Made by a program: the position numbers and the translations under genes
Assembly: GCF_964355755.1 (NCBI RefSeq)
Contig: NC_092673.1
Location: 16,092,948-16,156,947, forward strand
Source of the DNA: Antedon mediterranea
Lineage: Eukaryota > Animalia > Echinodermata
Length of the DNA: 64,000 nt
Direction: 5' to 3'
Notes under the pieces: model-generated
Told to the model about the DNA's origin: nothing
The model's input: the letters and a program-made list of their open reading frames with translations, nothing else
Databases searched by the model: none
Part shown: piece by piece, positions 1-64,000 of the stretch
How positions within the stretch are numbered: the first letter of the stretch is position 1
Layout of the letters: each line of letters opens with the position of its first letter

Positions 1-574
1 CCTTCAATCAAATACTGTACATCGTTCATGTTGTGATTATAGACGGGGTATACTCGACCCGACCAGTTTGGTATTGTTGTATCTGCTTATCACGTGACGA
101 TGCCAGGCATGGGCAGCAGAGAGAGCACGTGTATCGTCGTCTCGCTCGATCCTCAGCAGGAATGTACAGTATACGTTACGCTTCATTGATTTTGATTTTT
201 CCCTAAGTCGGTGCGAAAATCGGCAAACGTAAAGTGCAAACATATCTAATTTTTCACTGTTTTGATGAATTTTCATAAAAAATTGACTTTATAAATGGGA
301 AGACCGACTAAAATTACATCAGATAAGTATAATTTTACAAAATTAATTGATATGGTTTATGATAACGAGTCGTCGGAAGATGGACCATTTCACGAATTTC
401 CTATTTTGTAACCACAGTGTGATTTTGCCGTAGCTGCACTTGTAATCTGGCCTGATTTCACAGCCTTCGTTCTGCTTCACTGGGCGCTTATATAAATTGA
501 AACTTTTACCGTTCAAGAGACAAACAAATATATTTTACATTTTTTACTATTCATTTTAAACCCGGAACCCCCCT
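1..574. mobile_element. Right part of a Kolobok-like non-autonomous DNA transposon
   Basis: Matches about 47351-47913. Ends ...ttttaaacccggaacccccct followed by TTAA. Confidence 0.7.
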
Positions 575-840
575 TTAAGACAGTGGAACCGTAATCCAGT
601 CATAATATCAACAAAGGTTCAAGATTCACCTGCTCCATGTTTCTGGTAGAACGAGTCTTCTTGGATAAGGACTATAAACTGTAATTTCAGTTTACATAAA
701 TGCTTGTGTGCACTTTGAAGAACCTAGTACATACATTTATAAGGATGAGTAGGGGTTACCTCAGTTTACTTGTTCACACACAGCCACTGTCTTAGAATTG
801 GCAACAATGACTTGACATGACCCTAAGGGGAAAAGAACTA
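575..840 (+). mobile_element. tRNA-derived SINE, 5' end cut by the Kolobok-like insertion
   Basis: ttaagacagtggaaccgtaa...ggttcaaga...gaacctagtaca...taggggttacc, shared with 22240, 27498 and 36734. Confidence 0.6.
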
Positions 841-885
841 TTATGAAAGATTTATATTTATTTTTACTTTATAATTTTATATTAG

Positions 886-3800
886 AATTGTTAATCCCTG
901 CCGAAATATATGCCAAAGGTGCAGATGCAATTAAGATATATAAAGATGAGCTAGAAAATGGTGAAATTACAGTTGTAAATGCAAGGTGTATGTTCCTTGG
1001 AAAAGAAGGTGCAGGCAAGACTAGTTGTGTAAAGCGCATGCTTGGAGAAAGGTAACAAGTAAAATAGATGTGTGTATATGTAGGAACTCATATTTTTTTT
1101 TAAACTAAAAAAAAAACCAAAGAACCTGTGTTTATATCAAGCCCCAACTTTGGGTATTGTTGACTTGCTTTGTCCTATTGTAAACTAAAGTCTATTGTGT
1201 CTTAGTTCACACACCGCTGGTTTATAATCTTGTGATGACCAATCACCTCAGACTATGCTACTTTATATTCCACTTATCTTTACTTATACCTAGCATTCTT
1301 CAGAAGATGGTTGTAGCAAACATCCAAACGTCAAGACATAATTTATTTCCTTTTGGAAACACATGGTGTACCACAAACTTAACTTTACTAGACACCAAGA
1401 CAATTTATTCTCTGCTCAAAAATTGCAAATAAATGTTTTTGGAATTTTTGGAAATTTAGAAACCAAAATATAAAAAAGTAATCTGATTGTGATTTTTTAA
1501 ATTTAATTTTTATGATTAAAGATGTATAAATATGAAGTTTCAACTTTACTAATACATTGTAATATTAGATTCAATTCCAGAGAACCATCTACGGATGGTA
1601 TAGTTACTGCAACAGTGTTCCAAGTAACTAAGGAGGATTCTAGCAACTGGAAAAAGATAAAAGATATAGATGGTGAGAGTCAAAGAAATTCTAGAAGAAA
1701 ATAGTTTATTAATTTTCATATATGATATGTTTAATCATCTGATGAAGACATTTTTTGAAGATTTGTGTTTGTTTTGTATGCTTTTACTGGCAATTAAGAA
1801 TAAGTAGGCCTTATAAAATAAATTATTTCATCACAATAGTTGCACCAAAAATAACTAGTCATGCTAGCTGCATGTTAACATCCTTTTCTTACATTTGTTA
1901 TAAAGATTGTACTAGAATTTTGCACTCTGTTATGTCAACGTTCCAAAACCTAAATTACATATCAAAACTTATCAATATCCATTTAAAACTTTTGTATTTT
2001 ACTTCATATAAACTAATTGTTTACCTATTCTTCTTACTTCATACAGATGTGGAACTTACCAAGCAAATTCGTGCACACGCATTAGCAGAAAATGTTGATA
2101 AGAAATTAAAGAAAGGTTGGCACAGACTAAGCAATACTGCATTTTCAAATCTAAATCTGGCATTCATCGTCATCTGAAAATTTAGAAAAGGTTTCTCGAT
2201 CATTGACAATAACATACTAATGCTTATTAATAATTTTTTTTTTTTAGAAAGCAATGATACAACACTTCAGGCTAAATTAAAACATTTTGTGAGTCAAAAT
2301 GTGGGAACAAGAAAGGTAAATGTGAGCGACATAACTAGTATATGGGACTTTGCTGGTCAACTAGACTACTATATAACACACAGGGTATGTTTGTCTTAAT
2401 TATGCTCGAATCTTTTCTTGATAGTAAAATCATATTTAAAACAACATCTCTGTTTTGTTTGTGCCATAGCAAGTTTTTCACAGTTTTGTATTTTAGTTAT
2501 TTTCTATATCCAACAGTATTCATTGATATTAACCTTTTAAAGTAACTAACAATTGAATTTAAATAATATTCTAGGTGGCCTTAATTTTACATTCTTTCAA
2601 GTTAAGACTTTTAGTCCATTCTGAACTTTTTTGGTAGCCAAAATTTGAAAAACCTATATTTCTTTATTATTTATAATTATAAATGTTGACTTTATTTAGG
2701 GCATAATATGTAAAGCCCTTCACTTTAAAAGTAACAAGTTTTCAATTAAAAAAAAAACAAGAGAAATGAAAAATAGGAACTGAACGGCTACAATTCAGAT
2801 CTGGTGATATTTAATTTAGAATATTTTTTTTTATTTTTGTATTTATTTTGTTTCATTTTAAGTTATTGTTTGGACGCACCTTTATCAATGCAGTGTGCCA
2901 CTGTTGTAAAAGTAAGGTTTCCAATAATTATAATATTCTATCTATTAACCTTTACATTGTATTTATATCTTTCAGTTCTTCCTGACAAACAAAGTATCAT
3001 ACTGTGTTACGTTTAATGTGATGGATAACTTGAACGAACTAGCTAATCCACGAGGTTTTTCATTTGTAAGTTCACCAAATATTTCAGATTATTTTGTAAA
3101 ATTTATCAACAGCGAATTGTTTATTTTCTAATTACAATTACATTTTGATTTTAGGATTCCCTAGGAATGACTAATTTGGACATGAATTTGTTTTGGATAA
3201 GGTCTATTTATGAACATACTGTGTCACAACATGGTTCAGGAAACCCCATTTTAATTGATGGCAAGATAATAGAGTCACCTCCTATCTGTTTGGTTGCTAC
3301 CCATATGGATAAATTGTCAGGGACAGAATCAGAAAAACAGATGAAGGTAATAGCTATAGTATACATTTATAACTTAAATATTATTTGACTCTACACATGC
3401 ACATTGCTTATTTATTAGAATGGATAAGCATCACATGAAATAAAAGAAGAAACCTTTTTTTGTATTGTTAATATATATATACAATTTTACTAATTAAAGG
3501 CTGAGAAAATGTTCATGCAGATGTTTGATGCAATGAAAGGATTGCCGTATGCCAATCATGTAGATCGTGAAATGTACATGGTGGATAACACTGTAAAGTC
3601 ACATGAAGGTATTGAAAAACTTAAGCGAAACGTTGGTAGATACATGAAAGCAATGGTACAGGAAGTTCCTGTAAAGTGGGTTAATTTGCAGGAAAAGTTG
3701 CAAATAATTGGAAAAACAAGATTGTACATTACCTTGACAGAGGTAAGGGTTTGAATTAATTTTGTTTTCAACGTCTAGTTATAGAATTCTATTATTCAAT

Positions 3801-5824
3801 ATGCTGTGTGTGTACTCAGAATATTTACTTCAGAGGTGAATAATTGTAATCAAACATTAATCAGTAATAGTAATTATTTAGTCAGTAATGCGGCCGTGAA
3901 CAATCTGTATAGCACCTTGCAATAGTACTGTCCTGTTTAGTTATTTGTTTGTCAAATGAATTTAGTGTAATAATTATATTAAAATGTCAATTCTGCATTA
4001 GGTTTCTGAGATTGCAACTCAATGTGGAATCCCTCAAAATGTTCTCGCCACTGCCATAAGTTATCTGAATGTCACTGGAATTATCATGTACACCGGCACT
4101 AATGAGAAATTAAGAAACATTGTGATAACAAATCTTCACTGGATGATTGAAGTTTTGACAAAAGTCATCACAGTAGTTACACCAATGTTTGAAATGGTTA
4201 GTAAATGCATATTATATATAACTAGACTTGTATATCAGTAGGTCTATTACATTTAGAATCTTTTTTTTTTGTACACAGAAGAAAGCAGAAGATCGGAAGC
4301 AATTACAGAAGCTATGGGAAAAGCTTAGCAATGAAGGAGTTCTTGAAGAGACGTTACTCCGTTATTTGTGGCGAAACGAAGATGAAGATCTTTTTGAAAT
4401 CTTTGTAGAATTGATGAAAGTTTTTCGTTTGCTCTTTGAGAAGACAAAGGTTGGCAAATACACTTTTATTCATTTCTTTGATTAAGCTCTTACTAATCAC
4501 TGGTACCAATTTATGTATAATTGTGATGTTTATATTAACAGGGAATTAAAGAAGGTAACCGGATATTCTTGGTTCCTTGTCGAATGAAAGTTGACAAAAA
4601 AGACATTCTGAAAGTAACAGCAGATGACAAACAAACAGTATCAATTTACCTGACTCCGACGGACTTTCTTCCTGATGCTGTATACAACACATTGGTTGTT
4701 GCATTTCTTGAATTGATGACAGAAAAGGGTATTGATGATTCAGAAGTGTTCCGGAATCGTAGTGACTTTAGATTTAGTGGTCACACTATCAGTTTAGGTT
4801 CTGTCAAAATTAACCATGAAAGGGAAAAACCATATGCTTTAAAGGTATGAAATTAATTACTATTTTTTCTATTAATTATATTCTAATTTCAATATTTAAT
4901 ATAAAATTTGTATATAAAGAGAAAACATAAAACCAATTAACGTTGAATATAGTATATATATGCATTCTGTTCTATGTCTATGTATTACGCACTTTTTTCT
5001 TTCATAGTACTTCAAACCTTTCTCTACTATTTTTTTTTATTTTAACGATGTATTGTTCCCCCTATAACATGGCAAATTAATGATGTTAAATAGCCCATTT
5101 TGCAGATTTAATCAAGTTGTTCACTTCAGTGAAAAAAACAACAAACAAAAGTAATATTTTCACTTTTTGAAGACAAAGCAAATGGTTAAAAAAAATTGTT
5201 TCAAACCAAATAATATGTGACATTAAATAATAACATACTGTATTAACAAAATTTACAATTTTTGAAATTATTCATATATAGTATATCTTTAACGCAACAA
5301 GATGTTCAATTTCTTTTGAATTTATGATCCATTTCAATGTTTATTTGTTATTATGTATTTATCCATCTGTATTAATTATATGCATGCATAGATAAATGTC
5401 AAACGATACTGTTTGAATGTTTTTCTTAACAGCTTGAAATATCACGCTGGACTGACATTAAGCAAACTATAACTACAGTAGATGATGGAAAAGAAGGAGA
5501 GGTGTTATTTGAACTGCAACCAAGTGTCTGCATGGAGGTAAAAAATATGAGATTATCACTTTTAAACAAAATTATTATGTTATATAAATTATAAATAACA
5601 TTTTATTCCCATGTTTTAGGTACTAAGCTACTTGAAAGAGCAACTAGAAACTGTCTGCAATATATACGAGGGCATTGGCTACACTCTGCGTGTGTTATGT
5701 ACTGCTTGTAAACCATATGAACATCACTTAATTGATCTTGAAAAGTGTTTGAATTCCGATTCTGTTCCATGTGGAAGAAGAAATGCTATGGATACTGCTC
5801 GTATAAAGCACTTATTGTCAACGA
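886..5824 (+). CDS. Roco GTPase gene 1, ROC-COR module A (12 exons, 5' end outside window)
   Basis: Phase-compatible AG/GT exons: 886-1051, 1569-1672, 2047-2115, 2248-2384, 2976-3065, 3155-3346, 3500-3742, 4002-4196, 4279-4449, 4542-4844, 5433-5537, 5620-5824. Motifs: P-loop GKEGAGKTS, switch I STDGI, G3 WDFAGQ, G4 VATHMD, COR hallmarks VPVKW, YLNVTGII, LRYLW, FLVPC. The first exon has a phase-1 acceptor and no start codon. Confidence 0.9.
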
Positions 5825-6949
5825 GTAAGTTGGTTTGGTTATTCTTTAATGTTGTCATCACCATTACTTCATTCTAATGAATTCTCAATTTTTGTCATCA
5901 ACAAAGATAACTTCATCTTACAAAATTTGCAATCATCTTAATTTGGACATACTGTACTATGAAACCTTCACTAGTCTAATGTTAGACACCAATCTATTGA
6001 TGATATGCTGGCCATGTCATTTTTTCTCAAATAGTTTCTAATCTTTACCATTGCACATTATTCGCATAATGCCTTTTAAATGTAATTTAGAGTTAAATTT
6101 TGTTGTATTCTAATATCCGAGTAACACTTTATGTAAGTATTTATTTTTTATCATTAAAAAATATGTTTTTGTATTACTGTACTCGGTAGATAATATACTG
6201 TATATAAGAATGAAGATTAGATTGATCACCAAGCTATGCTATGAAAACAGTTTTTCTTTCTATACAACTATTCATTGTAGTTGACCTCTAAATTGTAGGT
6301 GCGTCTTATACACAGGTCACTTCTTCACGCACACCAAAAAGCCACACAAAGTTAACACTACAGCAGTAGCCCACAACAACTATTACTATTACTGTAGGTC
6401 ATAGCCTTTCTAATTTTATTGCAATAATGTCTTGCCTAGAGGGTCGATTACTACATAGTGCATTAGATATTCTACCTAGGCCTTCACCTATTCTTTACTA
6501 ATCTGAACTTGTGTGTGCGTAACTAGATCAAATAAAACACAATTATGGAAAAGTCCACTAATTACGGTGATTATCACGTTTTAATTACACTTGATACTGT
6601 GGTTTATTAAATTACATCCCTATGTTAACAGTCACATATTTCTGTAATCATATAGACAATAGTTTATACATCAAGCGTCATCTAAAAGAACTTGTTTTTA
6701 AAGTGCTAATAAGCTTCCTCTATGTTCATATTTGTATATACAACCGTAAGTGCCGACACATGGCTAGTGTCTTACAGACTAGTATTGACATGCATTTTCA
6801 TAATAGACATAGTTTAAAATTAATAATGATTTTGCTGGTTTATTACCAGCTGTGGACACTTATCATTTGAATTGATTTAAATCAAATGGTCATACACACA
6901 GTAACAAAGTATATATTTAAATAACCTTAGTGTAGATATAATAAGAGCA

Positions 6950-7337
6950 CTCTAAGATCACTGAAAGTATGCTATAACAATGCCTTACGTTTGCTGCTGA
7001 AGCAGCCTAGAAATTGTAGTGCAAGCATGATGTTTGTCTTAAATGATGTCCCATCCTTGGATGAGTTCATTAGAAAATCTGTTTTTTTTTAGTTTTAAAA
7101 AATCATGTGAACGCAAGAAGTAATTCCTTGATCATGGCCATTAATCGCCACGTTCTTAATGTGTCAAGAATGCAAATACAATGGAATGCCTTGTTGCATT
7201 GACTTTATATTTATATTTATATGTTTTTGTTCTATAAGCTCTTAGATTAAGATTTTTTTTCTCTCTTTTGCTATGGATATATTATGTCACGAAGATATTC
7301 TGAAATAAAAAGATGAATGAATGAATGAATGAATGAA
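6950..7337 (+). mobile_element. 3' end of a LINE (RTE-X/CR1-group-like RT C-terminus) with (TGAA)n tail
   Basis: LKVCYNNALRLLLKQPRNCSASMMF, then AATAAA and (atga)n. Duplicated at about 50800-51161. Confidence 0.6.
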
Positions 7338-7918
7338 TATATGCAATTAGAGTCACTTAATTATGATTGTTATTAGACAGGCAGATAGGTTAAGCCCAAC
7401 CACACAGTGCATTGTAACTGAAGAAATGTGGGGATTTCCCTTTTCACAGACTGATTACGATGTAATAAATAGCTGGCCCAAACCAAACTGAAACTCATAT
7501 ATTGGGAAGAATAAACTATATTTAAACATATTTCTAACTGCAAAATTAGAAAATCTTTTGGTAAAATGTTATTACTAATTATACTTGGTGATTAATTTAA
7601 CATCCAAGTCATTGTATTAAGATTCAAGAACATAATTCCAATTTATAGAGATAACAAATTATTTAATTCATCACAAAAACTGTAGAAAGAGTAAAGCTAG
7701 ATTTTAGCTTTACATTCAAGTAGTCTAGCTTGTTGGTTAACGTGCTTGCCTTCCAATCCCAAGGTACGAGGTTCAGTCCTGACTCTTCCAACTCCACTCC
7801 CTGAGCCTCAAGTTTATGCTTGCTGTTTAGATGTCTATGAAATAAGACCAAAAAAAAAAAAATGTTGATTTTACTTGGTTCACTCTCACAAATGTGTTCC
7901 TTTAAATATTATTTTGTC

Positions 7919-8035
7919 GAAAAGGATATTCCATTTGCTGTTGCTGTTCATGGGAGAGACTTTAAGGAAGCGTACAATGAAGCCTCGAAAGAAGGATATG
8001 TCAAAATCAATCTTGGAATGCTTAAAGTAATTTAG
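7919..8035 (+). pseudogene. Decayed paralog of ROC exon 1 (pseudo-exon)
   Basis: Translates EKDIPFAVAVHGRDFKEAYNEASKEGYVKINLGMLKVI* versus DENIPSAITAHGADVQEVYAKALTEGSVKINLGMLKVMG at 10758. No acceptor AG, and it stops before the P-loop. Confidence 0.8.
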
Positions 8036-8164
8036 TATATATTTAGTATATGTCATATACAAACGTATATAGTATACGAATGTATATGAAACATAGGTTG
8101 TATTTTTGCAAAGGTTTACCTTGGACAACATACTGTACCAGTATATATCTGTCTATATATCAAG

Positions 8165-9475
8165 ATGTGTCATCACTATCCCAAATTTAGTATAAGCATT
8201 TCTGATGTACATAACGAATTCATGAAACTCAATTCATCGAAGGCTGCTGGGCCGGATAGAATCCCACCATGCGTACTTAAGGTCTGCTCTCCTCACCTTG
8301 ATGGTATATTTACATTTATTTTCAATATGTGTCTTTCTTATCATGCGTTCCCGGATATTTGGAAACTTTCATGCATAATACCGGTACCTAAGAAACCTAA
8401 GATTAACAGCATGAATGATTTGAGACCCGTTGCACTCACGTCTGTCGCGATGAAAATATTGGAACGTATTATTTTAAAAATTATGCAACCTTATACTGAA
8501 AAAGTGTTAGACCCGTTGCAATTTGCTTACCGATCACTCCGTAGTACCAGTGATGCGATTTATTTTAAATTACATCAATTGTATTCACATCTAGATAATG
8601 TAAAGAAAGGCCACTCGGCACGTATTATGTATTTTGATTTTCAGTCTGCGTTTAATACCATACAACCCCATATCTTAGCAAATAAAATGTTGAATATGGA
8701 GTTTCCCTGTCCGATTGTTCGTTTAGTTTTAAATTTCATTTGTGATAGAAAACAATTTGTTAATATTAATGGTGTTAAGTCAGAAATCGTAACCTCTGAC
8801 ACCGGTGTTCCTCAGGGTACTGTCAACGCACCTAAATTATATTCCTTGTATACAGCCGATTACAGATCTTTAAATGATGAGCTTTGCCCCGTTGTTAAAT
8901 TCGCTGATGACACTAGTACTATTGGTCTCATAGTTTCAAACAATGATGAAAATTATCGTAGCGAAATACAAAGATTTGTTGAATTTTGTGACGATACTTA
9001 TCTCCAAATAAATGCATCAAAAACAAAGGAGAGGATCATTGATTTTAGGACTAAACATAAATTTAATTTTCAACCAATCACTATCAAAGGTAAAGAAATT
9101 GAAATTGTTGACCAGTACAAGTATCTAGGAATTGTTTTCAATGATAAACTGAGTCGGGGAGACCATATAGACTTCATCAGCAAAAAATTAAGTCCCAGAA
9201 TGTATTGTATGAGAACTTTATATAAATTTAACTCCTGTGATTTGATGTTACTTTCGTTCTATAGATCCGTTATATGTAGTGTTGGAACGTATTGCCTCTC
9301 CTGTTGGGCTGGTAATGTTACCGGAGGGAATAAAGGACGCCTTGAAACTTTCATCCGTCGGGCTGGTAAAATGATTGGTCTGGAACTGCCTTCCTTTACC
9401 GATGTGCACCTAGAACACCTCGAGAAAGATTTCGAACGCATTGAGTCGGATGCCTCTCATCTCTCCACAAAGTGA
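8165..9475 (+). CDS. Non-LTR reverse transcriptase fragment
   Basis: KAAGPD, RPVALTS, LDPLQFAY, FDFQSAFNTI, GVPQG, KFADD, YKYLG. The ATG at 8165 is in host flank and the endonuclease domain is absent. Confidence 0.9.
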   Translation: MCHHYPKFSISISDVHNEFMKLNSSKAAGPDRIPPCVLKVCSPHLDGIFTFIFNMCLSYHAFPDIWKLSCIIPVPKKPKINSMNDLRPVALTSVAMKILERIILKIMQPYTEKVLDPLQFAYRSLRSTSDAIYFKLHQLYSHLDNVKKGHSARIMYFDFQSAFNTIQPHILANKMLNMEFPCPIVRLVLNFICDRKQFVNINGVKSEIVTSDTGVPQGTVNAPKLYSLYTADYRSLNDELCPVVKFADDTSTIGLIVSNNDENYRSEIQRFVEFCDDTYLQINASKTKERIIDFRTKHKFNFQPITIKGKEIEIVDQYKYLGIVFNDKLSRGDHIDFISKKLSPRMYCMRTLYKFNSCDLMLLSFYRSVICSVGTYCLSCWAGNVTGGNKGRLETFIRRAGKMIGLELPSFTDVHLEHLEKDFERIESDASHLSTK

Positions 9476-9734
9476 TCATAGACCAACTTAATCCAAGTGG
9501 TAGATTGAGGCTCCTCAGTGTGAAAACAAATCGATTTGCTCAATCCTTTATTCCCTCCGGTATCATCCAGTACAACAGGAAGTTAAGAAGATAATTTTAT
9601 ATTGTAATTTTTTAGATGTTTTTATATGAATGGTTTTATGCTATATTTGTTTTTATAGTGTTTTCTTTGTTATTATGACGAGCAATGAATTTCCTTTTTG
9701 AGGATCAATAAAAGTTATCTTATCTTATCTTATC
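8181..9734 (+). mobile_element. 5'-truncated Rex1/Babar-like LINE
   Basis: RT ORF, AATAAA and a (TTATC)n tail. The paralogous site at 51791-51800 (ctatcttgtt) is empty, which defines the boundaries. Confidence 0.85.
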
Positions 9735-10757
9735 TTGTTTATATTGAAATGGATTCTATGAATAGTATTGGTACAGTATTATAATTTATGGTATATCTTA
9801 AATCCTGTTGAACCAAACTTTTAGAACATAATATTGTGGCTATTGTAATGTTAAATTTAACTGAGGCTAAATAACTATAAAAACAGTACTATGGGCAGAT
9901 TTAGACTTTAACTTAAGATTTATTTCCAAGGATTGAGTGGTTTATATTAATTAATTAATTAATTAATCTCCTGTAAAGTACCATGTTGGCTAAGTCTTGT
10001 GGTTAGTGTTCAATTTTAACTTCTCACAGATGTCCAAGATGATAGAGAGTTACTGCAATCTGTCAATATTCTTAAATAAAAGGCTTGACCTATAATCTGA
10101 TTGGCAAACACTAGACTTTATTGTTTTCATAATCTAGCCATCAATATTATTCAGATTAAAAAAATTAACAAATCAGTTGTCATATTAAAATAATATATTG
10201 TTATCATCAACTAAAATGGCCACTAATCCCATAGTTTTACAACTCGTTTTGCAATTCAGATATGTTTATTTCTTGAAATGTTGTGTAGAATATCGGTTAT
10301 GTTTTGTTTTCAAACCCCTACTTACTTTCTTCCACCTTCTTAGAATGTACACAAGGTCGTGATTATGAAAATGAAATTATTTATACCATTCCACGAATAT
10401 AAAAACATTTATTATTTGTTTTATATAACATCTTAAAGTAGATTCATGCATTTCATTTAAATTGTCATCTTAATAAGAGTGTCCACTGAGTAGGTGTTGG
10501 CCGTAGTGGTAAAACATATATTGCCCTTTTTTTTGCCATTGTCTGCTTACTAGAGGTGTCCCAAAGCGGGAGGGGTTCTACTGTATAAGGGGTATTATAC
10601 ATGAAATGAATTAATATGCTTGCTGAATTAATTGCCATTTGAAGTCATTGCATTAATTGATTTAAACAAATTTATCACAAAAGAAAATAGTTATTGATTT
10701 TTTATTTCTTAGCATTATATGGCATGGTTTTTATATAATAAAATTATATTTTATCAG

Positions 10758-13700
10758 ATGAAAATATTCCATCTGCTATTACTGCTCATGGTGCAGATGT
10801 TCAGGAAGTGTACGCTAAGGCATTGACTGAGGGATCTGTCAAAATCAATCTTGGAATGCTTAAAGTGATGGGGCAGGAAGGAGTAGGTAAAACGTGCCTA
10901 ATCAATGCATGTCTTGGAAAAGAGTAAGTACTAGTTAAAGTACAGAGAAATGAACTATGAAATATGTGAGTTAACTATTATGAATATGATTCATTTTAAT
11001 AACCAATTCCCTAATATCGCAGCCTTAAAAGTAACTCAAGTTCACTAATGGTTTCAAATAATTTTCACTTCAAATTTAACTCCAAGCATAATGTTTACAG
11101 CACTTAAAAGTGACCCAAGTTCATTATTGGTTTCAACTGATTTTCACTTCAGATTTAACCGCAAACATGATGTTACAGATGGAATAGCAGTGATAAGAAC
11201 TGTAACCACAACATGGACAGAAGATTATGACGATAGTGGTAAACATCAATTAATTTAGCTTTTCATCCCTCTTGCAGTGAATAATGATACACTATTTAAA
11301 GATAAACTGGAGATCAATATACTACTGATACCCAGTAGTATATTGTTGGATTCTATGTTAATGTTGATATGAACAGTCGTGTAACTGACTGATTTCTGCA
11401 TGATTTTTTTTTTACATATTAAATATTGTTACTCCTGATCTTTTCTGATGCAAAACATTTGATGGTTTGCTTCTTTCAGGATTGTATTTCATGCAATTTA
11501 CATTATCAAGTAGTTTTAAAGTGGTAACCTAATAATCAAATATTATTCACTTAAATCAGATGTAGGACCTAGAGAAATAAATAACTTTGTTTTATTATTT
11601 TCAGGTGATCCCTCAAAACAGTTTACAAAATATGTCGCTGACAAAATGAGAACAATGAAAACTGAAAACGTATGTCAACAACATTTTTTTTAAAACATTA
11701 AAATAATACAAAAGGCATTTATACTTGTATAATGTGGTTTGGAAAGTAAATGTATTTTCTCTTTAGGTAAATATAAAGAATATTTAACTATTTATAAGTT
11801 TTGTTTTCATTATATGAGTTAGGTTGTCCAGAAATCACCTAAAGATGATGATGAGTTTGAAAATATTGAGGGCCATGATGATGATATTAATGACAACCAC
11901 ACCAATAGGGAAGACAACCACAGCAAAAATGATGGTCATGACAACCACAGCAAAGATGATGATCATGACAACCACAGCAAAGATGATGATCATGACAACC
12001 ACAGCAAAGATGATGATCATGACAACCACAGCAAAGATGATGATCATGGCAACCACAGCAAAGATGATGATCATGGCAACCACAGCAAAGATGATGATCA
12101 TGGCAACCACAGCAAAGATGATGATCATGGCAACCACAGCAAAGATGATGATCATGGCAACCACAGCAAACAGAGCAGTGATAATGATCATGACAAACAG
12201 AGCAGTCATGGTAATGATTATTTTTTGTAACTTTTAAAATTCTGTTTTTTTAAACAATAGTATTGAGAATTATGTAACATTAATGATGAACCTTTTTAAT
12301 GACTGTAACATAACATGTGCAATCCTGAGATTTGATCCCATTCACAATATAGTGGAGTTTATACTGTACCGTGATCGTACCATTTTACAACAATTAAATT
12401 GGAAGGTAATACTGTATCTGCTGTATTAATTAATTATTTGCAGTTATAAATTAATTGTTGTTTTTCTAATAGAAATATTTTCAAACTTGACTAAAGAACT
12501 TTTAGACATTTTATTGTATATTTATATGATTAAATGTGAGTAAAATAATTTAAAAACTACTAATACTATACAATTTATAAAGATAATGACTAAAACAATG
12601 ACAACTCAAACATTGACTAAAATGATTATGTATACAAAAACAATGATGAGAATGATTGTTATGAGTATAATATTGTTGACAATTACAATGATGATGATGA
12701 CAATGATTATGACAAAAACTACAACATTCATGATAATGAAGATGACAACTACAACATTGATTATAATAACAAACAATAACAACAACAACAACAATGATGA
12801 ATTTTTAATGACTATAATGATGATAGTGATGACAACTATGAATATAGTGGGGTTCACATGGAACTATGTCTAGAAGAAGTGGATTTAACAATTTTCTACT
12901 AAACCTTGACAAATCCCGTTCTTTGGTACAATTATGTCTAGTTAATTCAATTTCATAAAAACCTGGTATTGAAGATTTTAAATACTATTTTATGTATAAA
13001 ATCATCTCTTTTTTTTATTTATCCTGTATGTTGTTTACTTTTAACTTGTGATTACCAATTAGTCATTTGTTAAATTTTGTATACTTTTTTTATATACTTT
13101 TCAGTATAGTAAATATTGTAGGCCTACCATCTTCTCTTATATCTATTAGACCTCTGTTCCTCATCAGACATAGTTCATTTAATTTTTTAGGACATTTTAC
13201 GGTAGTACACAATGAAGAATAACCATATTCTTTGCAATTTAAATGTAAAATATGAAAATTCTTCAATTGGGTTAAAAAATTCTTTAATTTCATTGGTGCA
13301 AATGAGACTGAAGGTCACCTGCTGGGTTGTTAATTGAATTACCCTCATAAAATAACTGGCTATCCTTGGATTTAGTTCTAAATCCAAGCAGCAATAATTG
13401 TACAGAAAAAAACCATCATCCGGACATAATTGAGCGTTCACATCCAAATTATGGCGATCATATAGATAATCTAGTTAAATTAACTAGCCATAGTTCGATG
13501 TGAACGCCACTATGAGATTACTACAATGGTGCTTTTTGCATGTGGAGTATTACAAACAAAATCTGTTTTACCTACAGGTACTGACATTCCATTTGATACA
13601 GATCAGCAGTTAGATAAAAATGTGATCAAGGAAGTTGAAGAAAATAAGGAGGACCCCTTGGAAGAAACATTCAACATCTGGGACCATGGAGGTCAATTAA

Positions 13701-16700
13701 TATACCATGGTATACATCGCGTAAGTAATTTTAAGTGATGTTTTATTGGGGAGGTGTTGGGCGTTTATTCAAATAAATACCATCCTAATTGATATAATTA
13801 ATACATTATTTTAGTTTAAACATCTTTTGAAACTAACTTCCGCGACACAGCGGGCCATTTTGGCCTAAGACGGAAGAAGTTTTAGACGGCTTGCAACATG
13901 GGAAGAAGTATATCCTATGGTCCTAATGAGACACAGATAGGGAAAAGTTATACAGACCTGCCAGCTTATTAAACAACTCGGCTATTGGGATTCACTTGAT
14001 TTTAAACAAAAGGTCTTATCATCAGTTCTCCTGATGTAATTTTATATTCTATTCCCCACAATATAATCCGATGCTTTATGAGGGATCTTTATTAATTTTC
14101 AGTATGTATAATTCTTATTTTGCTAGCTACTGTACCTTCACACCCGCAGTCCGAAAATAAAGAAAAAACTCAAATGGCTATCGCCACCAATGGCCAACTT
14201 AGTTACAAGATGTTGACTCACTGTGAACCCGGAACTAACTTTATCGCCGACACTTAAAAATCTACCGATGAAACCCAACATTTCGTTTTAAAACCCTCCA
14301 TGATATCTTCCTAAGAGAGAAATATGGAGCAATATCGTATAGGCCTGCTAAAATGTAGAATATACCTATCGCGGTACACATGTAACAGCTAACAACTAGG
14401 GTAACCAACACAGAGTTGGTGACACACGTTTTACACTGTGTCTACCTATTCCAGAAATAAGCATAATTTATATATAGATGCAGACATTGCTGAGTTTCTA
14501 CACAAAGGCTCTGCTGTAAGGAGTATTCAAATAGTTCACTACAAAAAGATGATGTTGGCCACTTTGACTATGAGAACAATGTAGTGCTATGGAAATACAA
14601 AAATACATTACATTTTAGTGAAAAATTCTTGCTAGTACTTACTTGTCTCATCTGCCATTTCCTCTTTTAGTTCAGAATATGTATTTATATTGTTTAATCT
14701 ATATAGCATAACTCTCTTTTTCCTTCCTCTTCTTTTACCAACATATCTTTTCTATCACTATTTTCAATAGTCCTCCTTCTCTCCTTTCACATCTATACAA
14801 ACTCTGTACGTGACACACATGATTTTAGTTTTCCTATTATTGATCTTTATTCCATAATTTTTTTTTTCTGCTTCATTTATTCTATCCATTAGTATTATTA
14901 TTATTCTTTTACAATTGATATTCAGTATATACAGTAAATCCTATTAATCTATAATTTCTGTTTTTAATCTGTACTAATTATAGTCTTCTGAGGTGAGTTA
15001 TTGCTTAGATATAGATTTTGGAACATTTCTACAAATATTTTGTTTATTTATTTGTACCAGAGAAGAAGTGTTTGGTAAATAGAGTAAAACAGTTTATTAA
15101 TGAACTTGTATGTTCTTTAAAGAACCATTTGTCTAAATATCAGTTGTACAGTATAATCAGTAAATTTCATGCTTTTTGCAGATGTTCATGACAGTAGAAG
15201 CACTTTACATTATAGTATTCAATCTCAGTGTGAACCTTGAGGATCGTGCTATTTTCATTGATGCAAATGGAGTAAGTATTTGTAGGCCATGTAAAGTAAT
15301 AGTTTGAGGGACCTTAATAGCAATTAACCCACTGGGCTAAACTGGAAAGGTTACCCTCTTGTTTTAAATATACATATTGTAAATATTGTGGTGGAATAAG
15401 TCTTTTCGAAAAGGAAAAAGGAAAGGATTTTGTTTCATACCTTCCAGATAAGCTTCAAATTTAATCGTGGATAAAATCATTAAATTGTATGATAGTTGTT
15501 GAATTTTTTTTTTTCAGAAAAAACGTAAACATCATTGGACCAATCTCCAGTTCATATTATCTTACATCCAGTCAGTTTATTCTCATAGTCGTATTGGGAA
15601 AGAAAACAAAGAAAAGGGAGTTCATAAACCAACTATCCTTATTGTGGGTACACATAAGGGTAAGCTTAGTTGGTTTAAAAAAAAACAAAATGCTGAGGTA
15701 AATACTCAATGCTTCCATTTTTATGTTTACTGAAATTACCACAACTAAGCATACATGTCAGATCTATAATAAGCAAATGAGTACTAGAGTAGTGCATCAA
15801 TTAATTTGATTACTTAAGTCTATCGTGCGATTATTAGCAATATAGTAATCCCAGAGTCTATCATAAAGAAGTTTTTGAATATTAATTTATAAATTTGTTA
15901 TTATTAGGCAAAAAAGGTATTTAAAAAGCTTCGAACTGCACTTAAAGAGAAACTGTATGAAGAACATGTATATCACCGATATTTTGCCATCGAGAACAGT
16001 AAAGAAACTACAGATGAAAGCTTTAGTGAACTCAAAAAGGTTATTGATGAGTTTATGTCAGATTTAGAAAAGCCTGTTCCTTTGAAGTGGATGCGTTTTC
16101 GATGTGGCATACATAATCTAAGGAGAGAAAAACACTTTTCTTTGTGTCCTGTTGAAGAGGTAAGTTTAGTGTTTTGTTTTGAGAATAGAAATGTGTTTAA
16201 AATAATATCTAAGAAAGCATAAACAAAAAAACAATTATTATTAGTAAATTTTAAAAAGATATCAATCTAATGCACTGGACTTACTTGTTTAGAAACAGCA
16301 ACGTTTCACGACCGATCAAGGTCGTATCATCAGGCCGAATGATGGAATTGTGGCATTTGATCAGTGCTGTTAGTAAAGGAGGAGCTGTTAGTAAAGCATC
16401 TAGATATTTTGTTGATAGCTGAATTGAAAGTACAAAATCCCTAGACGCTTCACTAACAGTTCCTCGACTCTGTCACGGGTCACTGACCAAACGCCACAAT
16501 TCCATCATTTGGCCTGATGATACGACCTTGATCGGTCGTTTAACCTCGCTGTTTTTAAACAAGTAAGTCCAGTGCATTAGATTTATATCTTTTTAAAATT
16601 GATACTACCTGGATGAATGAGAATATTCATATCCATATTATTAGTAAATATAATAATATTGATTGGTAATATGGTCCTAACCATGTCTGAAGAATTATGA

Positions 16701-18927
16701 GCCAAACCTAGTAATATTACATGGAATATTCACAGCAATGTTACCATTCTAAAAGAGCAATCGTATAAACAATTGTATATCCCCCAGCTGGCCGTGTGTT
16801 CCTTCAGATCCAACATTTTCCAGTAAATTTTATCAAGTAAATGACAAAAAAATGACAGTATTTATGCAGAACTTTTTATATGGTAATTGTAAGATTTTAT
16901 GCCATAAAGGACAAAAATAATGTTATAAATGTATACCTACCTATGATTTTATATTTTATTTAAATTTGAATAGTAATTAATATTTTTCTTTAGCTTAAAA
17001 CGCTGGCAAGTGAGAATGGTATTGCAGATGAAAAACAACAATCAATCCTTCTTAACTTCCTGTATGATCTTGGTGAAATTGTTTACATGCCGGACAACAA
17101 ATTATTAAAAGATAAAGCGGTGTTAGATCCAATGCAGCTGGTTGAAATTGTCACGGCTTTTGTAACAGTCATTCCACCAGAAGATCCAGTAAGTAGGCTC
17201 ATAAAAATGTTAATGCAGTGTTGCTTGGGAAAATAATAGTACATGTGAATTCCTATAGGCACTGTAGTATCAACAGCAATATTTATCCATGTTCTGGTGG
17301 GGTTTTTTTCAACAGAATTCCTGCATCTCTTTTCAGATTCTAAATTGTTTGATAACTTAATAAACACAAAATCATATGTATGGCTAATTGGCGGTATTTT
17401 TTTTAGCTGCCCATATTTAGGAAGGCTTTTGATAAACTTGACAAGGGCATACTGGAAGAAGACTTGTTGCGTGAATTATGGAAAAAGCGTAAAGTTGACG
17501 AAGGAAAGAATTTTGAGTTTCTTGTAGCACTGATGATTAAATTAGGTTTCATTTGTGAAAGGAAGACAACCAACAGCCAAGATAGGGCAAGTACATCTAT
17601 AGTAAGTTATCTTTTCTAACATGTTATGTTTTGCATGAAGCTAATGTGAAAAAATGATTTTTTATAAGATACATAATTGGTGAAATTTTACATAAAATTT
17701 CTAAATATTTGTAGGGTTATGACATATTTTGGTTAAACGTCCTGCTGAAAGATGTTTTTAACATGTACAGGAAATGATCTTCGTTTTCTTATTAAAAAAA
17801 ATTTAAATGGCATTTTACAAATCAACAATTTCAGGAATCTGTTGGAAAGCGATCATTCTTTGTGCCACTACGCCTTGCTTTCAAGACATCAAGTGAAGTA
17901 AAACCAGTGCCTGATGATTCACAATCTATCAGTATCTACTACGACTTTAAGGGATATCTGCCAGATGTATTGTTTCCATATATGATTATTGATTTCCTCA
18001 ACAAATTTCAAATGAAAGGTGTTGACCCAATACTCTTGTATAATCATGCTGAACTTGACTTCAACCAAGATCATCATGTGAACTTATCTCTTGTCAAATT
18101 TGTGACTATGGACGATGAAAGAAAGTTCTTGTTAAAGGTACTGTATCATATAATTTGTTGTGAATAAGTTATGATTTAATAATAAAAACTTAAATTCAGA
18201 TATCAAAACATTTCTTTTCTTCCTTTTTTAGGTGACTATTAAAAGAACTCCTGCTTCTAATGAAACAAGTAATGATGAACCCTCTTCTGAAGCATGTAAA
18301 GAGGTTTGTTATTTCATATATCAATATTGAAAACTATATCATTTTTTATAGATGTTTTTGTTGATTTGTTTTTTTGTAATTATGACATAGTTTAAAATAA
18401 CTTAAATATTTAAAATCATGTTTGTGTAGTTTACTTGATGCGTAATATAATTTGTAATTTTTATTGATATACATTATTAATTGAATATTAAATAGATTAT
18501 TGACAATTGATTTATAAAAACAATACATCTTTAACAAATTAATGATATAATCTTAATATTATATCAATTTAAAATACAAACAACTGAAAGTACAGTTATC
18601 AAAACTAGTTTATAAGTGATTTTTACTGAAATGTAGATTTTAAAATTTGTGCTATATTGTTTGTGTTAATTGCATGTTGTTGGAAATTAACCTTCAATTT
18701 ATATTGTTAGGTTTTGTTAACGATCCAGAAGTCATTTGAACCTTCTCAAGATGGTGGTAGAAGAGGGATTCAATATGAGAGATGCATACTTTGTGATGTA
18801 TGTAGTGATACATCAGAACAGAAGCACATTCAAAATCTTGGTGATTTCCACGACGAGAAGTTGAAATGCTCCAAAACTGGCACGTATATGAGTATGGATG
18901 TTACACGTTACAAGCGGCTATTTGAAG
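10758..18927 (+). CDS. Roco GTPase gene 1, ROC-COR module B (13 exons)
   Basis: Exons 10758-10923, 11153-11238, 11605-11669, 11823-12210, 13578-13720, 15182-15271, 15518-15697, 15908-16159, 16994-17188, 17407-17601, 17835-18137, 18232-18303, 18711-18927 splice into one open frame. Motifs: GQEGVGKT, VTDGI, WDHGGQ, VGTHKG, VPLKW, FLYDLGEI, LRELW, FFVPL. Confidence 0.9.
11913..12170 (+). repeat. 27-bp coding minisatellite, about 9.5 units, (D/G)NHSKDDDH
   Basis: g(a/g)caaccacagcaaagatgatgatcat repeats inside exon 11823-12210. Confidence 0.95.
16252..16630. mobile_element. Penelope-like terminal fragment in inverted (fold-back) arrangement
   Basis: About 120-bp arms 16252-16366 and 16480-16596 are reverse complements and carry a CTGATGA-stem-GAAAC motif. 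Duplicate at about 61297-61680. Confidence 0.6.
16296..16340 (-). ncRNA. Minimal hammerhead ribozyme core (Penelope-type)
   Basis: Minus strand reads cCTGATGAt-acgacc-ttgatc-ggtcgt-GAAACg. I did not confirm stems I and III. Confidence 0.5.
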
Positions 18928-19511
18928 GTAAGAGTATCAAAACAGACAATTGTATTTTCATTCATTTTTATTACCCCTAACTATAGTAAACAGTGTGAAA
19001 CTAGAGAGTCAGTCAGAAACTACTAAACAAGATTATGATAACTTATGCTTCAAATGTACAATAATATACAAATAATGAATGTTTATGAGTTGGATGGTGA
19101 AAATATTTCATGAGTTGAAAGATTGAATGCTCTAATTTTAACGAGGCAGAGCCGAAATACAAAACATTTATTTTATTCAATTTATTGATCGTTAATCATT
19201 GACAAATGCTAGGCCATGAAGCTAGGCCATTCAAAAAGACAGTGCTCCAAATTTGAACACGTAGTAGAACATTTATAGACGGTGCTCAGAACAAGTTGAT
19301 TTTCAAACCCAATCAGCCAACAATGAATCCATTCAGCAAATAGAAAACATATTTAATTTTAAGAAAAATGTTAAATCACATTTCTGTTCAATCAAATAAC
19401 TATATAAGTCAATCATAGTCTTTTAATTTAACTTGTTTTATTATATTATTGTTTTTGTTATATTTACGTGTTAAATGCAATACTTAGTAATTTTTATATT
19501 TTTTATTTTAG

Positions 19512-19543
19512 ATCGTAAAAGGATCCCAATGGAAATAAGCTAA
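19512..19543 (+). CDS. Candidate short terminal exon (soluble isoform, DRKRIPMEIS*)
   Basis: T-rich tract plus AG at 19510-19511, phase 1 matching the donor at 18927, TAA at 19541-19543, AATAAA at about 19649. Confidence 0.5.
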
Positions 19544-19846
19544 TAAGCTTTTTGGGCTATCCTGGAAAATCTTTTATAAATGTATTATTTGTAATGTCCG
19601 TAATTTATGTTATCACTTTGTATATGTATTTTTTATGATGATTTTCCTAATAAATTCAAATCAAATGTCGCGTTGCAAAAATTCTCAAATTGTTTCCAAA
19701 GAACTGAAAGTGCGTTAAAGCATCATTTGGAATTAGCCCTAACTAACTTGTTTATAAAATAAATTGTTGCATTCATGACTGTGTTTGAATGTGATGTGAA
19801 TTTGAGTATCTATTGAATATATTGTTATATTTTTCAGTAAATACAG

Positions 19847-19876
19847 ATGTTGCTGGAACATCAAGTTCAAACCAAG
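19847..19876 (+). CDS. 30-nt phase 1-1 linker micro-exon (DVAGTSSSNQ)
   Basis: atacag|at gtt gct gga aca tca agt tca aac caa g|gtatgt. Confidence 0.65.
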
Positions 19877-21025
19877 GTATGTTATGTCTTTTATTATTAT
19901 TATAATGAAGTAAGTCAATTAAGACAGAAAAGGATTTTGTGTTATAACCAATTGCATAATATATGGCCATGCTGTATGTAGCATGTTTAAATAGTACATG
20001 CTTATAAAATAAAGGAAGAGCATATCTTTTTGAAATAGACGTCATCTCATTTTGATCATTTTAAACAGTGGTAATTAAGAAGCCAAACAATTAATGATAA
20101 AATCATTACTTTCTCTTATTTTAATTATTTAAAATTATTTTAACACAAAAACATGATATTGATAATTAAGATAATGTAATGAGTGTAAGTAGGTTTACTG
20201 TAGTTTTTTAATTAATATATTAATTATATTTACAGTAAATATAAAATTATTATAGTGTTTCATTTATTTATATTCTAAAAACAATGATTATGATTTTACC
20301 AATAATTCAATAATAATTATACTATTGGCTAGAGCTATCAAACTGACGTTTTCAAGACTGATTTAGGGATTGTTCTTTTTTTTGATGACCACCAGAATCT
20401 CGCACACAAAAACAGCAGCTTCAGTTAATGCAGCTATAAACATTTTTTTATAGCAATTATATAACAAAACTGCTTATAATTATTGACTGCTTTTTCATCG
20501 TTCAGTATATTTATATCTCTCGCCTCGTGATCCAAACGGAAGCCACATGGCCGTGTGCTGAATACGTAATTGAAAAGTTTTGTTGTATTCAAACGTTGAG
20601 AGCGCTACTCCATGTTGATCACATAATGTTCATTATTCACTTGACCGTTTATTAAAATAGTATTTTTTGCAACTTTACTAAACTAGGCCTGGGCCTAAAT
20701 GATAAAAGATCGGTCGGGTTGCAGAAAAATAGTTAACATGGCTGTTAAATTTTAGTGAGGGTGGGGGCTAAAACCCGTCTAAATTTAAATATAAGAGAGT
20801 GATAAATGATACATGATGATGAAACTGACTGGAAATCATTCTTATGGTTTAACCATCACATTTAATCAATTCAATTCAAGAAACATTTATTGACCAAAAA
20901 TATTATATCATAACAATGGCATATAATATATATAGTCGAGAGACTACAAAAGGCCCGATGGGCCTGTCGCTGTAGTCCCTCTTTACATTATACAAATAAT
21001 AATAATACAACACCTTCTGGTACAG

Positions 21026-21073
21026 ATACAGCTTCTGGTGCAGGTGCAGATTCAGCAGAAGCCATTCTGCAAG
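21026..21073 (+). CDS. 48-nt phase 1-1 linker micro-exon (DTASGAGADSAEAILQ)
   Basis: tacag| ... caa g|gtaac, open frame, GC-richer than its flanks. Confidence 0.6.
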
Positions 21074-21993
21074 GTAACAACATTAAAAAAACTGGTATTA
21101 TTGAAATTTAGATGTTTTGCGCCGTGGACAATTTCGAAAGAAATATATTGAATTTTATTGAATATTGAATTTCTAAAAATATTCTTTAACACACTGTATA
21201 TAGGTATATATAGGTAAAAAGCATTTTTAGCAACTTTTTTCATTTTTAACTGTTCAAAAGTAGATGGCAAAACTAGATAATTAACTTTCAAAATGACGTT
21301 AGTAGCAATATATTATTGTTTTCTTGTTTATCAGTGTTTGACTGCTGGCTATGTAGTGTTTACATTTATATCCTATGTAACTGTTACCTCTTGAAATTTT
21401 TGTGTTTTAATCCATGATACACTTTCTTCAAGGTAATTCAGTGATCATTAATTTACTGCCCAGTCCAGAAGGTATGTTGCATCATGTATTTCATTCTTTT
21501 GATTTATTTATTTGACAGTAAAAATGAAAATAATTGAAGCAGGAAAAAAAAGTTTTAAATAATATAAAACTTATTTCCATTTGGGACCCTAACAATTAGA
21601 ATCTAGAAAATATAACAATTGATAAACATGGATAAAAAACTGCAAGCTCAAGAAAACAATAACATACAATATTAACAATATACACAAATTCATAAAATGT
21701 TGTTGGTACAAAGGTGAATTCCAATTTGGTTTAAATGTGTGTATGTTGGTGATTGGTTTAATTATCCTGGGTTAATGAATTCCATGTCTTTTACATTGTA
21801 GTATAAGCTAGATTGTGCCCTGTGCTACTAACATGTGGAAACTTAATGTACATTAGTGAAATAGATAAAACCTAAATCGAGCCAGATTTTAATCTTTGAC
21901 TCCATACGCATGGCTATAGATCCTTCTGTGAGTCAATGTTTAAACAATATACTGGCAATAAATCAACTGTTTAACTACTGCTTGCAATTACAG

Positions 21994-24504
21994 GTTCAAG
22001 TTCAAGTTCAGAACAACATCATAGAAGGTAAATATTTTTTTGATTAACACCACTCTCTTATTACCACACTCGGACTGGTAAAATGTAATTACAGTCTTAC
22101 AGTTTTAACTATAGAGCTACAGCCACTACCGTATAACTCCTATTTAGGGGTGTTCCTTGAATATAAAAATCCCCCTTTTTGTTTTACGGGAAAAACTGTA
22201 ATTTTTTTCACTAAAAAATGTGTACGCATACATAGTGAATGAGTGGCCCATCGGTTAAGACAGTGGAACCGTAAGACATAGCCATAACATCGGCAAGGGT
22301 TCCAGGCTCATTCACTTTATGGTTCAGGTGGTAGAACAATATAAACTGTAGAGTTCCAGTGTACACATCTGGCTCTTTTGCACTTTAAAGAACCTAGTAC
22401 ATCTTTCAAGACGAATAGGGGTTACCCCGGTGTACTAGTATACACACACACACACAGCAACTGTCATATACAGCCACTTATCTAGGGAGCCGCACATCCT
22501 TTAGGGACAAATGAATAAAATAGAAATAAACAAAAATACTTATTGCTGTATGCATGTGATGGTGTTTCTGTGGGATCTCCACTTGTCCTAGTATTACCTA
22601 TATTTAATGACGGAATTGAAAAAGTAAAGTCGGTCTTCCAACAAAGAAAATATTCTCTCCAATTCAATGAATACACAACATTCATTTTTGTCTGTTTAAT
22701 CCCTACTGTCTTAAAGCAGTTATGTAATCACAACAAAATTGACCACTTCAACCTTGAATTTGATGTCAAGGCAAGGTGGCTGGAAGAATGGCGGCGCTCA
22801 AATATTCAATTATTAGGTTTTGGTTGGATTATTCGTTGGTCCATCTCATAGCACAAATTTTCTTGTTTCAGAAAAGACTGGTCATCCATTAGTGTCACTT
22901 TAAATGTTAAAATAATATCCTTTTAAAACAAAATCAATTTGAAAGTAAATTTATCACGATGACATCAGTTCATTGCTTGGAAGATGTATTATACTTTATA
23001 TGGCCTTGTTTCTTTTGAATAGTGTCGAATAAACCGTTTGTTTAGACTGACCGCATTTCTGCTAAATTTGTGCTTTTAAATAACTCTTTAAATTGGTGGT
23101 TAGTCGTTGACAAAATTACATTACCCAAAATGCAATGCAATCAAGCAGTCAAACATATAAGGCCCTGTTTCTGCTGCCAAAGCTGCTGTTGAAAGTGAGA
23201 GGCGTAAAACTTCCTTTATTGCGACTTTTAAATATCGAACAAATAAATGAATGGCAATTTAAGTAAAAAGGATGAATTTTAAAATGACCACCAAAGAAGT
23301 ATTGTTAGCAGAAAAGGGGTACTAAAAATACCATATTTTGAGCAGTTGCAGCAGAAACAGGCCCTAAGATTCTATATACAATAAAATATTATTTTGCATT
23401 GCAGCTAAGTAGCACAGCAATAACCAGTTAAATGGCATTCTAGCCTCCAATCATTTAAGCCCGTTTTTCTGTCGATCGTTAAGTTGCGTTCAGTTTAAAA
23501 TCGTTAACGATTAACAGGAAAAGGGGGTAAAAATCAACTTTAAAAATCATTAAAATCTGCAATAGTTAACAATTACGGTTGTTACGATCGTTAAAACTGA
23601 CCAATCAAATGGTCCACAAATTACATCATTGCAGTTTGTGAAAAAAATAGGTATGCGCTGACAATTCTTGAATTTTTACAACGCGACGATGTTTTTCACT
23701 TCATTGTACACTTTCAAGGCATGATATTTCAAAACAACAAGTGCAAGTCAAATTAAATTATAATATTACAACAATTAAATTTAATGTGTGTCTTTAATGA
23801 AGGCGTAGATTAAGATATCAACGAAAGCATGTCCTAGGCTGGGTTGAAGCATCAAAACCCGTAACTTTTTCAATTTTCACGTGGCTGGCCTTGGTTTTGC
23901 AACACTTCACGTCCGCGTGTTCCTGCAACGCTCGGAAGAACCAAGAAACTATGAATGATCGCGTAAAATATGTGTAAATATTAGCGGTCTGGCTTGATCA
24001 TCGTCATTATTATTTTATTTTCAACTTTACCGATTTTAAACTCGACGCAACTAAATGATTGACAGGAAAACAGGCTTTATGTATTTTTTACTGTTATTTT
24101 CACATTACCATTTATAAATGCCAGTTAAAAGTGGTTATTCCCATTTCTGCTGCCAAGAAATTTGGGGTAATTAATTCACACAGTTATTAATACATTTTTT
24201 TGTGTTACTGCATTCAAATGGTTCAATAACTTTTTATTTATTATTTCACACCTAAGAACATATGAAATGATTCCCATTTCAATGATTGAGAGTACAATGA
24301 TGATGTGCTACTGCTGGTGAATAATGTGTGTTTAAATACCAACCAATGTGAAAGGGAACATTTTGAATGCCTTCCTTCCACATTCCATTGGAGTTCACTC
24401 CATTTAATAGAAAGTCAATCTATCATTCATTATAGTCATATACTAATTATGTGTACATCTTTATTTATAGGCTGACTAAAAAGGACATTTTCAAAGGTAA
24501 TTTA

Positions 24505-24538
<34 letters not shown>

Positions 24539-25199
24539 CCAAAGGCAAATTACTACTTGTCAAAAAAACTTCATTTTTGAACAAGAGGCAAGAGTTATAA
24601 TTTGTGATTTGTAATTTTAAAACATAATTTGATTTAATGGGCAATTTTTTTGCTGGGAGTAGTTTAAAAAACCTATTTCTTTTCAAATTCACTCGTTTGA
24701 TTTTCGCGTTGCTGTTCTATTGTTAGTCAACTGAAGCTATTGTTAATTGAAAGGCTTGTTACATAACCATTGCACCAAACTCGCATACACATGCTTGTAA
24801 TGATATTAGCCTAAATCACAAACAGCATTAAGACACACACAAATATATATATTTTTTTTTTATCGGAGAAATCTTATGTAGGAGAATTTTACAGTAGGCG
24901 GAGGTATGCACTCTCGGAGTGGCTTTCTAGTTATTAATTGCAACAATTTTTTTTGTAGTCCCTAAATTGATAGAAAAATTTAAACAAAACAGGGAACCTT
25001 TCTCATAATTTCTCTTTTAATTTCAGAGTGTATTATTCTGGCAATTTGTTTGCTTTTGGTCATAGTCATGGTAATCTTGATAAATGAATATAAAGAAATA
25101 GCAGATGCTGTCAGTAGCATAGTATTGGCTGTAACTGTGGTGGGATATGGCTTATATGTATGTAGAAAAATATACTCTTATCATCGGAGAGAGCGATAA
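21994..25199 (+). CDS. 3' cassette 1: two micro-exons plus a terminal exon with two predicted TM helices
   Basis: 21994-22027 (phase 1 to 2), 24471-24496 (2 to 1), 25027-25199 encoding ECIILAICLLLVIVMVILINEYKEIADAVSSIVLAVTVVGYGLYVCRKIYSYHRRER*. Confidence 0.75.
22240..22520 (+). mobile_element. tRNA-derived SINE
   Basis: A-box-like tggcccatcggttaag, B-box-like ggttccaggc, A-rich tail. Copies at about 27498-27780 and (internally deleted) 36734-36900. Confidence 0.6.
23161..23364. mobile_element. PIF/Harbinger-like MITE
   Basis: TIR ggccctgtttctgctgc / gcagcagaaacaggccc, TAA on both sides, absent in copy 3 (about 37050). Confidence 0.75.
23458..24076. mobile_element. PIF/Harbinger-like MITE
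   Basis: About 30-bp imperfect TIR (agcccgtttttctgtcgatcg...), TTA TSD, empty site at about 37148 in copy 3. Confidence 0.75.
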
Positions 25200-27250
25200 T
25201 GAGACTAATTCATGTCAACTGCCTTAACTGGCAATTCAACCATCTACAATTGCTTAGAACAAGAGAAAAGACATTATAAATCAATGACTCTAGCCATCAG
25301 TGCAATCTCGGTGGTTCAGAGAGCTGTTAGTCTGGTGGTAATGGGTTTAAGTCCCACCCGAGAATTACTTTTTTCAGTGTTCTCAGTATGTACTTAGTAT
25401 AAAGTAAAGTTACGTCAGAGTAGGGCAAAAATCTGACCAATTACAAAAGACATTATTCATCTAGCTATACTACTCAAATTGTTTGTAACAGATTGTTTGT
25501 TAGCATATACTGTACAACATTCCAAAGATTGTAATTGATTTAGTAGTATTACCATGGACGAAATATATACAGATATTGTACTGTATATTTCCTCCATGGT
25601 ATTACCACCAGCTAGGAAGTCATGTTTATTTGTATATTATATATTGTTTGTTTGTATATTTGTCTATGGCAAAGGTAAAGGAATTAAATAAAACTTTGTC
25701 ATACTGTAATTCTAAAGAAGTTAAATTTGGGTCAAAGGGTAAGCTTTGCAGTTGAGCTTGACAGCTATAGACAGTAGTCCAACTCAATCAGGAATGCCGA
25801 ATCACTCGCCACATTCGAACAACTCCTCAAATGCCACCTTTTAATTTGCATTTTCAACATTTTTGCATTTTTTGTTGACTGTTCAGCGCTTAGAGACAAC
25901 CTGGATTTAGCGCTATATAAATTGAACATTATTATTAAATATAAGAAACAATAACGATTAAGTGTGTTCATTTTATTTGTCACATCATTACTTATCAGAG
26001 GCTTTATACATAGGCCTATATAATCTAGTATTCATAGGTGTGTGTTTGCTAACAGAAACCAAATCCTACTTCAAGTGCACAGACCATAGGCCCCGCTAAA
26101 TTTTGCAAATTGTAATGCAAAAGACAGGACACTAATTTTAGTCATGGTAATGAGTTGCTTATTTCTTGATCATTAACTTTTATTATTAATTTCAAAAGTT
26201 AAAAATGTTAAAAAATAACTTTATACATGAAAAAGATGCTTAGAAAGAAATAGGCTCACATGTTTAACAACAGCAACCATAATTTCCCACTTGACACAAT
26301 TTATTGTGGAGGACAGCAACACCATTGGAAGCACAAAATCAAAAATAAAACATTATTATTAAATAAATATATTATTAGTTGTACAAGTTGAAATTTTAAT
26401 TTGTAAGGAAAAAATATTTTGGGATGGGCAATTTTTTGAATGATTGTGCATTAAAAACAAAATATACACACTACAAGGCTATTGTTAAGAGATGAAAAAT
26501 GTATTATAAATTATAGAAATATAATGTTGTTAGCCATTTTACCATAGATAAATAATTTTATCAACCCGGAGTTACCCTTTAAAATTTCTTTGATGTTGCT
26601 GCTTTTTAGACATAAACGTTGATTGCGCCCTCAATAAAGTTCAGTTCAACTATGCGTAAAACCATAGTTGCCATTTATATTTATTTATTTCGTTTTCTTT
26701 CAGTAGGGTAGCCCTCTCCGTAATAAAATAAAACTGCTCTTCCGAGGGGGCCTACGACACATTTAAACATAACTTTTAAAACAACTTAAACTAAACTCCA
26801 AAGCATGTTATTAGGTGATCATTTAGAATAAAATGATCACCTATTGTTATAATTAGAATCTAGAAAATATAACAATTGATAAACATGGATAAAAAACTGC
26901 AAGCTCAAGAAAACAATAACATACAATATTAACAATATACACAAATTCATAAAATGTTGTTGGTACAAAGGTGAATTCCAATTTGGTTTAAATGTGTGTA
27001 TGTTGGTGATTGGTTTAATTTGCCTGGGTTAATGAATTCCATGTCTTTTACATTGTAGTATAAGCTAGATTGTGCCCTGTGCTACTAACATGTGGAAACT
27101 TAATGTACATTAGTGAAATAGATAAAACCTAAATCGAGCCAGATTTTAATCTTTGACTCCATACGCATGGCTATAGATCCTTCTGTGAGTCAATGTTTAA
27201 ACAATATACTGGCAATAAATCAACTGTTTAACTACTGCTTGCAATTACAG

Positions 27251-30200
27251 GTTCAAGTTCAAGTTCAGAACAACATCGTAGAAGGTAAATATTTTTTTGA
27301 TTAACACCACTCTCTTATTACCACACTCGGACTGTTAAAATGTAATTACAGTCTTACAGTTTTAACTATAGAGCTACAGCCACTACCGTATAACTCCTAT
27401 TTAGGGGTGTTCCTTGAATATAAAAATCCCCCTTTTTGTTTTACGGGAAAAACTGTAATTTTTTTCACTAAAAAATGTGTACGCATACATAGTGAATGAG
27501 TGGCCCATCGGTTAAGACAATGGAACCGTAAGACATAGCCATAACATCGGCAAGGGTTCCAGGCTCATTCACTTTATGGTTCAGGTGGTAGAACAATATA
27601 AACTGTAGAGTTCCAGTGTACACATCTGGCTCTTTTGCACTTTAAAGAACCTAGTACATCTTTCAAGACGAATAGGGGTTACCCCGGTGTACTAGTATAC
27701 ACACACACACACACACAGCAACTGTCATATACAGCCACTTATCTAGGGAGCCGCACATCCTTTAGGGACAAATGAATAAAATAGAAATAAACAAAAATAT
27801 TTATTGCTGTATGCATGTGATGGTGTTTCTGTGGGATCTCCACTTGTCCTAGTATAGTATTACCTATATTTAATGACGGAATTGAAAAAGTAAAGTCGGT
27901 CTTCCAACAAAGAAAATATTCTCTCCAATTCAATGAATACACAACATTCATTTTTGTCTGTTTAATCCCTACTGTCTTAAAGCAGTTATGTAATCACCAC
28001 AAAATTGACCACTTCAACCTTGAATTTGATGTCAAGGCAAGGTGGCTGGAAGAATGGCGGCGCTCAAATATTCAATTATTAGGTTTTGGTTGGATTATTC
28101 GTTGGTCCATCTCATAGCACAAATTTTCTTGTTTCAGAAAAGACTGGTCATCCATTAGTGTCACTTTAAATGTTAAAATAATATCCTTTTAAAACAAAAT
28201 CAATTTGAAAGTAAATTTATCACGATGACATCAGTTCATTGCTTGGAAGATGTATTATACTTTATATGGCCTTGTTTCTTTTGAATAGTGTCGAATAAAC
28301 CGTTTGTTTAGACTGACCGCATTTCTGCTAAATTTGTGCTTTTAAATAACTCTTTAAATTGGTGGTTAGTCGTTGACAAAATTACATTACCCAAAATGCA
28401 ATGCAATCAAGCAGTCAAACATATAAGGCCCTGTTTCTGCTGCCAAAGCTGCTGTTGAAAGTGAGAGGCGTAAAACTTCCTTTATTGCGACTTTTAAATA
28501 TCGAACAAATAAATGAATGGCAATTTAAGTAAAAAGGATGAATTTTAAAATGACCACCAAAGAAGTATTGTTAGCAGAAAAGGGGTACTAAAAATACCAT
28601 ATTTTGAGCAGTTGCAGCAGAAACAGGCCCTAAGATTCTATATACAATAAAATATTATTTTGCGTTGCAGCTAAGTTGCACAGCAATAACCAGTTAAATG
28701 GCATTCTAGCCTCCAATCATTTAAGCCTGTTTTTCTGTCGATCGTTAAGTTGCGTTCAGTTTAAAATCGTTAACGATTAACAGGAAAAGGGGGTAAAAAT
28801 CAACTTTAAAAATCATTAAAATCTGCAATAGTTAACAATTACGGTTGTTACGATCGTTAAAACTGACCAATCAAATGGTCCACAAATTACATCATTGCAG
28901 TTTGTGATGACAGTGGCGTAACAGGCGGGGGGCAGGGGGCGGAATACCCCCCCCCCCCCCCTGGCGGATTTTACCGGGTTGAGAAGCGTTCGATCGGGCT
29001 GGGTAACAAGTCAAAAAAATAAAATAAAATACAAAGAAGGGATAGAAGAAAGAAAAAGAAAGAAAATATAAGAATAAAATATACGATATACGGTATGATA
29101 TGGCTTCAAATGAGTCACAGTACAGTATGATATTCAAGTAAGATGATATGAAATACACAAAATCCTGACTGACCACTCTTGGGAAGACGCACTGCTTATC
29201 AGTACATTAACATGCGGTCAGTTGACTGTGGTTTTTGGCGTCTTTTATCTAAGCCGCCATCGCGGGCATCTCATACACAATTGTGACGCTGTGCTGTGCG
29301 TGTGAGGCCACCTTAAACAAGAAATATTTCTTACAAAAAACGCCGCGTAACTTTTTGACTGGACAGTTGTAAGAACAGCCTTCATTAATCTAATATAATA
29401 GGTCGGCCAATCAAAACGCAAGTGAACAATTGGGACTTTACTTGTGATTTATGTCATTGGCCTGTCAGCACAGTCGTTTCTTTCTAGAATTAAACGCACA
29501 AACTTGTATTGGGAATAATGTATGTTTATGTGGTTATTACTATCGCATTTAGGTATTGATAATAATAATAATATGGCTTTTGAATATATAATTACTGTCT
29601 GTAGAATAACGTTTATACATTTTCGGTTCGCGATGAAAAGTTATATGAATGGATTTGTAATATAGGTATTTATAATAATAGTATATGGGTTGTATTATTG
29701 CTAAGCTATCACCAAATCGCGTTATAACATTATTTCACAGGGTTTTTTGCACCATTGATCAATACCAAACGCGTATCTGTATTATAGTTTTTAATGAATC
29801 ATTACATTACTAAAAATACCCAATTAAATCAATCGCGTCAGTCCAATTCCGACTTATGTTTCGATCACATAGTTCTGTGTCTACACTGTCCCAACTAGTT
29901 TAACAAAAAAAGTGTGATGTGCCCAAATATGGTAGTGATATGCCCGAATATCGTAGTGATATGACATCGTCATGTCTATATAATATGGGCACATCATATT
30001 TAGTTTGATAGTATAGACAGAGCTTAAGGATTATATTTAAAAAATGTTTTCTTACATTTTGAAAAAAAAGTATTTATTTGTTTATAAGCCCAATTTTCCA
30101 GTCTTAATTTTACATTTTGAAAAAAAAGTATTTTATTTATTGATAAGCCCAATTGTGCAGTCTTATTTTACATTTTGAACGAAAGTATTTATTTGTTGAT

Positions 30201-33200
30201 AAGCCCAATTTTGCAGTCTTATTTTACATTTTAAACGAAAGTATTTATTTTTTGATAAGCCGAATTTCCAGTTTAATAATAATGACCCCTTCCACAGTGC
30301 TTATACCATATACATTTTACATGATATTGACCGTGGGTTCTTTACGCCTCTGATGCATTTGTTTTTATTGTACCTTTTTAATAAATTATTATATGTTTAG
30401 GCCAAATCACACCCAATTTAATGAAACGGTCAGATTCTGATTTCAATTGAACGAAAGTACAGTAGTACTGTATTATTCATTGATAAGCCAAGGGTCCCAT
30501 GGCGTTAGCCGATATCTTGAGCATTTGACTCATGTCAACCTGTAACACAAATCATTCTTCAAAATCTAAAGAAAGAACCTCACACGTCTTTTTTGTGAGT
30601 GATACACTATGGATATGCCCACGAAAATAATATGTGGACATTGCAAACAATCATAGGCCTACAGTAACAAACATAACATGGCTAATAAGCATAGCAATGA
30701 CTGGTTTGTTTTCTAGTGGATTTTTATTTACTTTAGCATGTAGAATAAAACTAGTAACAGTGGCTATATTAATAATTATACTGATTATCCTTGATGTTAT
30801 CGCGTCTAATAACAAAATATTTTGTTGTTGATAAGCCCAATTTTGCAGTCTTAATAATGACCCTTCCACAGTGCATTTTACATGATATTGACCGAGGGTT
30901 TTTACGCCTCTATAGCCACTGATCAATACCATAATTAATGTACTTTTTTTAATGAAAATTGAAATGTTTCAACATACCCAATTCAAAAAACGGTCCGTTT
31001 TCGAGTTCAATCTTTTGATTAGAGAGGTTGGAGTTTCATTTTGAACGAAAGTATTTATTTGATTGATAAGCCAAATTTCTAGTCCTAATGATTTGAGATT
31101 CAACGGGTTTTGCTTTCAATTGTATAATAATATAATTATATATATATATATAAATATAATATTAAGTATAATTATGAATTCACCAACACTTTCAGGCCCA
31201 ATAACAATGATCCCGGGCCCGAGTTTTTGTAGACCGGACTTCCATGCACAGCCACATGTTAAGGAATATGAATCTCTTTATGATTTTAATATGGTTCGAA
31301 ATTACACAACAACGATTAGACAGCAACTGTGCAAGAGTCCAACTAATAAAATCGGAATGATCAATTAATTAAACATTTACAGCATAAGGCCCATACACTA
31401 GGACGATAACGATCGACGATATAGACAAATATGCATTTTTAATACATAAACCAAAAGAAATATAAACAATTCCTTTGATGAAAATTATATTTTCACACGT
31501 CCAATCAAATGACGTCATGATTAGTAAGACCATTAATATCGTGACAATACAGCGATTTTATTGTTTTTATTTATCATGACGTCATTTGATTGGAATTTGA
31601 AAAACATTATTTTTATCAAAGACAGCATAAATGATTATCCTATAGGTCTAGAACGAAAACCTTCTAATTTCTTTTGGTTTATGTAAAAAAAATGCATGCT
31701 ATATATTTATCGTCCGTCGTTATCGTCATAGTGTAATTGGGCCTTTATACAAAAAAAATAAATTGATTACGAAGTTACATGTCATTTTCACCTATCACCA
31801 AAAAACTAACACTAATTAATTGTTACGAAGCCAATTTATATTATATATTTCATTAAATCTGAACTTTACGGTAAATGAAGAGTAAGTATCAGTTAATATG
31901 AATAATATAACTAGTAGGTCTATGAACTTGCGTCCAGACACAGAACTGTGACATTACTATCATAAATGTTGAAACCACTTATAAAACCTTTTTTTAAAGA
32001 AAATATAATTGTATTAGGAGAAGGCTAATAAACAAATAGATAATGTACAAACCTTTTTCTGGATTAATTAATGGAGCACGCGTTAATAGTAATCTGCTGC
32101 TGCTACCTAGACTGATTGTTCACCTTCTGACGATAATTGATTAGACCCCCCCCCCCCCCCACGGCATCTGATAACCAAAAAAAAATTTACCAGGACTGTT
32201 TCAATGATTTAATATCTGACGGCGTATTATTATAACATTGGCCTAGATTGACAGTCAAAAGAAAGTCATTGTAAATACCTCCCTTTATGTTGACAGAGCC
32301 AAAATAAAGTTTTGACCATTATCGAATGATTATTTGACTTATTATATTATACTTATTATAACACCGGCCTGGTTGACAGCAAAAACGAAGTTATTATTTA
32401 TTGAACAAGATTTTACAGATTTCCGTCTACATCTCAATAATACTGTATTATCAGCAAAGGCTTTCATATAGACTCTTTTCTCCCAGACGTTTTTTGGGTC
32501 CAGCAGCTACCTATAAATTATAGTCGAGTTTCCAAATTCACAAAACTGTCAGCCTTAGATACTAAAGCTACCGCTATGAAACAGCTTATTAATGAATATG
32601 TCCTCCTGGGACATAGCTGGCTAGAGCCGCGGCGCGAAAAATACACTCCTACTAATCGTATGTAACGCGCTAGAGATCAGCAAAATGAACGTACTTTCGT
32701 GGCTGGCTGTCACTCCAATACTCAATCTTTCACAGGCATACTAACACAACACTACGATTGTTTACTACAGGTCACGTCTAGTCAAGCCTTAATAAATTTA
32801 ATTAATATAAATCGACATAAGAATATAAAGTATATATTAACTAAAATATAAAAACCTAACACTAAATTTACAAGATAAATTCTATTTGATAACTGCTGAA
32901 CATCGTGGTTCTGGAGCTAGCCGTACACAGAGCATAGTTGTTTGCTTGACATAAAAGGGTATTCCCCTACACAGGTCTCTGCGTGCGTGTGACGTGCCCA
33001 GCCAGCTGCTTGATAGTATAGAGAGAAAGCATGCAGCGCACGACGCAAGTGCAAGATGCAATGGTTGAGTGAATTCAGGGATCACCTTAATTCCATGGTT
33101 TGTTACCTAAACACCACATGATGGTGAATATGCCTGTTAAAGTCTCAATGATACGATCCCTTAATGTACCATGTTGTTGCTAGGAGGCTTAAAGGGAGGA

Positions 33201-35265
33201 GGGATCTAGCCTAATTTCGGTCGGCAAGAGAATGCCGTCCTCTGACAATTTAAGATCGGCAATAAGGTCGGCAATTGAAATTCGTGGGCTGGAAATTTCA
33301 CCAAATTATATAGTTCATAAACAAAAGAGTTTAGCCGGAAATGCGATTTGCGGCCATACATAGGCCTATAGAGAAAAAAAAAATTCGAGGGTATGGTTCC
33401 ACTAAACAATTTAACGATCCACCCCGCCGTCAAACCTGGTTACGGCCCTGTTTCAGTCTTCTAACCGGAAAAATTACTACCTTTGCCAGGTGCGGATCCA
33501 ATGTTAGATTGGGTTTTCACATGTTCAAATGTTATGTCACCTGAGTTTTTAACGGTGGAAAATGTACGATCATTTTGCTGATTGCTGTGCAATAAATGGG
33601 AGTGTTATTTCCAGGCCAACTACTACTAGTTAGGCGCCATTTATCATGAATTTTATGTGCGAGAGTACCATTTCCGACGATCTAGGGGTGTCATTTACCA
33701 AAATTCGCTTCGCCACAGCCCCCACCATGGGGGGGGGGGGGGGCTGGGGCTCAAGTACTTGGTGTCTGGAAGGATTTTCCCCTCTTTGCCCCCCCCCCCT
33801 GACAAGACCCCCTTGTTACGCGGCTGTGTGATGATGATGATGGTACGCGCTGACAATTCTTGAATTTTTACAACGCGACGATGTTTTTCACTTTTTTGTA
33901 CACTTTCAAGGCATGATATTTCAAAACAACAAGTGCAAGTCAAATTAAATTATAATATTACAACAATTAAATTTAATGTGTGTCTTTAATGAAGGCGTAG
34001 ATTAAGATATCAACGAAAGCATGTCCTAGGCTGGGTTGAAGCATCAAAACCCGTAACTTTTTCAATTTTCACGTGGCTGGCCTTGGTTTTGCAACACTTC
34101 ACGTCCGCGTGTTCCTGCAACGCTCGGAAGAACCAAGAAACTATGAACGATCGCGTAAAATATGTGTAAATATTAGCGGTCTGGCTTGATCATCGTCATT
34201 ATTATTTTATTTTCAACTTTACCGATTTTAAACTCGACGCAACTAAATGATTGACAGGAAAACAGGCTTTATGTGTTTTTTACTGTTATTTTCACATTAC
34301 CATTTATAAATGCCAGTTAAAAGTGGTTATTCCCATTTCTGCTGCCAAGAAATTTGGGGTAATTAATTCACACAGTTATTAATACATTTTTTTGTGTTAC
34401 TGCATTCAAATGGTTCAATAACTTTTTATTTATTATTTCACACCTAAGAACATATGAAATGATTCCCATTTCAATGATTGAGAGTACAATGATGATGTGC
34501 TACTGCTGGTGAATAATGTGTGTTTAAATACCAACCAATGTGAAAGGGAACATTTTGAATGCCTTCCTTCCACATTCCATTGGAGTTCACTCCATTTAAT
34601 AGAAAGTCAATCTATCATTCATTATAGTCATATACTAATTATGTGTACATCTTTATTTATAGGCTGACTAAAAAGGACATTTTCAAAGGTAATTTAATTT
34701 ATATATATATAAATCCAAAGGCAAATTACTACTTGTCAAAAAAACTTCATTTTTGAACAAGAGGCAAGAGTTATAATTTGTGATTTGTAATTTTAAAACA
34801 TAATTTGATTTAATGGGCAATTTTTTTGCTGGGAGTAGTTTAAAAAACCTATTTCTTTTCAAATTCACTCGTTTGATTTTCGCGTTGCTGTTCTATTGTT
34901 AGTCAACTGAAGCTATTGTTAATTGAAAGGCTTGTTACATAACCATTGCACCAAACTCGCATACACATGCTTGTAATGATATTAGCCTAAATCACAAACA
35001 GCATTAAGACACACACAAATATATATATTTCTTTTTATCGGAGAAATCTTATGTAGGAGAATTTTACAGTATGCACTCTCGGAGTGGCTTTCTAGTTATT
35101 AATTGCAACAATTTTGTTTGTAGTCCCTAAATTGATAGAAAAATTTAAACAAAACAGGGAACCTTTCTCATAATTTCTCTTTTAATTTCAGAGTGTATTA
35201 TTCTGGCAATTTGTTTGCTTTTGGTCATAGTCATGGTAATCTTGATAAATGAATATAAAGAATAG
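27251..35265 (+). CDS. 3' cassette 2: near-identical duplicate of cassette 1, terminal exon truncated after TM1
   Basis: Exons 27251-27284, 34663-34688, 35192-35265. A 1-nt deletion (gaatag versus gaaatag) creates TAG at 35263-35265. Confidence 0.6.
29870..30027. mobile_element. MITE (family also at about 39412-39543)
   Basis: tgtctacact... / ...agtatagacagagct ends, internal gtgatgtgcccaaatatggtagtgat repeats shared with 39418-39470. Confidence 0.55.
30048..30275 (+). repeat. About 57-bp tandem repeat, about 4 units
   Basis: ttacattttgaa...aagtattttatttgttgataagcccaattttgcagtctt repeated, with isolated units at 30460, 30820 and 31040. Confidence 0.75.
31386..31746. mobile_element. Fold-back MITE
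   Basis: aaggcccatacactaggacgataacga / tcgttatcgtcatagtgtaattgggcctt, with arms complementary along most of the length. Confidence 0.7.
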
Positions 35266-36455
35266 CAGATGCTGTCAGTAGCATAGTATTGGCTGTAACT
35301 GTGGTGGGATATGGCTTATATGTATGTAGAAAAATATACTCTTATCATCGGAGAGAGCGATAATGAGACTAATTCATGTCAACTGCCTTAACTGGCAATT
35401 CAACCATCTACAATTGCTTAGAACAAGAGAAAAGACATTGTAAATCAATGACTCTAGCCATCAGTGCAATCTCGGTGGTTCAGAGAGCTGTTAGTCTGGT
35501 ACGTGGTAATGGGTTTAAGTCTCACCCGAGAATTACTTTTTTCAGTGTTCTCAGTATGTACTTAGTATAAAGTAAAGTTACGTCAGAGTAGGGCAAAAAT
35601 CTGACCAATTACAAAAGACATTATTCATCTAGCTATACTACTCAAATTGTTTGTAACAGATTGTTTGTTAGCATATACTGTACAACATTCCAAAGATTGT
35701 AATTGATTTAGTAGTATTACCATGGACGAAATATATACAGATATTGTACTGTATATTTCCTCCATGGTATTACCACCAGCTAGGAAGTCATGTTTATTTG
35801 TATATTATATATTGTTTGTTTGTATATTTGTCTATGGCAAAGGTAAAGGAATTAAATAAAACTTTGTCATACTGTAATTCTAAAGAAGTTAAATTTGGGT
35901 CAAAGGGTAAGCTTTGCAGTTGAGCTTGACAGCTATAGACAGTAGTCCAACTCAATCAGGAATGCCGAATCACTCGCCACATTCGAACAACTCCTCAAAT
36001 GCCACCTTTTAATTTGCATTTTCAACATTTTTGCATTTTTTGTTGACTGTTCAGCGCTTAGAGATTTAGAATAAAATGATCACCTATTGTTATAATTAGA
36101 ATCTACAAAATATAACAATTGATAAACATTGATAATAAATTGCAAGCTCAAGAAAACAATAACATATAATATTAACAATATACACAAATACATCAAATGT
36201 CATTGTTACAAAGGTGAACTTTCAATTTGGTTTTAAATGTGTTTATGTTGGTGATTGGTCATTGCAGTATAAGCTAGATTGTGCCCTGTGCTACTAACAT
36301 GTGTTAACTTAATGTACATTAGTGAAATAGATTAAACCTAAATTGAGCCAGATTATAACCTTTGACTCCATATGCATGGTAAAAGATCCTTCTTTCAGGC
36401 AATGTATAAATACAATTACTGTACTCAACTGTTTAACTGTTGCTTGCAATTACAG

Positions 36456-38327
36456 GTATTGCTACTTCAAGTTCAGACCAACGTCGTAGCAGGTAAATAT
36501 TTTTTTGGGTAACACCACTCTCTTATTACCACACTCGCACTGTTAAAATGTAATTACGGAATTGTTTTAACTATAGAGCTACAGCCACTACCGTATAACT
36601 CCCATTTAGAGGTGTTCCTTGAAAATAAAAATCCCCATTTTTGTTTCACGGGAAAAACTGTATAATTTTGTCACTAAAAAATGTGTACACAATGTAGTAA
36701 TATATATAATGTACTGTACAAGATACAAGTGAATGAGTGGCCCATCGGTTAAGACAGTGGAAGAACCTAGTACATCTTTCAAGACGAATAGGGGTTACCC
36801 CGGTGTAGGCCTACTAGTATACACACACGTCACACAGCAACTGTCATATACAGCCACTTATCTAGGGAACCGCACATCCTTTAGGGACAAATGAATAAAA
36901 TAGAAATAAACAAAAATACTTAGTGCTGTATGCATGTGATGGTGTTTCTGTGGGATCTTTTGCTTCTAAATAACTGTTTAAATTGGTGGTTAGTCGTTGA
37001 CAAAAACCGTTAACATTACCCAAAATGCAATGAAATCAGGCAGTCAAACATATTAAGATTCTATATACAATAAAATGGCCATTATTTTGCGTTGCAGCTA
37101 AGTTGCACAGCAATAACCAGTTAAATGGTGTTCTAGCCTGCAATCATTTAGGTTTTTTACTGTTTTTTTTACATTGCATTTATATATGCCGGTTAAAACT
37201 ACTTCTGCCAAGAAATTTGGGGTAATTAATTCAAACAGTTATTAATACATTTTTTACAGCAGAAACATGTCCTAAAATTATTTTGTGTTACTGCATTTGA
37301 ATGGTTCAATAAATTATTATTATTTCACAACCGGAAATTTAAGGATATGCTGCATAACCAGGCATATTAGAACTCAATGTAATAATAGTTTTTTTAACTT
37401 GTTTATCTAGGACGCCGTTCTGCAACCTATGGGTCGCGACCCAATGTTTGGGCCGCGGAAAAAAAGTGATGTGTTGTGAAATTGTTTCCGATACTGAAAC
37501 TTTTTATCAATCATGCAACATACAATGATCTATATGTGAAATATTCTCAGTTTTGTAGAATAGACAACGCTGATTACATTTTATATCTACAGGCTACAGG
37601 GGAGGGGGGGGGGGGGCTGTAAGCTCAAATACGCAATTTTGGGTTGCGAGAATTCCCAAAATAGGATCATGGGGTCGCGGTCAAAAAAGGTTGCGGAATG
37701 CTGATTTAGGCCATTAATAACACTATTAGTACATTGAAATATACTTTTAACATGTTGCCATGTCATGAACAATTTGTGGTCTAAATGTAGGCCTATGATA
37801 CTAAACTTGTAAGCAAAATGTCGCAGGTACAAGTAGAAATCAATGTTATATTTATATTGTAAGTATTTAAATGATATACCAAATTAAAACCAAAATTTGT
37901 CAAAAATGTTTTTAATTATATGTACAATTTTATTTATAGCTTGAAAGAAAGGATGTGGACATTTTTGAAAGGTAATTCCACTTTTCTACTTTAAAAAAAA
38001 ACCAATCCCTTTTTTTTTAATGGAACTACTGCTAATGTGATTTATAATAAACTATTAGTAACCCGTGCTCCGCACAGTCTTTTTCTAACTTAATATGTGG
38101 TTATACTTTGCATGGGCAAGTATAATAAAAGCGCACTCTGATAAAAGTACTTTGACAAATTATCAAAATAAAAACAAATTGTATCACAAATAATAATTCA
38201 CCGTTTGATTTCAGAGCACTGGAAGATAGTTTCATCAGTTATTATTATTATCTTACTTGCAATCTTCATAATCTTGATAATTGTATATGAAGTAATACCA
38301 GCAATTCCCAAAGGTATTGATTTGTAA
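36456..38327 (+). CDS. 3' cassette 3: diverged micro-exons plus a single-TM terminal exon
   Basis: 36456-36492 (phase 1 to 2), 37940-37971 (2 to 1), 38215-38327 encoding EHWKIVSSVIIIILLAIFIILIIVYEVIPAIPKGIDL*. Confidence 0.65.
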
Positions 38328-38856
38328 CTGTTGTTTCATTTATTTTGTACGACAATTCAACAATTACTACAACAATATATTTGCTCCCTTACCGGTATTG
38401 AATACCTGGTATATTTTATTTGGTAGACATTTTTTAATTTCAGATAGTTTAAATTTTTTATTTCTATTTCTACCTGATGAAATTAATTGATAAAACACAT
38501 TTAGTACAACTAAAATTAGAAATGTTTTCAGTAATAAAGACCCATTCCTTTTGATCTTAAATCCAATTTCGTCTATAATTTAATTGTGTAGGCTGTTATG
38601 CCTCTTACATCGGGGAAACTTCCCGACATCCAAAGAAACATGTTTGCAAAAATGTTTTTTATCAAACTCAAAGATTATTATAATTTTATTTTATTATGCT
38701 GTTGGAAGTTTGGCAACATTATTCACGACATGACCTTAAACACTTCAGTGTCAGTCAAGGACTTACAAAAGTTGGAAAATCTCCGTAAAAGCAGCAGCTG
38801 GTACTAAACTACTTAAAAAATTGTACATTATATTTTTACTTTATAATTGATTTCAG

Positions 38857-39068
38857 AGATCTTGAAGATAGTTGCAGTAGTTTGTGTTGTTTTATGCGCA
38901 ATCTTTGCAATCATGATGATTGTATTTGATGGAGTAGTAGCAAGAATTGGCAACGGTATTGGTTTCTTTGTAACTGTTGTTTCATTTATCGTAGTACTTG
39001 TACTTAGTGTAAATGAGAAGTCTCCTACTCAGTCTCTGACAGCTGACAATTCAACAATCAATATCTAG
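38857..39068 (+). CDS. Alternative terminal exon 4 with two predicted TM helices
   Basis: gatttcag|ag atc ttg aag..., phase 1. Encodes EILKIVAVVCVVLCAIFAIMMIVFDGVVARIGNGIGFFVTVVSFIVVLVLSVNEK...*. Paralogous to 38215-38327. Confidence 0.7.
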
Positions 39069-39674
39069 TAATTGTAGCAAATGATTTTACATTTCCTTCC
39101 TATGTTATTTAAGTAAGCCTATAGTTTTATTTATCAGAAACTGGTAAAACTTTTCCAGAATAATGCATGACTAAAGATCTAGAAGCAGTTAAATTTCTGG
39201 TGTTCAGCATCAAAATAACAGATGACCCAAAATGTAACACAACCATGTGTCAAACTTGGATCCTGTTGATAATCATTTCTTATATACAATGTGTGTGATT
39301 AGTCTGTTTAGATCAGGAAAGATTGATTTGAAGATCTTTTTGTTTTTGATGGTTTTTTGAAGACTTATTTGCACTAAAGTCAATATGGCTACAGAATGTT
39401 GAGAAACAGCTAAAAAAGTGTGATGTGCCCAAATATGGTAGTGATGTGCCCAAATATGGTAGTGATATGACATCATAATGTCCATATATGGGCATATCAC
39501 ATTTTGTTGTCACATAAAGTTTGATAGTGTAGACAGAGCTTTAGCCTATTATTATTTTAACATAAACTTTTTCAGAAAAATACAAGTCACTCTGTGTTCC
39601 TTATTGTCTGTAATGTGAAATTTTCAAAATGTTGCCTTCCTTCTGACTGAAATTGCTACATTGATTTTGAAATT

Positions 39675-39880
39675 AGGGACTTTACGAATTAAACACGACG
39701 GGAAGCCATAGGACGGTGCTCATGAATAATTTATGCATGCGCTTTAACAAAGTGAGCACTTTGAGAACGATAGGTGATGGATCGGAGAGATATACGTCGT
39801 CTTCTGTATATGATTTTACGCTCTAGCGAACACAGGATATTCGTCGTCCTCCTCTAACCATCGTGTTTCGTAAAGTCCCT
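39675..39880. mobile_element. MITE with 3-bp TSD (Harbinger-like)
   Basis: TIR agggactttacga / tcgtaaagtccct, ATT on both sides. Confidence 0.65.
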
Positions 39881-40065
39881 ATTGTAAAATACAGTCTACT
39901 CTCCCAACCAGAACATTTATGAAAAAGACCATTATATTTTATTTTAAATTAAGTATGTCTGGCTTCTTAAGAATAGTTTGCTACTTTGGTATTACAGGGA
40001 TAAAAAACAAGAAAATAATGAACATAGTAGAGTACCAACCAGTTTTATGTTGTAAATAATATTAT

Positions 40066-40568
40066 TGTTACCGTAGGCGTCCATCATAAATAAATTACAA
40101 ATTTTGTAGATACTGATGTTCCTTTATTTATTCTCTGAACTATCTCTTGTATCTCTACAAATTACAGTATCATTAGCAACTTGAATAAACACCGTGAAAA
40201 CTATAATAAAACAAAGATTAGCATTACAATGTAGGCCTAATCATATCATCATCGTACAGGCAGACAAGCACAGGTCTGACTCATGGGGCCGGGGAACATG
40301 ATACCCTAAGGCTTAGGGCTAGCTCTCAGCAATGAAGTAAAACTCAACTAATTAAAAATACAAGTCATAAGTTATAATTACAATCACATGAATAACCATG
40401 TGTAAATACCTTGTAGCCTTATTGGAGCCTATGGTAAAGATACTTTTAACAATGATTATCTCTAAACTTTATGTCATAAAAAATGTCTTATAAAATGTCT
40501 TATTCTCTCTTATCACTTTTTATCTATTTGAACTCTAGAGGGCCTCCTGTAAGTAGGCTGCAGTTGCA
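40066..40568 (-). repeat. 3' LTR
   Basis: No difference from 43604-44106 seen by eye. Confidence 0.93.
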
Positions 40569-40580
40569 CTCCCACCCAAA

Positions 40581-43500
40581 TCATCTATGATTTAACCTTA
40601 ACTCCCACCCTTGCCAGAATAAACACAAGCAATGCAAAACTGGAAGTATATTAACAATATTTACCAAAACTATAAAGAATAAGTTAACAGTTTGTATTTT
40701 TGAATTCTTTTCGTTCACTTGTTGAAGCTCGACTTTTATATTTACAATTTGTTCCTTTAATTCTTTTCCTTGATTTTCAATCCAATCTTTATTCCGATTC
40801 TGCTCCGTCGATACCTTCTCTTCAGATATATCATTTATTCCTTTGAAGAGCTTTTTCGTTTCCTCCTCTAGCATAATCTCATGCTTTTCAGTTAATTCAT
40901 CTGTGATTTTCTTTGTAACAGCTTCAATCTCTTCTGCATGAGATTCTGCTAACTGCTGTCGAATGTTCTGGAATTCTTGAACAAATTCGTTCTCTTTGTC
41001 CGATTTTTCAGTACAGAATTGAACCTTGAAATGGTCTTCAACTTCTTCTACTTTGGGTTTCATTTTGCGATCAATTTCAGCAACAACTTCAGAACGCTGT
41101 TGGTTTAATGCAATGCGATGGATATCTTCTTGATGGGCACTTTCATCTTCAAACCTTTTCCGATATTCATTTTCCAATCTTTCTTTTTCATCAATAAACT
41201 GGGTAACTCTTTCATCTAACTCTGAAGTTTTCTTCTGTATTTCTTGGTTAGCTTCATCAAGCTCTCGATGAAGTTGCAAAGTTACATCTTCTTCTTTCTC
41301 CATTTTCTCTGTTAGTTCCTTGTTGTGATTATTAAGAAGTGCAACTTGATCTTCGAAGTCTTTTTGGATGTTCTGACAAGCCTCTAAGTCCATCTCTTTC
41401 TCATCTAATTGGTCTTGGAGTTCCTTTAAATTCTGTTCTAATGCATCTCTAATTTTGTTATTAGTTTCAGCATCTTCTTCACATTTCTTTTTCAATTCTT
41501 GCATTTCATTCTGGTGTCTTTCCTGCAGCTGTGACTTAATCATAACAATTTGTTGTCCATAAGTCTCATCAAGTTCTGCATGTAGTAAAGCCAATTGTTC
41601 ACTAATGTTAGGTGGATTAGACGCTACAGCCTGTTGAAGTTGTTTGTTCATATAAGCAAGTTCGTCATCTGATTTCCTTTTAACCAGATCTCTTTCTTCT
41701 TTAATTTCTGCTAACTCATCATTTTTCTTAGCATACTTTGTGGCTAAATCCTGCAATAGTGTCTCTTTCTTAGTGACAGTCTCTTGTAACTTGATAACCT
41801 GCATTTGTGCTTCAGTCATCTCGTGAGCTGAATCTCTCTCCTTTACATGGAGACTTGTTGGATGTCTCCTTTGGCAAATTTTACAAATACTTTTCTGGTT
41901 ACAGTTCCTTGACACATGGCCATGTTGTAAGCAGCTGAAGCATAGACCATTTTGCTTGATGTATTGCTGTTTTTCGGTTTCAGGTTTTTTGGCAAACGCT
42001 CTGCAGTCACTTAGGTGATGGTTATTCATTTTACACATGAAGCATGATGACATTCCACTGATACTGGTGGCTAGCGTTTGAGATTGGTTTCGATATCTTG
42101 AACTTTTTTCTGTGAATTTTGTTTCATTTTCTGGTATTAAGGTAACAGGATCGCAAACAATTTCAGCTTCGGTCGTCAAAAATGTGGAAAAGTCATTGAA
42201 TGTTGGATAACTACCCTTGATTTGCATAGCGCTCACTGCGTTTCTTTGCCATCTATTCACTAACCAATCTGGTAATTTTTGAAGAATTTTCCGGTTTTCT
42301 CTGCTGTCATTAATAACTTCCAAGCCTTTCATTTCCTTCATTGCTATGTTGCATTGGTTCAAAAAGTCAGAGAGTCGCCTAAGGCCATTGTAATCTCTTG
42401 CTTGAATCCTTGGCCAGCTGTCTAATTTGTCTCTAAATGCTTCGGAAACTATAAATGGATTTCCATATCTTTTTTCTAAAACTGCTTTAGCGTTTTCATA
42501 AGCATGTTCACCTGGTAGCAGAAAGTATCCACTGACAACTTCCTTTGCTGGGCCTCCTATGTATCTCTTAAGGTAGTGAATTCTGTCTGCCTTAGAAATT
42601 CCTTTATTTTCGATTAAACATCTAAAGGATGCGTTCCAATCATAGTACTTAAGAGGATCGCCATTGAATATTGGTGGCTCTGGTGCTGGTATGCGGTTCA
42701 TACTGAAGGCTGAAGAAAAGGCTTCTGCTAAAGCGTTTAAGTCTGTGGTACTGCTAGATTGATTTTGAGGCATTGTCGGTTGGGCTGTTGTTGCTTGTGT
42801 CTGTGTCATTAGAGGTTGAGGTTTGGTTAGGTTGCGAAACCTTAGTGCATGATCATTTGAGGTTTGGTGTGGGGTGGTCATAATTTCTCGATATCCGTTC
42901 TGAATTTCCTGTTGAATTGCATCAACTCGTGCATTCTCTACAGCTGCAGCTTGTTTAGCCTCTAAAACTTTGAACTCTGCTTCAGCTTTGGCATGTTCTG
43001 TTCTTTGCTGTGCTTCCCGCCTTATTTCTTCAAGCCTTGCTTCTGCTTTCTTAATTTCCATTTCAGCTTCCTTTGCTGTAAGGTCTGCTTTCTGTTTAGC
43101 CATTTTTTCAACAAATTGAGCAGTTTTGTTGGCTGCAGCAGCATTCGCCACGGCTTGAGCTTTAATACTAACAATAGATTGACATGAACTCTTTGATGCT
43201 GCAGATTTTGAGGCTTGACACTCAAGGGCTAATGCATGTGCCTTATCCATAGCACTTGTTATACTAGCTTGGATGGAGTTGGCAATGGTGAGATATATGT
43301 TCTCATTCTCCAGGTGATCTTCGCGATGAATACCATCTCTATCTTGTGCATACAATTTATTCAATACGCACCAAGCATCACTATATTCCTTTAATGCGGC
43401 TTTAGCTTTGCATAATGCAGTTTGTATCTCAAATTCGTCGCTTGGAACATCTTCTAGTTCACTTGATGCTTCTTGAGCCTTTCTCTGAGTTTGACTCAAC

Positions 43501-43625
43501 AGTTTTACTTCAGTAGCAATGCTAATTGACAGGGCCTTAGCTGTAGGGCGTCTCTCACTCTGTTCTCTTAGATTCATTGAGTTTTCATCAGCTAAGTTTT
43601 CACTGTTACCGTAGGCGTCCATCAT
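40581..43625 (-). CDS. gag: BEL/Pao Gag fused to an AKAP9/pericentrin-like coiled coil (1014 aa)
   Basis: DUF1759-type capsid region (PPIFNGDPLKYYDW...LEKRYG...ILQKLP) and three zinc knuckles (CFMCKMNNHHLSDC, CFSCLQHGHVSRNC, CKICQRRHPTSLH), followed by about 390 aa of E/K/Q-rich heptads. No protease, RT, RNase H or integrase motifs. Confidence 0.9.
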   Translation of the reverse strand: MMDAYGNSENLADENSMNLREQSERRPTAKALSISIATEVKLLSQTQRKAQEASSELEDVPSDEFEIQTALCKAKAALKEYSDAWCVLNKLYAQDRDGIHREDHLENENIYLTIANSIQASITSAMDKAHALALECQASKSAASKSSCQSIVSIKAQAVANAAAANKTAQFVEKMAKQKADLTAKEAEMEIKKAEARLEEIRREAQQRTEHAKAEAEFKVLEAKQAAAVENARVDAIQQEIQNGYREIMTTPHQTSNDHALRFRNLTKPQPLMTQTQATTAQPTMPQNQSSSTTDLNALAEAFSSAFSMNRIPAPEPPIFNGDPLKYYDWNASFRCLIENKGISKADRIHYLKRYIGGPAKEVVSGYFLLPGEHAYENAKAVLEKRYGNPFIVSEAFRDKLDSWPRIQARDYNGLRRLSDFLNQCNIAMKEMKGLEVINDSRENRKILQKLPDWLVNRWQRNAVSAMQIKGSYPTFNDFSTFLTTEAEIVCDPVTLIPENETKFTEKSSRYRNQSQTLATSISGMSSCFMCKMNNHHLSDCRAFAKKPETEKQQYIKQNGLCFSCLQHGHVSRNCNQKSICKICQRRHPTSLHVKERDSAHEMTEAQMQVIKLQETVTKKETLLQDLATKYAKKNDELAEIKEERDLVKRKSDDELAYMNKQLQQAVASNPPNISEQLALLHAELDETYGQQIVMIKSQLQERHQNEMQELKKKCEEDAETNNKIRDALEQNLKELQDQLDEKEMDLEACQNIQKDFEDQVALLNNHNKELTEKMEKEEDVTLQLHRELDEANQEIQKKTSELDERVTQFIDEKERLENEYRKRFEDESAHQEDIHRIALNQQRSEVVAEIDRKMKPKVEEVEDHFKVQFCTEKSDKENEFVQEFQNIRQQLAESHAEEIEAVTKKITDELTEKHEIMLEEETKKLFKGINDISEEKVSTEQNRNKDWIENQGKELKEQIVNIKVELQQVNEKNSKIQTVNLFFIVLVNIVNILPVLHCLCLFWQGWELRLNHR

Positions 43626-44106
43626 AAATAAATTACAAATTTTGTAGATACTGATGTTCCTTTATTTATTCTCTGAACTATCTCTTGTATCTCTACAAAT
43701 TACAGTATCATTAGCAACTTGAATAAACACCGTGAAAACTATAATAAAACAAAGATTAGCATTACAATGTAGGCCTAATCATATCATCATCGTACAGGCA
43801 GACAAGCACAGGTCTGACTCATGGGGCCGGGGAACATGATACCCTAAGGCTTAGGGCTAGCTCTCAGCAATGAAGTAAAACTCAACTAATTAAAAATACA
43901 AGTCATAAGTTATAATTACAATCACATGAATAACCATGTGTAAATACCTTGTAGCCTTATTGGAGCCTATGGTAAAGATACTTTTAACAATGATTATCTC
44001 TAAACTTTATGTCATAAAAAATGTCTTATAAAATGTCTTATTCTCTCTTATCACTTTTTATCTATTTGAACTCTAGAGGGCCTCCTGTAAGTAGGCTGCA
44101 GTTGCA
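43604..44106 (-). repeat. 5' LTR
   Basis: Direct repeat of 40066-40568. Contains the first ATG of the ORF. Confidence 0.93.
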
Positions 44107-44124
44107 ATTATGCATTAGTATTAT

Positions 44125-47100
44125 TAGTCCAGTCAAAAATCACCCTCACCATGGTATAAGAACGTACCCTAATAAAATTTCATCCGTAGGTTCTATGTAT
44201 ATAGGTAATAACATTTCTTGATGTTGCGTCTTGCAAAACTTGGGATTTTACGAGAAAATTTGACTTTTATACCCAATTTATAACTACCTCATGTCGTATT
44301 ATTGTGTACAGCGAATGCGACGAAGCGTGACTGAAATTACGAGACGCCGTTTGCGCCCGTTGAAAAATGCATTAACAAAGCTAAAAACCTACAAAATTAA
44401 TAGTTTATACAATAATTTAAATATAGTTTACAATAAATTGTATAATAAAATACATAACATATAAAGAAAACTCAAGTATAATCTCAAATATTTACAGATA
44501 TGTGTTTAAAAATGTACAAATCAAAATGGCCTTCCATAAAATAAAGTGCGCCCTCACTCGTCATACTTTTATCGGACTTGTATGGATGGTTATACAAGGC
44601 ATTAATAATACGAAACCCGCGATGCGGTTTGTTAGTTATTGCCTCTGCAAGAGGCAGAATATTATATTTTCACAAATATATTTCTAGTTTTTATCATGGA
44701 AAAAAAGAATTGTATATATTTAAACACATTACAACCTCCAGTCTACCATCATGATGGATTAAGTGAAGCGCCGTATTGTATATGCTATAGCGTAATGATC
44801 TTCTAGTTATCTGGTTATATTCTGGACATTCTTTTTTTCACAGCATTACTTGCGTGGATATCACAATGCATTTGTTTATTCGCGATTATAGTCAATATTA
44901 ATTTGAGTAAGAATCATTTTTAAATGACAGTCCATTTCGCGTATACGATATAATAAAGATTTAAATTAATAAGTACTCTGAAATATTTTCTCATTGGTTA
45001 TCCGCAACAAAGAATCCTTGTGATTGTTAGTTTTGTTTAATTTTCTTTGAATTGTTTATTGGCATCCATATCGTATGATGTGTGAGACAATTTCGTGTTT
45101 TAGAAAATGTAATCCTGCCACCGAAGATTCTTTCTGTTCGAAGACTTCTGACGGATAACTGTGTTATTCTTTTACAATTAATTAATTAATGTTCATCTTC
45201 ACTTTTGGGAAAAATAGCCTACATCTTTTAGGTTTAAAACGTCATTTATAAGTATTTGAATAAGCCAACAAATTAAACTACTCAGTGTTCTCCCAAGCTT
45301 TTTAAATTTTCTAAATGTATTAAAATGCGTCGGACTCGGCGGATAACAATATTTGAAATAAATGCATATAAAACTTTTGTTCTGGACTTTACTTTTTTGT
45401 CCCAAGTGAGAACTTTCAGGCCGTGGAGGTGAACCGATCGTTTATGACATGCTTTTGTGTATAAAATGTCCAATAATAATTGTAGGACTACTCTCAACCA
45501 AAACACTTTATATTAGAATGTATTTAATATACGTCACGTCTTAAAAAATTGGGAGAATTGGGTAATACAGTATGTCGTTTCTCGCGAATCTTACATCACA
45601 CTCCAACATTCTCACTTTCTTTTATTTAGTAAAATGTGAACGGTGGAAAAACGGGAAAATACTTTAAATTTAGAATGCTTTGAATTCTGGAAGACGACTT
45701 CGAACTTAAAGAATCGTCATGAATGACGTTTATTGGCTCAAACTTCACACATCGGTACGATGTGAAGGCCAGACGGATTCAGAGAGGATCAAACCGGCTC
45801 CTCCTCCCCATTGGCAGTGGGGGCATCGGCGGGTGAAAAGGAAAAATGATAAATGTTGATTCAGACGAATGCCAACCAGCCCCATTGATACGCTCTTAAT
45901 AATTGTTGGAAAGTGAAAGTAGGGCTACTTGAGGTAGGGGGCCTAGTATCTTTCGTATAGGCCTACACGAAATGGATTATCCTTAAATGATTGGTTCTTA
46001 CTCTAATTAAGATCATAATCGCGAATGATAGTTCAAAATATGCAATGCATTGTGATATCCACGCAAGTAATGCTGTGGAAAAAAAAAATGTCTAAAAATA
46101 AAACCAGCAAAACCAGTAGATCATTACGCTTCAGCAGATATACAAATATACACTTAATCCATCATGATGGTATACTGGAGGTTGTAATGTGTATAAATAT
46201 ATACAATTCTTTTTTTCCATGATAAAAATTAGAAATATATTTGTGAAAATATAATATTCTGCCTCTTGCAGAGGCAATAACTAACAAACCGCATCGTGTT
46301 TCATATATTAAAGGGGGATTCTGGGTTTAAAATTGCTTTTAAATATCGTTTATTTATTAAATAAAAAATATCATAACAATATAGACATGTCAGAATGAAG
46401 AAGTAATAACGAGAAATTAAAAAAAATTAATTTCATATACATTTTAGGGTAAATTCATGGAAAGTCTGTTTTTCAGCAGCTTAGGGAAGCTCATTAATAT
46501 TCATGAGATATTCACAAAATCACGTCATCAGTGGATTCCAAACTCGCGACGTCATGTACGTTGTGTTTGTTAACTTCAAATCTCTCTCTCTCCCCTGTCA
46601 AACGACAACCACCCGATCATTGTGAAATACATTTTTTGTAGATTTTCTAAGCTAGGCCTAAAGTGTAATAATAACAGTAGTAGCATATATTTATTTGACA
46701 TAAATACAACATTTAGTAAAGATTACGGAGTCTTAAATTATATACTATTTTTATACCTCGAATAGTACAGATCGTATTATCGGCTTCACGTACTAGGCTA
46801 GGCCTAGCCTAAATCATTTGTTTTCATGGGTGAGAGCCATTCTGACTAGGGATTCCATGCCACGATGGCTACGTTAAAAACATTGGGGCCCATCATGGGC
46901 CTAGCTAGCCTACTAAACGATTGGCCCATAATAATAAAACTCGGTGGTTTCCAAACCTATCCTATCAACCAAACTCCTAAACAATCTAAACCTAAAACAT
47001 TCTACAAAATCGGCTGTAAATATTGAGGCAAAAAAGGTACGATCGCCGTCCGCACGTATGGTGTCCCGATCGTCTAAAAGTAGGCCTAAAATAGGCCTAG

Positions 47101-48396
47101 TTTACTCTCCAAAAAAGCAGATACTGCATCAAGCAAGTAGACCAGGTAGTAGGAAGGTGACCTAGCCGATTCGGCCCAGTTAAAAATTGAGCTAGCTAGT
47201 GTAGTAGACCCTATATGCGAATTGATACTACCAGGCCTTTTAATAAAGTATTATAGGCTTGTTAAAATTAGCAATATACTTATGTTTACAAATATTCCAA
47301 CTCTCTCATTCGAGCTATATTATCTATACCATTCCGGTAGGTCGAGTCGACCTTCAACCAAATACTGTACATCGTTCATGTTGTGATTATAGACGGGGTA
47401 TACTCGACCCGACCAGTTTGGTATTGTATACTGTATCTGCTTATCACGTGACATGCCAGGCATGGGCAGGTAGAGCACGTGTATTGTCGTCTCGCTCTCC
47501 TCGCTCAGCAGGAATGCATACGTTACGCTTCATTGATTTTGAAGGCTTTCCCTAAGTCAGTGCGAAAATCGGCAAACGTAAAGTGCAAACATATCTAATT
47601 TTTCACTGTTTTGATGAATTTTCATAGAAAATTGACTTTATAAATGGGAAGACCGACTACTATAAGTATAATTTCACAAAAGTAATTAATATGGTTAATG
47701 ATAACGAGTCGTCGGAACATTGACCATTTCACGAATTTCCTATTCTGTAAACACAGTGTCATATCGCCGTAGCTGCACTTGCAATCTGGCCTCATTTCAC
47801 AGCCTTCGTTCTGCTTCACTGGGCGCTTATATAAATTGAAACTTTTACCGTTCAAGAGACAAACAAATATATTTTACATTTTTTACTATTCATTTTAAAC
47901 CCGGAACCCCCCTTTAATGCCTTTTTTAACCATCCATACAAGTCCGATAAAAGTATGACGAGTGAGGGCGCACTTTATTTTATGGAAGGCCATTTTGATT
48001 TGTACATTTTTAAACACATATCTGTAAATATTTGAGATTATACTTGGGTTTTCTTTATATGTTATGTATTTTATTATACAATTTATTGTAAACTATATTT
48101 AAATTATTGTATAAACTATTAATTTTGTAGGTTTTTAGCTTTGTTAATGCATTTTTCAACGGGCGCTAACGGCGTCTCGTAATTTTAGTCACGCTTCGTC
48201 GAATTCGCTGTAATGTCAATAATACGACATGAGGCGGTTATAAATTGGGTATAAAAGTCTAATTTTCTCGTAAAATCCCAAGTTTTGCAAGACGCAACAT
48301 CAAGAAATGTTATTACCTATATACATAGAACCTACGGATGAAATTTGATTAGGGTACGTTCTTATACCATGGTGAGGGTGATTTTTGACTGGACTA
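44125..48396. mobile_element. Non-autonomous long-TIR DNA transposon, Academ-like (TAG...CTA termini)
   Basis: About 750-bp TIRs: 44125-44900 versus 46015-46311 plus 47918-48396. Termini TAGTCCAGTC / GACTGGACTA. No TSD. Confidence 0.75.
46312..47913. mobile_element. Kolobok-like non-autonomous element nested in the right TIR of the Academ-like element
   Basis: TTAA TSD (46308-46311, 47914-47917), TIR agggggattctgggtttaaaa / ttttaaacccggaacccccct. Confidence 0.8.
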
Positions 48397-48530
48397 AATG
48401 CAACACATTTCTTTTATATTTATGTTCCATTTCAATGTTTATGTGTTATTATGTGTTTATCCATCTGTATTAATTATCAAAAGTCATAGATAAATGTCGT
48501 AATATACTGTGTGAATGTTTTTCTTAACAG

Positions 48531-49703
48531 CTTGAAATATCACGCTGGACTAAAATAAAAGGAGTGCTGATGTTATGCGCGATTTGAACGATTTGCGCAA
48601 TTTGAAATTGCGCAAAAAAAATCCTTGCGCAATTTGAATTGAAACATGTGTTTCAAATTGCGCAAGCAACGTATTAAATTGCGCAAGTAATCTGCAAATT
48701 GCGCAAGGTTTTTCGACAGATTGTGAAATCATGTACACCCATATTTTTATAGTAATTTCTAAGAATGATTCAAAATTAAAGATAAATATCGCATTTCCTT
48801 ATTTAAGTAGTGCAAATATTGTTATAAGTTAGCATACCGTCGAAGAACCGACGAAGGAAAACGAAGCGGTGGTGTTCCACCAGGCGGGCGCGGCGCGGGC
48901 GGCCGGCTATACTACTCTAGCCTAGGGTCTGGACTACTGATACTGACTAGGTTACATGGCCTAGCTTAAACTAATATTAAAAATTTAAAAAGTGAGTATT
49001 AAACATTATCTTCATTGAAATGGTCTTATTTATATAATAAAAAACCTAATAAAATACTAAATTTTAAACTCCTCTGCCTAGGCCTAGCCTATAGCCATGT
49101 ATGGGAAAATTTACAGTTCGTTTTCAAATTGCGCAAAGGTGTCATATTGCGCAAGAACTATCTTGCGCAATTTACAAATTGTGCAGCGCAATTTAAAATT
49201 GCGCAAAGATTTTCTTGCGCAATTTGAAATTGCGCAAGTTGATTGCGCAATTTGAAATTGCGCAAAAAAATCCTTGCGCAATTTTAAATTGCGCAAGAAT
49301 TATTTGCGCAATTTCAAATTGCGCAAGGATTTTTTTGCGCAATTTCAAATTGCGCAAATCGTTCAAATCGCGCATAACACTGATATTTAAACCAGAACCA
49401 AGTGTCTGCATAGAGGTAATTAATATGAGATTATCACTTTTAAACAAATTTATCATGTTATATAAATCTATAAATAACATGTCATTCCCATGTTTTAGGT
49501 ACTAAGCTACTTAAAAAAGCAACTAAAAACTGTCTGCAATATATATGAGGGCATTGGCTACAATCTACGTGTGTTATGTACTGCTTGTAACCCAGATGAA
49601 CATCACTTAATTGATCTTGACGAGTGTTTGAAAAATGATTTTGTTCCATGTGGAAAAAGAAAGGCTATGCATACTGCTCGTATAAAGCATTTATTTTCAA
49701 TGA
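48531..49703 (+). pseudogene. Remnant last two exons of module A in paralog 2
   Basis: 48531-49415 (homolog of 5433-5537, split by an insertion at 48571-49379) and 49499-49703 (homolog of 5620-5824). The ten upstream module-A exons are not seen between 39 and 48 kb. Confidence 0.8.
48571..49379. mobile_element. TGT...ACA TIR element with 4-bp TSD (Ginger-like) inserted in a Roco exon
   Basis: TIR tgttatgcgcgatttgaacgatttgcgcaatttgaaattgcgc, TSD CTGA. Removing it restores the frame LEISRWTKIKGVLIFKPEPSVCIE. Confidence 0.8.
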
Positions 49704-51551
49704 GTAAGTTGGTTTGGTTATTCTTGATTGTTGTCATCATTACTTCATTCCAATGAATCAACAATAATAACTTTATCTTAATTTGGACATACTGTACTAT
49801 GAAACCTTCACTGGTCTAATGGTGACACCAGTGTATTGATATACTGTAGGCTGGCCATGTAATTTGTTGTCAAATAGTTTCTCATCTTTACCATTCCACA
49901 TTATTTGCCTCATAATTTAGAGTTAAATTTTGTTGTATCCTAATATTCAAGTAACATTTTATGTAAGTATTTTATTTTTTATTATTACAAAATATGTTTT
50001 TGTATTACTGTACTTGGTAGATAATATACTGTATATAAGAATGAAGATTAGATTGATCACCAAGCTATGCTATGAAAACAGTTTTTCTTTCTATACAACT
50101 ACTTGGTGTGTTTGATGCACAAATTTTACCTCTAAATTGTGGGTGTGTCTTATACACAGGTCACTGCTTCACGCACACCAAAAAGCCACACAAAGTTAAC
50201 ACTACAGCAGTAGCCTACAACAACAATTACTGTAGGTCTAGCTAGTTAGTCATAGCCTTTCTAATTTTATTGCAATAATGTCTTGCCTAGAGGGTCGATT
50301 ACTACATAGTGCATTAGATATTCTACCTAGGCCTTCACCTATTCTTTACTAATCTGAACTTGTGTGTGTGTGTAGCTAGATCAAATAAAACACAATTATG
50401 GAAAAGTCCACTAATTGCGGTGATTATCACGTTTTAATTACACTTGATACTGTGGTTTATTAAATTACATCCCTGTGTTAACAGTCACATATTTCTGTAA
50501 TCATATAGACAATAGTTTATACATCAAGCGTCATCTAAAAGAACTTGTTTTTAAAGTGCTAATAAGCTTCCCCTAAGTTCATATTTGTATTGTACAACCG
50601 TAAGTGCCGACACATGGCTAGTGTCTTACAGACTAGTATTGACATGCATTTTCATAATAGACATAGTTTAAAATTAATAATGATTTTGCTGGTTTATTAC
50701 CAGCTGTGGACACTTATCATTTGAATTGATTTAAATCAAATGGTCATACACACAGTAACAAAGTATATTTAAATAACCTTGGTGTAGATATAATAAGAGC
50801 ACTCTAAGATCACTGAAAGTATGCTATAACAATGCCTTACGTTTGCTGCTGAAGCAGCCTAGAAATTGTAGTGCAAGCATGATGTTTGTCTTAAATGATG
50901 TCCCATCCTTGGATGAGTTCATTAGAAAATCTGTTTTTTTAGTTTTAAAAAATCATGTGAACGCAAGTAGTAATTCTTTGATCATGGCCATTAATCGCCA
51001 CGTTCTTAATGTGTCAAGAATGCAAATACAATGGAATGCCTTGTTGCATTGACTTTATATTTATATGTTTTTGTTCTATGAGCTCTTAGATTAAGATTTT
51101 GCTATGGATATATTATGTCACGAAGATATTCTGAAATAAAAAGATGAATGAATGAATGAATATATGCAATTAGAGTCACTTAATTATGATTGTTATTAGA
51201 CAGGCAGATAGGTGGTGATTAATTTAACATCCAAGACATTGAATTAAGATTAAGATTCAAGAACATAATTCCAATTTATAGAGATAACAAATTATTTAAT
51301 TCATCACAAAAACTGTAGAAAAAGTAAAGCTAGATTTAGCTTTACATTCAAGTAGTGTAGCTTGTTGGTTAACGTGCTTGCCTTCCAATCCCAAGGTACG
51401 AGGTTCAGTCCTGACTCTTCCAACTCCACTCCCTGAGCCTCAAGTTTATGCTTGCTGTTAGATGTCTATGAAATAAGACCAAAAAAAATAAAAAATGTTG
51501 ATTTTACTTGGTTCACTCTCACAAATGTGTTCCTTTAAATATTATTTTGTC

Positions 51552-51668
51552 GAAAAGGATATTCCATTTGCTGTTGCTGTTCATGGGAGAGACTTTAAGG
51601 AAGCGTACAATGAAGCCTCGAAAGAAGGATCTGTCAAAATTAATCTTGGAATGCTTAAAGTAATTTAG
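51552..51668 (+). pseudogene. Copy of the ROC exon 1 pseudo-exon in paralog 2
   Basis: Near-identical to 7919-8035. Confidence 0.8.
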
Positions 51669-51893
51669 TATATATTTAGTATACGTCAAATACGAACGTA
51701 TATAAACATAGGTTGTTTTTTTGCAAAGGTTTACCTTGGACAACATACTGTACCAGTATATATCCGTCTATATATCAAGATGTGTCATCACTATCTTGTT
51801 TATATTTAAATGAATTCTATGAATAGTATTGGTACAGTATTATAGTTTATGGTATATCTTAAATCCTGTTAATCCAATCTTTTAGAACATAAT

Positions 51894-52440
51894 TTTATAC
51901 CAACTTTATTCACATCATCATACATAAATAGTACAATACAATACAATATGTATGTGTGTGTGAAAAGGAGCCAAAAAATAGCTTTCGCTAATCAAGGTTT
52001 GACTCCTGTCACAAAAATAAATTAGTCATAATGCATACATTTTTGTCTATCAACAATAATTCAATAAGAAGGAAACAGCAACTATATGAAAGAAATAACG
52101 TAAACAGGGGCTAACATTAATATTTTTTGTAAAAGTAAACATTTAACTTCATTTATGAATTTAAATCTAGAAGAGGTACATTTTATAACTAAGGGTAAAT
52201 TATTCCAAAGTTGAGCTCCATTGAAAGAAATTCTAAATTTACCAGCATCTGTGCGAGCTTTTGGAATTGCAAAATTATATCTACATATTACTAAATCTGG
52301 TACTAGCATTATGTGTAATTAAATAAAAGTATTCCATTGTTTGATGTGGTGTTTTGCCGTTAATTTGGTCATGAACAAACTTAGCTATACTTAATTCAAA
52401 CAACTTAAAGACGTCTAAAATACTAATACTGATACTAACT
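51894..52440 (-). mobile_element. 3' fragment of a CR1/L2-group LINE, only in paralog 2
   Basis: ARTDAGKFRISFNGAQLWNNLP, AATAAA near 51905-51910 on the minus strand, absent at the paralogous site (about 9830). Confidence 0.7.
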
Positions 52441-52910
52441 AATAATATTGTAGCTATTGTAATGTTAAATATAACTGAGGCTAAATAACTATAAAAACAG
52501 TACGGAGTGAGTGGCTTGTATATTGATTAATTATCTCCTGTACAGTACCATGTTGGCTGTAAAGTCTTGTGGTTTAAGTGGTCAATTTCACTTTTTCACA
52601 GATGTGCAATATGACACAGAGATACTGCATTTTGTCAATATTCTTAAATAAAGTCTAGCCTAAAATCTGAATAGCAAGCACTAGACTTTGTTGTTTTCTT
52701 AATCTAGCCATTATCATCAGTCGGATTTTTTAAATTAACATTTCAGTTTTTATTTTAAAATAGATTGATTGATTGAATTTATTTGATGCTCAACATTAAA
52801 ATAACAAACAGACAAAAGACAAAATAACGAGCATCAGGCACACCCATTAGGCCGGAAAAACCAGCCCATTTCCAATTGCACATAACAAACAAAAAAAATA
52901 CAACATTTAT

Positions 52911-52961
<51 letters not shown>

Positions 52962-53612
52962 TAAAATAAATAATATATTGTTATCATCAACTAAAAAAAA
53001 TGGCCAGTGATCCCACAGTTTTACAACTCGTTTTGCAGTGCAGATCAGTTGTGTAGAATAAAAGTACTTTGACAAATTATTAAAATAAAAACAAATTGTA
53101 TCAAGAATAAAATTTGGAACTACTGTATTTACGGCCATTGGTTTGTTATACACTATTCCTTCACTTCAATATATGTAGGCTAAAAATTAAAGCAATAGTA
53201 CAGTGGATATGGAACTTTGACTTTACTTTTGACTTCAATGGCGCGATCATTCAATACGGTTGACTAATGACTGTTTATTTAGCGGCCCGGCATGGTATTT
53301 GTAGATTCTGCCATGGCGGTACACAACATAGGAGGTTGCGTAGTATATACAGTGACATAACATGGTCGCTGAGACGTCAAATTACTGCTATTTTTGCCTT
53401 TTTATCCTTAAAATTCAGGAAAATGAAATAGCCTATCGTGTGCGGCCCATCAATAAACATCAGTGTGGCAAATGTGAGCACGTACATTTTAGTGGTTTTG
53501 GAGGAGATACGTAAAATTACGCGAACAATTTAGTATCATTTATATATAGATTATTTATCACAGAAGAACACAGTTATTGATTTTTTACTTATAGGCATGG
53601 TTGGTTTATCAG

Positions 53613-56600
53613 ATGAGAATATTCCATCTGCTATTACTGCTCATGGTACAGATGTTCAGGAAGTGTACACTAAGGCATTGACTGAGGGATCTGTCAAAAT
53701 CAATCTTGGAATGCTTAAAGTGATTGGGCCGGAAGGAGTAGGTAAAACTTGCCTAATAAATGCATGTCTTGGAAAAGAGTAAGTACTAGTTAAAGGACAG
53801 TGAAATGAACTATGAAATATGCAAGTTAACTATATGATTCATTTTAATAACCAATTCCCTAATATCGCAGCCTTTAAAGTAACTCAAGTTCACTAATGGT
53901 TTCAAATAATTTTCACTTCAAATAACTCCAAGCATAATGTTTACAGCACTTAAAAGTGACACAAGTTCATTATTGGTTTCAAATGATTTTCACTTCAGAT
54001 TTAACACCAAACATGATGTTACAGATGGAATAGCAGTGATAAGAACTGTAAGCACAACATGGACAGAAGATTATGACGATAGTGGTAAACATGAATAAAT
54101 TTAGCTTTTCATCCCTCTTGCAGTGAACTATGATACACTATTGAAAGATAAACTGGAGATCATACCACTACTGACACACAGTAGTATATTGTTGGATACT
54201 GCATTAATGTTGATATGATCAGTCGTGTAACTGGCTGATTTCTGCATGATTTTTAGTCGCGTGTGACTCTACAGTTCACTATGTCGGTCGGTCGGTAAAC
54301 ACCAACTTGTATATGGCTTTGTCTTGATATCACTTTCATCTAGCTAAGTCAATTTTTCACAGTATATTCCTTATGGCCAGGAAAGGATAAAGGATGTGGT
54401 TATGTTTTCACGGTGCGCAATCAAAAATTATGCGGTCTACGCACAATTTAACGAAATCACGTTTTAATCATATCTCACCAGCATGAATCACAATTAAATA
54501 AAATTTGGTACTCATAAATTTCAAGGCATAAATCATCATATGGCAATACAATTAAGTGCATAGCGCATGAAACGCATGCGTACGCGCTTAAAATTTTCAA
54601 AATTTATTTTGGATGAAATAAGAGTATGTTTCAGGCAATTTTGAGCGTTTAAAAAATTGCCATGAGTGCGCAGATTTTTGCGCGCGTACTGCGCGGTAAC
54701 ATACAAATAATGAATGTTTATGAGTGTAATTGTACAAATAATGGCATGAGGTGAATGATGAAAGGTTATATCAATGAGGCAACACCAAGTTGATATAACC
54801 TTTCATCATTCACCAAATGCCATTATTTGTACCATTACACGAATATAAAACATTCATTATTTGTTTTATATAACATCTAAATAGATTCCTGTCATTTGAA
54901 TCAAATGAAAGGTAGCCCAGCCAAGAGGCCTACATTTCATTCACATTTATTAAAACAGTAACATTTTGTTTTTAATATTATATTAAATGTTATATTTATA
55001 TGGATTTTATAAACACACTTTTAGTGATAATTATGTCAACAAACGACCAAACAATCCTAGGCCTAGCAAGGCTAAAACGGCAAGGCTACTAGCTAGGCCT
55101 AGCTACAGTAGACTAGACCTAGGCCTAGTAGTACAGTAGTACTAGCTTGGCTGAAAGGCAAAACTTTGACAGACAATTGGAACTTATCTAGGATAATTAT
55201 GGTTTTTCCAACGATTCCATGTCTTGTAGGGATGTCCCCATTAATTAATCAAAATCCTAAAAATGATCTAAAGCTAATTTAAATGCCTTTTTGAATGACA
55301 TTATATCTCCAAATCGTACACAAACATCTGCTGCAGCTGTTGCATATATCTGGCGGTGTTGTTTACAAAGAACAGAGGTAGGACAACAGTTGGCGCTGTT
55401 GTATTTCACAGTAATTTGTACAGCAGATCTATTTTCATCCGCGAAACGTTTTTTTTTCGTACACAAATATGTTTAAAAAGTACTATCGATCGTTGAATAG
55501 TACGTACTATTGCACGCCATGTGACCCACAATCGTCCAATCAAATGACAGGAATTTATTTAGGTGTTATATAAATGTTAATATGCACTCTTTTTGCCCGA
55601 TTTCAGTTTTACAACCATTCTTTAATAATATCATAGTTGATTCACTTTTCAACTCGAAATTACGTTATACAAGTGACAGGCTACGCACGTCCGTGTAAGT
55701 TAACAAAATGGTGAAAATATGCTAAATTTTAAAATTAATATAGATTGTCAGAATGCTCAGGAACACCTATTTTGCATTTCATTTTCTTAAATAAGTGTAT
55801 CATGTATGATTTATTATGAAATTAAGAGAACAAAAGTTGATTAGTTCATCATTAATTGCCTATTAAATTTATAAAAAATAATTTCGACAATCAAACAAAT
55901 TATGACATTTTCATAGGCCGAAATAAACTTACCATTAACTTTCTTCCTTAAAATGTTTATATATTACATTTAATAGTATATAGTCTGACAGTGCATCAGT
56001 TGTGTATGGCTCGGTGGTACCGAGATCGAGTCTCACCTTGGTAAACAAAACGAAATAAGAAGCTTAGAGACATAACAGCTTCCACAATATGTGTGCTGTT
56101 TCCAGGATGGCCGACATGTGAGCTCTTAACTTTTCATGCCCTTTTTTTTGCACTCTACAGCTCACTATGTCGGTCGGTCAGTAAACACTAACTTGAGCAC
56201 GCAACTGCAGCCATCTACATGGCCTTGTTATTTTACATATTAAATATTGTTACTCCTGATCTTTTCTGATGCAAAACATTTGATGGTTTGCTTCTTTCAG
56301 GATTGTATTTCATTCAATTTACATTTTCAATTAGTTTGAAGTGATAACCTAATAATCAACTATTATTCACTTAAATCAACCCAAGGACAGAAATAAATAA
56401 CTTTGTTTTGTTATTTTCAGGTAATCCCTCAAAACAGTTTACAAAATTTGTCGCTGACAAAATGAGAACAATGAAAAGTGAAAACGTATGTCAACAACAT
56501 TTTATTTAAAACATTAAAATAATACAAAAGCCATTTATACTTCTTTTTTTGTGGAAAGATATCAATCTAGTCCACTGGACTTACTTACTAACGTAAGTTC

Positions 56601-59600
56601 AGTGAACTAGATTGATATCTTTCCACAAAAAAAATATTACACTACCTGAATAAATGAGAATATTATTACTAGCCTAAACTGAGGGGTTTGTTTTCTTAAT
56701 GCAAATCAATGATTCTTCAACAAGCAAATCAAAACTAATGTGGTTTGGAAAGTAAATGTATTTTCTATTTAGGTAAATATAAAGAATATTTAAATTAATA
56801 TAGCTCATCGACGATGAGCTATGCTCGACGCGATTATGAGATCATGTTCCGAATATGAGCACTGTTTCAATATTTTAATAGTATGATTTATAAAGAATAT
56901 TTAACTATTTATAAGGTTTGTTTTCATTATATGAGTTAGGTTGTCCAGAAACCACCTAAAGGTGATAATGATTCTAAAAATATTGAGGGCCATGATGATA
57001 TTAATGACAACCACACCAATATTGAAGACAACTACAACAAAGATGATGATCATGACAATCACAGCAAAGATGATGATCATGACAATCACAGCAAAGATGA
57101 TGATCATGGCAACCACAGCAAAGATGATGATCATGACAACCACAGCAAAGATGATGATCATGACAACCACAGCAAAGATGATGATCATGACAACCACAGC
57201 AAAGATGATGATCATGACAACCACAGCAAAGATGATGATCATGACAACCACAGCAAAGATGATGATCATGACAACCACAGCAAAGATGATGATCATGACA
57301 ACCACAGCAAAGATGATGATCATGACAACCACAGCAAAGATGATGATTATGACAACCACAGCAAAGATGATGATCATGACAACCACAGCAAAGATGATGA
57401 TCATGACAAACAGAGCAGTCATGGTAATGATTAGTTTGTGTAACTTTTTAAATTCTGTTTTTTTAAACAATAGTATTAAGAATTCTGTAATATTATATTG
57501 ATGAATCTTTTTAATGACTGTAACATAACATGTGCAATCCTGAGATTTGATCCCATTCACAATATAGTGGAGTTTGTACTGTACCTTGATCGTGCTGTTT
57601 TAAAGCCATTAAATTGGAAGGTAATACTCTACAGTATCTCCTGTAATAGAAATTTAATTATTTGCAGTTCTAAATTAATTTGTTTTTCTAGTATTTTCCA
57701 ACTTGACTAAAGTAATTTAAGAAATTTATTTGTATTTATATGATTAAATTAAATTTTGAGTAAAATGCTATACAATTTGTAAAGATAATGACTACAACAG
57801 AGATAATGATAATGACTAAAACAATGTGGTGATGATATAATGACTATAATAATTATGTATACAAAAACAATGATGAGAATGATTGTTTATGAGTATAACA
57901 TTGTTGGCAATTACATTGATGATGATGACCATGACGATGATGTGATATTATGACAAAAACTATATCATTGATGATAATAGTGATGAAAACTATAACATTG
58001 ATGATAATAGTGATGAAAACTATAACATTGATGATAATAGTGATAAAAACTAAAACATTAATGATATTAGTGATGAAAACTATAACATGAATAATAATAG
58101 TGATGAAAACTATAACATTGATGATATTAGTGATGAAAACTATAACATTGATGATAATAGTGATGAAAACTATAACATTGATGATAATAGTGATGAAAAC
58201 TATAACATTGATGATAATAGTGATGAAAACTATAACATTGATGATAATAGTGATGAAAACTATAACATTGATAATAATAGTGATGAAAACTATAACATTG
58301 ATGATAATAGTGATGAAAACTATAACATTGATAATAATAGTGATGAAAACTATAACATTGATGATATTAGTGATGAAAACTATAACATTGATGATAATAG
58401 TGATGAAAACTATAACATTGATGATATAGTGATGAAAACTATAACATTGATGATATTAGTGATGAAAACTATAACATTGATGATAATAGTGATGAAAACT
58501 ATAACATTGATGATAATGAACAATAACAATGATGATAATGATGAAAACTATGATAATCAGATTACAACAATGTTGCTTTTTGCATGTGGAGTATTAAAAC
58601 AAAAATCTGTTTCAGCTACAGGTACTGACATTCCTGACATTGATACAGATCAGCAGTTAGATAATGATGTAATACAGGATATTGAGGACAATAAGGAGGA
58701 AACCTTTAAAGACACATTCAACATCTGGGATCACGGTGGACAACTGATATATCATGGTATACATCGCGTAAGTTATGATGTGTTTGTCTATACATGGTAT
58801 TTATCAACATAATAGTAGCATTATTATTGATATGCAGACTCAAATAGTTTCTGCACAAAGGCTCTGTAAGAAGTTTCAAATAGTTCACTACAAAAACCTT
58901 TTAACTCTACAGTATGTTGGCCAGTTTGAGTATGAGAAAAATATAACCTATGGAAATACAAATAAACAGTACATATTAGTGAAAATCTTGCTAGTACTTA
59001 CTTGTCTTCTCTTCTGCCATTTGCTATTTAGCTTTTAGTTCAAATTTTGTATTTATATTGTTAAATCTATATAGCATAACTATCTTTTTCCTTCCTCTTC
59101 TTTTACCATCATATCTTTTTTATCACAATTTTCAATATAGTCCTCCTCCTCTCCTTTCATATCCATACAAACTCTGCAGGTGACACACATGATTTTATTT
59201 TTCCAATTATTTTTTCTGCCTTATTTATTCTATCCATTAGTATTATTATTATCCGTTGACAATTCACTATATACAGTATTTACAGTAAATCCTATTAATC
59301 CATAATTTCTGTTTTTAATGTGTACTGATTCTAGTTTTCTGAGGTGAGTTATTGTATATTTCTGCAAAAATGTTGTTTTAAATGAATTTGTACCAGAGAA
59401 GTATTTGGTAGAAAGAGTATTAAAAACTAGATTTAATTTGTCACTATGACGAATTATAGGTTATATGCATTGATTTAAATCAAGATAATTGATTTTTAAA
59501 AGATATATTGATTGATTGATTGTCTCAGAATCTTTAATTATTTTAATATATGATAGGATCTGGCTAACGGGAATACAATAGCCGGTATAACAATCCGATC

Positions 59601-62600
59601 AAAGATCCCTCTGCGTATAATGTCATAAACCACACGTACTCGTATAAAGCAATTTTGAGTTGAATATGATTCTATTATTAGAAAAGGTTGTACAACAGAA
59701 ATCGGACAAATTTCATCAAAAATAAATTTTGACAATATTGAAAATTTTAAGAGCGGGTACACATGCGTTATATGCGCTACGCACGTTATTGTATTGTTAT
59801 ATGATGAAATATGACATTTATGAGTACCAAATTTTGATTAATTGTGATTCATGCTTGTGAAGATATGATTACAAACATGATTTCGTTAAATCGTGCGTAA
59901 TTTTTGATTGTGCACCGTGAAAACATAACCACATCGATTCCTGGCCATAAGAAATATACTCTGAAAAATTGACTTAGCTAGATGAAACTGATATCAAGAT
60001 AATTGACGGACAAAATAGTGCTATGGAAAGAATAAATAAATAAAGAAATAAATAAATAAAGATCCTGACAGAATCAAGACGTTGTATGCATGATAATGCA
60101 TATAACCTAATTATATTAAAACATTTTATATAAAGTTCTTAGTTATAGATAACCACTTAAAAAATAAAATTTGTCTAAATATCAGAAAGTACAGTAAAAT
60201 CAGTAAAATACTTGCTTTTTGCAGATGTTCATGACATTGGAAGCACTTTATATTGTTGTATTTGATCTTAGTGTGAACCTTAAGGATCGTGCTATTTTCA
60301 TTGATTCAAATGGAGTAAGTATTTGTAGGCCATGTAAAGTAATATTTTGAGGGCCCTTAATAGCAGTTAACTCACTGGGCTAAACTGGAAAGGTTACCCT
60401 CTTGTTTTAAATATACGTATTGTAAATATTGTGGTGGAATAAGTCTTTTTGAAAAGGAAAAAGGACATATGCTATTTTGTTTCATACCTTCCAGATAAGC
60501 TTCAAATTTAATTGTGGATAAAATCATTAAATTGTATGATAATTGTTGAATTTTTTTTTCAGAAAAAACGTAAATATCATTGGACCAATCTCCAGTTCAT
60601 ATTATCTTACATCCTGTCAGTTTATTCTCATAGTCGTATTGTGAAAGAAAACAAAGAAAAGGGAGTTCATAAACCAACTATCCTTATTGTGGGTACACAT
60701 AAGGGTAAGCTTAGTTGGTTTAAAAAAAAACAAAATGCTGAGGTAAATACTCAATGCTTCCATTTTTATGTTTACTGAAATTACCACAACTAAGCATACA
60801 TGTCAGATCTATAATAAGCAAATGAGTACTAGAGTAGTGCATCAATTAATTTGATTACTTAAGTCTATCGTGCGATTATTAGCAATATAGTAATCCCAGA
60901 GTCTATCATAAAGAAGTTTTTGAATATTAATTTATAAATTTGTTATTATTAGGCAAAAAAGGTATTTAAAAAGCTTCGAACTGCACTTAAAGAGAAACTG
61001 TATGAAGAACATGTATATCACCGATATTTTGCCATCGAGAACAGTAAAGAAACTACAGATGAAAGTTTTAGTGAACTCAAAAAGGTTATTGATGAGTTTA
61101 TGTCAGATTTAGAAAAGCCTGTTCCTTTGAAGTGGATGCGTTTTCGATGTGGCATACATAATCTAAGGAGAGAAAAACACTTTTCTTTGTGTCCTGTTGA
61201 AGAGGTAAGTTTAGTGTTTTGTTTTGAGAATAGAAATGTGTTTAAAATAATATCTAAGAAAGCATAAACAAAAAAACAATTATTATTAGTAAATTTTAAA
61301 AAGATATCAATCTAATGCGCTGGACTTACTTGTTTAGAAACAGCAACGTTTCACGACCAATCAAGGTCGTATCATCAGGCCGAATGGATGGAATTGTGGC
61401 ATTTGATCAGTGCTGTTAGTAAAGGAGGAGCTGTTAGTAAAGCGTCTAGATATTTTGTTGATAGCTGAATTGAAAGTACAAAATACCTTAGACGCTTCAC
61501 TAACAGCTCCTCGACTCTGTCACGGGTCACTAACCAAACGCCACAATTCCATCATTTGGCCTGATGATACGACCTTGATCGGTCGTTTAACCTCGCTGTT
61601 TTTAAACAAGTAAGTCCAGTGCATTAGATTTATATCTTTTTAAAATTGATACTACCTGGATGAATGAGAATATTCATATCCATATTATTAGTAAATATAA
61701 TAATATTGATTGGTAATATGGTCCTAACCATGTCTGAAGAATTATGAGCCAAACCTAGTAATATTACATGGAATATTCACAGCAATGTTACCATTCTAAA
61801 AGAGCAATCGTATAAACAATTGTATATCCCCCAGCTGGCCGTGTGTTCCTTCAGATTTTTTCCAGTAAATTTTATCAAGTAAATGACAAAAAAATTACAG
61901 TATTCATGCAGAACTTTTTATATGGTAATTGTAAGATTTTATGCCATAAAGGACAAAAATAATGTTATAAATGTATACCTACCTATGATTTTATATTTTA
62001 TTTAAATTTGAATAGTAATTAATATTTTTCTTTAGCTTAAAACGCTGGCAAGTGAGAATGGTATTGCAGATGAAAAACAACAATCAATCCTTCTTAACTT
62101 CCTGTATGATCTTGGTGAAATTGTTTACAGGCCTGACAACAAATTATTAAAAGATCAAGGAGTGTTAGATCCAATGAAGCTGGTTGAAATTTTCACGGCT
62201 TTTGTAACAGTCATTCCACCAGAAGATCCAGTAAGTAGGCTCATAAAAATGTTAATGCAGTGTTGCTTGGGAAAATAATAGTACATGTGAATTCCTATAG
62301 GCACTGTAGTATCAACAGCAATATTTATCCATGTTCTGGTGGGTTTTTTTTCAACATAATTCCTGCATCTCTTTTCAGATTCTAAATTGTTTGATAACTT
62401 AATGAACACAAAATCATAACATGTATGGCTAATTGGCGGTGTTTTTTTTAGCTGCCCATTTTTAGGAAGGCTTTTGATAAACTTGACAGGGGCATACTGG
62501 AAGAAGACTTGTTGCGTGAATTATGGAAAAAGCATAAAGTTGACGAAGGAAAGAATTTTGAGTTTCTTGTAGCACTGATGATTCAATTAGGTTTCATTTG

Positions 62601-63962
62601 CGAGAGGGAGACAACCAGCAGCCAAGATGTGGCAAGTACATCTACAGTAGGTTTTGTTAAGTTATCTTTTCTAACAGGATTTGCATGGAAGATTATGATA
62701 CATAATTAGTGAAATTGTATATAAAATTAAAAAGTATTTGTAGGGTTCAGACATATTTTGACTAAACTTTTTGCTGAAAGATGTTTTTAACATGTACAGA
62801 AAATGATCTTTAGTTTTCTTATTAAAAGAAATCTAAATGACATTTTACAAATCCAACAATTTCAGGAATCTGTTGGAAAGCGATCATTCTTTGTGCCACT
62901 ACGCCTTGCATTCAAGACATCAAGTGAAGTGAAACCAGTGTCTGATGATTCACAATCTATCAGTATCTATTACGACTTTAAGGGATATCTGCCAGATGTA
63001 TTGTTTCCATATATGATTATTGATTTCCTCAACAAATTTCAAATGAAAGGTGTTGACCCAATACTCTTGTATAATCATGCTGAACTTGACTTCAACCAAG
63101 ATCATCATGTGACCTTATATCTTGTCAAATTTGTGACTATGGACGATGAAAGAAAGTTCTTGTTAAAGGTACTGTATCATATAATTTGTTGTGAATAAGT
63201 TATGATTTAATAATAAAAACTTAAATTCAAATATCAAAACATCACTTTCCTTCTTTCTTTTTTAGGTGACTATTAAAAGAACTCTTGCTTGTAATGAAAC
63301 AAGTAATGATGAACCCTCTTCTAAAGCATGTAAAGAGGTTTGTTATTTCATATATCAATATTGAAAACTATATCATTTTTTATAGATGTTTTTGTTGATT
63401 TGTTTTTTTGTAATTATGACATAGTTTAAAATAACTTAAATATTTAAAATCATGTTTGTGTAGTTTACTTGATGCGTAATATAATTTGTAATTTTTATTG
63501 ATATACATTATTAATTGAATATTAAATTGATTATTGACAATTGATTTATAAAAACAATACATCTTTAACAAATAAATGATATAATCTTAATATTATATCA
63601 ATTTAAAATACAAACAACTGAAAGTACAGTTATCAAAACTAGTTATAAGTGATTTTTAATGAAATGTAGATTTTAAAATTTGTGCTATATTGTTTATGTG
63701 TTAATTGCATGTTTTTGGAAATTAACCTTCAATTTATATTGTTAGGTTTTGTTAACGATCCAGAAGTCATTTGAACCTTCTCAAGATGGTGGTAGAAGAG
63801 GGATTCAATATGAGAGATGCATACTTTGTGATGTATGTAGTGATATATCAGAACAGAAGCACATTCAAAATCTTGGTGATTTCCACGACGAGAAGTTGAA
63901 ATGCTCCAAAACTGGCATGATTATGAGCATGGATGTTACACGTTACAAGCGGCTATTTGAAG
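53613..63962 (+). CDS. Roco paralog 2, ROC-COR module B (13 exons, gene continues past window)
   Basis: Exons 53613-53778, 53999-54084, 56421-56485, 56940-57423, 58622-58767, 60225-60314, 60563-60742, 60953-61204, 62036-62230, 62452-62646, 62866-63168, 63266-63337, 63746-63962. Same phases as gene 1, P-loop GPEGVGKT, no stop seen. Confidence 0.85.
54252..56229 (+). mobile_element. About 2-kb composite intronic insertion, DINE/Helentron-like ends
   Basis: Replaces a T-run present at 11404-11413. Starts ttttagtcgcgtg...ctatgtcggtcggtcgg and ends ...atggccttgtt. 54320-54590 matches 59760-60000 in reverse orientation. Confidence 0.5.
57027..57404 (+). repeat. 27-bp coding minisatellite, 14 units, DNHSKDDDH
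   Basis: Same unit, inside exon 56940-57423. Confidence 0.95.
57951..58516 (+). repeat. 30-bp intronic minisatellite, about 19 units
   Basis: Unit gatgaaaactataacattgatgataatagt. Only 2-3 degenerate units exist at the paralogous site, about 12705-12790. Confidence 0.95.
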
Positions 63963-64000
63963 GTAAGAGTAACAAAACAGACAATTGTATTTTTATTACC

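What the first reader, a model, noticed from the sequence alone, without database searches (positions are those of the whole stretch)
886..18927. Roco gene with two tandem ROC-COR GTPase modules in one reading frame
Seen: module A ends at a phase-1 donor (acga|gtaagt, 5824) and module B starts at a phase-1 acceptor (tcag|at, 10758) with no start codon of its own. The modules have low protein identity but nearly the same exon skeleton (166/166, 90/90, 195/195, 303/303 nt), so each is a symmetric phase 1-1 unit. Known: characterised Roco proteins (LRRK1/2, DAPK1, MFHAS1, Dictyostelium Rocos) carry one ROC-COR and several dimerise through COR. Inference: this encodes a covalently linked ROC-COR pseudo-heterodimer made by ancient module duplication. 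More modules may lie upstream.
Basis: partly seen in the sequence, partly recalled or inferred. Interest (0 to 1): 0.85.

Follow-up and report, generated by a model that had tools for sequence, protein, structure and literature searches.

The report
Feather-star chimera with two Roco switches
A feather-star gene splices two very different copies of the GTP-switch module known from the Parkinson's protein LRRK2 into one reading frame that ends in a predicted membrane anchor; it likely arose recently by joining two old gene subfamilies and likely acts as an adaptor between them in immune-type signalling.

Summary
Confirmed. Twelve exons (886-5824) and thirteen exons (10758-18927) each encode a ROC-COR module and join without a stop. 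One public run from one study holds a spliced contig across the 5824-10758 GT-AG junction with no mismatch. With five tail exons the chain equals residues 136-1681 of RefSeq model XP_071947615.1 of Antedon mediterranea: ankyrin repeats, ROC-COR A, ROC-COR B, two predicted membrane helices.

Each module nests among single-module paralogs (A up to 82% identical, B 77-92% for its closest kin), and a tree joining A with B is rejected (p-AU 1.5e-52). This points to a recent fusion of two old subfamilies, not an internal duplication. An intramolecular pseudo-heterodimer is unshown, and the linker is only about 5 residues. Two other double-module proteins of separate origin turned up among 134 examined. 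Six literature searches found no description of the layout. This scan noted double ROC-COR genes before on other DNA (e1-10649904, e1-8652897), one of them without RNA support. New variant of a known kind.

The parts
886..5824 (+). Module A (alpha0-ROC-COR), 12 exons: 886-1051, 1569-1672, 2047-2115, 2248-2384, 2976-3065, 3155-3346, 3500-3742, 4002-4196, 4279-4449, 4542-4844, 5433-5537, 5620-5824; G1 GKEGAGKTS, G3 DFAG, G4 THMD
   Evidence: exons, frame; Pfam Roc, COR-A, weak COR-B; motifs; COR fold vs 3dpu/3dpt, E 6e-14
5825..10757 (+). Junction intron, 4933 nt, GT-AG, phase 1
   Evidence: joint 5824 to 10758 in run X1, 101 nt on the shorter side
7908..8030 (+). Truncated remnant of a further B-type first exon, without an AG acceptor at the matching place; skipped by the observed splice
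   Evidence: (tblastn 57%)
8181..9730 (+). Retroelement insertion with a reverse transcriptase frame (8090-9472), absent from the second copy of this intron
   Evidence: (RVT_1 E 2e-28)
10758..18927 (+). Module B (alpha0-ROC-COR), 13 exons: 10758-10923, 11153-11238, 11605-11669, 11823-12210, 13578-13720, 15182-15271, 15518-15697, 15908-16159, 16994-17188, 17407-17601, 17835-18137, 18232-18303, 18711-18927; G1 GQEGVGKTC, G3 DHGG, G4 THKG (no Asp)
   Evidence: ROC-COR fold vs 6hlu E 2e-13
11823..12210 (+). Exon with a His/Asp-rich 9-residue tandem repeat inside ROC B between G2 and G3 (HSKDDDH 8 times here, 13 in the second copy), low confidence and without structure in the model
19838..24496 (+). 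Four small spacer exons (19838-19876, 21433-21471, 21994-22027, 24471-24496), partly Ser/Thr-rich
   Evidence: joint 18927 to 19838 seen in X1 at 93% likeness, so possibly from a paralog
25027..25199 (+). Terminal exon with two hydrophobic stretches (predicted membrane hairpin) and the stop
   Evidence: matches the end of P0001
48531..63962 (+). Second, tandem copy: only the last two module-A exons (the first interrupted by an insertion), the junction intron and module B' (53613-63962; public model P0002, XP_071948735.1)

Best explanation
The gene is a spliced chimera of two ROC-COR GTPase modules from different Roco subfamilies, likely joined recently by phase-1 exon shuffling, and it likely works as a membrane-tethered adaptor whose two switches would each pair with free members of their own subfamily rather than with each other. 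Shown: one reading frame, the spliced junction, two full ROC-COR folds, intact G1-G3 motifs in both, separate ancestry of the halves, no death-fold hit in this protein. Inferred steps: (1) the front half of an ANK-ROC-COR-DED gene lost its spacer and DED tail and took the variable N-terminal slot of a B-type gene, a slot that holds a DED, a kinase or an OGFOD2-like domain in paralogs; (2) the C-terminal hairpin holds the protein on a membrane with the rest in the cytosol; (3) each COR dimerises in trans with single-module, DED- or Death-bearing relatives in the nucleotide-free or GDP state and lets go on GTP binding, as the Chlorobium protein does; (4) the chimera thereby gathers, cross-wires or damps two immune or cell-death branches at that membrane, with the ankyrin repeats as the likely sensor.
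For: Junction spliced in X1. Closest relatives are single-module: for A, P0047 82%, P0031 80%, P0033 79%, P0032 73%, all on a 22.3-Mb contig; for B, P0002 92% and P0006, P0008-P0012 77-82%, on this 36.2-Mb contig. A-B split 100/100; A+B clade rejected, p-AU 1.5e-52 on 20 of 112 modules. Anneissia japonica proteins fall on both sides (A side 99, B side 81). Both halves look maintained: A departs at 4 family-invariant sites of 506 columns (other members 3-18), B at 0 of 504 (others 0-23). Paralogs carry DED, Death, kinase, ZU5, HEPN and ankyrin domains, while P0001 has no death-fold hit at E 0.01. The linker is about 5 residues, and three Antedon sisters of A (P0031-P0033) have long Pro/Ser/Glu-rich spacers at that spot. 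COR-mediated dimers and GTP-driven release: PMC6337361 section 9, PMC5714945 abstract. Membrane-tailed Rocos: PMC3341825 passages.
Against: No binding, GTPase, localisation or expression data exist for any crinoid member here, and the immune role rests on the domain company of paralogs. Not every Roco dimerises through COR: the LRRK1 dimer does not (PMC10643122 passages). Module A evolves somewhat faster than its sisters (52 vs 37 unique changes, chi2 2.5; 45 vs 28, chi2 4.0), and the tandem copy lost most of module A, which fits a dispensable passenger. Gene conversion is evident (copy divergence 0-17% in patches), so an older fusion with halves refreshed from paralogs is not excluded. I could not measure the distance that the linker must span in a COR-COR dimer, so 'too short' is inference. 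The second hydrophobic stretch is weak (Kyte-Doolittle above 1.8 but below 2.0).
Confidence: 0.45

Rival explanations
1. Intramolecular pseudo-heterodimer: the two CORs close on each other within one chain, so the protein is a self-contained GTP-driven open/close switch, possibly with the Asp-less ROC B as a regulatory partner.
For: Both modules keep the complete C-terminal COR subdomain with its terminal strands and helix, the part that dimerises in CtRoco and LRRK2 (PMC6337361 section 9; PMC10643122 passages). Tethering raises local concentration. Double modules arose at least three times.
Against: The halves are 26% identical and come from subfamilies that evolved as separate single-module genes, so there is no sign that the surfaces co-evolved. 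About 5 residues separate the ordered end of A from the ordered start of B.
Confidence: 0.2
2. Transient by-product: symmetric phase 1-1 modules in a fast-turning gene array fuse by chance, and one module (likely A) is a tolerated passenger on an otherwise ordinary membrane-anchored B-type Roco.
For: The tandem copy has lost 10 of 12 A exons; a dead B-type exon and a retroelement sit in the junction intron; A is modestly accelerated; dN/dS between the two copies of the last A exon is 0.93, one of them a fragment (16 and 5 changes). No second A+B protein was found among 181 proteins or.
Against: A keeps G1-G4 and family-invariant residues at the normal rate. Its 659 codons would stay stop-free under neutral change in 721, 159 and 21 of 3000 runs at 1.5%, 3% and 5% per lineage without indels, and in 141 and 0 of 3000 with a quarter or all of the intron indel rate. 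An open frame is, however, also needed just to reach module B.
Confidence: 0.28
3. Two neighbouring genes with occasional read-through splicing; the public model merges them.
For: One run only. A possible phase-1 acceptor followed by a stop lies at about 10030 and is kept in the second copy. Low-depth cover of the intron just after 5824 exists in X1. Contigs drop rare variants.
Against: The X1 contig runs unbroken across the junction at depth 17.3, close to the 25.6 of the neighbouring A11-A12 joint, and no joint from 5824 to another acceptor is among the 4 joints listed. No remnant of an A-family DED tail was found in the window (4 tails searched).
Confidence: 0.07

Closest known systems
Chlorobium tepidum Roco (3dpu, 3dpt, 6hlu, 8r4b) and Methanosarcina barkeri Roco2 (4wnr)
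   Same: Best solved sequence matches (E 2e-13 to 4e-11) and best or near-best fold matches for both halves: alpha0 helix, ROC, two-part COR.
   Different: One module per chain, LRR sensor, homodimer between chains; no membrane tail. Identity in the fold alignments is 12-18%.
Human LRRK2 and LRRK1 (and DAPK1, MFHAS1)
   Same: ROC-COR fold; ankyrin repeats upstream as in LRRK1/2.
   Different: Single ROC-COR, with kinase and WD40 in the LRRKs. LRRK2 dimerises through COR-B, LRRK1 does not (PMC10643122 passages).
Ectocarpus LRR-ROCO candidate immune receptors (PMC3341825; PMC11378527)
   Same: Large lineage-specific expansion by local duplication, exon shuffling, repeat insertion inside ROC, and a group with one or two C-terminal membrane segments (passages read).
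   Different: Shuffled units are single LRR exons; no double ROC-COR in the passages I saw.
Branchiostoma belcheri XP_019630255.1 (P0129) and unnamed record P0119
   Same: Two ROC-COR modules in one predicted chain.
   Different: Separate origins: P0129 joins an LRR-type module to an unrelated one (4.2 substitutions per site apart); the two P0119 modules are each other's nearest in this set. Both are gene predictions whose splicing I did not test.
Proteins with two G domains in series (EngA/Der, Miro); recalled, no call
   Same: Two GTPase switches in one chain; Miro is also tail-anchored.
   Different: Ancient, conserved and without COR; analogy only.

Membership tests
Roco family | Ras-like ROC domain with G1-G3 motifs | tested here: met
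   Both modules have G1 (173, 833) and G3 (280, 1064) and a G2-type TDG after G1; Pfam Roc 87 bits, 4 stretches. ROC B was modelled and matched; ROC A was not modelled.
Roco family | COR directly after ROC, with N- and C-terminal subdomains | tested here: met
   Pfam COR-A 111 bits, 2 stretches; COR-B weak, E 0.0014, under its cut-off. Models of each COR match CtRoco COR over about 365 columns, target TM 0.68-0.70.
Roco family | Guanine-specifying G4 aspartate | tested here: inconclusive
   A has THMD, B has THKG, as do its paralogs. The position varies across the wider set: D 48, G 21, N 19, E 13, other 13, unmatched 33 of 147. PMC6337361 section 9 says G4-G5 vary in Rocos.
Roco family | GTP binding and hydrolysis | not testable with these tools
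   Needs purified protein.
Roco family, as characterised | One central ROC-COR per chain (usual layout, not a formal criterion) | tested here: not met
   Two modules; this is the variant feature.
COR-dimerising G proteins (CtRoco, LRRK2 type) | Dimer through the C-terminal COR subdomain | not testable with these tools
   The subdomain is present in both modules; whether and with what it pairs needs experiment.
Internally duplicated gene | The two repeats are each other's closest relatives | tested here: not met
   (p-AU 1.5e-52).
Death-fold immune Rocos of this crinoid | DED or Death effector domain in the chain | tested here: not met
   No such Pfam hit in P0001 at E 0.01; present in many paralogs.

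The most novel reading that the evidence does not exclude
A natural single-chain ROC-COR heterodimer: a canonical GTP-sensing module A clamps onto a module B with altered base recognition (G4 without Asp), making a membrane-anchored two-input switch, and invertebrate immune Roco families reinvent such covalent pairs repeatedly. It would be a ready-made tool to test whether COR pairing in cis or in trans drives the Roco GTPase cycle.
Probability: 0.2. Interest if true: 0.8.

Novelty: new variant of a known kind. Interest (0 to 1): 0.52.

Why it matters
How dimerisation and GTP turnover are coupled in Roco proteins, LRRK2 included, is still debated (PMC6337361, PMC5714945). A transcribed protein with two unlike, intact modules allows each P-loop and each COR to be changed separately in one chain. 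The finding also shows that a whole 650-780-residue GTPase unit of 12-13 exons moves as one phase 1-1 cassette in an expanded invertebrate family, and that double-module Rocos arise more than once.

Tried and rejected
No whole genome was held, so upstream exons and paralog coding sequences could not be read; dN/dS was limited to the two window copies (B vs B' 0.6, 40 and 18 changes over 603 codons). The run search listed 5 runs and 'no RNA holder listed' on record; X1 is RNA by guess. In one search only 15 of 74 joints were shown and the junction was not among them; the narrower one search showed it. Complex prediction of COR-A (440-795) with COR-B (1222-1579), folded without alignments: no answer, score 0.00 in both runs, controls not folded; it is no evidence either way. 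I could not obtain an alignment deep in both halves (searches put A-type rows on the B half), so the two AlphaFold models (pTM 0.56 and 0.44) are confident in one half each and say nothing on the inter-module arrangement. The possible stop exon near 10030 had no cover in X1 (bin 9911-10107 depth 0, next to a skipped repeat), which proves nothing. The idea that the Asp-less G4 marks B as a decayed pseudo-GTPase was dropped: it is subfamily-wide and the site varies widely. P0138 and P0164 showed split G3-G5 hits but one COR and were not counted as doubles. A sequence look-up in earlier findings returned nothing. Literature: six full-text searches gave no paper describing two ROC-COR modules in one chain; the 'two roc', 'second roc domain' and 'duplicated roc' hits that I opened refer to dimers, ROCO gene counts or duplicated loci. 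Subscription papers, including the early Roco surveys, are not in the library, and I read no supplements, where such an architecture could be drawn.
Full report
Observation. I rebuilt the exons by hand and checked them in scripts. Module A has 12 exons (886-5824, 659 aa) and module B has 13 (10758-18927, 783 aa). All splice sites are GT-AG, both modules start and end in phase 1, and the joined frame has 0 stops in 1443 codons. Adding five tail exons (19838-25199) gives a chain identical to residues 136-1681 of P0001, which is RefSeq model XP_071947615.1, an uncharacterised protein of the feather star Antedon mediterranea. Pfam finds Roc (87 bits, 4 stretches), COR-A (111 bits, 2 stretches), weak COR-B and weak ankyrin hits at the N-terminus. 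AlphaFold models confident in one half each match CtRoco, LRRK1 and LRRK2 (best E 2e-13 for ROC-COR B, 6e-14 for COR A). Nine of 11 A introns match a B intron within 2 columns and in phase.

Splicing. The run search listed 5 holders from 2 studies, none on record as RNA. I laid two of them. X1 (2018, a different study and sample from the other four) shows exact GT-AG intron skips that X2 lacks. On 5380-11260, X1 gave 4 joints: A11-A12, an opposite-strand join inside the intron at depth 4.4, B1-B2, and 5824 to 10758. One 320-nt contig (depth 17.3) covers 101 nt of A12 and all 166 nt of B1 with no mismatch, plus 53 nt of B2. The second genomic copy differs at 13 of those 101 and 7 of those 166 bases, so the contig belongs to this copy. 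This shows the junction is spliced. It is one run, and contigs do not show a full-length transcript or its share.

Origin. Module A's nearest relatives are single-module proteins on another contig, two of them ANK-ROC-COR-spacer-DED: P0047 82%, P0031 80%, P0033 79%, P0032 73%. Module B's nearest are single-module proteins of a large family on this contig, 77-92% for the closest. In a 27-row tree the A and B clades are split at 100/100 and A is sister to P0031 and P0033 at 100/99 (P0043 and rows without the G3 motif were left out). In a 20-row tree drawn from 112 modules, holding A and B together costs 577 log units, p-AU 1.5e-52 (quick LG+G4 model, with long-branch warnings). Anneissia japonica proteins lie on both sides, strongly on the A side and at support 81 on the B side, so the subfamilies are likely older than the split of the two genera while the fusion is likely young. 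The caveat is gene conversion: the two window copies differ by 0-17% in patches, so an older fusion refreshed from paralogs is not excluded.

Local history (inferred). The junction intron holds a truncated B-type first exon (7908-8030) and a retroelement. A second copy of the last two A exons, the junction intron, the remnant and module B follows at 48531-63962; it lacks the retroelement, has an insertion in A11' and no A1-A10 in the window. So the A-B arrangement predates this tandem duplication.

Are both modules maintained? G1-G3 are intact in both. G4 is THMD in A and THKG in B and its paralogs, but this site is D in only 48 of 147 ROC stretches examined, so it does not mark decay. A departs from family-invariant residues at 4 of 506 columns (others 3-18) and B at 0 of 504. 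Against this, A has more unique changes than its sisters (52 vs 37, chi2 2.5; 45 vs 28, chi2 4.0), and of 15 differences in the last A exon 8 map to this copy, 5 to the fragment and 2 are unresolved. Neutral simulations keep A open in 721, 159 and 21 of 3000 runs at 1.5%, 3% and 5% change without indels, and in 141 and 0 of 3000 with indels at a quarter or all of the intron rate. This suggests selection on the frame but does not prove it, and the frame is also needed to reach B.

How common? A profile search of 1.84 billion representatives gave 11,438 hits, of which only the best 150 were listed. Among the 181 proteins then held, 134 had G3-G5 and COR-A hits, and 3 had two modules: P0001, P0119 (unnamed) and P0129 (Branchiostoma belcheri XP_019630255.1). 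Their modules do not group by position, which implies separate origins. A further search for long B-type proteins returned 11 hits and no new double. Earlier notes of this scan describe another double-module locus about 0.9 Mb away in this genome (e1-10649904) and a pseudo-GTPase plus intact pair in another genome (e1-8652897). I did not examine either locus.

Mechanism. [quoted passage not shown] It is dimeric when empty or GDP-bound and monomeric with GTP (PMC5714945, abstract). LRRK2 dimerises through COR-B and LRRK1 does not (PMC10643122, passages). Ectocarpus Rocos include a group with one or two C-terminal membrane segments (PMC3341825, passages). AP-GTPase/COR proteins occur in apoptotic and counter-invader systems (PMC8195603, passages). 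PMC11378527 was seen in passages only. In this protein the ordered end of A and the ordered start of B are about 5 residues apart, where three close sisters of A have long flexible spacers, the halves have separate histories, and the chain has no death-fold hit while many paralogs do. I therefore favour modules in series that each pair in trans with their own subfamily, making a membrane-tethered adaptor or damper (0.45), over a tolerated passenger (0.28), a dimer closed within the chain (0.2) and read-through between two genes (0.07). Every functional step is inferred; none was tested.

Novelty. It is a Roco by fold and motifs, with a doubled core that I did not find described in six searches (open-licence library only, no supplements read). 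It is a new variant of a known kind, already present as an unannotated public gene model and paralleled in other invertebrate predictions. Interest 0.52; 0.8 if the covalent heterodimer proves real (probability 0.2).

Noticed in passing
window 21016-39000 (+): Several alternative or duplicated tail exons follow module B: a further small Ser/Gly/Ala-rich exon near 21016-21072, repeated spacer exons (about 27250, 34660, 36450), a second copy of the membrane-tail exon at 35190 with a 1-nt frame change, and two other hydrophobic exons near 38215 and 38855. They could give alternative membrane tails.
   Followed up: partly
window 19512-19542 (+): A possible phase-1 acceptor followed by a short frame and stop, which would give a soluble form without the membrane tail; not seen among the joints shown.
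   Followed up: no
window 40066-44106: Two identical 503-bp direct repeats (40066-40568, 43604-44106) flank a 1026-codon minus-strand frame (40584-43661); it looks like a young, internally shortened LTR retrotransposon (label from recall, not scanned).
   Followed up: no
end of both modules (window 5620-5824 and 18711-18927): A Cys-x-x-Cys, His and later Cys cluster closes each COR and recurs in brittle star and lancelet relatives; a possible metal site.
   Followed up: partly
window 11823-12210 and 56940-57429: The His/Asp-rich repeat inside ROC B varies in copy number between the two window copies (8 vs 13).
   Followed up: partly
window 15127-18962 vs 60169-63997: The two B copies are a mosaic of near-identical (0-2%) and diverged (about 10%) tracts across exons and introns, as expected from gene conversion.
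   Followed up: partly
window 16242-16607, 49124-49357, 54703-54864, 31386-31745: Long palindromic elements (self-matching on the opposite strand), probably non-autonomous transposons; one interrupts exon A11' of the second copy.
   Followed up: no
proteins P0013, P0024, P0025, P0033, P0105, P0174: Relatives carry varied add-on domains around the same module: DED, protein kinase plus Death, OGFOD2-like, ZU5, CARD-FN3-TIR, TPR-GT4.
   Followed up: no

Follow-up and report, generated by a model that had tools for sequence, protein, structure and literature searches.

Stacked C-terminal anchor exons of an Antedon mediterranea Roco gene probably record the birth and death of tails

The 3' end of a Roco gene in Antedon mediterranea holds a stacked series of candidate terminal exons, which we judge, with moderate confidence, to be the product of tail birth and death, with one tail (T1) dominant and the exons downstream of it recording turnover and not five working outputs. 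The gene lies in a window (the whole 64,000-nucleotide stretch analysed, from contig NC_092673.1) that is part of a Roco cluster. This reading is favored by a single T1 isoform in the public data, the contig ends of one sequencing run (X1), frameshifts in two of the tails (T2 and T3), a truncated micro-exon (m2) and the varied tails of paralogs. Coordinates are those of the window, and all modules, exons and cassettes are on the plus strand.

The public model XP_071947615.1 (P0001) describes an ankyrin-RocCOR-RocCOR protein whose final exons are cassette 1, giving a tail with two transmembrane (TM) segments. Its ankyrin N-terminus (135 aa) is encoded upstream of the window, residues 136–794 map letter for letter to the first Roc-COR module (886..5824, 12 exons), and residues 796–1578 map to the second (10758..18927), whose last COR exon (18711–18927) has checked splice ends and ends in phase 1. 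In P0001, Roc is followed directly by COR (Pfam Roc E 1e-24; COR-A E 5e-32, in two stretches); the protein also matched Ank_2, and LRR families had zero Pfam matches among the 18 proteins scanned. The G1 P-loop, G2 Thr and G3 DxxG are present in both modules (residues 173/198/280 and 833/858/1064). The G4 motif, whose Asp confers guanine specificity, has the consensus THxD; it reads THMD in module 1 and THKG in module 2, and the Asp is absent from 23 of the 26 motif matches in P0001–P0037. One COR exon compared between the two paralogs in the window is conserved (pN 0.01, pS 0.04–0.05). The second paralog is a partly deleted copy; its tail falls outside the window, and its protein model has a single tail.

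An earlier note, made from the sequence alone, had described the exons 3' of the COR exon as an array of alternative C-termini. All of its exons lie where it placed them, bounded by canonical AG/GT and in the phases it gave, and its two phase 1-1 micro-exons become three candidates (19838, 21026 and 21433), the first and third of which are used in P0001. The first, m1 (19838..19876; donor rank 2 of 1176), encodes a peptide almost identical in P0002. Its joint to the COR exon is taken from the public models; the joint at 18927 is not among the best 15 of 187 joints, the top ones being repeat-derived. The second, m2 (21026..21073; acceptor rank 303 of 1015), is skipped in P0001 and is likely a 5'-truncated relic, an insertion (about 20855–21010) having taken the place of its original start; its frame runs on upstream as PSGT, matching a longer P0002 segment. 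The third, m3, spans 21433..21471. A candidate stop exon S (19512..19543) is 10 codons long and is followed by a poly(A)-type hexamer at 19649. Its acceptor scores highest among 1015 AG sites, yet the public model does not include it. It is flanked by positions of very high depth in the DNA runs and may be part of a repeat. An origin of S as a retroelement end was considered and is unsupported, its hairpin being no better than shuffles (z -0.68), and the three metagenome matches are unrelated, prokaryotic-looking open frames.

Cassette 1 comprises A1 (21994..22027, phase 1 to 2), B1 (24471..24496, phase 2 to 1) and the terminal exon T1 (25027..25199), all in P0001. T1 encodes an intact hydrophobic tail of two helices that is basic at its C-terminus (peaks of 3.4 and 2.0 in a hydropathy scan, which is not a dedicated TM predictor), and the public cluster holds a single isoform of the gene, using T1. 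None of the runs listed is recorded as RNA and the status of X1 is a guess ('RNA?'); we treated X1 as containing RNA only on the ground that its contigs stop where splice junctions would have them stop, whereas contigs of X2 and X4 cross the T1 acceptor. One X1 intron contig stops at 21458, where it should if m1 or m2 is spliced to m3, and another boundary, at 22021, equals the splice prediction at A1. In X1 record 6, 60 unaligned letters agree with the length of B1 and record position 61 falls on 25025, as predicted; together with record 7 it covers 25025–25904 without gaps, with cassette-1-specific bases past 25896. The T1 3' UTR reaches at least 25904. The X1 contig is unbroken from A1 through T1 and has the T1 form without the deletion seen in T2. 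These data indicate indirectly that m3 and A1-B1-T1 are spliced, to the base, in one probable RNA run, for which the evidence consists of contigs, which lose rare variants. DNA-run depth over T1, a weak measure, fits only about two copies and so reveals no donor paralog for this exon, a point against turnover.

Cassette 2 (26851..36064) is a copy of 21594–25896 (BLAST identity 98–99%), with 19 substitutions (0.45%) and seven indels in 4,265 nt, and by this similarity is a very recent tandem duplicate of cassette 1. Its micro-exons are A2 (27251–27284) and B2 (34663–34688), and the intron between them holds a 4.9-kb insertion (28911..33826). This insertion is bounded by terminal inverted repeats, has an 8-bp target duplication and is taken to be hAT-like. 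T2 (35192..35265) is identical to T1 at 193 of 194 aligned positions, and a 1-nt deletion leads to a stop after helix 1. It is improbable, though compatible with the other readings, that cassette 2 is an assembly artefact, the second haplotype having been placed behind the first, and that the T2 frameshift reflects an allele or a sequencing error. The low substitution level combined with large indels would suit allelic divergence, and the T2 deletion sits in a short A run; however, a 30-nt stretch at the start of cassette 2 recurs unchanged where cassette 3 begins, which a crossover junction would produce, and the duplicated parts have about double the X2 depth (20–33) of the unique upstream flank and link, which resemble each other (10.8 and 7.2). 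X4 depths point the same way (123 versus 251–295), contig depth being a poor measure of copy number.

In cassette 3, A3 (36456..36492) is a homologue of A1 with seven substitutions in 34 nt between flanking introns that differ by 6–9%, and B3 (37940..37971) encodes a family-type basic-hydrophobic stretch ahead of the anchor, much like what P0017, P0022 and P0142 have there. The reported size differences from cassette 1 (+3 and +6 nt) hold, but that of B3 is only a net value, with three gaps in the DNA alignment, and the core common to B1 and B3 is read in different frames. Frame preservation, taken alone as proof that both cassettes are used, was rejected; since B3 is of the family type and B1 looks derived, the kept frame can be put down to selection acting on cassette 1, the expressed one. 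T3 (38215..38327) is a two-helix exon with a 4-nt deletion and a weak acceptor (rank 125), and its helix 2 continues in the shifted frame, as seen in the DNA alignment to T4 and in the shifted-frame translation. The extra terminal exon T4 (38857..39068; poly(A)-type hexamer at 39688) is an intact two-helix exon of the family type. A3-B3-T4 is intact, with usable splice sites, and is 41% identical to the P0002 tail. The peptides of S, A3, B3, T3 and T4 are in none of the 185 proteins fetched, and a protein search with the T4 exon, a short hydrophobic and therefore weak query, gave zero matches.

The hydropathy scan gives 2, 1, 1 and 2 segments for T1, T2, T3 and T4, in line with the earlier count. 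A profile built from seven paralog tails, none of this gene, placed T4, T3, T1 and T2 as the top four of 2013 window frames (E of 6e-15, 1e-6, 6e-6 and 0.09, respectively), and such a ranking of all four argues that the anchor exons are not chance. The four tails are homologous, not four independent anchors, and both one-TM tails are frameshifted two-TM exons; only T1 and A3-B3-T4 are intact. In-frame paths, all in phase 1, are open from one donor to S, T1, T2, T3 and T4. That all five ends are used, with the frameshifts adaptively turning a hairpin into a lone tail anchor, is very improbable. Both frameshifts do stop soon after helix 1, leaving a plausible tail anchor, and three other Antedon models end in a single anchor (P0057, P0076 and P0142); against this, T2 otherwise equals T1, with no sign of adaptation and with the 4.9-kb insertion in its intron, T3 has its weak acceptor and an out-of-frame helix 2 that can still be recognised, the X1 contig has the undeleted T1 form, and S is maybe within a repeat.

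The exons of cassettes 1 and 3 have diverged faster than their common introns, which differ by 6.5% over 1,122 aligned nt, compared with 21% for A (p 0.014) and 27% for B (p 0.003). T1 and T4 are only 19% identical. In the T3/T4 comparison pN is 0.29 and pS 0.10 (p about 0.02–0.03); T1/T4 gave p 0.02–0.05 in an uncertain alignment, and pN/pS was not significant for T1/T3 (p 0.16–0.27) or A1/A3 (p 0.42). Because the tail exons outpace the introns and pN exceeds pS in T3/T4, the tail exons appear to have been under diversifying selection. The same observations count against turnover, since they suggest that several tails have been selected, possibly side by side. Also counting against it are the intact A3-B3-T4, whose survival since the split from cassette 1 has a probability of 0.12–0.17 under a rough neutral model, and the acceptor at S, the strongest in the region.

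The exon divergence, the 19% identity and the low neutral survival speak for a two-way choice of the last exon, in which m3 would be joined either to A1-B1-T1 or to A3-B3-T4, skipping T3, perhaps with a soluble form made through S. The two intact tails that it requires are very different; each retains its splice sites and is followed by a poly(A)-type hexamer. Such a switch is nevertheless rather unlikely, as the public cluster lacks a second isoform, the transcript must cross two T1-type ends over about 15 kb, and an intact A3-B3-T4 is equally explained as a recent tail of this gene or of a body-deleted neighbor. If it operated, one GTPase body would carry two very different anchors, likely on different membranes. 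More broadly, and still tentatively, an immune-type Roco may pick T1 or T4, perhaps also a soluble end, by last-exon splicing, with highly divergent, positively selected anchors and with phase-1 anchor or death-fold tails exchanged in the cluster; a double Roc-COR sensor would then have its variable, arms-race surface in the membrane-spanning tail itself.

Tails vary widely among the paralogs. Of 31 Antedon models, eight end in a TM module (four of them also DED-like), which is the family tail that T4 matches, 15 are DED-like only, three have a death domain and five are short. P0012 and P0142 have 247 of 272 residues in common and then different anchors. TM tails are scattered over a COR tree, on which the tail labels need 13 changes against a shuffled mean of 14.3 (30 of 200 shuffles were as low), so clustering is not clear; nine of the 27 branches are open, and six of 37 proteins were excluded (P0030 for its shortness, the other five because they lack the COR-end motif). 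A predicted fold of P0010 was of low confidence (pLDDT 54, with helices 618–640 and 643–665 mostly near or under 50) and was excluded from the conclusions.

Under birth and death of tails, the gene product would be an ankyrin-RocCOR-RocCOR protein with a predicted two-helix anchor from cassette 1. Unequal recombination in the cluster of about two dozen paralogs would copy and exchange the phase-1 tail module, and anchors would be diversified by selection while in use. The nearest cassette, having poly(A) signals, would capture most transcripts, after which distal copies would decay; A3-B3-T4 would be a previous or orphaned tail. The hairpin would tether a dimerising Roc-COR GTPase (the dimer model comes from the available part of PMC4104024) to the cytosolic face of an internal membrane. 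There the anchor would replace or accompany the death folds in which paralogs end, with a likely part in immune or cell-death signaling. The immune role suggested in the earlier note fits these death-fold ends.

Even without a switch, an animal Roco expansion appears to have acquired C-terminal anchors independently of brown algae, and the Antedon Rocos mix such anchors, apparently diversified by selection, with death-fold tails. This suggests that echinoderm immune GTPases vary in their membrane targeting or their intramembrane contacts. LRRK2 must be recruited to membranes, and naturally membrane-tethered Roc-COR proteins offer a comparison with it. A true T1/T4 switch would be a simple test case for splicing-controlled relocalisation of an innate-immune GTPase; if there is none, the locus is an ordinary yet clear snapshot of 3'-end birth and death.

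Choice of an anchor by splicing is known from secreted and membrane IgM, Dscam exons 17.1/17.2 and SLMAP TM1/TM2, and Miro1 splice variants reportedly reach peroxisomes (PMC5800816). All have one body and a spliced choice of anchor or localisation, as had been proposed for this Roco, but they are demonstrated, conserved switches, whereas the Antedon gene has one expression-supported path and half of its anchors are frameshifted. GIMAP genes form a tandem immune GTPase cluster whose paralogs have none, one or two C-terminal TM segments; they are of another GTPase class, and the anchor differs between genes and not in an array within one gene. Our searches turned up no animal cluster with diversifying, exchangeable anchors. 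Roc-COR proteins of Aplysia and other invertebrates have TIR or death domains, with no C-terminal anchor mentioned in the available part of that report (PMC9334734), and our protein database search recovered mollusc Roc-COR-Death clusters. Like the Antedon proteins, they lack a kinase, are fused to immune signaling domains and form lineage-specific families; among 141 further profile matches, a C-terminal hydrophobic segment was present in three, all from Antedon.

The view of Rocos as usually cytosolic needs a caveat, as the accessible text of PMC3341825 describes one or two TM segments at the C-terminus of some brown algal Rocos. According to the portions available of PMC3341825 and PMC11378527, the LRR-ROCO genes of Ectocarpus are clustered, with rapid birth and loss, and one group of them ends in one or two predicted TM segments, recruited twice in place of another C-terminal domain. 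As far as those portions go, they also resemble the Antedon gene in being modular at the level of exons, in signs of diversifying selection and in the immune role proposed for them, but what is shuffled, alternatively spliced and selected in Ectocarpus is the set of N-terminal LRR exons. In Antedon, the varying units are C-terminal anchor exons stacked inside one animal gene, the N-terminus is ankyrin and not an LRR array of 72-nt exons, death-fold domains serve as the alternative tails, and the gene carries two Roc-COR modules. The anchored Antedon Roco would work like the TM-anchored LRR-ROCO proteins of Ectocarpus without being a member of that group, a likely case of convergence.

The Antedon mediterranea (feather star) Roco genes form a cluster: all 30 proteins matched by one COR exon query were from this species, and 24 of them are encoded on one 36.2-Mb contig. 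The model of the gene in the window, XP_071947615.1 (P0001; 1681 aa, 1545 of them matching the window letter for letter), matched the query at 100% and is the only member of its protein cluster. A Pfam scan placed ankyrin repeats before two tandem Roc-COR modules; in this public model, two complete, divergent modules lie in one predicted chain (886-18927), and the predicted joint between them (5824-10758) spans a 4.9-kb intron. The G4 motif of Roc module 2 (exon 15518-15697) is THKG, without the usual Asp, which is also absent in 23 of 26 motif matches among the first 37 proteins. From the motif sequence, this loss in module 2 and paralogs could alter nucleotide specificity.

The array of tail exons described in the earlier note was confirmed. 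Its exons were all found with canonical splice ends and the phases assigned to them, i.e., a candidate stop exon (S, 19512-19543), phase 1-1 micro-exons, three cassettes of micro-exons A and B followed by a terminal exon T (21994-25199, 27251-35265, and 36456-38327), and an extra terminal exon T4 (38857-39068) that could follow A3 and B3. By hydropathy, T1-T4 have 2, 1, 1, and 2 transmembrane (TM) segments, as in the earlier note. A profile was built on seven paralog tails with this gene excluded; it ranked T4, T3, T1, and T2 as the top four of 2013 window frames, so their similarity reflects homology and not chance. The two phase 1-1 micro-exons claimed are present, but the candidates number three: m1 (19838-19876), m2 (21026-21073), and m3 (21433-21471). 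The public model runs through COR, m1, m3, A1, B1, and T1, leaving out m2, whose acceptor is poor (rank 303 of 1015). The m2 frame extends upstream into residues present in a longer segment of P0002, the protein of window paralog 2, and the 5' end of m2 appears, by this comparison, to have been replaced by an insertion. The +6 nt of the cassette-3 B exon holds as a length difference, but is made up of several small indels.

Sequence comparison indicates that T1-T4 are not independent tails. Over 4,265 nt, cassettes 1 and 2 are separated by 19 substitutions and 7 indels; cassette 2 also contains 4.9 kb of inserted DNA that has inverted ends and an accompanying 8-bp target duplication. That cassette 2 is an assembly artefact, which would be compatible with the other readings, is improbable. 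T2 equals T1 apart from a 1-nt deletion, with the stop then falling after helix 1, and T3 aligned to T4 shows a 4-nt deletion, with helix 2 carrying on in a shifted frame. Because T2 and T3 are frameshifted, the intact paths are A1-B1-T1 and A3-B3-T4, and a full five-way array is very unlikely. These paths are 19% identical to each other, and 31% (A1-B1-T1) and 41% (A3-B3-T4) identical to the P0002 tail. The B3-encoded stretch recurs at the corresponding position of three related proteins (P0017, P0022, and P0142), which makes cassette 3 the apparently ancestral and cassette 1 the apparently derived form. The sequence shows the exon anatomy, the frameshifts, and a recent duplication, and we lean towards birth and death of tails with T1 dominant, in which the proximal cassette would take most transcripts and distal copies would decay. 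A two-way switch between T1 and T4 would use both intact paths and is a weaker possibility; A3-B3-T4 would stay intact with a probability of 0.12-0.17 under a rough neutral model.

Transcript evidence was sought in three of five listed sequencing runs, compared over 15100-26800, none recorded as RNA and one (X1) taken as RNA by guess. X2 and X4 contigs continue unbroken across the T1 acceptor, as expected of DNA. In X1, a 441-nt contig aligns on T1 starting at contig position 61, and intron contigs stop at 21458 and 22021. Assuming 31-letter words, position 61 and 22021 are exactly those predicted for A1-B1-T1 splicing; 21458 is exactly that predicted for m1 or m2 spliced into m3, whereas direct COR-to-m3 splicing predicts 21459. 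These contig boundaries indirectly show A1-B1-T1 splicing and splicing into m3. At the T2 deletion site, the X1 contigs on T1 and its UTR are ungapped; they carry cassette-1-specific bases past 25896 and have a depth of 143-144 versus 6-11 for intron contigs (a contrast only). P0001 and P0002, both public models, supply the COR-to-m1 joint, and peptides of S, A3, B3, T3, T4, and m2 were in none of 185 fetched proteins. A soluble form through S is possible, given that its acceptor scores best in the region and that a poly(A)-type hexamer lies 106 nt past the S stop. S is flanked in X4 by positions at tens of thousands-fold depth (about 120-380 for long low-copy contigs) and so may belong to a dispersed repeat; the tests run gave no support for a retroelement end at S.

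Between cassettes 1 and 3, 6.5% of aligned intron positions differ (73/1,122 nt). Against a 7.7% flank rate, the A exons (7/34 nt, p 0.014) and B exons (7/26 nt, p 0.003) differ more. T3 and T4 show 25 replacement and 3 silent differences over 40 codons (pN 0.29, pS 0.10; Fisher p 0.017-0.032, simulations 0.012-0.028), and 8 of 11 changes over helix 1 and its flank remain hydrophobic; a control COR exon of the window paralogs gave pN 0.01 and pS 0.04-0.05. For T1/T3 and A1/A3, no significance was reached. All these tests involve small counts and several comparisons, with gene conversion possible. The exon divergence and the T3/T4 ratio thus favour the proposed diversification of anchors, but as past use at some time and not as simultaneous use in one gene.

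Tails vary across the family. Among 31 Antedon models with the COR-end motif, 8 have the TM module (4 of them also with DED-like domains), 15 DED-like domains only, 3 a death domain, and 5 short tails; some DED labels come from sub-threshold Pfam hits and the remainder from judged similarity. On the COR tree, TM-only and TM+DED rows need 3 changes each, of which strong branches force at least 2. Two relatives, P0012 and P0142, have 247 of 272 residues in common and differ in the anchors at their ends. A C-terminal hydrophobic segment occurred in 3 of 141 further profile hits, all 3 Antedon (organism assigned for 10 of the 141), and in neither of two Anneissia relatives scanned, one of whose models appears to stop before the COR-end motif. 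In three other cluster genes (P0009, P0010, and P0030), the two-helix module precedes a second copy of the COR-end motif; DED-like domains come next in P0009 and P0030, and an anchor can therefore lie between COR and death-fold domains. On other contigs, two related Antedon Rocos carry, at the N-terminus, a kinase domain (P0024) and an OGFOD2-like domain (P0025), respectively; such an order is unusual for Roco proteins, and both may be model fusions.

Paralog 2 (47351-64000) is a partly deleted segmental copy encoding P0002 (784 of 917 residues mapped), with its 3' tail outside the window. Its Roc-COR module 1 is mostly lost (remnants only at 48407-48559 and 49381-49756), and the P0002 model begins 3' of a P-loop exon (53534-53782) that is present with a Q-to-P change in the P-loop. 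Both paralogs carry an acidic Asp/His-rich exon of 27-nt repeats inside the Roc domain (11823-12204 and 56940-57434) with differing copy numbers; a repeat within Roc is also described for one Ectocarpus ROCO (PMC3341825). The first exon of Roc module 2 has an incomplete extra copy (7904-8031 and 51537-51664; 77% identity) that ends before the P-loop, and in gene 1 a 461-codon reverse-transcriptase frame (8090-9475; Pfam RVT_1) lies 3' of this copy. An intronic element with inverted arms occupies the same site in both paralogs (16242-16607 and 61287-61654), with opposite-orientation matches too. A very recent LTR element (40066-44106), presumably BEL/Pao-like, lies 1 kb past the 3' end of T4. 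Its two direct repeats, identical and 503 bp long, flank a 1026-codon minus-strand frame, which in a Pfam scan had a DUF1759 match and no reverse-transcriptase match.

The phase-1 boundary after COR would let unequal recombination copy and exchange tail modules, and anchors in use would diverge fast; tandem partial duplication and fusion with a deleted neighbour's tail fit equally well. A basic end and the length and hydrophobicity of a helix bear on which membrane is targeted, so that T1, with its basic end, and T4, whose helix 2 is longer and more hydrophobic, could go to different membranes. The hairpin would keep a Roc-COR dimer, as modelled in PMC4104024, at the cytosolic side of an internal membrane. 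The death-fold tails of paralogs suggest a role in immune or cell-death signalling. Full-text literature searches (supplements and most subscription journals being outside their scope) found no description of crinoid Roco anchors or of within-gene anchor arrays in Roco genes. In related studies, TIR- and death-domain Rocos are reported from Aplysia (PMC9334734), LRR exon shuffling and alternative splicing from brown algal ROCOs (PMC11378527), and clustered Ectocarpus ROCOs are predicted to carry one or two C-terminal TM segments, which were recruited on two occasions (Zambounis et al., PMC3341825).

Follow-up and report, generated by a model that had tools for sequence, protein, structure and literature searches.

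The minus strand of a 64,000-nucleotide stretch of the genome of the crinoid Antedon mediterranea (hereafter the window) carries a long terminal repeat (LTR) retrotransposon whose gag reading frame continues into a coiled coil, raising the question of where this piece comes from, how it entered the element and whether the element makes use of it. The element has two identical LTRs, lacks pol, contains a piece of host origin and is annotated in three copies with one junction on three scaffolds (Table 1). It is probably a pol-less BEL/Pao-type LTR element in which gag is in frame with 1074 bp from a single large exon of a host gene for a coiled-coil protein, likely AKAP9; the piece was likely captured by template switching and is likely carried as a passenger, and the chimera is likely copied by the enzymes of an autonomous relative.

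Table 1. Features of the chimeric element; positions are those of the window.
Feature	Position	Strand	Remarks
Target-site duplication ATTAT, left copy	40061..40065	.	sequence comparison
3' LTR	40066..40568	-	503 bp, identical to 5' LTR
Polypurine tract GGGTGGGAG	40569..40577	-	9 nt, abuts 3' LTR
3' tail outside host match	40578..40759	-	ORF reads through
Single ORF, 1014 aa	40581..43625	-	Gag, host-derived coiled coil and 59-aa tail
Captured host segment	40760..41833	-	1074 bp, 358 codons, aa 598-955; homologous to N-terminal coiled coil of echinoderm AKAP9-like gene
Zone resembling both host-type sequence and capture-free form	41818..41833	-	candidate microsimilarity at switch point, deduced from alignment ends
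BEL/Pao-type gag	41834..43625	-	aa 1-597; DUF1759 aa 320-463, three Cys/His knuckles aa 528-593
Primer-binding position directly after 5' LTR	43590..43603	-	pairs with the element's own LTR RNA: 9 unspliced; 10 + 4 after 2-nt bulge if spliced
5' LTR	43604..44106	-	503 bp, TG...CA; AATAAA from 43670
Candidate self-primer inside LTR	43732..43740	-	9 nt complementary to 9 nt after 5' LTR; straddles intron acceptor
GT-AG intron inside LTR	43739..43947	-	209 nt; donor AAG|GTATTT; branch-like motif CTAAT and pyrimidine tract precede TAG|
Target-site duplication ATTAT, right copy	44107..44111	.	sequence comparison

Identical LTRs, an intact target-site duplication and a purine tract had been noted in a preliminary description of the locus and were recovered here: the LTRs show 0 differences over 503 bp, ATTAT is found on both sides, and the tract GGGTGGGAG is in place, with a second occurrence at 40603-40611. 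Moreover, 12 nt near 40480 are present in both LTRs and absent from contigs of the sequencing runs X1 and X5. Based on the identical LTRs, the 12-nt feature and the target duplication, the element appears to be a fresh reverse-transcribed insertion, in line with the recent origin claimed before. Several kb-size duplications were observed elsewhere in the 64-kb window, and Rfam returned 0 matches across its entire length.

The interior is filled by one unbroken reading frame, as previously described, which is the sole ORF of at least 80 aa within 39000-45000; its ATG sits 22 nt inside the 5' LTR, and in three copies the frame is open up to 12 nt before the 3' LTR. DUF1759 was detected in the Gag part by Pfam (E 1.7e-13, 143/148 profile positions), and the Cys/His knuckles begin at aa 528, 562 and 581; DUF1759 together with three such knuckles marks a BEL/Pao Gag. 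A single-sequence fold of Gag aa 301-597 was uninformative (pLDDT 37.5), and a PDB sequence search gave 0 matches for the 1014-aa ORF and 0 for homologue P0003. Pfam found no pol family in the ORF, and no protease or reverse transcriptase motif was present in the three sense frames of the element interior. The in-frame replacement of pol proposed earlier is upheld; the protease, reverse transcriptase, RNase H and integrase of BEL/Pao are lacking, and the element was filed as a non-autonomous derivative of BEL/Pao, not as a full member. The autonomous partner with the same LTR that had been expected did not appear: viral contigs contained no pol-bearing relative, and in metagenomes 53 pattern matches were obtained, 0 of which were confirmed.

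The captured segment starts four codons past the third knuckle. Its host derivation stood, while the length previously given as about 390 aa was reduced to 358 codons (41833..40760). Among 1.84 billion representatives, 4 non-self matches were found (E 2.1e-12 to 7.6e-4), the two named ones being echinoderm host proteins; echinoderm homologues share 34-37% identity over 119-155 aa. Local alignment scores against three echinoderm proteins amounted to 329, 309 and 317, whereas 200 heptad-block shuffles per protein peaked at 180, 174 and 188, and the reversed query scored 155, 154 and 197. Since the true scores lie far above both controls, the echinoderm match is not due to chance. The claimed host origin is supported by echinoderm matches exceeding the controls, the best at E 2.1e-12, and by the presence of the 1074 bp in a non-element contig. 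This 6717-bp contig of a related organism contains the segment unbroken at 95% identity, and its remaining parts give no alignment to the element; it could itself be another element. The segment differs from the related organism (run X8, record 25) by 55 letters and 18 gap letters, and alignment records in runs X1 and X5 end at the same two segment boundaries. Furthermore, a relative has a contig, probably genomic, in which one ORF of about 1600 aa encloses the segment, and from these alignments the captured 1074 bp appear to lie inside one giant host exon. A search for the host locus in metagenomes gave 465 matches, 0 of them confirmed. The last 59 aa of the ORF derive from sequence other than the host segment; the tail becomes hydrophobic at aa 982-1000 (Kyte-Doolittle mean 2.4), and for the 59 nt at 40701-40759 the matches listed include none to the host-type contig and none to the capture-free form.

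The donor gene is likely AKAP9, an identity taken from one depositor's name for the sea cucumber protein PIK50005.1, 'putative A-kinase anchor protein 9 isoform X5' (E 2.1e-12, 37% over 152 aa); sea-urchin homologues bear generic names. The motif that the preliminary description likened to AKAP9 is present in the ORF from aa 681 (41585), and the N-terminus of homologue P0003 presumably resembles AKAP9. The AKAP9/pericentrin-like match suggested there is borne out in part, by the echinoderm protein named putative AKAP9; no vertebrate AKAP9 or pericentrin was retrieved in protein sequence searches. Word-indexed searches yielded no host protein and no vertebrate AKAP9 among 6186 candidates of 1776-5000 aa, the element's own cluster only among 7989 candidates of 626-2000 aa, and nothing among 911 candidates of 3396-5000 aa when P0003 aa 225-470 served as query; these searches stop at 5000 aa, and a longer host protein would escape them. 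The host protein of A. mediterranea itself was not retrieved, either in these word-indexed searches or among the 1.84 billion representatives. FAM184A and SDCCAG8, proposed by a feature-based Atlas search, were rejected as generic coiled coils with low shared counts. The segment corresponds to the N-terminal region of the sea-urchin homologue (aa 299 to about 770) and starts partway into the first coiled coil. No PACT centrosome-targeting domain was found in the ORF or in P0001-P0005, the segment being N-terminal and the homologues maybe partial; with PACT missing from the ORF, the centrosome targeting suggested previously lacks its known basis.

Copies sharing the junction, as anticipated in the preliminary description, are annotated in A. 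mediterranea: XP_071953133.1 and XP_071958779.1 lie on scaffolds of 31.7 and 28.6 Mb, and the present copy on one of 36.2 Mb. Counted as protein models with one junction, there are at least three copies of the chimera. Both further models share the junction residues with this copy, from which XP_071953133.1 differs at 23 of 1014 aa (5/358 in the captured part, 16/597 in Gag) and XP_071958779.1 at 5 of 889 aa (0/358 and 5/472, respectively). Because the captured piece is 5-7% away from host-type DNA and the copies are only 0.6-2.3% apart in protein, the capture is older than the present copies. A capture-free form of the element, known by its joint ends alone, occurs in run X1 (joint 40700 to 41818, depth 46.8; contig depths are bookkeeping values, not copy numbers). 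The host match ends at 41833, and the capture-free form matches down to 41818. At the gag-host junction, record 14 of run X5, a second sample from another study whose RNA nature is only guessed, extends 30 letters, and none of the listed records bridges 31 letters on both sides.

These results probably reflect LTR-mediated retroposition with secondary spread (cf. Tan 2016, PMC5131818). In the proposed course of events, the parent element would have co-packaged a host RNA; reverse transcriptase would have switched to this RNA four codons past the third knuckle and returned close to the 3' end, so that the host piece replaced pol. With its two LTRs, its primer site, a purine tract and gag still intact, the chimera would stay a substrate for the reverse transcriptase and integrase of a helper. 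Capture would precede the present copies, and the frame may stay open by youth, by chance or through the harm of an early stop to the RNA, rather than through a function of the coiled coil. For minus-strand priming, the element's own 5' RNA would fold back so as to pair with the 9-14 nt that follow the LTR, and would pair better after splicing of the LTR intron.

The host piece is likely a passenger. Only 1/11 scored differences to the host type is synonymous, with 22-26% expected without selection (P for 1 or fewer of 11: 0.17-0.26), and hence there is no sign of constraint on the piece; these 11 sites are those among the rows listed (40/247), whereas 55 differences exist relative to X8, and they cannot be assigned to the host or the element lineage. 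The comparison of synonymous and non-synonymous changes advocated earlier accordingly looks neutral for the listed rows. A mild hint of selection is given by the frame, still open across 55 differences: the probability of encountering no stop over these and 18 gap letters is 0.04-0.06 if all arose on the element and 0.21-0.26 if half did. It is rather unlikely that the fusion was selected, with Gag displaying the dimerising AKAP9 N-terminal coiled coil (plus the hydrophobic tail) and thereby anchoring particles to the Golgi or to the microtubule organising centre, or aiding the RNA in competing for helper enzymes. Such selection would fit a frame that is open over the junction, the 55 differences and 18 gap letters, and in three copies almost to the 3' LTR; an in-frame status is, however, common, being recorded for 14/17 young Drosophila retrocopies in PMC5131818. 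The captured part differs less than Gag in both further copies, but 10/11 scored host-type differences alter the residue. Its N-terminal position may parallel that of aa 159-463 of human AKAP450, a stretch that dimerises, binds GM130 and can displace the endogenous protein (PMC3105543); yet the piece lacks the beginning of the first coiled coil and any PACT domain.

Quite unlikely is an entry of the host piece as DNA, through repair or through ectopic recombination of the host exon with an integrated copy of the element, followed by spread through retrotransposition. Since the piece lies within one host exon, no exon junction is crossed, and an RNA donor is neither required nor demonstrated. 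The earlier argument that an intronless piece implies mRNA capture does not hold, as the segment is unbroken in the related organism's contig and within the ORF of about 1600 aa of a relative, and the exon junctions for which a test had been proposed are absent. The unassigned 59 nt at 40701-40759 would likewise suit a DNA-level entry. Against it, the sense orientation, the replaced internal ORF and the candidate zone of dual similarity conform to the template-switching pattern in PMC5131818, which reports replacement of an ORF portion in all LTR retrocopies and microsimilarity at 25/29 junctions. Finally, an assembly artefact, or segmental duplication of one insertion, is extremely unlikely: none of the listed contigs covers the whole stretch and several kb-size duplications lie elsewhere in the window, but three protein models on three scaffolds share one junction with 5-23 differences, records of X5, from another sample and study, extend over the gag-host junction by 30 letters and also cross the host-tail junction, and identical LTRs with the 12-nt feature absent from X1 and X5 contigs occur together with a target duplication.

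Acutely transforming retroviruses carry gag-onc fusions in which Gag is in frame with a truncated host protein, pol is lost and propagation depends on a helper. The Antedon element differs from them in being without env or infection, and its host part is not seen to be selected or to affect the cell. Host-gene capture by LTR elements is already established, and the chimera adds a new clean example in an unstudied branch of its phylum. As in the LTR retrocopies of Tan 2016 (PMC5131818), the two LTRs enclose a partial host coding sequence, in sense orientation, in place of a portion of the internal ORF, and further rounds of retroposition proceed as a non-autonomous element; the animal cases described there include a Pao BATUMI case in Drosophila. 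Those retrocopies were found by exon-exon junctions, whereas the Antedon piece lies within one exon; the host is a crinoid, unlike in the cases presented there, and a complete Gag is fused to a host frame open at 5-7% divergence, while 14/21 older cases lost the frame. Maize Bs1 (PMC5131818) is also a pol-less LTR element with captured host exonic sequence and one to five copies with common switch points, but it is a plant element with three donor genes, whereas one donor is evident here, next to a BEL/Pao-type gag. The arthropod CopiaMBD family likewise acquired a host protein domain, which is described as used, with binding shown, in PMC6673714; in contrast, the Antedon element is without pol and the role of its coiled coil is putative. 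With Belpaoviridae (PMC8742986), it shares the LTR size (0.2-1.2 kb), a purine tract of about 10 nt, a 4-kb length near the lower end and a Gag with capsid-region DUF1759 and nucleocapsid knuckles, and it deviates by the absence of pol and of the 18-nt tRNA-Arg/Gly site, by the LTR intron and by an ORF start inside the LTR. With a whole Gag and a host scaffold fragment in frame, several young copies, a sibling free of the capture and a host gene as outgroup, the choice between passenger and selected cargo becomes directly accessible to a dN/dS comparison.

Priming is the more surprising aspect, as BEL/Pao are defined as tRNA-primed (PMC8742986) and the element has a self-complementary site instead. 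The preliminary description gave no primer site and mentioned neither the missing tRNA site nor the LTR intron. No TGG occurs within 12 nt after the 5' LTR, nor in the other orientation, and the 18-nt tRNA-Arg/tRNA-Gly primer site of BEL/Pao is missing from this position; a site of the Tf1 type, located beside the 5' LTR and complementary to the element's own LTR RNA, is present (9 nt exact). In priming of the Tf1 type, RNase H cuts off the 5' end of the transcript, which is then extended as the primer. Judging from this complementarity, self-priming of minus-strand synthesis by the element's own 5' RNA appears somewhat favoured. A 9-nt exact complement arises in 288/100,000 simulated LTRs and at 20/3015 interior positions, and the pairing is present in both the minimum-energy and the centroid fold; the stability of the leader fold is unremarkable (z -1.39; 17/200 shuffles as good). 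In PMC6317226, Tf1/sushi and Tcn1 (Ty3/gypsy) and TAR (copia) similarly have no tRNA site, and bases after the 5' LTR pair with their own LTR-derived RNA; the Antedon element differs in being BEL/Pao-type and in that its complementary stretch straddles a splice acceptor instead of a mapped transcript start. The literature searched (without subscription journals and Repbase) contained no report of self-priming in BEL/Pao, no title on an LTR intron in BEL/Pao and no publication on Antedon LTR elements; PMC3601003, in its available part, did not model BEL/Pao, and in PMC3118150 primer sites go unmentioned.

The 209-nt intron is also found in the 3' LTR. An intron-removed joint (43738 to 43948, ends CT..AC on the plus strand), known by its joint ends alone, was found in 1/4 runs, namely X1, with depth 120 versus 173.7 for the intron-containing path. 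Given the intron, the transcript should start upstream of 43948; a start at 43740 was dropped once the intron had been recognised. Among 18 upstream GT sites, the donor in use lengthens the pairing most, and splicing gains one contiguous pair and four after a bulge, no more; that self-priming needs this splicing is put forward tentatively. It is very unlikely that all of these traits act together, i.e., that a helper-dependent, actively spreading crinoid BEL/Pao uses a stolen AKAP9 N-terminal coiled coil on Gag and a hydrophobic tail to dock particles at the germ-cell Golgi/centrosome region, as an invertebrate counterpart of a gag-onc virus, and primes from a splice-assembled LTR-intron primer. 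Retrotransposition would come under the control of host RNA processing, provided that the primer is indeed built by splicing.

The element on the minus strand is an LTR retrotransposon with gag and without pol. Direct comparison revealed no differences between the two LTRs over 503 bp, the target duplication ATTAT is present on either side of the element and the polypurine tract GGGTGGGAG directly adjoins the 3' LTR, all of which, like the single uninterrupted ORF, agrees with the preliminary description. The ORF starts 22 nt within the 5' LTR and stops 12 nt short of the 3' LTR. Its protein contains DUF1759 (aa 320-463, E 1.7e-13, passing the curated Pfam cut-off) and three Cys/His knuckles starting at aa 528, 562 and 581, a combination characteristic of BEL/Pao Gag; a weak unrelated match to Flg_hook (E 0.027) fails its cut-off. 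Protease or reverse transcriptase (RT) motifs were absent from the three sense frames of the element interior, and no second match to the element was found elsewhere within the window at E 1e-20.

Coordinates of element features within the window
Feature	Position	Strand	Basis or remarks
LTR element	44106 to 40066	minus	LTRs and ORF
5' LTR	43604-44106	minus	503 bp, TG...CA ends
3' LTR	40066-40568	minus	503 bp, TG...CA ends
Single ORF, 1014 aa	43625..40581	minus	ORF search
GT-AG intron in LTR, 209 nt	43739-43947, copy in 3' LTR	minus	X1 joint 43738 to 43948

Contigs from 4 of 11 listed sequencing runs were aligned to positions 39600-44600. One record of run X1 spans exactly 40760-41833, records of run X5 break at the same two places, and in run X8, originating from the related organism B, exactly this stretch, with 55 other letters and 18 gap letters, forms part of a record of 6717 bp, in which the 673 letters before and the approximately 4950 after it did not align to the element. 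The captured piece therefore comprises 1074 bp (aa 598-955) and starts four codons past the third knuckle. The junction placed after that knuckle (about 41830) in the preliminary description is retained, while its coiled coil of about 390 aa is reduced to aa 598-955 as far as host origin is concerned. X5 additionally includes a minor form with letters in common with X8 (12 differences over 171 nt, vs 2 for the major form), which we interpret as the organism A host gene. From host-type DNA, the captured piece has diverged by 5-7%.

A full HMMER scan of 1.84 billion representatives with aa 600-990, the region earlier suggested for a BLASTP search, yielded five matches: besides the cluster of the element itself, these were four proteins with E 2.1e-12 to 7.6e-4. 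The best non-self match is annotated as 'putative A-kinase anchor protein 9 isoform X5' from Apostichopus japonicus, the second comes from Lytechinus pictus and bears generic names, and the remaining two are nameless. Within its first 119-155 residues the captured part shows 34-37% identity to the homologues, followed by weaker, colinear matches; alignment scores of 309-329 exceed the best of 200 shuffles each (174-188) and those of the reversed query (154-197). The Apostichopus and Lytechinus proteins are mutually homologous (E 2e-50), and the N-terminus of the latter presumably resembles AKAP9, which serves as a lead only. Word-indexed protein searches and the HMMER scan retrieved neither vertebrate AKAP9 or pericentrin nor a host protein of Antedon mediterranea, an Atlas search returned other coiled coils, not AKAP9, and Pfam detected no PACT domain in the element ORF or the homologues tested. 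The originally proposed AKAP9/pericentrin-like identity is thus backed by one homologue named AKAP9, but neither by a vertebrate family member nor by a PACT domain; the donor gene very probably belongs to this family.

The captured stretch is unbroken in organism B, and P0011, a nameless 1628-aa single ORF of a relative on a 15-kb, probably genomic contig, can be aligned with the Lytechinus model over aa 283-1645 without frame break, a range including the region homologous to the captured piece (aa 299 to ~770). On these alignments the piece would therefore sit within one very large exon, so that missing introns are uninformative on an RNA donor, and the earlier argument from intronlessness to mRNA capture does not hold.

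In X1, a joint connects 40700 with 41818 (depth 46.8; unspecified letters in between), which marks a capture-free or internally deleted element form and a candidate helper or parent. Because the host match reaches up to 41833 and the capture-free form matches down to 41818, approximately 16 nt (41818-41833) appear, judged from alignment ends, to be similar to both, a pattern that a template switch would leave. Positions 40701-40759 matched neither the host-type record nor the capture-free form in the rows shown. Most likely, a BEL/Pao parent packaged host RNA; pol would have been replaced as RT jumped to this RNA just past gag and returned close to the 3' end. The chimera would have retained gag and every cis signal, and copies would since have been made by a helper. 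The non-host tail encodes a hydrophobic C-terminal stretch (aa 982-1000; 40626-40682, minus; Kyte-Doolittle mean 2.4 over 19 aa), by which the coiled coil would gain a tail anchor; it is probably read-through of AT-rich sequence. X8 also contains diverged gag pieces at 42104-44101 (skips 42112-43022, 43068-43243 and 43287-43720) and an LTR ~92% alike to that of the element, which together represent a decayed relative; among the records listed for X8, none joins gag to the host piece.

Host-gene capture by the element is a further example of a known process, since Tan et al. 2016 describe it across animals (PMC5131818). Their study reports replacement of an ORF portion in 15/15 Drosophila cases, microsimilarity at 25/29 junctions, a Pao BATUMI case, secondary retroposition, the longest ORF in the parental frame in 14/17 young cases and loss of frame in 14/21 older ones. 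Less usual is that a whole Gag is joined to a host frame still open at 5-7% divergence. Gag-host fusions of this kind resemble those of gag-onc viruses.

The 90% protein cluster with the element ORF has three members, the other two being the uncharacterized Antedon mediterranea proteins XP_071953133.1 (1014 aa) and XP_071958779.1 (889 aa), which differ from the window's protein at 23/1014 and 5/889 residues, respectively. Their contigs measure 31.7 and 28.6 Mb, that of the window 36.2 Mb. Residues at both junctions are the same in both, single changes aside. Therefore, at least three copies of the chimera exist as gene annotations, distributed over three scaffolds. A 12-nt stretch (near 40480) is common to both LTRs and absent from X1 and X5 contigs. 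That the LTRs are identical and share this feature, and that the target duplication is intact, points to insertion by reverse transcription at a very recent date, long after the capture, in line with the recent retrotransposition initially assumed.

Regarding its role, the coiled coil is probably a passenger. At least 11 host-type sites, common to the X5 minor form and X8, were counted from 40 of 247 difference rows; of those listed, 1/11 changes is synonymous (22-26% expected without selection, P 0.17-0.26), in a small sample not separable into host and element branches. Among copy-to-copy sites in the listed rows of the ORF, 4/13 are synonymous (P 0.38). This small sample gives no sign of constraint. 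Selection for a docking or competition role is unlikely: 10/11 of the listed host-type differences are nonsynonymous, although 55 differences have left the frame open (P 0.04-0.06 assuming that all arose on the element, 0.21-0.26 assuming half) and variation between copies is no greater in the captured part than in Gag (5/358 vs 16/597; 0/358 vs 5/472). Because the first coiled coil of human AKAP450 (aa 159-463) forms dimers, interacts with GM130 and can displace the endogenous protein (PMC3105543), a Golgi rather than centrosome effect would by analogy be the plausible form of the targeting idea.

BEL/Pao elements possess an 18-nt tRNA-Arg/Gly primer site (ICTV profile, PMC8742986). No TGG was found after the 5' LTR; instead, the first 9 nt that follow are exactly complementary to 43740..43732 within the LTR. 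Such a 9-mer complement occurred in 288/100,000 simulated LTRs and complements of at least 9 nt at 20/3015 interior positions, frequencies determined post hoc for a match first spotted by eye. When 43740..43585 is folded, the two ends are paired in the minimum-energy as well as the centroid structure, the fold being not unusual overall (z -1.39). Moreover, the 209 nt omitted at a second X1 joint (43738 to 43948; depth 120) have GT...AG ends on the element's strand, expected in ~0.5% of arbitrary LTR end pairs, with the donor AAG/GTATTT and an acceptor side that combines a CTAAT site with a pyrimidine tract and TAG. A 267-nt X1 record (209+28+30; depth 173.7) retains the skipped part. The acceptor lies inside the 9-nt complement, a candidate self-primer; intron removal would lengthen the pairing to 10 contiguous pairs plus 4 past a 2-nt bulge, and among 18 upstream GT sites this donor is best for that extension. 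If X1 represents DNA, intron-less LTRs in the genome would imply copying of spliced RNA; if RNA, splicing is shown directly. As the intron-less joint was seen in 1/4 runs (X1 only) and the pairing gain from splicing is modest, self-priming is somewhat more likely than not, and its dependence on splicing slightly less likely than not. Self-priming is described in Tf1/sushi, Tcn1 and TAR elements (PMC6317226), and is proposed here also for a BEL/Pao-type element; no report of BEL/Pao self-priming or of an LTR intron was found in the open-access literature.

Elsewhere in the window, 44124-48397 contains another element, which begins 17 bp to the right of the LTR element and whose inverted ends of 484 bp are 97% alike; it has a nested inverted pair (44602-44943 / 45964-46311) and high depth in X1, X5 and X8. 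A 461-aa open frame (8090-9472, plus; RVT_1, E 2.1e-28) is probably a LINE fragment, showing no relation to the LTR element in the tests made. A colinear several-kb duplication ~43-47 kb apart (80-96% alike) comprises 15127-18962 and 60169-63997, 5503-7390 / 49381-51213 and 10670-12839 / 53553-58083, accompanied by 27-bp tandem arrays (11743-12305, 56857-57527) and a 30-bp array (57861-58546). Two interleaved 2-kb direct repeats (98-99% alike) occupy 21594-23641 / 26851-28907 and 23650-25896 / 33842-36064.
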